Source: an uncultured virus (IMG/VR IMGVR_UViG_3300029923_000016)
Lineage: Duplodnaviria > Heunggongvirae > Uroviricota > Caudoviricetes
Virus record (IMG/VR): IMGVR_UViG_3300029923_000016
DNA: 20,000 nt
Reading direction: 5' to 3' (one strand)
Of the stretch, positions 1 through 20,000 are shown piece by piece (positions within the stretch are counted from its first letter, which is position 1; the number at the start of each line of letters is the position of its first letter). The translations under genes and the position numbers were made by a program. Under the pieces are notes generated by a model, which made no database searches, was not told where the DNA came from, and saw nothing but the letters and a program-made list of their open reading frames with translations.

Positions 1-1
1 G

Positions 2-223
2 GCAACTGCACGCTGTATCTTTGCTGAGGCGCTACCCAAAATCAATAAGCATTACCCTATTGTATTATTGATTCACGACGCCGCCTATGTCCTGGTGCCG
101 GAGGGGGGTGTAGAGGAGGCGAAGCAGATTTTAGAAGAAATCATGTGCCAGCCGCCGGACTGGATGCCGGATATTCCCTTGGAGGTTGAGTTTCATTATG
201 GCCGAACTCTTTTCGATTGTTAG
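2..223 (+). CDS. DNA polymerase family A, C-terminal fragment (gene begins before the window)
   Basis: Frame 2 (not in the ORF track) reads ATARCIFAEAL...PIVLLIHDAAYVLVP...IMCQPPDWMPDIPLEVE...GRTLFDC*. LLIHD resembles PolA motif C, and the PxW...PLxVE...G tail is typical of phage PolA. Confidence 0.85.
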   Translation, partial: ATARCIFAEALPKINKHYPIVLLIHDAAYVLVPEGGVEEAKQILEEIMCQPPDWMPDIPLEVEFHYGRTLFDC

Positions 224-350
224 GCAGTGTCTGTATTGTTGGCTACACGGCTTTGGCATGAAAACTGGAGCGGAGATTTGGCTTAGACGCCAAGGCATCC
301 GCGAAAATTCTAACTATCATTTAGGCTCACAGAGGCGACCACGTGAATGA
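198..350 (+). CDS. small hypothetical protein (50 aa)
   Basis: ATG at 198 preceded by GGAGG at 181-185; open to TGA 348-350 (MAELFSIVRQCLYCWLHGFG...). Overlaps the polymerase end and the next ORF start, as coupled phage genes do. Confidence 0.45.
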   Translation: MAELFSIVRQCLYCWLHGFGMKTGAEIWLRRQGIRENSNYHLGSQRRPRE

Positions 351-549
351 AATAGAGATTAGTTTTCACAGTATTGAGTTAAGTATTTTTTATAATATCG
401 ACCCCAAGATTGGCTTGAATATTTTGTATATCTACCATTTCGATGAGGAAATCTCCTGTTATCTTAATTTCTACGCGGTTTCGGAAATCAAACAGGCGAT
501 TTGGGAGCATCTCGATTCTCCTGATACTCTTTCAATAGCAAATCAATGA
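343..549 (+). CDS. hypothetical protein (68 aa)
   Basis: GTG start with GAGG about 7 nt upstream; AT-rich; no recognisable motif. Confidence 0.55.
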   Translation: MNEIEISFHSIELSIFYNIDPKIGLNILYIYHFDEEISCYLNFYAVSEIKQAIWEHLDSPDTLSIANQ

Positions 550-651
550 GTTGTGTTAGGGGGAGTCCCAAATCTAATGATAGCTGCTTAAGGTTTTTGT
601 GTGTCTGAACCTTAACCAGCAGAGAAACATATTTTTTATTCATATATAAGG

Positions 652-679
652 TTGCGTATTAAATTAGGGGGTGTATAAT
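652..679 (+). promoter_or_regulatory. sigma70-like promoter flanked by an 11-bp inverted repeat
   Basis: TTGCGT (652-657), 16-bp spacer, TATAAT (674-679). Flanked by TTCATATATAA (639-649) and TTATATATGAA (681-691). Confidence 0.6.
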
Positions 680-724
680 ATTATATATGAAATTTATAGA
701 GGGGGTTAATTTATGTGAGTCAAA

Positions 725-804
725 GCTATGCAATGCTTAGCCGTGCACTGCGATGCTGAGCGATGCCGTGCCTAGCTATGCTCTGCGGAGCAATGCAAAG
801 CCTA
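725..804 (+). repeat. GCNNW pentamer tract 1 (16 units)
   Basis: gctat gcaat gctta gccgt gcact gcgat gctga gcgat gccgt gccta gctat gctct gcgga gcaat gcaaa gccta. Confidence 0.95.
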
Positions 805-814
805 ATTAATTAGG

Positions 815-859
815 GTACTGAGTCTTCTCACGAGGGCTTAGTGCGGTAATTAATTTACC
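815..859 (+). ncRNA. putative structured RNA element, copy 1 (13-bp stem plus GGTA/TACC hairpin)
   Basis: gtactgagtcttc-tcac-gagggcttagtgc pairs fully when G-U is allowed, then ggta-attaatt-tacc. Homologous to 926-966 with compensatory changes. Confidence 0.6.
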
Positions 860-862
860 AAA

Positions 863-907
863 GCGCTGCTGTGCCTTGCTATGCGAAGCCATGCGGAGCA
901 ATGCAAA
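863..907 (+). repeat. GCNNW pentamer tract 2 (9 units)
   Basis: gcgct gctgt gcctt gctat gcgaa gccat gcgga gcaat gcaaa. Shares the 17-mer tgcggagcaatgcaaag with tract 1. Confidence 0.95.
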
Positions 908-925
908 GGCTATTTTAATAATAGC

Positions 926-966
926 GTACTAGCCATTCCAACGAGTGGTTAGTGCGGTATTGTACC
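926..966 (+). ncRNA. putative structured RNA element, copy 2
   Basis: gtactagccattc-caac-gagtggttagtgc stem, then ggta-ttg-tacc. Confidence 0.6.
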
Positions 967-969
967 ACT

Positions 970-1024
970 GCGATGCAGTGCGATGCCTTGCAGTGCCAAG
1001 CTTAGCATAGCACAGCGAAGCAAA
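970..1024 (+). repeat. GCNNW pentamer tract 3 (11 units)
   Basis: gcgat gcagt gcgat gcctt gcagt gccaa gctta gcata gcaca gcgaa gcaaa. Confidence 0.95.
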
Positions 1025-1025
1025 G

Positions 1026-1057
1026 GCCGTGCCTTTTAGGCACGGCACCCTATTTTT
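1026..1057 (+). terminator. GC-rich hairpin, possible weak intrinsic terminator
   Basis: gccgtgcct-ttt-aggcacggc (1026-1046) followed by accctattttt. The T-tract is offset from the stem. Confidence 0.45.
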
Positions 1058-1068
1058 AGGAGAATCAA

Positions 1069-1758
1069 ATGTCAAAAATGTTGCCGTGGAGTTATTCGGG
1101 GCTAAGCCAATTTCAAGTATGCCCGTTGCAATTCTACGAGCATCGCGTACGTAAAAGCGTACCGTTCATAGAGACCGATGCGATTAAGTACGGCAAAGCC
1201 CTGCACAGCGCGGCGGAGTTTTACATCAAGTCCAACATGCCCTTGCCTGCCGAGTTTGCGTTCATGCAGAGCTACCTGGATAAGCTAATAGCGTTGCCGG
1301 GCAAAAAATATGTCGAGCTACAGATGGGCATAGCTATCAAAGATTGGGCGTTTGTCCATTGTGATTACTGGGATTCAAGCTGCTGGTATCGGGGCGTCAG
1401 TGATTTTATTTCCGTTGACCACGATAATGAGAAAGCTTACCTGGTCGATTTTAAGACCGGTAAGAGTGCAGCCTATGCCGACACCACCCAGTTGGCATTA
1501 CTGGCGGCGCTTATTTTTCTGCATTTCCCGAAGGTCAAAACGGTCAAAAGCATGCTGTTGTTCGTCAAGGCTGGACAAATTGTCAAAGCAGAGTATGATT
1601 TTGCCAGTCGGTTTACAGTGTTTGCGCATCTGAATCAGGACTTAAAACGCCTGAAAGCGGCGTACGAAAGTAACGTGTGGAATCCAACGCAGAACAATTT
1701 CTGCAAGCGCTGGTGTGCGGTACATACCTGTGTACATAACGGAGAATATAGTGAGTGA
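1069..1758 (+). CDS. Cas4-like / PD-(D/E)XK exonuclease
   Basis: N-terminal WSYSxL...CP, central E...D...DFKTG nuclease motif, QLxL motif and C-terminal C-x3-C-x4-C (four Cys typical of the Fe-S staple). RBS AGGAGA. Confidence 0.85.
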   Translation: MSKMLPWSYSGLSQFQVCPLQFYEHRVRKSVPFIETDAIKYGKALHSAAEFYIKSNMPLPAEFAFMQSYLDKLIALPGKKYVELQMGIAIKDWAFVHCDYWDSSCWYRGVSDFISVDHDNEKAYLVDFKTGKSAAYADTTQLALLAALIFLHFPKVKTVKSMLLFVKAGQIVKAEYDFASRFTVFAHLNQDLKRLKAAYESNVWNPTQNNFCKRWCAVHTCVHNGEYSE

Positions 1759-1972
1759 GGAAGAGGTAGCGTACTTAACGCTGGAGCATCTGAAAGCTAT
1801 CCGCAAGACCGGCGAGCGTACCGCAGAGGACGTGAAAGATATCATACACCGTGTGTCCTCACTTGAGAGGTCAACGGCATTACTACACCTTGATTTAGCT
1901 CAAATCAACTATCGTCTGGATACTTTCGATGGGCGCTTGGGGCATATCGAGAAACGATTGGAGTTAGAATGA
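1751..1972 (+). CDS. small coiled-coil hypothetical protein (73 aa)
   Basis: GTG at 1751 after GGAGA is preferred over the track start at 1715; heptad-like Leu pattern (LEHLKAIR...RLGHIEKRLEL). Confidence 0.7.
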   Translation: MSEEEVAYLTLEHLKAIRKTGERTAEDVKDIIHRVSSLERSTALLHLDLAQINYRLDTFDGRLGHIEKRLELE

Positions 1973-2214
1973 ATGAACTACCCACAAACGGCCCCGGCAA
2001 ATACGATGATATTTGTACGGTGGCGCGAGAAAGAACCGATGCGCAAGCCGCCATTGTTATTATAATTAATGGCGTGTTGGGCAGTGGTTTCTCACTACAG
2101 TCGGAACATCCGGATGTAGTAGTCCAACTACCCGATATGCTTGAAACAATGGCTAAAGAAATACGTGAAATAATTACTGAGGAGAAGGCAGATGCCGTAC
2201 AAAGACATGAATGA
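1969..2214 (+). CDS. hypothetical protein (81 aa)
   Basis: ATGA overlap with the upstream stop; GGAG RBS. Confidence 0.7.
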   Translation: MNELPTNGPGKYDDICTVARERTDAQAAIVIIINGVLGSGFSLQSEHPDVVVQLPDMLETMAKEIREIITEEKADAVQRHE

Positions 2215-2455
2215 CCGCGACCCGTCACACGAGGCCCAGGTCGAAAAGAAAAACCCCAAAGCCGTGGCCGCACGCAAGAAACGGCAGCAGGCTAGACAAT
2301 TGTACGATAAACTCGATATCCCTAGAAAAGGTAAGGATATTGACCATATTAAGGGCACCGAAGCCGGCAACGCCAAGAGCAATCTCAGGCTACAGACGCC
2401 GTCACAGAACCGGTCATTCCCACGTAATTCAAATCACACTGCAAAGAGGAAGTAA
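2192..2455 (+). CDS. small HNH-family endonuclease-like protein
   Basis: KDIDHIK...GN..SNLR...S.NRS matches the HNH (HNN variant) pattern; RBS GGAGAAGG. Confidence 0.75.
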   Translation: MPYKDMNDRDPSHEAQVEKKNPKAVAARKKRQQARQLYDKLDIPRKGKDIDHIKGTEAGNAKSNLRLQTPSQNRSFPRNSNHTAKRK

Positions 2456-2456
2456 C

Positions 2457-2669
2457 ATGCAAATATCAACCAAGTCAGTGATATCACTGGCAGAGGAAGC
2501 GGGGCTCCCGCCCTCTTTAATCGAGCGCCACACCGATGCTTTAACGCATTTTGCACTCCGCCTGCGCATGGCAGAACGGCGCGTTTGTCGTAATAAGCTG
2601 CGCAACTGGACCATAGACAAGTCCCTGAGCAAGCCGCCGCTACTTGAGGCGCTGACGGAGCATGATTGA
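2457..2669 (+). CDS. hypothetical protein (70 aa)
   Basis: ATG at 2457 after AGAGGA, directly following the HNH stop. The track's start at 2211 is probably overextended. Confidence 0.65.
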   Translation: MQISTKSVISLAEEAGLPPSLIERHTDALTHFALRLRMAERRVCRNKLRNWTIDKSLSKPPLLEALTEHD

Positions 2670-5307
2670 GATAATACATGATAAGGTGTTATCCGTCACC
2701 ACGGATAGCCCTGACGACATTACAACAGTAATAGACAAGTACAAGATAGACAATGGCAAAGTGCTCATCCCCTTTAATCTGGGGAATGTTCACATATTAA
2801 AAAACATGGGCTTTACGGTACCGTCGCCCATTGAGACTCGGTATGGGTGGCCTGGACTCCATAAACCCTTTTCGCATCAGCGCAGTATCGCTTCGTTTTT
2901 GACCTTGAATAGGCGGGCGTATAACTTTGGCGAATTAGGAATTGGCAAAACGAAAAGCGCTATCTGGGCTGCCGACTACCTACTAAGTATAGGTGCTATA
3001 CGGCGTGTATTGGTTATCGCGCCGCTTAGCATCCTCGATTCTGCATGGAAGCAGGAGATATTCAGGACAGTGATGCATCGGTCTGTTGATGTGGCGCATG
3101 GCACAAAGGAGAAACGCGAGGCAATAATCAATAGTAAAGCTGAGTTTATACTTATCAATTATGATGGCGTCGAGATTGTGATTGACGCTTTGGACCGAGG
3201 TAACTTTGATTTAATCATAATTGATGAGTGCTTTGTAGCTGGGACACGAGTTCTTACGCCTATTGGTTTTAGAGCTATTGAACAAATCGTAGAAGGTGAT
3301 ATAATAGAGACAAGTTGGGGGCCAAGACCCGTAACCAAAACGTTTCATAAACAATCATCCAACATAGTTGAAGTCGAGTTTGAAGATGGTATCAAAATTA
3401 CCTGCACAGAAGAGCACCCTTTCTCAACCCGAAATGGTTGGGTCGCCGCAAAAGACCTCCTTGGTGAAATATGTACTACATCAAGAGAATTGTCACACCT
3501 GCGGGACGCCGTTCGAGCAGAAGGTGTTTGCCAACCAGAAGGCATCTCACTATTGTTCTCGCGCATGTTGGAAAGAGTCGTACTATGTAGATTTGGTGTG
3601 CGGGCATTGCGGAAAAAAGTATCGAAAGGTAAAGAGTTACTTAAGAACCAACCCTGCAAAATATTGCAGCACAAAATGTACGGCGCAAGCGCGCTCTGCA
3701 AAAGTTATGGGGGAGACAGTTATGTGTCCGGTCTGCGGAGGGGAGCATTTTGTACCCCACAGAGTGTTGCGGTATCGTCCAGCATTAACCTGTTCCCGTT
3801 CCTGCGCCAGAAAGTTAGTGTGGCAAACAGAGCGAAAGCGGATGATGGATGGCGTACAGAAAGCAGCGGAGAAGCATCGGGGCCAACCCTCACCTCTCAG
3901 GGGGATTCCCCATACAGAAGAGCGCAAGCAACAACAGCGTGCGCTGGCAGTAGAGTTGGGGAGTCGGGAACCGTTCATGCGAGTGCGGGGCGGCAATGGT
4001 ACGGGTATGTCAAGAGTAGAGTTACTAATGCGCTCAATACTCCCAGAAAGTTTCCAATACAACTATATTGTAAAGACATTACAAAAGCGTGGAAGCGGGT
4101 ATCCCTATCACTACAAGCTGGATTTCGCAGACCCTTTACAGATGATTTGTTTAGAAGTAGACGGGTACAGCCACAATACAATACAGCGTCAAGAACAAGA
4201 CAGGAAGAAAGAGGCGTTGCTTCAGGACTTAGGGTGGTCAGTGTTACGCGTATCCAACAAGGATGTCCTCGCGATGTTTGGAATCTGGAAGTAGCGGGCC
4301 CTCATGATTATATCGTTGAGGATGTGCTAGTCCATAACTGCAACTACATAAAGAACGTCCAAACCCGCAAGCACAAGTTCATTAACAAGTTGATTAAAGC
4401 GGATACCTGGTGCTGGCTAATGACCGCTACACCGGCTGCGCAGAGCCCTTGTGATGCCTATGGTCTGGCGCGTATGATAGACCCTAAATCAGTGCCTCGG
4501 TCTTATGGTGCATTTAGGGAGATGGTGCAGTATAAAATCAATATGTTTATGTGGATAAATAAACCCGATGCAGAGCGAACAGTACACAGAGTTTTACAAC
4601 CCGCAATTAGATTTACTAAATCAGAATGTTTGGATTTACCTGAGCTATTATATGAGACGCGTGAAGTACCTCTGACCGCACAGCAAAACAAGTATTACAA
4701 ACTTCTAAAAAAGGAAATGATGATTCTCGCTGCGGGTACAACGGTCACTGCGGCGAACGCAGCGGTTCTGATTGGAAAGTTGTTGCAAATTTCAGCGGGC
4801 AACTGTTATGATGAACGTGGGGATATTATTGAGTTTGATATCTCCAACCGATTCAGAGAGCTGTGTGATATCATCCGTGAGACGCGTAACAAAACGATAG
4901 TGTTTGTGCAGTTTAGGAACTCCATCGAGCGAATCATGCGGATGCTGCAGGATGAAGGCATTACTTGCGAGGCCATTCACGGGAAAATCCCCATGAATAA
5001 GCGGGATGTCATCTTCTCTGATTTCCAAAACAAACCCGACCCGCAAGTGTTAATCATCCAGCCGCAAGCTGCGGCACACGGTGTGACATTGACAAAAGCG
5101 GATACGACAATATGGTTCGGGGTACCCATGTCCTTTGAAATTTACCAACAAGGGAATGGGCGTACGCACCGCGCCGGACAACGCAACCAATGTACTGTTG
5201 TCCATTTGATAGGTAGTGATGTTGAGAAGAAAGTATTGAACGCGTTGGACAAAAAGAATATGTCCGCAACGACTCTATTGGCATTATTTAAAGAGGTAAT
5301 AAAATGA
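2662..5307 (+). CDS. SNF2-family (SF2) helicase precursor containing an intein (881 aa; about 511 aa after splicing)
   Basis: Walker A GELGIGKT, motif Ia VLVIAPLS, Walker B LIIIDE|C, motif III MTATP, HelicC motifs HGVTLT and QGNGRTHRAGQ. Confidence 0.93.
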   Translation: MIEIIHDKVLSVTTDSPDDITTVIDKYKIDNGKVLIPFNLGNVHILKNMGFTVPSPIETRYGWPGLHKPFSHQRSIASFLTLNRRAYNFGELGIGKTKSAIWAADYLLSIGAIRRVLVIAPLSILDSAWKQEIFRTVMHRSVDVAHGTKEKREAIINSKAEFILINYDGVEIVIDALDRGNFDLIIIDECFVAGTRVLTPIGFRAIEQIVEGDIIETSWGPRPVTKTFHKQSSNIVEVEFEDGIKITCTEEHPFSTRNGWVAAKDLLGEICTTSRELSHLRDAVRAEGVCQPEGISLLFSRMLERVVLCRFGVRALRKKVSKGKELLKNQPCKILQHKMYGASALCKSYGGDSYVSGLRRGAFCTPQSVAVSSSINLFPFLRQKVSVANRAKADDGWRTESSGEASGPTLTSQGDSPYRRAQATTACAGSRVGESGTVHASAGRQWYGYVKSRVTNALNTPRKFPIQLYCKDITKAWKRVSLSLQAGFRRPFTDDLFRSRRVQPQYNTASRTRQEERGVASGLRVVSVTRIQQGCPRDVWNLEVAGPHDYIVEDVLVHNCNYIKNVQTRKHKFINKLIKADTWCWLMTATPAAQSPCDAYGLARMIDPKSVPRSYGAFREMVQYKINMFMWINKPDAERTVHRVLQPAIRFTKSECLDLPELLYETREVPLTAQQNKYYKLLKKEMMILAAGTTVTAANAAVLIGKLLQISAGNCYDERGDIIEFDISNRFRELCDIIRETRNKTIVFVQFRNSIERIMRMLQDEGITCEAIHGKIPMNKRDVIFSDFQNKPDPQVLIIQPQAAAHGVTLTKADTTIWFGVPMSFEIYQQGNGRTHRAGQRNQCTVVHLIGSDVEKKVLNALDKKNMSATTLLALFKEVIK
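3229..4338 (+). mobile_element. class 1 intein (370 aa) inserted in helicase Walker B
   Basis: Block A CFVAGTRVLTP, block B ITCTEEHPF (TxxH), block F VWNLEV..HDYIV, block G VLVHN followed by +1 Cys. Excision restores IIIDE-CNYIKN. Confidence 0.95.
3368..4294 (+). CDS. nested out-of-frame putative homing endonuclease (Zn-ribbon repeats, NUMOD3-like segment, Vsr/DUF559-like nuclease); true start uncertain
   Basis: Three CxxCG...CSxxC repeats, GIPHTEERK, and C-terminal E...YKLDFA...CLEVDGYSH...DRKKEALL..LGWSVLRV. Candidate starts are TTG 3368, ATG 3386, ATG 3434 and GTG 3464. Confidence 0.88.
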   Translation: MKSSLKMVSKLPAQKSTLSQPEMVGSPQKTSLVKYVLHQENCHTCGTPFEQKVFANQKASHYCSRACWKESYYVDLVCGHCGKKYRKVKSYLRTNPAKYCSTKCTAQARSAKVMGETVMCPVCGGEHFVPHRVLRYRPALTCSRSCARKLVWQTERKRMMDGVQKAAEKHRGQPSPLRGIPHTEERKQQQRALAVELGSREPFMRVRGGNGTGMSRVELLMRSILPESFQYNYIVKTLQKRGSGYPYHYKLDFADPLQMICLEVDGYSHNTIQRQEQDRKKEALLQDLGWSVLRVSNKDVLAMFGIWK

Positions 5308-5483
5308 CAGCAAGCGAAATAGAAGATTTTAATGATTTATTATCTGATGCTGAGATGAACGCCAGCACGGATTGGGAACTCGAATTCACCGGTAGTATGA
5401 GGGCGCATTATAAAAAATATGGCGATGACACCTATGTGTCCGCCAAGCAATTACATCACCTGGAGAAGATTGCAAATGTGTGA
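5304..5483 (+). CDS. small hypothetical protein (59 aa)
   Basis: ATGA overlap with the helicase stop, RBS GAGG; MTASEIEDFNDLLSDAE...DWELEF...SAKQLHHLEKIANV. Below the ORF-track cut-off. Confidence 0.7.
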   Translation: MTASEIEDFNDLLSDAEMNASTDWELEFTGSMRAHYKKYGDDTYVSAKQLHHLEKIANV

Positions 5484-5595
5484 GACGTTACATTTGATAT
5501 CCATTGTACTGCTTATTGGCGCTATCGGTATGATGTGGGTGCTACACAGTGTAGGCAAGGCGCTGAATAAACAAGATGAGCGGGATAAGAGTTGA
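5476..5595 (+). CDS. small single-pass membrane peptide (39 aa)
   Basis: RBS GGAG; MCETLHLISIVLLIGAIGMMWVLHSVGKALNKQDERDKS has one hydrophobic stretch and a charged tail. Confidence 0.55.
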   Translation: MCETLHLISIVLLIGAIGMMWVLHSVGKALNKQDERDKS

Positions 5596-5620
5596 CAAAC
5601 TAGCTTTACAACTGTATAAT
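5592..5620 (+). promoter_or_regulatory. consensus sigma70 promoter
   Basis: TTGACA (5592-5597), 17-bp spacer, TATAAT (5615-5620), upstream of the ORF at 5655. Confidence 0.9.
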
Positions 5621-5654
5621 AATCTCACAGTCAACAACTAAACAGGACAAGACT

Positions 5655-6047
5655 ATGCCCGATGTAGAAAAGATAGTATCCGTCTATCTGAAAATCAGAA
5701 ACAAGAAAGCGGAAATCACCAAGGCTTATGAAGCGCAGATAGCAGAGCTTGACGCTAAACAAGATATGCTCCAAAGCGCATTGCTTGATTTGTGTAAAGA
5801 ACTGGGCGTTGAATCAGTTCGTACAGAATCCGGCACTGCCTTTAGGACTATCAAAGAACGAGTCTTCGTATCGGATTGGGCAGCTGTAGAGCAATTCATC
5901 TACGACAATGACGCGTTTGATTTGGTCGAGAAAAGGCTTGCCCAGAACGCGGCTAAGTCATGGATAAAAGACTTCCCAGACAAACCTATCCCGTCTGTGG
6001 TTGTAGACAGAAAGTTTACTATAACGGTTAGGAGAGGTAAGCCATGA
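5655..6047 (+). CDS. conserved phage protein with N-terminal coiled coil (possibly Gam/Gp157-like)
   Basis: Coiled-coil N-terminus followed by SVRTxxGT...VxDW...FI...DL.EKR, a pattern I associate with phage replication modules; RBS AGGA. Confidence 0.7.
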   Translation: MPDVEKIVSVYLKIRNKKAEITKAYEAQIAELDAKQDMLQSALLDLCKELGVESVRTESGTAFRTIKERVFVSDWAAVEQFIYDNDAFDLVEKRLAQNAAKSWIKDFPDKPIPSVVVDRKFTITVRRGKP

Positions 6048-6430
6048 GCGATTATTCTAATAATGAACTGTTACATCCGGACCTTCCTGAACCGGACATT
6101 TTCTTAACCGAAAAAGAAGTCAGGGAAATTTTAGGGTTATCCCGGCAGTCTTGTTATAATATGCGCCGAGCCGGCATCTTCACCAGCCACTATATCAAAG
6201 GCAAAGTGAAATACTCGGCCAAAGAAGTCGAAGCGTACATTGAGCGCAAATCATTGCCTGATATCCGTGTGACGCCAACAATCAGAACGCGTGCCAAACC
6301 CGGCGAACCGAAGAAGGAAAGAGTTTATACCAAGCCTGCCCCGTCTGTTGCCAAGATGAGCAAGCGCACCCCACCCCCTGCTACGATGCCAGAACCATCG
6401 TATGAGGACTTTGATAATTACTTTATATAA
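6044..6430 (+). CDS. excisionase/AlpA-like helix-turn-helix DNA-binding protein
   Basis: FLTEKEVREILGLSRQSCYNMRRAG...GKVKYSAKEV; Pro/Lys-rich tail; ATGA coupling. Confidence 0.8.
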   Translation: MSDYSNNELLHPDLPEPDIFLTEKEVREILGLSRQSCYNMRRAGIFTSHYIKGKVKYSAKEVEAYIERKSLPDIRVTPTIRTRAKPGEPKKERVYTKPAPSVAKMSKRTPPPATMPEPSYEDFDNYFI

Positions 6431-6439
6431 GAGAGCACC

Positions 6440-7417
6440 ATGAGCAACTTAAGCATATTTAAAAACGGCGGCGGCGTCCCTGCCCATCTTCAAAAAAGAG
6501 AGCTGTCTGCCGCCACCAAAGCCTTGATGGGTGGTTTTGAAAACCGCCGTATCTCTATCCGGGGCGGGGTCTTCCGCAAGGTCATCAATGGTCAGGAGGT
6601 GGGTTCCATCCCCGAACGGGCACTGAACGTGGTCATTGTTGGCGTCGCCGAGCATACTTCCCGGCAGTATTACAAAGCCGCCTATCAGGAGAATGCCGAC
6701 CCGGTGGCACCGGACTGCTACAGTGCTGACGGCATCACGCCGATGGCAACAGCGACGGCGATTCAAGCAGCCACCTGCGCCGCCTGTCCACAGAATATCG
6801 CAGGCTCAGGCCAAGGTGATTCCAAAGCCTGCCGCTTCCAACGCCGCATTGCGGTGGTCTTGGAGAAAAACCTGGAAGATGGTGAGGTTTATGAAATGAC
6901 GCTGGCAGCGACCAGTCTGTTTGGTGGCAAGGGCAAGCCTGACCCCGACAAGATGGGCATGCGCCAGTACGCCAACTTTTTGGGTGGTTACGGCGTCAAC
7001 ATCGACGCCGTGGTCACTGAATTGCGCTTTGATTTGGACGCCGCCACCCCGAAATTACTGTTCGCGGCATTAAGACCGTTAGAGACGGATGAGCTGTTGC
7101 TGGTTGAGGAATATTCCAAATTGCCGGAGACTATCCAGGCTATCACATACAGCTTTGGTGGGGTGGTGGTGAAACCGGCGGCTGCCGAATTGCCCTTTAT
7201 CCAGCCTCGCCCAGCTCCTGCCCCCGCAGCTGCGTCAGTGCCTGAGCCAGAGCCCGTCGTTCCGGCACGCACAAGGGTCACTCGAAATCGCCCCGCCGCA
7301 GCCGCTGCGCCTGCCCCTGAAGTCATTCCGGAGCCGATACGCCGTGAAAGCCACGCCGCGCCGCAACCCGCCTCGACAAATATTGATGAGCTGCTATCGG
7401 AGTGGGGCGACGAGTGA
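6440..7417 (+). CDS. putative single-stranded DNA-binding/annealing protein
   Basis: RISIRGGVF N-terminus, Cys cluster (PDC...CAAC...KAC), Pro/Ala-rich linker and acidic aromatic tail DELLSEWGDE; located just before the primase. Confidence 0.65.
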   Translation: MSNLSIFKNGGGVPAHLQKRELSAATKALMGGFENRRISIRGGVFRKVINGQEVGSIPERALNVVIVGVAEHTSRQYYKAAYQENADPVAPDCYSADGITPMATATAIQAATCAACPQNIAGSGQGDSKACRFQRRIAVVLEKNLEDGEVYEMTLAATSLFGGKGKPDPDKMGMRQYANFLGGYGVNIDAVVTELRFDLDAATPKLLFAALRPLETDELLLVEEYSKLPETIQAITYSFGGVVVKPAAAELPFIQPRPAPAPAAASVPEPEPVVPARTRVTRNRPAAAAAPAPEVIPEPIRRESHAAPQPASTNIDELLSEWGDE

Positions 7418-7423
7418 TATAAT
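7415..7423 (+). promoter_or_regulatory. possible extended -10 promoter
   Basis: TGaTATAAT overlapping the SSB stop codon, about 12 nt before pentamer tract 4; no good -35. Confidence 0.5.
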
Positions 7424-7435
7424 TTTTCTTCCATA

Positions 7436-7490
7436 GCGATGCGATGCCTAGCCTAGCTTAGCGTTGCGATGCGATGCTATGCAGTGCAAA
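7436..7490 (+). repeat. GCNNW pentamer tract 4 (11 units)
   Basis: gcgat gcgat gccta gccta gctta gcgtt gcgat gcgat gctat gcagt gcaaa, followed by the palindrome gccactttaaagtggc (7492-7507). Confidence 0.95.
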
Positions 7491-7513
7491 GGCCACTTTA
7501 AAGTGGCAAGAAC

Positions 7514-7540
7514 GAGCGGCTTAGGCCGCTCCTTTTTCCT
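7514..7540 (+). terminator. intrinsic terminator-like hairpin
   Basis: gagcggc-ttag-gccgctc followed by ctttttcct. Confidence 0.7.
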
Positions 7541-7558
7541 CTTCGGGACACATCAAAA

Positions 7559-10357
7559 ATGGACCCACATGATTTCCTCAGCTCCATCCTACCCAACACC
7601 GGCCCGTACTGTTTCACCCTCATTAAGAACGGCCTCGTTAATCAACAATTCATTGATGCTATCCCCACTGATGCCGAGCTCGTAGAGTTCGCCAACGACT
7701 ACGCCGACCACGATATTTATTTCGCCGTCGCCAGCTTCCAAACCAAAACCAGCCGCACCCAAGCCAATGTCGCCCAACTTAAATCCTTATGGATTGATTT
7801 GGACGTCGGCGGCAAATCAGCCTATGCTACCAAGAAGGATGCCAAACAAGCGCTTGATAAATTCGTCGCTGCTGCCGGGCTTCCTGCACCTACGCTGGTA
7901 GACTCCGGTGGTGGTGCACATATCTATTGGCCACTAACACAGGCTATTGATATCCCTGAGTGGAAGGCGTTGGTTCTGGCATTACTAAGCAAAGCGACGG
8001 AGCACGGGTTTAGCATTAAAGACATCGGTGTTTCCAAAGACAGCGCCCGCATTCTACGGGTTCCCGGAACAACTAACCATAAGTTCGACCCACTGCGACT
8101 CGTCGCCGTTATCAAGACTGGCACACCAACCGACCCGACTGTACTGGGGAGTTTGCTTAGCGTCGGCGCACCCATCCCGAATAATCCCAAAGTTAGAACG
8201 AATCTAACTTCACAGGCGGTAAGTAAACTCTCTCCGTTAACCCGCGCCTTGATGTCTCACCAAGGCCAGCAATACGGGCAGGTGATTACCCGGTCGATGC
8301 AGGGAACAGGTTGTGTGCAGTTGGCTAATGCTTATATCAATCAGGATGATTTAACGGGTATGCATTGGTGGAGCGTGATGTCTATCCCGCAGTTCACCGA
8401 GCAACGCCAGGAAGCGGTGCATAACCTCTCCTATCAGCACAGCAACTATTCAATCGAAGCCACCTTGCTTAAGGCCGAGCGCACCGACGGGCCGTATGCC
8501 TGCGCCAAGATAAGCGAGCATCGTCCGGAGCTCTGCACCGCCTGCCCTCATTACGGGAATATCACTTACCCTTTTTTGCTCGATAGGACCCCCCGCCCGG
8601 AGCAGGTCCACCCACTCAATGAAGACATTGCCCGCAGCGGCTTACCCCCCATAGTTTATCCGTATTTACCCGGCGCGCGGGCGGGTATTTATGTTAAACA
8701 ATTTATCCCTAACAAAGACGGCGACGGTGGCTCCATGGCCATCAAACACGTCTACAATCATACCTTTTACGTGTCAGGGCGCTGCCTTGACCCGCACGAG
8801 GGAGAGCTGGTCCACATGAAACTGATACGCCCCCACGACGGTGTTAAGGACTTTTCCGCGCCGTTATCCGAGATTACCGCCAAGGAGAAATGCAGGGAGC
8901 ACTTCTCCAAACAAGGCATGGCCGCAGATGCGTTTAAAATGAAGATGCTGATGGAATACACCACCGAGTTTTGCAGTTACTTACAAGAGATCGACAAAGC
9001 CGACAATATCCGTGTCCAGTTCGGTTGGCATGACAATGACACCTGCTTCATTGTCGGCAACCGGGAGATTCGCAAAGACGGCATCTATTACTCAATGCCC
9101 TCCAACGATACCCTGCAAGCCTCTGTCCAGTTTACCAAAGTCGGTACCTTGGCGGCATGGCAATCGGTCGCTCAGCGCTACGCAGGGCCTGATAATGAGG
9201 TACGGGCATTTGCCTTAATGATAGGCTTGGGCTGCCCGATGTTCAAATACTTGGGTCACGGCGGCGCTATCCTGCACTTGACCAACACACTATCGGGTGT
9301 CGGTAAGTCTGCCGCCCAAGGCTTGGCATTGAGCGCCTGGGGTCACCCCGACAAGGGCATGAGTCTGATGAAAGACACCCTGAACATGCGTCTGCATCGC
9401 CTGGGTGTGATGAACAATGTGGTGTTCTGCATGGATGAAATCACCCAGATGACCGCCGAAGAAGTCGGTACCCTGGCGTACTCGATTAGCCAAGGCCGAG
9501 GCAAAGGCCGCATGGAGGCGTCGGCCAACCGTGAGCGGGCCAATAACACCACCTGGAGCGTGCCGTGCATTACCTCGGGCAACGCCAATATCCATGACGT
9601 CTTAAAAGCCAACAGCATGAACTCCGATGGCGAGGTCATGCGGGTGCTGGAGATGCGCGTCGAGCCCATCACCGGCATCACCAAGGAAGAGTCTGACCGA
9701 CTGTTTATTGATGTCCTGCAGAACAACTACGGGCATGCGGGGGAAATCATTGTCCAGTATATCCTCAACCATCGGGAGGAGTGCTTCACGCGTCTGAAGG
9801 CCATCCAGAAAGAGTTTGATTTGGCCATGGGCTACCTTAACCCCGAGCGCTATTATTCATTGCTCACAACCACAGCCTTATGGGGTGGGGAGATTGGCAA
9901 CATGCTCGGCCTGATTGATATCCCGCTGGCGCCTATTGTAGATTACTTGATGAAACAAAACACAGACACCCGTAGCGAGGTGCGTACGCCTGAGCAAATA
10001 TCGGGTAATACCATCGGGACATTTATCAACGAGCACGCCGGCAATCATACCTTGGTGATTGACATGCGCCCGTCGAATATCCCCGGTGACCTACGCCCGG
10101 CGGTACAAATGCCGCGTGGCGAGCTGATGATACGCATTGAAACCGATACCAAAATGATTTATATCACCACTACCAGCCTGCGCAGTTGGTGCAGCAAGAA
10201 GCGGGTGTCGTTCAATGACACCGTCGAGGAGCTCAAGACCAAAGGTGCTTTGATAACCACCGGTCAAGTGAAGATGGCCGAAGGCACGCAGACATCATCG
10301 CCCGCAGTACGGGCGCTTATTTTAGACAAGACAATTTTAGATGAGATGGGGTTATAA
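7559..10357 (+). CDS. primase-helicase: RepB-like AEP primase fused to a DUF927-type P-loop domain
   Basis: LWIDLD, VDSGGGAHIYW and RILRVPGT.N.K primase motifs; C...CxxC Zn site; FGWH, SGVGKS (Walker A), FCMDEIT (Walker B), QGRGKGR. Confidence 0.88.
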   Translation: MDPHDFLSSILPNTGPYCFTLIKNGLVNQQFIDAIPTDAELVEFANDYADHDIYFAVASFQTKTSRTQANVAQLKSLWIDLDVGGKSAYATKKDAKQALDKFVAAAGLPAPTLVDSGGGAHIYWPLTQAIDIPEWKALVLALLSKATEHGFSIKDIGVSKDSARILRVPGTTNHKFDPLRLVAVIKTGTPTDPTVLGSLLSVGAPIPNNPKVRTNLTSQAVSKLSPLTRALMSHQGQQYGQVITRSMQGTGCVQLANAYINQDDLTGMHWWSVMSIPQFTEQRQEAVHNLSYQHSNYSIEATLLKAERTDGPYACAKISEHRPELCTACPHYGNITYPFLLDRTPRPEQVHPLNEDIARSGLPPIVYPYLPGARAGIYVKQFIPNKDGDGGSMAIKHVYNHTFYVSGRCLDPHEGELVHMKLIRPHDGVKDFSAPLSEITAKEKCREHFSKQGMAADAFKMKMLMEYTTEFCSYLQEIDKADNIRVQFGWHDNDTCFIVGNREIRKDGIYYSMPSNDTLQASVQFTKVGTLAAWQSVAQRYAGPDNEVRAFALMIGLGCPMFKYLGHGGAILHLTNTLSGVGKSAAQGLALSAWGHPDKGMSLMKDTLNMRLHRLGVMNNVVFCMDEITQMTAEEVGTLAYSISQGRGKGRMEASANRERANNTTWSVPCITSGNANIHDVLKANSMNSDGEVMRVLEMRVEPITGITKEESDRLFIDVLQNNYGHAGEIIVQYILNHREECFTRLKAIQKEFDLAMGYLNPERYYSLLTTTALWGGEIGNMLGLIDIPLAPIVDYLMKQNTDTRSEVRTPEQISGNTIGTFINEHAGNHTLVIDMRPSNIPGDLRPAVQMPRGELMIRIETDTKMIYITTTSLRSWCSKKRVSFNDTVEELKTKGALITTGQVKMAEGTQTSSPAVRALILDKTILDEMGL

Positions 10358-10362
10358 AAACT

Positions 10363-10560
10363 ATGTGTAATTGCGCAGAAGAAATTAATGTCAAATTAGC
10401 CGATATGAATTTACGCTTGGTCGGCGCGTTTATTCTTTCAAAAGACATGGAGTTAACCTATAAGTTGTGTGTCGCTACAGAAAAGATTGACACTAAAATC
10501 CGTAAAAATCCGCCCTCTGTAACGGTTACTTTTTGCCCGTTTTGTGGGGAGAAGCAATGA
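10363..10560 (+). CDS. small Zn-binding protein (65 aa)
   Basis: N-terminal CNC and C-terminal FCPFCG. Confidence 0.75.
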   Translation: MCNCAEEINVKLADMNLRLVGAFILSKDMELTYKLCVATEKIDTKIRKNPPSVTVTFCPFCGEKQ

Positions 10561-10916
10561 CCACCATCACCCGCAAAGAGATGGCCGAGCTGGCCGGTAT
10601 TACTCTGGAAGCCGTAGCGTCCTACGCACGCGGCAAGCACAGTAGGCTCCCCAAAATACACCATCGTGTCAAGAACACGTTTTACTATGATAAAGTCGAG
10701 GCCGAGAACTGGGCGGCGAATTATCGGGAGATGGTGCAGGCCAAAGCCGAAGGGACGTTTCAATCCAAACCCGAAGGCCTGCCGATGCCGTTCCAACTGT
10801 CTATTGACCAAAGAATTGACTATAGATTACGGCTTATGAAAGCCCGACACAATAAACCACAAACTATCAAAGTAGAAGTAAAGGAGCTAAATATATGGGC
10901 GTTATCCCGAAATTAG
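10557..10916 (+). CDS. putative HTH DNA-binding protein
   Basis: ATG at 10557 (ATGA coupling, GGGAG RBS); ITRKEMAELAGITLEAVASY...LPK is an HTH-like pattern. Confidence 0.7.
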   Translation: MTTITRKEMAELAGITLEAVASYARGKHSRLPKIHHRVKNTFYYDKVEAENWAANYREMVQAKAEGTFQSKPEGLPMPFQLSIDQRIDYRLRLMKARHNKPQTIKVEVKELNIWALSRN

Positions 10917-11119
10917 AAGACCTATGGAGTCGTATCGAAAATCAAATGCATGAAGATGGCTTTTCAGATATGTCCGTTACCGCCGCAAAAGTTGGTTTCT
11001 ATAAAGGGTTTATCCTATCATTGGAGACACAGAAGGAACTGCGCATGTGCCTATCGTCGTTTGAAATGGACAGGGTCATCCATGATTGGGACGTAGAAGC
11101 CTACCATGCCCTTGTTTAA
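10895..11119 (+). CDS. hypothetical protein (74 aa)
   Basis: RBS AAGGAG; overlaps both neighbours. Confidence 0.65.
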   Translation: MGVIPKLEDLWSRIENQMHEDGFSDMSVTAAKVGFYKGFILSLETQKELRMCLSSFEMDRVIHDWDVEAYHALV

Positions 11120-11351
11120 CCCGACAGAGTATCAAGGTTTGAGGCTCAAACTAGCGTGGGATGAATTGGAGATTGGCTTCTCATTTTTCATCCCGTGCTT
11201 AGACACGGAGACAATGCTCCGCACCATCTATACCGAAGCGGAGCGTAGGGGATATAAGCTTATCCACGAAGAACGTACAGAAAATGGTATGGCTGGCGTC
11301 CGTTGGTGGAGGGTTCCTCTTACGGACGATACACCCGATTATACGTCCTAG
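11106..11351 (+). CDS. hypothetical phage protein (81 aa)
   Basis: W..LEIG.SFFIPC...E.G..GVR.WR pattern; last gene of the + strand module. Confidence 0.7.
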   Translation: MPLFNPTEYQGLRLKLAWDELEIGFSFFIPCLDTETMLRTIYTEAERRGYKLIHEERTENGMAGVRWWRVPLTDDTPDYTS

Positions 11352-14300
11352 AGGCGCTCTCGGTAATCCGCTTTATCTGTGCATCAATGCGTTCGAGGCG
11401 CGCACGCTTAGCTTCTGGCGATATTCTATCATTCGGCGTCGCCATGATTTTGTCCTTTTGCGCTGTTAGATCGTGTATTTTTGCTGTTTTTTGGTTTACT
11501 TCTCGTTGCACGCTGTCAGATAACAACCGGCGGTTATCCGCACGCCCCAAGGCCAGATTGGCCTCCCGCCGCTTAAATTCCCGCGCTTCTTTGGTCTTGC
11601 CCAATGCCTCGAAGCGATTCACACTGGCCTTAGCTTCCCGCGCCGCGCCTCCCAAGGTATAGAAATCATCCACCCCCTGCGTCATCCGGTCGTTACGCAG
11701 CGGCATGCCCGGAATGTCTTTCGCTGATTTACCGTAACCGATATTAAACTGGTCTTCACGCGTGGCCGTATACGGAATATCCAAGCCGGCCCGTAGCGCC
11801 ATGTCGGTCACCATCATGGTCGTTGCCCCTGCATAGCCAAAATAGCCCTTAATAAAATGGTCGACCAAAAACGGTGACAGGCCGGCATGACCTAATAGTT
11901 TAGCCAGCTCTGAGGTCTTCTCGTTGTACTGCAGTTCCGGCGTCCCCGATAAATGCTTGTAGCGCTCGGGGATAATCGGGCGGTTGGTGTGGAAATCAAT
12001 ACCCGTGATATTCTCCAAGACCGGCTTGATAACTGTCGGCCCCATCGGTGCCCCGGCTAATATGCGCACTGTCGTATCCAACATAGCTTGACGGGTCTGA
12101 TACGGGTTCTCACTACCCTTATCCATCAGATATCGGTACACATGGTTCATGGCAATAAACGACAGTGAGAATACGTCCGCCCGCACCGTCATCGCATAGT
12201 CTGATTTAGAGCCGAACGGGTAGATATGGGTGTCGCGCTCCTGGATATCTTTCTTCTTGAACTCGTCGTCATCCCCCAACATCATGTTGTATAAAAAGGT
12301 AAACGTTGCCACTTGTGCCGAGGTGGCTGCCAAGCGCATCAGCGCTTCTTTGCGGGCAACGGGCGAGATGCCGCGCCCCGAGATGATATTGAGCTGGGTG
12401 CGGGTTGCCTGTAAATACGCCCCTAAAAACGGCGTCACTTGCATGAACGCACTTAAGGTCGCATTGGCACCCCGCTTCCTGAAGTTAATCACTTCAAACG
12501 CTCTTTGTTGGGCTATCATCTGCGCATTGGGTTGGCCTTTCATCTCTTTCATGGTACGCACATAGATGCCTTGACGGATGGCATTATCACCGACATTGGC
12601 GAAGTGCTCCAGTGCCCTATGCAGTGCCGCAAACGGACCTTTCTTAGCACGGCCATGCATGGCTAACTCGTGAATATGCTCGGTCGCCATACTGACGGTA
12701 TCTTTCTGTCCGACAATGCCGATGCCTTTTAAGTGCTCATGCGCATCGGTCGTGCCTTTCAACGTACCGGTCCACTCCTTGGCGATATCAATTAATAGCG
12801 CACCGGGGTTTTTGACCCCTGACGAGAACATCGCCGAGTAAGCGTCTTGCGGTAATTGATTTATCGTAAACAACGGGTCCAGTACGATGGCATTGCGCAG
12901 TCGGTTAGCGAACTTGGCGGCCATGGTTAAGGTAGGCAGGGCTACGGTATTGACGCCGTTAAACGCCGAGGTTAACAAAGGGTCTTCATACTCCCAATAC
13001 TCCTCACGCCCGTGCCGATAGACTTTAATGCCGCCGTTCTTGGTATTGGCCGCCGGCTTAACGGCACCGGGGTAAAAGTGCTTGGCGACAACCTCTTGGA
13101 GCTCCAGATTCTTGGCGTTCTTCACGCCTTTTACAAAGCTGTTGAGAATCCACTTCTCCATGTTCTCAACCATGTCTTTGACTTCCCGTTCGGAGCCTTT
13201 GATGGCATGCTCCTTTTGATTTGCCATTAAGCTCCGACCCCGTCCGCCCGCCATATAGCCATAAAATGCATCCGGGTCTTTCGCATCCATGAGCCGGTTG
13301 AACGGCACATACATCGTCGCGTCCATATAGGCTTTGGCCTGCTTCTCAGAATAGCGGCCCGTATCGACCAGGAACTTGACCATATAAGCCCGTACCCCAT
13401 GCCACTCTTTCAGTGCCTCGGCGTACTCGGGATGGTCGGCCAAGACTTTAAGCGCCGTGGCAATCTGGTCATCCGTCATGTGCTCTACATCCGCACGCCG
13501 CAAGATATTGGCGAACTTACGCTCAGCCATGGCTTTAACCTTAGGGTCGGTAGCCATATCAATGGCTTTCCGATAGGTCGCCGCCTGCTCACGGAACTCT
13601 TTGATACGCAGTGCTGAGGCAATATCGGTGAAAATGCCACTGACCGTCTCAAACGGCTTGCCTTGCTTCTTGGCATGCTTGGCCAGGATATCTTTCATCT
13701 TGGTGATGGAGAACTGCCCGGCCTTGGCCTCCCACTGCATCGTGTTTGGGTTGTAGTGCAACTCGCCTTGGATAGCGCCTTGGGCTGCCAGTGAATTGAC
13801 ATACACGGTCTGGCCTTGGAACGCCTGCGCCATAATCTTCTGTACCTCCGGCGTCGCCAAGCCCATCGCTTCCAAACGCGGCCGCAGTTGGTTATACAAT
13901 CCCGAGCTGTAGTCGAACAGTTCGTTCTCTATCTTGAGCACGGTGCGTTTTAGATTGGTCGAACGCGAGGGAATAGGCTTAGGTGGATTGGCTTTTAGGT
14001 GCTTCTCCCGCGCCGCTGCAAGCCGCTCCGCTTTTGCTGTTACGGCGGCTTCTTCAGACGAGGACAGCGCGTACGCTGTGTCAGCCCGTGAACCTGCATA
14101 TTTCAACGCCGACACCGCTAATTGCCGTGCGTCAGCCTCGGTGAACTTACTGCCAATGCCCAGATTAGCCCGCGCCCAATTACGGACGGCTGATATCAAT
14201 CGGCGAACCAATGAGTGCTTGGGTGCGTGCTCAACCAGATGGGCTAAGGCTTCTTCGGGAATCAAATGGCTTGGAGTGGACTTCGGTACCGCTTCACGCG

Positions 14301-16704
14301 CAGCGATAAACGCCGGGTCTTGACTGTTCATCGCTTCGGCTTTGTACTGCTCCCAGAGCTTGGGCCCGACCAGTTTGGCCATCCCGGCGTGTACGCCCGC
14401 TTCATGGAGCATCACGCTCTCAATAGTATTAGGCGTGAGTCGATTTGCTATGAAATGAGAAACGCCTGCTGCATCGACCATACCCTTCACATTGGGCGGA
14501 TGGTTCTCGCCGGGGAGCGTCGCTTGGGTATCATGGAACACCGCCTTGCCGCTGGCTATCATAGCCTTGAGTTCTTTGGGCAAATGGCGCTCTAATGACT
14601 TAGCTGTGTGTTGGGTCTCGGGCTCGGTGGACAAAGCAAAGGACTCAGGCTGGAACGCCTTACCAGTCTCCTGCAGCTTAGCCCACGCTTCATTCCGCTT
14701 GGCGTCTGCTTCAGGGCTTGGGTTATCTTCTGCCTCATTCTTTGCCCGAGTCCCTTCCTGATGGGCTTTGGCGACATCAGAGAAGGTTGGCTTTGGCGCG
14801 GCTTCTGAGGACGGGGGTATAGTCCCCAATACAGAACTTGCCTTTGGAGCAGATTGTGGTGTGGGAGCAACTTGGGCAATAGGCACTTCGGTTTCCTGCG
14901 CTGTCGCCGTAGTGTCCGGTGGCGGCTCCTGGGTCTCGGTAGTAACTGGAGTTTCTTCCGGTTTGGTTGTCGTTGTTTCGCTTTCCGGTGTCCATGGCTC
15001 GTTTTTACCTCGTAAAGTGGGTTCGGGAATTTCTTGGCTCTTTAATACCTGTTCCGCTGCATTGATATGGGAATCAAACTCTTCGTAGTCGAAATCATCC
15101 GGTGCGTGTTCATCGACCGCAGCTTTTGCCGCGTCAATGCCTTCTTGCGTGGTCAGGTCGGCGTCCATTAATGATTTGAACAATTTGGATTTGGGCGCAA
15201 CGCCGAAATCCTCGACGCGAGCGGCTTTTTTCTTGGCGTTGTTCTCTTCGTCGACGGCTTTGGCTTGCTTAGTCTGCGCGGCTAAGTCGGGTGGTGTGGT
15301 CTCGGTATCACCCGACTGTGGCGTAGCGGGTGTAGCGGGCGTACTGACACCGCCGGCAGCGCCGGGTATCAAAGCCCCGAAGAACCCTGAGGCGCCGGCC
15401 TCTTTAGCTTCTTGTCCTGCTTCCGGTCCGGTGATGGGCAGCCCTGCTTGCGCCCGCTCTAATTCCGATTGTGTCGCGCCGACGCCGGCTTCCAAGGTAC
15501 CTGACTTAACGGCATGTGTGCCTATACGGGTGAGGAGGTTCTTTTTAACCTCTTGCTCAACACTATCCCTAAACACGGCTTTGGCTTTCTTGCCTAAGCC
15601 TAGTGTAAAGCGGTCGGTGACGGCATCCAAAAAACCTGCGGGAATCGAGGCGGCCAAAGCATCTCCAGAAGATAAATCCTCCGCTTTGGATTTCTCCAAT
15701 GCTTGCCGATGCATCATATCGCCGAACTGCTGCACAATATAAGCCCCTACTGTAACGGGGAGCGCCAATAATGGATTAACGGCGCCTGCGGCCAAGCCCA
15801 TACCTAATGCCGGTGCCATGCCCGGTACAGACTCAGCGGTCTTCTCCATAGCAAAGCCCGGTAACTCTTTAGCGGCTGCCAAAGCACCGTCTTTGGAATA
15901 GATATCCTGAATATTTTGAAACGTCTGCGACGCTCTACCCGATTGTGGCTCTTGTGATTTGGACTTGATGCCCTCCATCTGTGCTTGTGCTTCGGGGCCA
16001 TTGCCCAAGGCCGAGCTTATGCCTAACCCGATGCCCTGCGTTGACTCTTTAAGCCCTTCCCAGCCCCGACTGAGCGCCGAACTAAAGCGTCCGGGTTGCT
16101 CGCCTTGCGGATTGTCTTGAATTTGCTGCAGCTCGTTAATGCGCTCAAACTTGGCTTTAAGCTCAGGCGTCAACGGTGCTTCCTCGACATCTGCCAAGTC
16201 CTCTAGCGTAGGTATGGCTTTTCGCGGTGGCGGTGCTTCGCCCGACTGAATGCGCTTGAACTTGGCAATCAGCTCCGGCGTTAACGGCGCTTCTTCAACG
16301 TCGGCTAAATCGTCCAACGTAGGTAGTCCGGTTGGCTGGGCTTGGGGTTGCGCACCGGCTAGCTGCAAGAACTGCAGGCCTTTGCCGACATAGTTCCGGG
16401 TCTCTCTATAAGGCGGCACGCCGCCATGCTTTTGGACAGCACCGGGGCCGGCATTATAGGCCGCCAGTGTCAGTGCCGGGTCACCGCCATGGGTATCATA
16501 GAGTGCATCAAGGTATTCATGCCCTACCCGCTCGCGCTCAGCAACCGAGTTATTACGAATGGGCGTGATACCGTAACCAGGCGACCGCGCCGTCGCGTCC
16601 ATGACCTGCATCGGCCCACGTGCACCTTTACCTGACACGGCATTAGCCTTGCCTCGGGACTCCATCCACTCGACGGTTTTGTGAAGCTCTTTAGGCGCAG
16701 CCAT
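11320..16704 (-). CDS. large polyvalent / internal virion protein with N-terminal lytic transglycosylase (1794 aa)
   Basis: SLT motifs MESRG, GARGPMQVM, AAYNAGPG and ETRNYV in aa 1-110; zincin-like LHEAGVH...EEALA; C-terminal INFRKRG...PFL...KPVLENITGIDF...PII...DHFIKGYFG resembling LPD38. Confidence 0.85.
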   Translation of the reverse strand: MAAPKELHKTVEWMESRGKANAVSGKGARGPMQVMDATARSPGYGITPIRNNSVAERERVGHEYLDALYDTHGGDPALTLAAYNAGPGAVQKHGGVPPYRETRNYVGKGLQFLQLAGAQPQAQPTGLPTLDDLADVEEAPLTPELIAKFKRIQSGEAPPPRKAIPTLEDLADVEEAPLTPELKAKFERINELQQIQDNPQGEQPGRFSSALSRGWEGLKESTQGIGLGISSALGNGPEAQAQMEGIKSKSQEPQSGRASQTFQNIQDIYSKDGALAAAKELPGFAMEKTAESVPGMAPALGMGLAAGAVNPLLALPVTVGAYIVQQFGDMMHRQALEKSKAEDLSSGDALAASIPAGFLDAVTDRFTLGLGKKAKAVFRDSVEQEVKKNLLTRIGTHAVKSGTLEAGVGATQSELERAQAGLPITGPEAGQEAKEAGASGFFGALIPGAAGGVSTPATPATPQSGDTETTPPDLAAQTKQAKAVDEENNAKKKAARVEDFGVAPKSKLFKSLMDADLTTQEGIDAAKAAVDEHAPDDFDYEEFDSHINAAEQVLKSQEIPEPTLRGKNEPWTPESETTTTKPEETPVTTETQEPPPDTTATAQETEVPIAQVAPTPQSAPKASSVLGTIPPSSEAAPKPTFSDVAKAHQEGTRAKNEAEDNPSPEADAKRNEAWAKLQETGKAFQPESFALSTEPETQHTAKSLERHLPKELKAMIASGKAVFHDTQATLPGENHPPNVKGMVDAAGVSHFIANRLTPNTIESVMLHEAGVHAGMAKLVGPKLWEQYKAEAMNSQDPAFIAAREAVPKSTPSHLIPEEALAHLVEHAPKHSLVRRLISAVRNWARANLGIGSKFTEADARQLAVSALKYAGSRADTAYALSSSEEAAVTAKAERLAAAREKHLKANPPKPIPSRSTNLKRTVLKIENELFDYSSGLYNQLRPRLEAMGLATPEVQKIMAQAFQGQTVYVNSLAAQGAIQGELHYNPNTMQWEAKAGQFSITKMKDILAKHAKKQGKPFETVSGIFTDIASALRIKEFREQAATYRKAIDMATDPKVKAMAERKFANILRRADVEHMTDDQIATALKVLADHPEYAEALKEWHGVRAYMVKFLVDTGRYSEKQAKAYMDATMYVPFNRLMDAKDPDAFYGYMAGGRGRSLMANQKEHAIKGSEREVKDMVENMEKWILNSFVKGVKNAKNLELQEVVAKHFYPGAVKPAANTKNGGIKVYRHGREEYWEYEDPLLTSAFNGVNTVALPTLTMAAKFANRLRNAIVLDPLFTINQLPQDAYSAMFSSGVKNPGALLIDIAKEWTGTLKGTTDAHEHLKGIGIVGQKDTVSMATEHIHELAMHGRAKKGPFAALHRALEHFANVGDNAIRQGIYVRTMKEMKGQPNAQMIAQQRAFEVINFRKRGANATLSAFMQVTPFLGAYLQATRTQLNIISGRGISPVARKEALMRLAATSAQVATFTFLYNMMLGDDDEFKKKDIQERDTHIYPFGSKSDYAMTVRADVFSLSFIAMNHVYRYLMDKGSENPYQTRQAMLDTTVRILAGAPMGPTVIKPVLENITGIDFHTNRPIIPERYKHLSGTPELQYNEKTSELAKLLGHAGLSPFLVDHFIKGYFGYAGATTMMVTDMALRAGLDIPYTATREDQFNIGYGKSAKDIPGMPLRNDRMTQGVDDFYTLGGAAREAKASVNRFEALGKTKEAREFKRREANLALGRADNRRLLSDSVQREVNQKTAKIHDLTAQKDKIMATPNDRISPEAKRARLERIDAQIKRITESASRTYNRVYRP
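16138..16326 (-). repeat. 26-aa internal duplication in the polyvalent protein
   Basis: LPTLDDLADVEEAPLTPELIAKFKRI (aa 127-152) versus IPTLEDLADVEEAPLTPELKAKFERI (aa 164-189). Confidence 0.9.
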
Positions 16705-16705
16705 C

Positions 16706-19486
16706 TTAGGTTCCTTGGTTGAATTTCAAAAACGCCTTGACTTCGGGAGGGCTTAGTTTGGTGCCATGGAAATCATAACCTCCACCCCCGCTGGTGCTCC
16801 CCCCGCCTTGCTTCATCTGCTCCATCACGCCATTGAGCGCCTCTTCTGATTTACTCTTATACTCGGCGACGTCCTGCTTTTTAAGCACCATCTTTCTGTT
16901 GATTTGTTCTGTGCTTAATTTAGAAGTATCCTCACCCGCCAGTACAATGGTAGGGTCATCACTTTGGAGTATGGCGTCGGCGTTCTTTATTTGTGCGTTA
17001 TACTGCCCCATTAGATTATCGAGATTGGTGTTCTTGGCGCTGTTCGGACTATTCGTCATCTGCGCCGTTGTAAACTTGGTCATATTATCGGCGTAGTTAC
17101 GGTTATTCTGATTGAACTGCTCCATCTCTGACTCAGCAAATTTAGCATCAGCAGCGGCTTTGAGCCTTTTATCAGACCTAAGTGTTTCTGCCGCTTTCTC
17201 ACGTTCAGCAGCGGCTTTCTCGGTATCACCTTTATGCTCTAAATGGTCAGCCCAATCAATCTGGAACTGCGCCTCGGATAGGGTGCGGGACAATTTCTCC
17301 TGGTCATCTTTATCTTTCAAGAAGCCCGGCATGGTTTCGGTTAATGCTTTAAGCCCTGCAGAGATGACCGGTCCTGGTGTCGAGCCCCAATGCGCGAAGA
17401 AGTCCGCCATGCGCAAGTTGAACTGGCGCTTGGACTCGTCGGCGGTATTGGCGCGTTGCCCCATGATTTCTTGACGACGTTGCAGTAACGCTTCCGGTGT
17501 CTCATACGGTGTGTCTTGCAGATTATTAAGTTTCGCTTGGTCTTCGGCAATCATCGGGTCAAACGGACTGCCGGCGGCTTGTGGAGCGGCCTGCGGGATA
17601 CCTTGATTAAGTGGTGGTGCCTCTTGCCAATTACCTTCTCCTCCGCCTGCACCCGTGGGTGTCATGGAGCCTTGTAGCTGCGGGATACCTGCGGGTGCAG
17701 GCTCGGCTTGTAATGGCTGTGGTACATTTAACGTCGGCTGCTCTGTGGGTGCAGCTTGTACCGAGTCTATACCGCCCGAGAACGCACCTTTGATAGCTTC
17801 CCATGCACCGGCGACATCCATCTTGCCGACGACATCACGGACCGGCTTTTTCAAATTCTCCATAATAGAATCAGAGCCGCCGCTGTCCAGCACTTGCTTG
17901 GCCTGCACATCGCCGTTCTCGGCGCGGACGGCCAGATACTTGTCCATATCAGATTTTTCAGAAGCGCCCTCAGCAATACCAACCAAAGCACCGGCTGCAC
18001 CCAAGCCCTTGCCTAACGTAGAGGCGACTTTGCCCAAGCCTTTCTTAACGGCTTGACCGGAGATACTTTGGCCTTCTTCTGTCCAGGAGCTAGGGGGCTT
18101 AACGGCCTCTATCCCTGGCGTTGGCTTAGGTGCGGCTGCCGTCTCTTGTGCCAGTAGCTGCTCTCTTGCTTGGCCTGCGTTCATCGGTTGACGGGGCTGA
18201 CCGGCACGGGCATTTTTAGCGGCATCTATGCGTGCCTGCTCACGTGCGGCACGGGCCGCCTCTATTTCAGGTTTGAGTTTAGTTAGCTGCTCTTTCATCG
18301 TGCCGCCCTGTGCAAACGCAACAATGCCGCCACCGGCCATGGTCTTTTCAGCCAATAGCTTTTTAGCCATCTGCCGCTCAATATCACTGGTGGTGGTCTG
18401 GATAATCTCTTGCAGTTGCTCGGGGTTCATCTGGTCTAAATCAGACTCTATAGCGCCCCCGACGTTATAACCGACAATGCCGCCCTCTTTCTTATAGGCG
18501 TTGTACATGCTGCCCATGGCACCGATACCACCGAATAGTTGCGACATCATGTTAGGTTGGGCTTGATAATTCTGTTGTGTCGAGCCAGTCTGAGCAACGG
18601 GAAAGCCGTGTATCAGACCGGACAGCCAGTTCATCTGGTCCATCGGGTAGGCTTGCGCCTTGTTGTAATTATTGGTAGCCGCGTCGATGACCTTCTGTTG
18701 CTGGTCTTGCTGCATGCTGCCGAACTGCGCTTGGGTGTTCAGGATATCGCGCTGGGCGCCGAGCTGGCCCGCACCAAGTGTGCCCAAGCCCATCCCTGCC
18801 TGGATGCCGGCGTTCATGCCCTGGATGCCGAACTGATAGCCTTGCATGCCTAAGTTGGCGCCGAACTGCTGCGCTTGCTGGGCATTCTGGAAGGCTTTCT
18901 CCGCGCCGGTGGACTGGATGCCGGTGATGGCCTGATTGCGATTGCGCTCGTTCTCCGCGCCCATGATGGCCTCACGACTACCCCCAAAGGCGCCATTGCG
19001 CGTTGCTGCGGCTTGCTGCTCTTGCCCGGTGATATCATATTGCCGGTTGGCTTGCCCGGTCTCGTAGTTCACGACATTGTTCATGTACGGTGACATGAAG
19101 CCTTTCAAGGCATTAGGGTCGGTCGCCATCTGGTTATATTGATTACCGGCATTGGCCGCCTGCATGCCGATACCCAGAGCGCCTGCGCCCGAGCCACCGA
19201 CCATCTGGCTGCCTTGCTGGAACTGGCCGGGGACTTGTAGATTGCCTGCGCCCTGGATGGCTTGGTTCTGCAGGCCTGACAGCGGTGCGACATAGTCGTT
19301 GGGATTCGTGCTGTACGGCTGGTAGGACTGTAGACCGGAAACATTACCCTGCGCGTCACGCTGGTAGACTTGGCCTTGTGCACTCGACATCATCGTATTG
19401 AAATACGGCTGCATGAAGTCGGGGATTGAGTTTGTATTGATGGTTTGGGTGGTATTGGTGGGGGTCTTCGGCGCACTGGAGCCCAT
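16706..19486 (-). CDS. probable internal virion / DNA ejection protein (926 aa)
   Basis: MGSS..T.T.Q N-terminus, Gln/Gly/Ala-rich, GAFGGSR motif, GGIV repeats; coupled to the transglycosylase gene, as podovirus ejection proteins are. Confidence 0.7.
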   Translation of the reverse strand: MGSSAPKTPTNTTQTINTNSIPDFMQPYFNTMMSSAQGQVYQRDAQGNVSGLQSYQPYSTNPNDYVAPLSGLQNQAIQGAGNLQVPGQFQQGSQMVGGSGAGALGIGMQAANAGNQYNQMATDPNALKGFMSPYMNNVVNYETGQANRQYDITGQEQQAAATRNGAFGGSREAIMGAENERNRNQAITGIQSTGAEKAFQNAQQAQQFGANLGMQGYQFGIQGMNAGIQAGMGLGTLGAGQLGAQRDILNTQAQFGSMQQDQQQKVIDAATNNYNKAQAYPMDQMNWLSGLIHGFPVAQTGSTQQNYQAQPNMMSQLFGGIGAMGSMYNAYKKEGGIVGYNVGGAIESDLDQMNPEQLQEIIQTTTSDIERQMAKKLLAEKTMAGGGIVAFAQGGTMKEQLTKLKPEIEAARAAREQARIDAAKNARAGQPRQPMNAGQAREQLLAQETAAAPKPTPGIEAVKPPSSWTEEGQSISGQAVKKGLGKVASTLGKGLGAAGALVGIAEGASEKSDMDKYLAVRAENGDVQAKQVLDSGGSDSIMENLKKPVRDVVGKMDVAGAWEAIKGAFSGGIDSVQAAPTEQPTLNVPQPLQAEPAPAGIPQLQGSMTPTGAGGGEGNWQEAPPLNQGIPQAAPQAAGSPFDPMIAEDQAKLNNLQDTPYETPEALLQRRQEIMGQRANTADESKRQFNLRMADFFAHWGSTPGPVISAGLKALTETMPGFLKDKDDQEKLSRTLSEAQFQIDWADHLEHKGDTEKAAAEREKAAETLRSDKRLKAAADAKFAESEMEQFNQNNRNYADNMTKFTTAQMTNSPNSAKNTNLDNLMGQYNAQIKNADAILQSDDPTIVLAGEDTSKLSTEQINRKMVLKKQDVAEYKSKSEEALNGVMEQMKQGGGSTSGGGGYDFHGTKLSPPEVKAFLKFNQGT

Positions 19487-19569
19487 GAGATTTGTCCTGA
19501 TACAAAGTTATGTGCACGCCAAGGCGGCGTGAGTGGGTCTACATTTGTATCAGCAGTGCTGATTTTGAT

Positions 19570-19595
19570 AGCAAGGGCGGAACCCCGCCCTTGCT
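19570..19595. terminator. strong hairpin, possible terminator or processing site
   Basis: agcaagggcgg-aacc-ccgcccttgct (11-bp stem); no clear U-tract on the coding (-) strand. Confidence 0.45.
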
Positions 19596-19596
19596 T

Positions 19597-19616
19597 AATG
19601 CTACCTAGGTAGCATT
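19597..19616. promoter_or_regulatory. perfect 20-bp palindrome, possible operator
   Basis: aatgctacct|aggtagcatt. Confidence 0.45.
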
Positions 19617-19628
19617 TAAAACATTTTA

Positions 19629-20000
19629 CTACTTAACTAACTTAAGCGCGCTCTTGGCAGAATTGTCCTCTATTCGCTTTGGTTGGTATTTATCATAGAG
19701 TATTGTTTTTACTTTGGCATTATCTTCAAGCACTTCATATAGCTTGAGGTAATCATCCAGTACCCTTCCGCGTACCTCTATCATATCGTCAGACATCTCG
19801 TCTTTCTTAAGCATCTTAGGGAAACCGAACAGATTACTCACAGCCTTGTTTACTACCGTATTAGCTTTGATGTAACTTAGCTCCTCTTTACTCAAATCAT
19901 CTGGCAAAAGACGACTCAATGCTTCCATAGCTTCGAGTTGATGCTTCTTCGTCCCCGTGCGTAACTGGACTATCCTTAGTTGGTCTTCGAGATACTGCCA
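19629..20000 (-). CDS. C-terminal part of an antirepressor-like / phage regulatory protein (begins beyond the window)
   Basis: The frame is open from 20000 (WQYLEDQLRIVQLRTG...). YIKANTVVNKAVS..FGFPKM.KK.EM..DM resembles C-terminal domains I recall from phage antirepressor-type proteins; not verified. Confidence 0.55.
   Translation of the reverse strand, partial: WQYLEDQLRIVQLRTGTKKHQLEAMEALSRLLPDDLSKEELSYIKANTVVNKAVSNLFGFPKMLKKDEMSDDMIEVRGRVLDDYLKLYEVLEDNAKVKTILYDKYQPKRIEDNSAKSALKLVK

What the first reader, a model, noticed from the sequence alone, without database searches (positions are those of the whole stretch)
720..1057. Non-coding array of period-5 GCNNW tracts alternating with conserved RNA hairpins
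Seen: three tracts (16, 9 and 11 units) have GC exactly every 5 nt and A/T at every fifth position, while the two middle bases vary freely, so this is not a slippage microsatellite. Each tract is preceded by YCANW and ends in GCAAAG(G/C)C followed by a stem-loop. The array lies between a sigma70 promoter (652-679) and a terminator-like hairpin and RBS of the exonuclease gene, and has no credible ORF. Established analogy: TRAP binds 11 trinucleotide repeats separated by 2-nt spacers (period 5) to control attenuation. Inference: WGC triplets with free 2-nt spacers could be a landing track for an oligomeric RNA- or ssDNA-binding protein, a decoy/sponge RNA against a host defence or regulator, or a multi-site primase/origin element. 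I cannot assign it to a named family.
Basis: partly seen in the sequence, partly recalled or inferred. Interest (0 to 1): 0.85.

Follow-up and report, generated by a model that had tools for sequence, protein, structure and literature searches.

The report
Orphan VIPR guide RNA genes in phage
The period-5 tracts are genes for VIPR-type guide RNAs, a recently described phage RNA-guided DNA-silencing system, here with an unusual repeat motif and in a phage that seems to lack the partner protein.

Summary
In detail: three + strand (GCNNW)n tracts at 725-801, 863-904 and 970-1021, and three more elsewhere in the same phage. They match the anatomy of vrRNAs, the guide RNAs of VIPR systems described in 2026 preprints: 8-15 pentanucleotide repeats with a fixed trinucleotide and two free bases, then a conserved structured tail. 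The trinucleotide is WGC, not the canonical GGY. In other viral contigs the same tract type lies beside a homologue of the SUSP1 Vipr protein: 41 of 53 loci that are not this phage (PDB 36pp, E 7.6e-38). The window's inter-unit hairpins align with those Vipr-linked arrays, with 12 of 17 pairs compensatory. I closed the phage map at about 71.7 kb and found no Vipr by sequence. They are therefore probably "solo" vrRNAs that borrow Vipr in trans, a class reported in October 2026 for enterobacterial phages. One candidate target appeared: units 4-14 of the first guide match 22 of 22 bases, wobble-aligned, in a provirus portal gene. Known kind, new member. Transcription and protein binding are not shown.

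The parts
652..679 (+). Promoter-like site for the three-unit array: -35 TTGCGT (3 of 6), 16-nt spacer, -10 TATAAT at 674-679.
   Evidence: Sequence. The consensus scan did not call it, so this is an inference.
720..801 (+). vrRNA-1 guide region: cap unit TCAAA, then 15 GCNNW units ending in GCAAAGC.
   Evidence: Units 4-14 match a provirus portal gene 22 of 22 under the 1-nt-skip rule.
797..860 (+). Tail and inter-unit element A. AAAG, then hairpin 1 at 801-814, hairpin 2 at 817-842 with loop UUCUCACGAG, and hairpin 3 at 845-859.
   Evidence: Alignment A2 and pair counts: 99.6% of cells paired, 12 of 17 pairs compensatory.
858..908 (+). vrRNA-2 guide region: cap CCAAA, then 8 GCNNW units and GCAAAG.
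905..967 (+). Tail and inter-unit element B. AAAGG, then hairpin 1 at 909-925, hairpin 2 at 928-953 with loop UUCCAACGAG, and hairpin 3 at 956-966.
   Evidence: Its flanks are nearly identical to those of Vipr-linked arrays such as L004 and L013.
965..1025 (+). vrRNA-3 guide region: cap CCACT, then 10 GCNNW units and GCAAAG.
1026..1055 (+). Terminal tail hairpin (9 bp) with a T-rich run. It is terminator-like and ends the array just before the RBS and the ATG at 1069 of the PD-(D/E)XK exonuclease gene.
   Evidence: fold z-score -4.55.
7415..7537 (+). Free-standing vrRNA-5. Extended -10 TGaTATAAT at 7415-7423, cap CCATA, 10 units at 7436-7487, AAAGG, hairpin 7492-7507, and terminator-like hairpin 7514-7531 with a T run.
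   Evidence: z-score -3.01.

Best explanation
The tracts are genes for VIPR-type guide RNAs (vrRNAs). Each unit would be a transcript of about 90-115 nt with three parts: a YCNNW cap, 8-15 pentanucleotide repeats, and a conserved tail (AAAGG plus a hairpin). In each repeat the triplet WGC is held by one protomer of a Vipr (minimal RAMP) filament, while the two free bases are presented for pairing. In the three-unit array two further conserved hairpins separate the units. By the published VIPR code the NN bases pair with double-stranded DNA while skipping every third target base, and this silences transcription of a rival mobile element. This phage has no recognisable vipr gene in its closed map of about 71.7 kb. 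Its six vrRNAs are therefore most likely solo vrRNAs that borrow a WGC-reading Vipr in trans from a co-infecting phage or a resident prophage. Shown here: the repeat anatomy, the RNA-structure covariation, the linkage of this repeat type to Vipr homologues elsewhere, and the absence of a Vipr detectable by sequence. Inferred: transcription, Vipr loading, the trans supply, and the target.
For: Pattern statistics: 27 matches against 0 in 200 shuffles. There are six units in the phage, all on one strand. Literature: vrRNAs are 9-16 YNNGG repeats plus an invariant structured tail, about 100 nt, found singly or in arrays. Alternative consensus forms NNNGG, YNNNG and NNNNG are reported (bioRxiv 10.64898/2026.04.26.720920, results, discussion and methods read). 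Linkage: of 68 loci with diverse tracts among the 101 returned, 41 hold a roughly 190-aa protein of one family, 15 are this phage, and 12 are other loci, several of them short. That family's profile hits PDB 36pp 'SUSP1 Vipr protein' at E 7.6e-38. One member is 39% identical to the phiSUSP1 Vipr over its full length, and the gene downstream of it is 30% identical to SUSP1's vap1-position gene. Tail: the window's two inter-unit elements align with 15 elements from Vipr-linked arrays. There, 99.6% of cells pair, 12 of 17 pairs are compensatory, and 0 of 500 shuffles reach the observed covariation score. Slid controls pair 27-50% of cells. Frequent G-U pairs fix the strand. SUSP1's own locus has a hairpin with the same UUCUAAGAG-type loop ahead of its vrRNAs. 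Specificity switch: 4 of 4 GGY-type Viprs keep H17 and D/E177, the two residues that read G1 in the cryo-EM paper. Of the WGC-linked Viprs, 9 of 11 lack H17 and 10 of 11 lack D/E177. R138 and R179 are invariant. Target lead: units 5-14 of vrRNA-1 hit two homologous viral contigs. The match extends to 22 of 22 bases over units 4-14, inside a Phage_portal gene (PF04860, E 5.8e-82). The skipped bases fall on wobble positions. In that provirus skip-1 scores 24 of 30, above all 300 shuffles (maximum 21), while skip-0 and skip-2 score 18 and 17. Solo vrRNAs in VIPR-null phages are documented (bioRxiv 10.64898/2026.10.15.759431, sections 7, 8, 9 and 24 read).
Against: No Vipr was found in the phage. 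These searches were negative: the profile against G000, G001 and G002; hmmsearch --max over all ORFs of 60 aa or more (best E 0.48); an enlarged 139-sequence profile (best E 0.048, a 7-bit local match in a 130-aa protein with no G-loop); and hhalign (best probability 1.7%, run on G001 only). In SUSP1, changing GGY to AGY abolishes silencing (legend of fig. S12), so WGC needs a different Vipr, which is unidentified for this phage. In this phage W is T in 39 of 60 units, whereas Vipr-linked arrays have A in 1086 of 1200. Only one of six guides has a candidate target, its first three units do not match, and 6 of 7 target scans found nothing. My chance estimate for that hit, about 0.01, rests on a guessed database size. 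The provirus is 65% G+C and the phage 51%, which makes a shared host less obvious. Transcription is not shown: one metatranscriptome holds only low-depth 151-nt contigs, one of which covers 995-1145.
Confidence: 0.8

Rival explanations
1. It is a complete VIPR system after all. The phage encodes its own effector, either a Vipr too divergent for sequence profiles or a non-RAMP protein that reads WGC/NN repeats, so the vrRNAs are not orphans.
For: RAMPs share little sequence similarity, and the founding paper needed structure searches plus 8 PSI-BLAST rounds. Many phage proteins of 130-300 aa have no family hit. Six vrRNA genes at four loci is more than the 1-2 solo vrRNAs reported per VIPR-null enterobacterial phage. 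T predominates at W here, unlike in Vipr-linked arrays.
Against: The profile spans members down to about 18% identity and two sister clusters, yet nothing in the closed genome scores above noise. No ORF combines the RP...W motif with a C-terminal G-loop in the right arrangement. No unknown gene sits beside any of the four loci in the way vipr does in 41 other loci.
Confidence: 0.12
2. They are anti-VIPR decoys. The RNAs only soak up or misdirect a rival's Vipr and have no meaningful targets of their own.
For: Satellite solo vrRNAs that divert SUSP1 Vipr to host REP repeats are shown experimentally. Five of the six guides have no candidate target. Units such as GCGAT recur: GA fills 13 of the 60 NN positions.
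Against: In the published case simple competition was not enough and real targeting of decoy sites was needed. vrRNA-1 has a wobble-aligned 22 of 22 match in a portal gene.
Confidence: 0.15
3. They are decaying remnants of a VIPR locus whose vipr gene was lost, now neutral.
For: No Vipr is present, and a vipr-vap1 deletion is documented in SUSP1 relatives.
Against: All 60 units keep GC and W. All six end in GCAAAG plus a stable hairpin. The free-standing units keep promoter-like sites: TTGACC-17-TATTAT and TGnTATAAT or TGnTATTAT. They lie at four separate loci, not at one deletion scar.
Confidence: 0.04
4. It is a TRAP-like attenuator or another cis-regulatory leader that controls the downstream exonuclease gene, or a DNA-level origin or primase array.
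For: The array lies between a -10 element and a terminator-like hairpin directly upstream of a gene. The period-5 triplet spacing resembles TRAP sites (recalled, not tested by any search).
Against: The same module also stands between unrelated genes, and once on the strand opposite to its neighbours. No TRAP family appeared in the Pfam scans of 47 proteins. Strand-specific G-U pairing and covariation argue for RNA, not double-stranded DNA. The motif type is linked to Vipr genes elsewhere.
Confidence: 0.03

Closest known systems
VIPR vrRNAs of Escherichia phage SUSP1 and the P. fulva prophage (type II VIPR; bioRxiv 10.64898/2026.04.26.720920 and 10.64898/2026.04.26.720927; PDB 36pp)
   Same: Both have pentanucleotide repeats with a fixed trinucleotide and two hypervariable bases, in similar numbers (8-15 here, 9-16 there), followed by a conserved structured 3' tail. 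Both occur singly and in arrays in intergenic regions on the coding strand. Both have a hairpin with a UUCUAAGAG-type loop next to the units. The same tract type sits beside Vipr homologues that are 39% identical to SUSP1 Vipr.
   Different: The triplet is WGC, not GGY. In SUSP1 the AGY substitution is inactive. The Viprs linked to WGC tracts have lost the G1-reading residues H17 and D177. The tail is AAAGG plus a simple hairpin, with no evident pseudoknot. No vipr or vap1 gene is in this phage.
Solo (orphan) vrRNAs of F5 satellites and VIPR-null SUSP1-family phages (bioRxiv 10.64898/2026.10.15.759431)
   Same: These are vrRNA genes with no vipr on the same genome and with tails like those of VIPR-positive relatives. 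They are expected to borrow Vipr in trans.
   Different: Those are GGY-type, 1-2 per phage, at the scar of a vipr-vap1 deletion, in enterobacterial phages. Here there are six WGC-type units at four loci in an unrelated environmental phage: its DNA polymerase is at most about 35% identical to that of any cultured phage. Published targets are vipr genes, rival vrRNAs, satellites and host REP sites. Here the only lead is a provirus portal gene.
Non-canonical VIPR arrays found by a genomic language model (bioRxiv 10.64898/2026.10.21.760802; passages read)
   Same: These are period-5 arrays with other fixed triplets next to Vipr-like folds. GAC, CAC, WGT and TGH are the examples given.
   Different: WGC and AGC do not occur in that text. 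Its figure S10 and supplements were not visible to me and may include this motif. Those arrays are Vipr-linked, not solo.
TRAP (trp RNA-binding attenuation protein) binding sites
   Same: Both have triplets repeated with 2-nt spacers that are read one per subunit of a protein oligomer (recalled knowledge).
   Different: The triplet, the protein family and the outcome all differ: DNA targeting rather than attenuation. No TRAP gene was found.

Membership tests
VIPR vrRNA | Tandem pentanucleotide repeats with a fixed trinucleotide alternating with hypervariable NN, about 9-16 units | tested here: met
   There are 8-15 units plus a cap. GC and W are kept in 60 of 60 units, and NN entropy is 1.86-1.94 bits. 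The triplet is WGC, not GGY. This fits the paper's 'YNNNG' alternative.
VIPR vrRNA | Invariant, structured 3' tail after the repeats | tested here: met
   All six units end in GCAAAG plus a hairpin. Covariation was measured in alignment A2 and fold z-scores run from -2.8 to -4.6.
VIPR vrRNA | Adjacent vipr (RAMP) gene | tested here: not met
   None was found in the closed map of about 71.7 kb. The feature is met for the same tract type in 41 of 53 loci from other viruses.
VIPR vrRNA | Expressed as a small RNA of about 100 nt that co-purifies with Vipr | tested here: inconclusive
   Promoter-like and terminator-like sites flank the units. One metatranscriptome holds only 151-nt contigs at low depth. 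Binding cannot be tested with these tools.
VIPR vrRNA | NN bases match a DNA target under the 1-nt-skip rule, usually wobble-aligned in a gene of a rival element | tested here: inconclusive
   vrRNA-1 matches 22 of 22 bases over units 4-14 (24 of 30 in all), wobble-aligned, in a provirus portal gene. In that provirus 0 of 300 shuffles reach the score. The other five guides have no hit.
Solo vrRNA (VIPR-null carrier) | No Vipr hit on the same contig or within 20 kb (definition) | tested here: met
   The whole genome was searched. Two records overlap over 16,192 bp at 100% identity and a third record bridges the ends with 15 bp between them.
Solo vrRNA (VIPR-null carrier) | Tail shared with the vrRNAs of VIPR-positive elements, so that Vipr can be borrowed | tested here: met
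   The AAAGG-hairpin tail and the inter-unit element align with those of Vipr-linked arrays. Actual loading is not testable here.
TRAP-binding attenuator | (G/U)AG triplets, a TRAP protein, and overlapping antiterminator and terminator structures | tested here: not met
   The triplet is WGC. No TRAP family appeared among 47 proteins scanned. Free-standing copies are not leaders of any gene.
Rfam families, including hammerhead and other ribozymes | Match to a curated covariance model | tested here: not met
   There were 0 matches at gathering score in the whole window. Only chance-level hits appeared at E up to 10 in 550-1150. No tRNA or tmRNA was found.

The most novel reading that the evidence does not exclude
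An environmental phage with no Vipr of its own carries six WGC-type guide RNAs at four loci. It would use them as 'guns for hire', loading a resident prophage's or rival's WGC-reading Vipr to silence that community's proviruses, for example through the portal gene. Bolder still, the phage may encode a second, non-RAMP reader of the pentanucleotide code. Either would extend solo-vrRNA warfare, and the noncontiguous code with a changed triplet, well beyond enterobacterial SUSP1-like phages.
Probability: 0.3. Interest if true: 0.7.

Novelty: new member of a known kind. Interest (0 to 1): 0.5.

Why it matters
VIPR is a newly described RNA-guided DNA-recognition system, proposed as an ancestor of CRISPR RAMPs and as a compact programmable tool. 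This locus bears on four points.

- The code tolerates a different fixed triplet, WGC, and that change tracks with loss of the two residues that read G1. This gives a concrete handle for engineering orthogonal Vipr and vrRNA pairs.
- Solo vrRNAs are not confined to SUSP1-like enterobacterial phages.
- A multi-locus set of six guides can persist without the effector gene.
- It supplies a testable guide and target pair: vrRNA-1 against an HK97-type portal gene.

It also shows that period-5 tracts seen in raw sequence are a reliable flag for this system.

Tried and rejected
- **Rfam and tRNA.** Gathering and permissive Rfam scans and ARAGORN found nothing. A weak PsrR1 hit on the minus strand is only the anti-RBS plus the hairpin.
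- **Cultured phages.** megablast of 6 kb found no match.
- **Target scans with 1-nt-skip patterns that found nothing.** vrRNA-1 with 14 units and vrRNA-5, viral contigs. vrRNA-1 units 2-12 and vrRNA-3, metagenomes. vrRNA-3 and vrRNA-1 units 1-10, viral contigs.
- **Self-targeting.** Nothing in the phage's own genome rose above shuffled controls for skip 0, 1 or 2.
- **Local guide searches.** 81 guides against 1.25 Mb of fetched loci, both strands counted, showed no skip-1 enrichment. The six guides against 419 kb of VIPR-positive loci gave only vrRNA-3 at 17 of 20, reached by 1 of 100 shuffles. That match is wobble-aligned in an unannotated 356-aa ORF of L005, and I treat it as chance until shown otherwise.
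- **Prokaryote genomes.** The scan for the tract plus AAAGG returned 14 loci, none with a Vipr, and most look like chance.
- **Relatives of the phage.** The search for related loci with the exonuclease returned only the same phage.
- **ESM Atlas.** Two unknown early proteins gave nothing usable.
- **RNA runs.** One wetland metatranscriptome holds short low-depth contigs and three peat runs hold none. This says nothing about expression.
- **Population variation.** Copies of the phage from several records are at least 99.9% identical, with no differences in the arrays.
- **RcapNL portal.** The homologous site scores only 18 of 30.
- **Not run.** I did not run structure prediction or complex prediction. 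There were too many candidates for two jobs, and no partner to test.

Full report
**1. Observation**

Window 720-1057 holds three + strand tracts with GC every five bases and A/T in the fifth position: 725-801, 863-904 and 970-1021. A five-unit version of the pattern matches 27 times in the window, always on the + strand. It matched in none of 200 dinucleotide-preserving shuffles.

The window's contig (26.6 kb) has a fifth tract upstream of the window, and the full phage has a sixth.

Over the 60 units of the phage the two middle bases carry 1.94 and 1.86 bits of entropy. W is T in 39 units and A in 21. Every tract begins with a YCNNW cap unit and ends in GCAAAG followed by a hairpin.

No + strand ORF of 30 aa or more covers the array. 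Rfam and ARAGORN find nothing.

**2. Genomic setting**

The window comes from a tailed phage. The array sits in its replication module, between the DNA polymerase and a PD-(D/E)XK exonuclease. An intein-bearing SNF2 helicase, an SSB-like protein and a DUF927 primase-helicase lie nearby.

Other public records hold the same phage at 99.9% identity or more. One 46.5-kb record contains the whole contig. A 41.4-kb record overlaps that record by 16,192 identical bases. A third record bridges the two free ends with only 15 bases between them. This gives a closed map of about 71.7 kb with terminase, portal, head, tail and lysis genes.

All six tracts are on one strand. The sixth lies between tail genes that run the other way.

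The free-standing units have promoter-like sites: TTGACC-17-TATTAT, or a TGn-extended -10 read from the sequence. They also have terminator-like hairpins.

**3. Identification**

A scan of IMG/VR for six units plus GCAAAG returned 101 loci. After dropping plain microsatellites, 68 had diverse units.

Clustering their ORFs showed one protein family of about 190 aa, in two sister clusters, in 41 of the 68 loci. Of the rest, 15 loci are this phage and 12 are others, several of them only 636 bases long or at contig ends.

Several results identify that family as Vipr.

- Its members end in a glycine-rich loop.
- Its profile hits PDB 36pp, 'SUSP1 Vipr protein', at E 7.6e-38.
- One member is 39% identical to the phiSUSP1 protein over its whole length.
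- The gene downstream of that member is 30% identical to the SUSP1 gene in the vap1 position.
- The family has 1,396 relatives at E of 0.001 or better in the large protein collection. All 120 listed are unnamed or called hypothetical, and none has a Pfam family.

A literature search on 'pentanucleotide repeat' led to the founding VIPR preprint, bioRxiv 10.64898/2026.04.26.720920. I read its results, discussion, the first part of its methods and some figure legends. It describes the following.

- Vipr is a minimal RAMP of about 20 kDa.
- vrRNAs consist of 9-16 YNNGG repeats (fixed GGY, hypervariable NN) followed by an invariant structured tail.
- vrRNAs are about 100 nt long and occur singly or in arrays in the intergenic regions around vipr.
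- The NN bases pair with double-stranded DNA while every third target base is skipped.

The window's tracts have this anatomy, but with the triplet WGC.

**4. Tail and inter-unit structure**

In the array each guide is followed by AAAG(G) and three hairpins. The same three-hairpin element separates the units of Vipr-linked arrays in other contigs.

I aligned 17 distinct elements, two from the window and 15 from those arrays. The results were as follows.

| Measure | Result |
|---|---|
| Cells paired | 99.6% |
| Pairs with compensatory changes | 12 of 17 |
| Shuffles reaching the observed covariation score | 0 of 500 |
| Cells paired when partners are slid by 1-3 columns | 27-50% |

G-U pairs are frequent, so the structure belongs to the + strand RNA.

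The second hairpin carries a conserved loop (UUCUAAGAG, UUCUCACGAG or UUCCAACGAG). A hairpin with the same loop type precedes the vrRNAs in the SUSP1 locus itself. What this element does is unknown. A processing signal is my guess. It is not a hammerhead by Rfam.

**5. The WGC variant**

Cultured-phage VIPR loci (SUSP1, LESphi2, Medea1 and MakoManhole) all use GG(C/T)NN repeats. In SUSP1, changing GGY to AGY abolishes silencing (legend of fig. S12).

The cryo-EM preprint, bioRxiv 10.64898/2026.04.26.720927 (outline and section 5 read), assigns the contacts. G1 is read by H17 and D177, G2 by R138 and W178, and Y3 sits in a pocket that includes R179.

In my alignment:

- all 4 GGY-type proteins keep H17 and an acidic residue at 177;
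- 9 of 11 WGC-linked proteins have S, A, C, N or D at position 17;
- 10 of 11 WGC-linked proteins have G, A, N or S at position 177;
- R138, P139, W144 and R179 are invariant.

The G1 pocket has changed while the G2 and Y3 contacts remain, which is what a switch from G to W at the first position predicts. This is a correlation across 15 sequences and was not corrected for phylogeny.

Non-canonical triplets next to Vipr-like folds have been reported (GAC, CAC, WGT, TGH) in bioRxiv 10.64898/2026.10.21.760802 (passages read). 'WGC' and 'AGC' do not occur in that text. Its figures and supplements, and fig. S17 of the founding paper, were not visible to me and may show this motif.

**6. No Vipr in this phage**

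The Vipr profile finds nothing in any of the searches below.

| Search | Best result |
|---|---|
| Window's contig (G000) | no match |
| The two longer records (G001, G002) | no match |
| All ORFs of 60 aa or more in the closed map, filters off | E 0.48 |
| Enlarged profile of 139 sequences | E 0.048 |
| hhalign against 87 ORFs of 100-400 aa in the 46.5-kb record | probability 1.7% |

The E 0.048 hit is a 7-bit local match in the 130-aa protein at 5655-6047, which has no G-loop. Motif searches for a G-loop and for RP...W were also negative. A diverged relative of the phage (L055) also carries tracts but has no Vipr in its 19 kb. Because RAMPs diverge fast, a hidden effector is not excluded; I put it at about 12%.

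The best reading is that these are solo vrRNAs. That class was described in October 2026 (bioRxiv 10.64898/2026.10.15.759431; sections 7, 8, 9 and 24 read). Satellites and 346-388 VIPR-null enterobacterial phages carry vrRNAs without vipr and borrow Vipr in trans. Their predicted targets are vipr genes, rival vrRNAs, satellites or host repeats.

**7. Targets**

Seven collection scans with 1-nt-skip patterns were run, and six found nothing.

The seventh used units 5-14 of vrRNA-1 (20 specified bases). It hit two viral contigs that are 82% identical homologues of each other. The details are as follows.

- The site lies in an HK97-type portal gene (PF04860, E 5.8e-82), at the codons for T-D-W-E-R-L-Y-S-G-N.
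- With unit 4 included, 22 of 22 specified bases match. The whole guide scores 24 of 30.
- Every skipped base falls on a wobble position.
- The three differences between the two contigs inside the footprint are all at wobble positions.
- One contig is a 94%-complete provirus with no Vipr and no tracts.
- Within that provirus skip-1 scores 24, above all 300 shuffled guides (maximum 21). Skip-0 and skip-2 give 18 and 17. The other five guides match nothing.
- The portal is 64% identical to that of Rhodobacter phage RcapNL, where the homologous site scores only 18 of 30.

My rough chance estimate is about 0.01. It allows for the number of scans, the extra matching unit and the wobble phase, but the database size is a guess. 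I hold this as a credible lead, not a finding. The provirus is 65% G+C and the phage 51%, and units 1-3 do not match.

**8. Verdict**

The element can now be named: VIPR-type guide RNA genes with a WGC/NN repeat, apparently orphaned from their effector.

Both the system and the solo form are already described in 2026 preprints, so this is a new member of a known kind. It has three points of interest: the changed triplet with matching changes in the protein pocket, six guides at four loci in an unrelated environmental phage, and one candidate target in a portal gene.

Transcription, Vipr loading and silencing remain untested. One metatranscriptome holds only short low-depth contigs.

Noticed in passing
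window 2662-5307: The SNF2-type helicase gene carries an intein. Hint and Intein_splicing domains fall at about residues 190-560, between the helicase motifs.
   Followed up: no
L001:3162-3359 (220 bp upstream of the tract outside the window): A 65-aa Cys-rich protein is 32% identical to a 66-aa protein about 1.4 kb downstream of vipr-vap in the L013/L004 phage clade. It is the only gene the two phage groups share in those loci, so it may be a VIPR-associated small protein.
   Followed up: partly
window 6440-7417: A 325-aa protein (phrog_27714, function unknown) has a Pro/Ala-rich linker and an acidic C-terminal tip (…DELLSEWGDE), as phage single-strand DNA-binding proteins do. It ends 19 bp before the free-standing vrRNA unit.
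   Followed up: no
window 817-842 and 928-953; L106 (phiSUSP1) about 2289-2323: A hairpin with a conserved 9-10-nt loop (UUCUAAGAG type) accompanies vrRNA units in both GGY-type (SUSP1) and WGC-type arrays. Its role is not stated in the parts of the papers I read.
   Followed up: partly
L005:1408-1436 (-), in ORF 1164-2234: vrRNA-3 matches 17 of 20 bases, wobble-aligned, in an unannotated 356-aa ORF of a 195-kb viral contig that itself carries many WGC-type tracts. One of 100 shuffles does as well, so it may be chance.
   Followed up: partly
closed phage map (G001 + G002): The genome carries several HNH or homing endonuclease genes, an ICEA-like nuclease next to a DNA methyltransferase, and two anti-repressor-like genes.
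   Followed up: no
L024, L066, L010, L009: Some viral contigs carry very long WGC-type tracts of 24-35 units, or many tracts joined by AGG. These are far beyond the 9-16 units described for vrRNAs and may be staggered or overlapping arrays.
   Followed up: no

Follow-up and report, generated by a model that had tools for sequence, protein, structure and literature searches.

A covarying three-hairpin RNA module between probable VIPR-type guide RNAs of an uncultured phage

VIPR, a phage system of RNA-guided DNA silencing that was described in 2026, pairs a phage-encoded minimal RAMP protein, Vipr, with guide RNAs termed vrRNAs (bioRxiv 10.64898/2026.04.26.720920, 10.64898/2026.04.26.720927). 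According to the text of these two preprints, a vrRNA carries 9-16 YNNGG units upstream of a constant structured tail; each unit is bound by one Vipr protomer, which holds and flips out the GGY triplet, while the NN bases pair with double-stranded DNA in a manner that skips every third target base. In natural targets the skipped base is located at the codon wobble position, and the mature vrRNAs of SUSP1 are approximately 100 nt long (bioRxiv 10.64898/2026.04.26.720920, 10.64898/2026.04.26.720927). The preprint text allows "a related consensus" beside GGY, regards the RAMP family of the partner Vipr as related to Cas6-type RAMPs and models a tail structure for the SUSP1 clade only, from five sequences; figures and supplements may show more (bioRxiv 10.64898/2026.04.26.720920, 10.64898/2026.04.26.720927). 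The text of a later preprint names GAC, CAC, WGT and TGH as noncanonical VIPR triplets (bioRxiv 10.64898/2026.10.21.760802).

The DNA analyzed here, referred to as the window, comprises 20,000 nucleotides of the IMG/VR record IMGVR_UViG_3300029923_000016, a 26.5-kb virus fragment that is 37% complete. Positions 722-1057 of the window most probably constitute a tandem array of three VIPR-type guide RNAs, in which two 13-pair hairpins represent the central stem (H2) of a constant module placed between the guides. The arrangement is comparable to type II VIPR (Escherichia phage SUSP1; Pseudomonas fulva prophage clade) in its pentamers of a fixed triplet and a free dinucleotide, in a number of units that falls between 9 and 16, in a constant structured region after the last unit and in the presence of tandem arrays on phages. 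It differs in the triplet, which is (A/U)GC and not GGY, and in the absence of vipr and vap1 from the vicinity.

Guide arrays and hairpins of the window

The window phage has a G+C content of about 51%, and a 46.5-kb relative that is 99.996% identical and 65% complete extends the available sequence. The hairpin-bearing unit is intergenic, with the end of a family A DNA polymerase gene on one side and a PD-(D/E)XK exonuclease gene on the other, and its positions 722-1057 contain three runs of 5-nt units within a single promoter-to-terminator unit on the + strand. A promoter-like site for this three-guide transcript was recognized by eye at 652-679 (+ strand) and combines a -35-like hexamer with 3 of 6 matches, a 16-nt spacer and a perfect -10 hexamer; it is not listed by a consensus promoter scan whose -35 rule demands 4 of 6. 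The first guide array, B1 (722-801), consists of 16 pentamer units with two variable bases followed by W-G-C, and the last base of its final unit is also the first base of a 5-bp hairpin, H1 (801-814), which is followed directly by H2 (815-844) and by a small hairpin, H3 (845-859). The second array, B2 (860-909), contains nine WGC units and a junction unit ending in GG and leads into a second copy of the module with H1 at 909-925, H2 at 926-955 and H3 at 956-966. The third array, B3 (967-1026), has 11 WGC units and a junction unit and ends in a hairpin that takes the place of H1 and precedes a T-run (1026-1057); this terminal structure serves as the terminator of the three-guide transcript and lacks H2 and H3. 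Its stem (1026-1046) has nine pairs, seven of which are G-C, and is the only terminator-like site that a scan finds between 500 and 1200. All of these features are on the + strand, and the H1 and H3 assignments derive from folding and a covariance model.

The remaining guides of the phage are dispersed. A single-guide gene, C (7414-7536, + strand), has an extended -10-like site at 7414-7422 recognized by eye, 11 WGC units and a junction unit at 7433-7492, an H1-type hairpin at about 7491-7507 without H2, and a terminator called by the scan at 7514-7531 plus a T-run. Promoter signals are clearer at such sister arrays than at 652-679; the single-run gene upstream of the window has a 10/12 promoter match ending 8 nt before its first unit, and the 46.5-kb relative contains a sixth run, equipped with a promoter-like site and a terminator of its own. 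In total, six guides (five in the 26.5-kb record and the sixth in the longer relative) are distributed over four separate promoter-driven genes. The five arrays of the 26.5-kb record carry their period-5 WGC units on the + strand only, with 16, 10, 12, 12 and 11 units per guide including the junction units, all within the published range of 9-16. Among these 61 units, inspected by eye, positions 1 and 2 are variable, position 3 is A in 27 and T in 34 and never G or C, position 4 is always G (61/61), and position 5 is C in 57, the other four being junction units.

General searches yielded little for this region. A tRNA search returned none, a blastn search of positions 550-1100 against phages gave no match, and Rfam 15 at E<=10 produced four weak matches over the whole window, none of which lies in 804-966 or 700-1020 and none of which is a ribozyme. 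Contigs from one wetland metatranscriptome RNA run cover five short pieces within positions 1-8000, none over the hairpins; the pieces in that run include 151-nt contigs at 995-1145, 1166-1316 and 2194-2478.

The two H2 hairpins were the starting point of a first-pass annotation of 804-966, a span that correctly takes in both modules. Each hairpin has 13 + 13 stem bases and a 4-nt loop, as seen in sequence, folding and the covariance model. Both arms vary between the copies at stem positions 6-10 and each copy retains all 13 pairs, so that the five compensatory pair changes listed in the annotation are confirmed in full. Repeat searches recover the same relationship as a direct-repeat family (811-848 / 922-959, 74% identity) and as an extended inverted repeat (804-827/832-855, 24 nt, 75% complementary). 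Copy 1 contains four G-U pairs and copy 2 contains three, and the statement that these work on the + strand only is borne out by folding: the + strand RNA reaches -17.1 and -17.5 kcal/mol for the two copies and the reverse complements only -2.4 and -7.4 kcal/mol. DNA parameters yield only weak hairpins (-2.4 and -4.6 kcal/mol). The whole 371-nt transcript folds with z = -8.24, a stability that none of 100 shuffled sequences attains. The strand-specific folding, the weak DNA fold and the covariation described below uphold the proposed RNA-level structure, and the hairpins do stand between array units, exactly at the unit boundaries of the repeat arrays of one transcript. The annotation was thus right about an RNA element at unit boundaries; it did not recognize the 5-nt units as guide RNAs.

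Each H2 is the middle stem of a three-hairpin module (window positions 801-859 and 909-966), and the distribution of the hairpins separates H1 from the other two. In every guide H1 directly adjoins the final unit, and this holds also for the three guides that lack H2 and run into a terminator, whereas H2 and H3 occur where another guide comes next and, in Medea1-type loci, on both sides of a single guide. Since B3, C and the sixth guide, three of the six, end in H1 and a terminator without H2, H2 is not required by every guide. H2 is followed directly by H3 and, with 1026-1046 as the only site called by the scan, does not qualify as an intrinsic terminator, in which a G+C-rich stem precedes a T-run. 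Outside the window, the module of region A scores only 5.3 bits with the covariance model (R1) and is assigned to a second class of H2, marked by a 3x3 internal loop, that also occurs in canonical loci. Two further ideas about the module were rejected: an internal promoter, looked for by eye, has weak hexamers in the window copies and is absent from G+C-rich homologues, and a self-cleaving ribozyme between the guides, as in VIPR arrays interspersed with hammerheads, finds no Rfam ribozyme match and no unpaired core between the helices of the module.

The module in phages that encode Vipr

The assignment to VIPR follows from homologous loci. A scan of viral contigs for nine WGC units returned more than 124 loci, many of them microsatellites and several with diverse units and a spacing of about 110 nt; two of the loci, L030 and L065, carry 8-10 tandem modules that are clearly homologous to the H1-H2-H3 module of the window. 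In records with the homologous module, a 193-aa protein is encoded right after the arrays and matches PDB entry 36pp_D, "SUSP1 Vipr protein", over residues 1-192 with E 5e-37, and the gene after it is a vap1 homologue (E 2e-16). Using the 193-aa protein as a query, tblastn retrieves 135 phage records, including SUSP1, LESphi2 and Medea1. In the Pseudomonas phages LESphi2 and Medea1 the three-hairpin module flanks canonical GGY guides, a combination that is also present in about 60 IMG/VR loci. The possibility that the 5-nt units form a binding platform for a TRAP-like ring protein was dropped, as the VIPR preprints and the Vipr match explain the units.

To describe the family, a seed alignment of 20 modules was assembled, 14 through a three-hairpin RNAfold filter and six by hand, a choice that favors structure; paired cells make up 99.5% of this seed alignment, and two-sided changes occur at 11 of the 13 H2 pairs. 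The resulting model R1 was run on 82 of 85 sources (442 kb), leaving out three whose arrays and Vipr match duplicate L135 and L139, and gave 220 matches at E<=0.01 in the 82 sources, with 219 in the sense orientation of Vipr. The two window copies at 801-859 and 909-966 score 50.9 and 51.7 bits (E 7e-13 and 4e-13), which compares with 20-72 bits at 218 sites in vipr loci, and R1 finds no further copy in the 20-kb window. The best 150 of the 220 matches, 96 of them distinct, were aligned: 97.5% of cells pair, as opposed to 76.5% in shuffles and 35-56% with slid partners, although fitting the alignment to the model biases the percentage paired toward structure and leaves the number of pair types unaffected. 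Among the 96 distinct copies, changes on both sides are found in 17 of 20 module pairs (10/12 in H2, 3/4 in H1 and 4/4 in H3), and most of the H2 pairs that change in this way show four to six pair types. The observed covariation score is reached by none of 500 shuffles, and in this larger alignment every helix is supported family-wide. Two U-G wobbles are nearly invariant, one beside the loop-closing pairs (95/96 copies) and one at the second pair from the base (76/96). The module thus constitutes an RNA structure that is conserved and covaries strongly, encoded in Vipr sense by arrays adjoining genuine vipr genes.

The central hairpin extends beyond this group. The H2 part of the model gives five + strand matches between the four SUSP1 vrRNAs, with 9.6-13.1 bits and E values of 0.0012-0.013. 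Judged by these matches between SUSP1 guides, the hairpin is common to the SUSP1-like and the Pseudomonas-like type II clades, even though the SUSP1 tail proper is a pseudoknot.

Three other explanations of the hairpins have to be weighed against a module of guide arrays. The first-pass annotation interpreted them as a two-state element. In terms of the module, the three-hairpin form would alternate with a rod, in which the 3' arm of H1 pairs with the 5' arm of H3 to lengthen H2, and the change would control processing or Vipr loading. The competing extended fold that the annotation had noted is thermodynamically real in both copies as far as energy models can tell. For copy 1 the three-hairpin form is calculated at -26.9 kcal/mol vs -24.2 kcal/mol for the extended stem and for copy 2 at -27.0 vs -27.5 kcal/mol, the extended stem being the minimum free energy (MFE) structure of copy 2, so that the two forms are near-isoenergetic in both; the MFE fold of the full transcript likewise has the extended form for copy 2. 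Of 96 distinct family members, 41 have a rod that equals or exceeds the three-hairpin form in stability and 68 have one within 2 kcal/mol of it, and the extension pairs of the rod are compatible in most copies (C-G in 88/96 and A-U in 93/96, with a third pair that is C-G in 61, U-A in 22 and U-G in 10 of 96). However, one position of the extension is a G-G mismatch in 95 of 95 copies, which speaks of selection against the rod or at least not for it, and the sole extension pair that covaries uses columns already covarying within H1 and H3, with U-A cases that come from A+T-rich lineages and may reflect few independent events. In addition, H1 and H3 themselves vary on both sides of their own helices, and local hairpins should, as a matter of general knowledge, form first during transcription. 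Modeling thus sustains the alternative fold, whereas its use as a switch is considered unlikely.

The annotation had also drawn an analogy to the put RNA of phage HK022, a phage-encoded, cis-located, multi-hairpin RNA from a two-stem-loop family that acts upstream of terminators to bring about read-through. Hairpins acting in cis on RNA polymerase for read-through of a downstream terminator would be in keeping with a phage element of tandem, one-strand stem-loops within a transcript upstream of a terminator, but between 500 and 1200 only the final terminator-like site at 1026-1046 is present and there is no internal terminator to override. The same phage terminates its single-guide genes normally without the module, and the module is found 220 times in VIPR arrays of many phages, always with pentamer guides; the analogy does not hold, the three-hairpin module belongs to VIPR guide arrays and antitermination of this type is highly improbable. 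Equally little probability is assigned to an element that works at the DNA level, such as an origin, a cruciform or a protein-binding iteron field. Its location in a replication-gene region between DNA polymerase and exonuclease, the A+T-rich flanks and the inverted repeats would suit such an element, but the hairpins are weak with DNA parameters, U-G wobbles are conserved, the arrays are restricted to the + strand with 219 of 220 modules on one strand, and the arrays are flanked by promoter and terminator. The preferred reading of the hairpins remains that of a constant module between VIPR-type guides.

Triplet change, partner protein and targets

Upstream of the two modules of the window, the first base of the fixed triplet is T in 69% and A in 31% of units and is followed by G and C in 100% each; the window arrays are thus WGC arrays and depart from canonical GGY. 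Related loci fall into two groups: G-G-Y arrays accompany Vipr proteins that are at most 47% identical to the protein of locus L128, whereas A-G-C arrays are found in 15 loci with Vipr proteins at least 73% identical to it. The text of the cryo-EM preprint describes H17 and D177 of SUSP1 Vipr as hydrogen-bonding the first G of GGY, with G2 held by R138 and W178 and the pyrimidine held by a pocket that includes R179. Across 83 aligned Vipr sequences, all 15 A-G-C loci have S or A at position 17, where 67 of 68 others have H; position 177 is G in 14 of 14 A-G-C loci and D or E in 67 of 67 others. R138, R179 and an aromatic residue at 178 are conserved in the whole set. At the level of aligned sequences, the change of the RNA triplet from GGY to AGC coincides with the replacement of both Vipr residues that read the first G, and a Vipr lacking these first-base contacts could plausibly accept A or U, as the guides of the window need. 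The noncanonical triplets listed in the text of bioRxiv 10.64898/2026.10.21.760802, whose figures and supplements may show more, include neither WGC nor AGC.

A vipr gene was not detected in the 26.5-kb record at E<=10 or in five near-identical records, the longest of which is the 46.5-kb, 65% complete relative, and vap1 is likewise absent from the record and from these 46.5 kb of phage. Two reading frames near array C were evaluated as hidden Vipr proteins and rejected: the ORF at 6440-7417 (325 aa), just upstream of array C, has an hhalign probability of 0.1% and an acidic C-terminal tail that looks SSB-like, and the ORF at 5655-6047 has a probability of 0.6%. The guides would then serve either a Vipr whose gene lies in the third of the genome that is unsequenced or, as solo guides, the Vipr of another element. 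The latter possibility, in which a vipr-less phage carries six solo vrRNAs and these borrow or misdirect a Vipr supplied by a co-resident phage or prophage, is a serious one, with a likelihood somewhat short of even. Neither vipr nor vap1 occurs in 65% of the genome, the guides are scattered over four promoter-driven genes and not placed beside one locus, and solo vrRNAs on vipr-null phages and satellites have been described in the text of a recent preprint (bioRxiv 10.64898/2026.10.15.759431). On the other hand, the roughly one third of the genome that is unsequenced could encode vipr, and no guide matches 80 vipr loci above chance. Scoring of the guides against these loci and against their own genome gave best scores at chance level and no self-targets.

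Collection-wide searches covered guides B1, B3 and C, and a candidate target was found for one of the six guides only. An 8-unit seed of guide B1 has 12 loci, two of which carry the match on to 11 consecutive units. Under the one-base-skip rule, units 5-15 of B1 match exactly over these 11 consecutive units, with 26 of 32 positions matching overall; the site belongs to a provirus, 94% complete, and lies within a Phage_portal gene (E 8e-41). Read in the frame of the portal gene, each free dinucleotide occupies codon positions 1-2 and each skipped base the wobble position, which is the pattern that the preprint reports for natural targets. When the order of the B1 units is shuffled, the best score in the provirus has a mean of 18.5 (sd 0.8) and none of 200 shuffles reaches 26. 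The 11-unit pattern of B1 has no match in 185,579 species genomes, the exact 11-unit one-base-skip patterns of guides B3 and C have none in viral contigs, and in the target provirus of B1 none of the other five guides scores above the null. Since this provirus has a G+C content of 65% and the window phage one of about 51%, the two may not share a host.

Role of H2 and relation to known systems

A working model for the arrays can be proposed by analogy. One Vipr subunit would occupy each unit, flipping out the fixed triplet and leaving the free dinucleotides to read the target, and H1 would act as the 3' cap or handle of the guide. H2, together with H3, would mark the points at which a multi-guide precursor is cut into single guides, and the near-invariant U-G wobbles and conserved loop-closing bases would offer recognition points for a processing factor, either Vipr itself or a host RNase. 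It is the position of H2-H3 between guides, in combination with the length of mature SUSP1 vrRNAs, that leads to the interpretation of H2 as a processing or boundary signal: guides of about 100 nt are presumably too short to include the flanking H2 hairpins. Such a division of labor, with H1 as guide 3' cap or handle and H2-H3 as a precursor-processing and boundary signal in the manner of a CRISPR-repeat hairpin, has about an even chance of being correct. The text of the VIPR preprints does not state how single guides are cut from type II multi-guide transcripts. A more far-reaching scenario is rather unlikely: here, Vipr, a RAMP, would recognize and cut at H2 as a direct functional forerunner of Cas6, and the phage would be a vipr-less free rider whose six (A/U)GC guides load onto the relaxed-specificity Vipr of another phage, from the clade in which both first-G contacts are lost.

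Cas6-type RAMPs process the hairpins of CRISPR repeats, and the likeness to the window lies in a constant hairpin placed between the variable guide segments of a multi-guide precursor, an analogy of arrangement. Unlike CRISPR, the window arrays use a gapped pentamer code in place of a contiguous spacer and three hairpins per module, and cleavage is putative here. The HK022 put RNA is more distant still, with a different architecture; the window has no terminator to override and belongs to the family of VIPR arrays.

Within VIPR, the closest systems differ in several respects. Like the targets of type II VIPR, the candidate target of guide B1 is located in coding sequence and has its skipped bases at wobble positions. 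The tail, on the other hand, consists of H1 (plus H2 and H3) in the window and of a pseudoknot in SUSP1, and the window phage, unlike type II VIPR, spreads its guides over four promoter-driven genes. Solo vrRNAs of vipr-null phages and F5 satellites, as described in the text of bioRxiv 10.64898/2026.10.15.759431, are similar in that a cognate-type tail is present and the element has no vipr. The published examples comprise one or two guides of GGY units with a pseudoknot tail, remaining at the site of a vipr-vap1 deletion in SUSP1-like phages, whereas the phage analyzed here, known from an incomplete genome, has six guides at four loci, is unrelated and uses WGC units. The noncanonical VIPR arrays share the period of five and a fixed triplet other than GGY and, according to the preprint text, adjoin Vipr-like folds (bioRxiv 10.64898/2026.10.21.760802); in contrast to these, the triplet change is tied here to two specific Vipr residues.

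The figures or supplements of the preprints may already contain the tail structure of the Pseudomonas clade or the AGC triplet. Relative to their text, the analysis adds a covariation-supported structure of the constant module between guides, in which the fixed wobbles are obvious mutational targets, and a phage with six VIPR guides and no vipr in two thirds of its genome. The coincidence of triplet and residues represents a lead for re-engineering or predicting the RNA specificity of Vipr. In this way the published picture of VIPR is extended and none of it is overturned.

Further guides of the same phage

The genome of this phage encodes a fifth guide outside the window, at positions 3576-3690 of its own 26.5-kb IMG/VR record (L127). 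This guide is preceded by a clear promoter and followed by hairpin H1 and an H2 of a second class, which is characterized by a conserved 3x3 internal loop. The second-class H2 is also found in canonical VIPR loci, e.g. at positions 1783-1839 of locus L160, and in such loci both H2 classes, the 13-pair class 1 hairpin and the second class, sometimes co-occur within one array. The near-identical 46.5-kb relative (L220-L222) adds a sixth guide gene (43063-43107, reverse-strand coordinates), which is located past the end of the phage's own record and has a separate promoter-like site as well as H1 and a terminator.

Proteins encoded alongside the guides

Directly upstream of the single-guide gene C, the plus strand encodes a 325-aa protein (window 6440-7417; phrog_27714) of no known family. 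With its proline/alanine-rich linker and acidic C-terminal tail, this protein may be a single-strand DNA-binding protein. A 1794-aa virion protein encoded on the minus strand (window 11320-16704) carries an LPD38 domain in addition to an SLT lytic transglycosylase domain at its N-terminus; its weak, sub-threshold match to the Thoeris inhibitor family Tad4 (E 0.0094) fails the cut-off.

An SNF2-type helicase gene (window 2662-5307, plus strand) contains an intein, with matches to Hint and intein-splicing domains at residues ~190-560. It is overlapped in a different frame by a 308-aa ORF (window 3368-4294), whose C-terminus looks like a small endonuclease. Upstream of the window, the gene for a 932-aa family A DNA polymerase (L127 3993-6791) extends into window positions 1-223 and, from a reading of its translation, appears to carry a putative intein-like insert.

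Period-5 arrays and the fixed triplet

The scan of viral contigs for nine WGC units yielded further diverse period-5 arrays (L003, L008, L024, L048 and others), composed either of NNTGC units only or of NNAGC runs only 4 nt apart. Their spacer hairpins are different or absent, and some arrays are apparently antisense to neighbouring genes. These arrays may represent other VIPR types, or something else.

In vipr loci, comparison of those with AGC arrays (L135-L149) and the others (L150-L214) revealed that the guide triplet, AGC or GGY, tracks the Vipr residues at SUSP1 positions 17 and 177. No exceptions were detected among Vipr sequences with coverage at these positions, and H17 is present in 67 of 68 sequences of the non-AGC set.

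Follow-up and report, generated by a model that had tools for sequence, protein, structure and literature searches.

A Vsr-like endonuclease gene nested in the +1 frame of a helicase intein of an uncultured virus

The window analysed here, a stretch of 20,000 nucleotides from an uncultured virus of the Caudoviricetes (IMG/VR IMGVR_UViG_3300029923_000016), very probably carries a mobile non-canonical intein, the splicing domain and homing endonuclease of which are encoded by two distinct genes that overlap in the same orientation. Two open frames, the families to which their products belong, selection, a conserved layout and an empty allele were established by computation. All features described below lie on the + strand of the window.

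The helicase gene and its intein

The host gene (2662..5307; stop codon 5305..5307) encodes an SNF2-family phage helicase precursor of 881 amino acids, intein included. The translated product matches the Pfam families Helicase_C (PF00271; Bitscore: 69.4; e-value: 3.8e-19) and SNF2-rel_dom (PF00176; Bitscore: 58.3; e-value: 8.6e-16), as well as the PHROG DNA helicase profile phrog_62 (e-value: 1.1e-95), and is an SF2 helicase of the SNF2 family in which both the SNF2 N-terminal ATPase lobe and Helicase_C are present. The N-extein (2662..3228; 189 amino acids), as delimited by extein alignment, ends in the Walker B/motif II sequence DLIIIDE, and the C-extein (4339..5304; 322 amino acids) begins with Cys+1 (CNYIKN...). 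A class-1 intein of 370 amino acids (3229..4338; codons 190-559), running in frame 0 from Cys1 to VLVHN, is inserted between them at the Walker B/motif II site DE|C of the helicase.

All class-1 residues are present, namely Cys1, T60-x-x-H63 of block B, H369-N370 and Cys+1, and an alignment of 38 related inteins shows C1, F2, H63, V368, H369 and N370 to be invariant. The excised intein scores above the Pfam cut-off for PT-HINT (29.1 bits; cut-off: 27.7) and slightly under that for Intein_splicing (34.1 bits; cut-off: 35.8). In the structural model, the N-terminal splicing lobe (3229..3513; intein residues 1-95, including block B) reaches a pLDDT of 95-98, and the C-terminal splicing lobe (4219..4338; residues 331-370, including blocks F and G) one of 91-97. 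At E <= 0.001, Foldseek comparison of the frame-0 model retrieved 24 chains from solved HINT or intein structures, the best match of the splicing lobes being the gp41-1 intein (6qaz; e-value: 5.4e-7), the closest solved structure, which we take to be one of the split inteins of Dassa and colleagues.

Frame 0 extends unbroken through 881 codons, which agrees with the description in the initial annotation of a helicase frame uninterrupted through an intein with intact splicing blocks, and the intein halves are not distributed over two ORFs as they are in fractured genes with split inteins. The intact residues and the helicase frame kept open suggest that the precursor undergoes protein splicing. 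The predicted spliced helicase would be 511 amino acids long, and intein-less homologues, bearing the JGI name SNF2 family helicase, measure 511-514 amino acids. Between the lobes, a frame-0 linker (3514..4218; intein residues 96-330) is translated through and predicted to be disordered (pLDDT 37-60). Its earlier characterization as Arg/Ser/Gly/Ala-rich holds, these residues making up 38% of the linker as opposed to 23% of the exteins, as does the claim that the intein middle lacks LAGLIDADG and HNH motifs, neither family being listed for frame 0 in a Pfam search, in which the linker likewise had no family match.

The nested endonuclease gene

A +1-frame stretch of 308 codons, closed by a TAG stop, is open inside the intein (3368..4294). 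The distance between this stretch and the helicase start (3368-2662 = 706 = 3x235+1) places the nested ORF in the +1 frame of the helicase. The TAG (4292..4294) lies within the frame-0 codons GAA GTA GCG, which encode E354, V355 and A356 of intein block F, as had been noted before (AAG TAG). Within this stretch, the most likely endonuclease gene (3386..4294; 302 amino acids) starts at an ATG drawn from the frame-0 codons GAT GGT (D53 G54); residue numbers below refer to the 308-codon frame. The modelled +1 protein is confidently folded, with a pLDDT of 81.3 overall and above 90 for the nuclease domain, in line with the coherent protein originally proposed for this frame.

Three zinc-ribbon-like CxxC...CSxxC units (3491..3805; residues 42-146) are discernible in both sequence and model, the latter representing them as strand pairs or a hairpin plus helix. 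Of the cysteines, C120, C123 and C146 do not vary among 66 endonuclease sequences, and C142 hardly does. The profile phrog_15471 also matches this part of the protein (residues 75-158; e-value: 1.2e-7). The three zinc ribbons of the initial annotation are therefore retained, while its NUMOD3-like segment is not: no NUMOD family was listed at E <= 1 in the Pfam search of the +1 ORF, the N-terminal part of which consists of the zinc-ribbon-like units.

A Vsr-like/EDxHD nuclease domain (4013..4288; residues 216-307) is predicted on the basis of DUF559, fold and invariant residues. The +1 ORF matches Pfam DUF559 above its cut-off (PF04480; residues 248-302; Bitscore: 30.9, cut-off 20.6; e-value: 2.7e-7), a family also found in 12/12 database relatives of the endonuclease. 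Furthermore, a profile of the endonuclease matches the PDB entries 3hrl (e-value: 7.4e-10) and 3r3p (e-value: 0.0076). The best Foldseek match of the model is the I-Bth0305I catalytic domain (3r3p; probability: 1.0; e-value: 0.018; TMt: 0.57), followed by 3hrl (probability: 0.99) and Vsr (1vsr; probability: 0.97), with e-values of 0.02-0.08 overall; the modest value for the nuclease (0.018) arises because the multidomain model was scored whole. The predicted catalytic residues E263 (at 4154), D265 (4160), H269 (4172) and D278 (4199) all occur in the window, E263, H269 and D278 being invariant and D265 at least 90% conserved among the 66 sequences. Sequence and model together support the assignment of the product to the Vsr/DUF559-type nucleases, as first suggested, and its EDxHD catalytic residues are intact.

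The empty allele and variant loci

An allele without the intein is represented by the protein P0014 (514 amino acids), a helicase 95% identical to the exteins with the junction IIIDE-ANYIKN. A scan of IMG/VR and of one metagenome for the DNA of this allele returned intein-bearing copies only, and no joint skipping the intein occurs in the contigs of two deep DNA runs, which as contigs drop rare variants. The empty allele is thus represented by protein alone, the exact homing site and any co-conversion tract not being visible as DNA in these scans.

We infer the following cycle for the element. The HINT lobes at the ends of the insert would excise the 370-amino acid intein and ligate ...IIIDE with CNYIKN... 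into the 511-amino acid SNF2 helicase, while the intein middle of about 235 amino acids would be a mere disordered tether, obliged to stay stop-free. The +1 frame would yield a protein of about 302 amino acids, most likely through internal initiation at ATG 3386, comprising the three zinc ribbons, a helical segment and the Vsr-like/EDxHD nuclease. By analogy with I-Bth0305I, this endonuclease may cleave helicase alleles that lack the intein, at the DE|A/C site or close to it, and repair of the cut allele would copy in the whole element, that is, result in homing.

Several related loci depart from this composition. One of these (L083) encodes a mini-intein of 167 amino acids and a 103-amino acid endonuclease stump sharing 70% identity with the endonuclease of the window, while the intein of P0015 has a shortened linker. 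In L171 and L173, a free-standing relative of the endonuclease immediately precedes a helicase without an intein, and L031 is a fractured derivative without the IntC part, the sole fractured case among the 163 family loci framed. These free-standing relatives and the fractured derivative render plausible the earlier proposal that a free-standing endonuclease gene invaded a mini-intein, and the overlapping-gene intein may represent an intermediate toward split inteins. In a quick tree of 118 endonucleases, three free-standing genes occupy three separate, weakly supported places (supports 81-93).

Two further proteins read in a single frame. P0166 (496 amino acids) is an N-extein-IntN-endonuclease fusion, the DNA of which was not found in a scan of IMG/VR. 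In P0281, known from one contig of 2.8 kb, the intein of a UvrD-type helicase contains a related nuclease domain in its own reading frame, and the corresponding DNA search showed an endonuclease-like match in 0/80 UvrD-type loci. These in-frame cases indicate that the separate-gene layout is not the sole viable one, or that the contigs concerned contain errors.

The decay seen in close kin, namely the stump in L083 and the shortened linker in P0015, would also fit a +1 ORF that in the window is an intact-looking but inactive relic, with only read-through of the helicase still under selection here. The copies of the window lineage are near-identical and give a selection test no power within that lineage, and the selection described below is thus a family-level result. 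All the invariant catalytic and zinc-binding residues are nevertheless kept in the window and the ORF is open at full length, and the empty allele with its closely similar exteins co-exists in the databases, as expected if the element is still cycling. We therefore consider an inactive relic unlikely.

Predicted translation of the nested gene

In 13 related loci, an ATG start occupies the position homologous to ATG 3386, 35-36 codons before the first CxxC. A start codon upstream of the first CxxC is found in 62/62 loci, and the mean anti-Shine-Dalgarno pairing at these starts is -5.85 kcal/mol, versus -2.36 kcal/mol in matched controls (Wilcoxon p 2.7e-9). The pairing before ATG 3386 is itself weak (-2.5 kcal/mol, equalled by 72% of control regions), and this start is therefore uncertain, with ATG 3434 and GTG 3464 as alternative candidates. 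A consensus scan (10/12 matches) identified a candidate promoter-like site (3278..3305; TTGAAC, 16 nt, TG-TATAAT) 81 nt upstream of ATG 3386, which we treat as a lead only. RNA-library contigs, which are unable to show absence, starts or strand and possibly reflect DNA carry-over, cover the exteins only (2710-2951 and 5028-5255), with none over the intein.

The weak Shine-Dalgarno pairing in the window could alternatively point to production of the endonuclease through a programmed +1 ribosomal frameshift, giving an N-extein-IntN-endonuclease fusion in place of the product of a separate gene, and P0166 is exactly such a fusion in one frame. This route appears highly unlikely, given that all 62 loci have a start codon of their own with pairing above background, that a +1-frame stop occurs just 5′ of the open stretch in 5/5 loci inspected, that the free-standing relatives are ordinary genes, and that no conserved slippery site was noticed in an informal look.

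Selection on the two frames

Simulations in which the +1 protein was kept and synonymous codons were redrawn, either from extein codon usage or by permuting the gene's own codons (400 runs each), predict 14.3 and 9.0 stops, respectively, in the intein frame of the window. None is present, and a stop-free intein frame arose in 0/400 simulations of each set. In a set of 64 non-redundant loci, a single stop occurs in the intein frame as opposed to the 822 (recoded) or 628 (permuted) expected, and the third frame contains 1039 versus 791 expected. Similarity at E <= 1e-5 is seen in 2016/2016 locus pairs for the endonuclease frame (median: 99 bits) and in 763/2016 for frame 0 of the overlap DNA (median: 32 bits).

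Differences between 17 independent pairs number 778, 754 and 1398 at endonuclease codon positions 1, 2 and 3, respectively. Within the overlap core, the three positions account for 26, 23 and 51% of differences, compared to 28, 20 and 51% in the extein control. Upstream of the first CxxC the shares are 25, 40 and 35%, so that the intein frame also weighs in, and in the last 20 endonuclease codons they are 34, 34 and 32% at a lower rate, so that both frames are constrained. These data support selection keeping the intein frame stop-free together with protein-level constraint on the +1 frame. The selection on both frames postulated from the odds of a stop-free linker is thereby borne out, as is the predicted pattern of a constrained +1 frame over a linker that merely avoids stops, reflected in the third-position peak in the core.

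A few invariant frame-0 linker columns (L295 and Q296) might suggest that the linker is functional, as a folded or regulatory domain, in which case functional domains would be encoded in both frames over the full overlap. These two columns are the codons for Y249 and K250 of the +1 frame read one base earlier, and their conservation is thus passive. As the linker is further modelled with low confidence (pLDDT 37-60), matches no family, lacks a frame-0 third-position signal in the core, varies in length and is deleted in L083 and P0015, such a function is very improbable.

Conservation of the overlapping layout

Six other assemblies (L005-L008, L182 and L183), some of which may be the window's own source, contain the 2646-nt gene at 100% identity and without gaps, and the copy in L009 differs by one mismatch. 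A DNA contig of run X17 (depth 67) spans 2622-5600 with zero differences. The compensating indels that the initial annotation had named as grounds for abandoning its reading are absent from these sequences.

Comparison of positions 3000-4600 against GenBank phages by blastn gave no match. A tblastn search with the +1 ORF identified 40 GenBank phage records, each match falling under one annotated CDS. In 4/4 records examined, those of phages CP-T1, MR14, K391 and phi673, the match is shifted by +1 relative to the annotated helicase and falls within a single open stretch of 215-263 amino acids. Only the helicase is annotated there, as anticipated for a nested gene that standard gene callers miss. 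Relatives of the endonuclease are nested +1 in a longer same-strand ORF in 80/80 loci of a first IMG/VR sample, 13/13 MAG loci and 77/80 loci of a second IMG/VR sample, 15 contigs of which repeat the first, the remaining three being free-standing. The hosts of the family are SF2 helicases, and also clamp-loader-like and terminase proteins, across hundreds of viral contigs and many host phyla. The dual coding is confirmed as real, and the layout is common in phages.

A sequencing or assembly artefact, in which two compensating indels mask an ordinary in-frame endonuclease like that of the single contig encoding P0281, is refuted for practical purposes by the identical, gap-free gene in the other assemblies and the depth-67 contig, by the recurrence of the +1 relation in diverged loci and by the simulations, as an error would not keep frame 0 stop-free.

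Comparison with known systems

The architecture had initially been regarded as a new, third type. Inteins whose endonuclease lies in a different frame or on the opposite strand are, however, described in the available portions of two preprints (Gosselin, Arsenault & Gogarten, bioRxiv 10.1101/2025.01.02.630785; Phillips, DeSimone & Gogarten, bioRxiv 10.64898/2026.09.14.751524), both of which cite Gorbalenya 1998 on out-of-frame and antisense intein endonucleases. The cases given there include antisense LAGLIDADG and antisense VSR-like enzymes, sense-strand EndoVII-like enzymes "in frame 3" in the actinophage genes for DNA polymerase, minor capsid, terminase and thymidylate synthase, and a LAGLIDADG "+2ORF" in cyanobacterial dnaX. 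As in these inteins, the intein frame of our locus is open with the endonuclease in another frame between the splicing blocks, the endonuclease frame is under purifying selection, the distribution is sporadic with intein-free alleles, and a free-standing endonuclease gene is proposed to have invaded an intein. Both features that define a non-canonical overlapping intein, an ORF in another frame of an open intein, and purifying selection coupled with stop avoidance, are found here. The present family differs from the cases in those portions in its sense-strand +1 Vsr-like/EDxHD enzyme, its Walker B insertion site and its SF2 helicase hosts; such a family was not found in print, although the supplements to both preprints may list examples.

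Dassa et al. 2009 (PMC2677866) described split inteins whose halves flank a free-standing gene for a Vsr-like endonuclease. To judge from the sections of that paper at hand, those fractured genes share with our locus the Vsr-like endonuclease and the setting of a phage DNA-metabolism gene. The 3′ end of the endonuclease gene overlaps the downstream intein part by 6-69 bp there and by 76 nt of the C-lobe here. Unlike the fractured genes, the helicase is a single continuous ORF for which splicing in cis is expected, and its endonuclease is overprinted rather than intercalated.

The roles assigned to the catalytic residues derive from the I-Bth0305I/EDxHD homing endonuclease family (PDB 3r3p; Taylor et al. 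2011, PMC3239194, in the part accessible to us). The two enzymes have in common the catalytic fold, the E/D/H/D residues and N-terminal DNA-binding modules followed by a C-terminal nuclease, and their sequences are remotely similar, with 17% identity when structurally aligned. I-Bth0305I is encoded by an intron and has NUMOD2/HTH modules and, according to the same part, no zinc, whereas the enzyme considered here is nested in an intein and has three zinc-ribbon-like units. A homing endonuclease overprinted on an open host-frame insert, and likewise missed by gene callers, is also reported in the consulted portion of PMC11855218 (2025). That case involves an HNH nuclease and no splicing domain, while the overprinted gene considered here is enclosed by a complete intein.

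Implications for the evolution of inteins

We tentatively raise the possibility, which we hold to be somewhat less than even, that a single ancient composite of intein and endonuclease gave rise to the whole family, the +1 overlap of this composite being frozen by ends that are locked in essential splicing blocks and the composite hopping between P-loop NTPases. The endonuclease start and Shine-Dalgarno sequence would then be held within codons of the N-lobe and the stop within those of blocks F/G, and the element may move among unrelated SNF2, ResIII/DEAD, RecQ, clamp loader and terminase proteins by recognising Walker-B-coding DNA.

For annotation, the locus is an instance of a nested endonuclease gene overlooked under a helicase. 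It further represents a large, old and strictly conserved case in which about 0.9 kb of one strand codes for two proteins, the dominant frame switching along the overlap. In practical terms, the family offers cis-splicing domains that are compact and accommodate a long disordered insert, as well as uncharacterised EDxHD endonucleases. With regard to intein biology, the findings support a model in which the splicing domain came first and the endonuclease invaded later, and the family supplies natural intermediates toward mini, split and in-frame inteins. If the descent from an ancient composite is true, the empty allele, full element, endonuclease-deleted mini-intein, fractured helicase, free-standing genes adjoining intein-less helicases and two in-frame fusions would constitute a living series through which the origin of canonical and split inteins becomes directly testable.

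Helicase gene and intein

PHROG matches identify the window as phage DNA, with predicted products including an exonuclease (1069..1758), a primase/helicase (7559..10357) and, on the minus strand, a lytic-domain virion protein (11320..16704). ORFs of 152 aa (2211-2669, plus strand), directly upstream of the helicase gene, and 926 aa (16706-19486, minus strand) are without PHROG matches at E <= 1e-5. The helicase ORF itself (2662..5307, plus strand) encodes an 881 aa SNF2-family protein (Helicase_C: 3.8e-19; SNF2-rel_dom: 8.6e-16; phrog_62: 1.1e-95), which is split immediately after the Walker B/motif II sequence (...DLIIIDE) by a 370 aa insert (3229..4338). A low-depth (5.7) DNA contig from public run X17 (record 5) matches the start of this gene (2622-2702) and then diverges, and is therefore derived from a related strain or allele in the same sample.

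The insert begins with Cys, contains T60xxH63 and terminates in VLVHN followed by Cys. When excised, it scores above the Pfam cut-off for PT-HINT and slightly below that for Intein_splicing, while both of its ends are modelled at pLDDT 91-98 and match 24 solved HINT/intein chains (E <= 0.001; top match: gp41-1 intein, 6qaz). The end residues, PT-HINT match, modelled splicing lobes and HINT structure matches identify the insert, on sequence and modelling grounds, as a class-1 intein. The linker of approximately 235 residues between the lobes is modelled at pLDDT 37-60, has no family match in a Pfam search and consists of 38% Arg, Ser, Gly and Ala, versus 23% of the exteins. Few linker residues are invariant (L295 and Q296), and their conservation is passive, as they result from reading the Tyr-Lys codons of the +1 frame one base earlier.

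Nested endonuclease and its probable expression

One base out of step with the helicase frame, an open stretch of 308 codons extends on the plus strand from 3368 to a TAG codon (4292..4294). Its translation contains three CxxC...CSxxC units, as noted in the initial annotation, together with a helical segment and an RGGNG motif, and the domain at its C-terminus matches DUF559 (30.9 bits; cut-off: 20.6). A model built from a 66-sequence alignment has a mean pLDDT of 81.3, exceeding 90 in the nuclease domain. Among solved structures it most resembles the I-Bth0305I homing endonuclease in its catalytic domain (3r3p; prob 1.0; E: 0.018; TMt: 0.57), with Vsr and 3hrl, a DUF559 protein, ranking next. 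The family profile likewise matches the structures 3hrl (7.4e-10) and 3r3p (0.0076). All EDxHD residues (E263, D265, H269 and D278), whose roles are taken from Taylor et al. 2011 (PMC3239194), are present; E263, H269 and D278 are invariant across the endonuclease family and D265 is nearly so. The domain and structural matches thus bear out the proposed Vsr/DUF559-like nuclease, while the NUMOD3-like segment is not recovered, with no NUMOD family found at E <= 1 in the Pfam search.

A start codon precedes the first CxxC in 62/62 loci, and anti-SD pairing at the nested starts exceeds that of matched control regions (-5.85 vs -2.36 kcal/mol; Wilcoxon p: 2.7e-9), which supports production of the endonuclease by internal initiation at the family level. 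In the window, translation probably begins at ATG 3386, a codon composed from the frame-0 codons of D53-G54 that has weak SD pairing and is positionally homologous to the starts in 13 related loci. A promoter-like site (3278..3305) is a consensus match only. Programmed frameshifting from the helicase/intein frame is a minor alternative to internal initiation, in favor of which the 496 aa database protein P0166 joins N-extein, IntN and endonuclease within one frame. In the UvrD-type helicase P0281 (807 aa) the nuclease domain of a Walker-B intein is fully in frame. Each is known as a protein only, from a single short contig, and these single-frame forms may be real or erroneous.

Selection on both frames

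Synonymous redrawing of the codons of the +1 protein introduces 14.3 or 9.0 intein-frame stops, depending on the codon model, compared to none observed, and a stop-free intein frame arose in 0/400 simulations under each of the two models. Chance openness is thereby ruled out, and the dual coding claimed for this stretch is real. Across 64 non-redundant loci the overlap contains a single intein-frame stop, versus 822 (recoded) or 628 (permuted) expected, and 1039 third-frame stops versus 791 expected. Pairwise likeness at E <= 1e-5 is found for 2016/2016 pairs in the endonuclease frame and 763/2016 in frame 0 of the same DNA. Unusually long antisense open frames beneath the dual-coded stretch (3345-3701, 118 aa; 3637-4062, 141 aa; minus strand) are probably a by-product of sense-strand stop avoidance.

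Differences among 17 independent pairs (4147 codons) are distributed 27/26/48% over endonuclease codon positions 1/2/3. The endonuclease frame dominates in the overlap core (26/23/51%), and the C-extein control shows a normal coding pattern (28/20/51%). In the N-lobe stretch that precedes the first CxxC, the intein third position weighs more (25/40/35%), while the last 20 codons, over block F, show constraint on both frames (34/34/32%; rate: 0.50 per codon vs 0.73). The intein frame therefore governs the 5′ end, the endonuclease frame the middle and both frames the 3′ end. The predicted +1 constraint with mere stop avoidance in the linker holds in the core.

Assembly error is ruled out as the source of the +1 layout, as six other assembled contigs carry the 2646-nt helicase gene without any difference or gap, a seventh shows one mismatch, and a public-run DNA contig of depth 67 spans the gene without differences, although some of these copies are possibly the window's own source.

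Distribution and variant forms

A tblastn search with the +1 protein matched 40 GenBank phage records (37 Vibrio, one Pseudomonas and two Corynebacterium), each match falling beneath one annotated CDS. In all four records examined, Vibrio phages CP-T1 and K391, Pseudomonas phage MR14 and Corynebacterium phage phi673, the match is a single open stretch of 215-263 aa, +1 to the annotated helicase. The deposited annotations place one helicase CDS across the element and include neither intein nor endonuclease, confirming that standard annotation overlooks the nested gene. A first IMG/VR scan yielded 278 relatives, with +1 nesting in 80/80 of the loci listed (host ORFs on the same strand, 448-2546 aa). 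A second, seeded from distant members, yielded 517; of the 80 loci listed, 77 are nested +1 (one at a contig edge) and three are free-standing, with 15/80 contigs shared with the first sample. In bacterial MAG contigs, which represent some ten phyla or orders, nesting is likewise +1 in 13/13 loci.

Most loci share the junction consensus hhhhDE-CF.xGT ... VHN-C(H/S/T), where hyphens mark the splice junctions. The first scan gave 59 non-redundant viral host ORFs, and in the 53 searched for domains (six omitted), 45 contain helicase families (SNF2, ResIII, DEAD, RecQ, Helicase_C), two are clamp-loader-like, one is a terminase, one has a methylase only and four lack a host family. The element therefore occurs at Walker B in several distinct P-loop NTPases. 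Its presence in clamp-loader-like (DNA_pol3_delta2/AAA; loci L051 and L080) and terminase large subunit (L062) ORFs suggests extein switching among P-loop NTPases at this site. Four host helicases (L029, L052, L067 and L071) harbor a second, canonical intein elsewhere, with an in-frame LAGLIDADG domain (LAGLIDADG_3/Hom_end, Pfam).

Several variant forms were observed among relatives, including the in-frame P0281 noted above. The empty allele P0014 (514 aa; exteins 95% identical) reads IIIDE-ANYIKN. A near relative of the window helicase (L083:2-1720) has a 167 aa mini-intein, the +1 endonuclease being reduced to a 103 aa stump with 70% identity to the C-terminal part of that of the window; this represents endonuclease decay through internal deletion. 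L031:131-2640, alone among the 64 loci in carrying an intein-frame stop, is a SNF2 helicase fractured into two ORFs. The first, which covers the N-extein, the N-intein lobe and the linker, ends at 1645, 7 nt short of the stop of the nested +1 endonuclease; this endonuclease (1062..1652) is intact and has a strong SD. The second (1678..2640) consists of the C-extein and lacks an IntC part. In L171:3414-5706 and L173:3358-5626, an intein-less SF2 helicase (VVIDECHRS and LIIDEAHRA, respectively) has a free-standing endonuclease gene abutting or overlapping its start, while L181:3338-3979 is a free-standing member of the same family within a replication module. A quick tree gave no order of events among these forms.

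Relation to described inteins

The initial annotation proposed a third intein architecture, and this novelty does not stand, since separate-frame intein endonucleases are already in print. Gosselin et al. (preprint 2025, bioRxiv 10.1101/2025.01.02.630785) describe actinophage inteins whose endonuclease is LAGLIDADG or VSR-like on the antisense strand, or EndoVII-like on the sense strand, in four host proteins, none a helicase, in contrast to the helicase host here. Phillips et al. 2026 (bioRxiv 10.64898/2026.09.14.751524) report a +2-ORF LAGLIDADG in cyanobacterial dnaX with frame-specific selection, and both cite Gorbalenya 1998. Dassa et al. 2009 (PMC2677866) place Vsr-like endonucleases between split-intein halves, and Arsenault et al. 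2025 (PMC11855218) an HNH out of frame in a methylase insert. In the available text of open-access papers and bioRxiv preprints, including Novikova et al. 2016, no account was found of helicase inteins that contain a Vsr-like endonuclease in the sense-strand +1 frame. Judged from its sequence, the window element is a mobile intein whose dual coding is real and under selection, of an already published architecture class. It is of interest for how large and strict its family is and for the natural intermediates that it offers.
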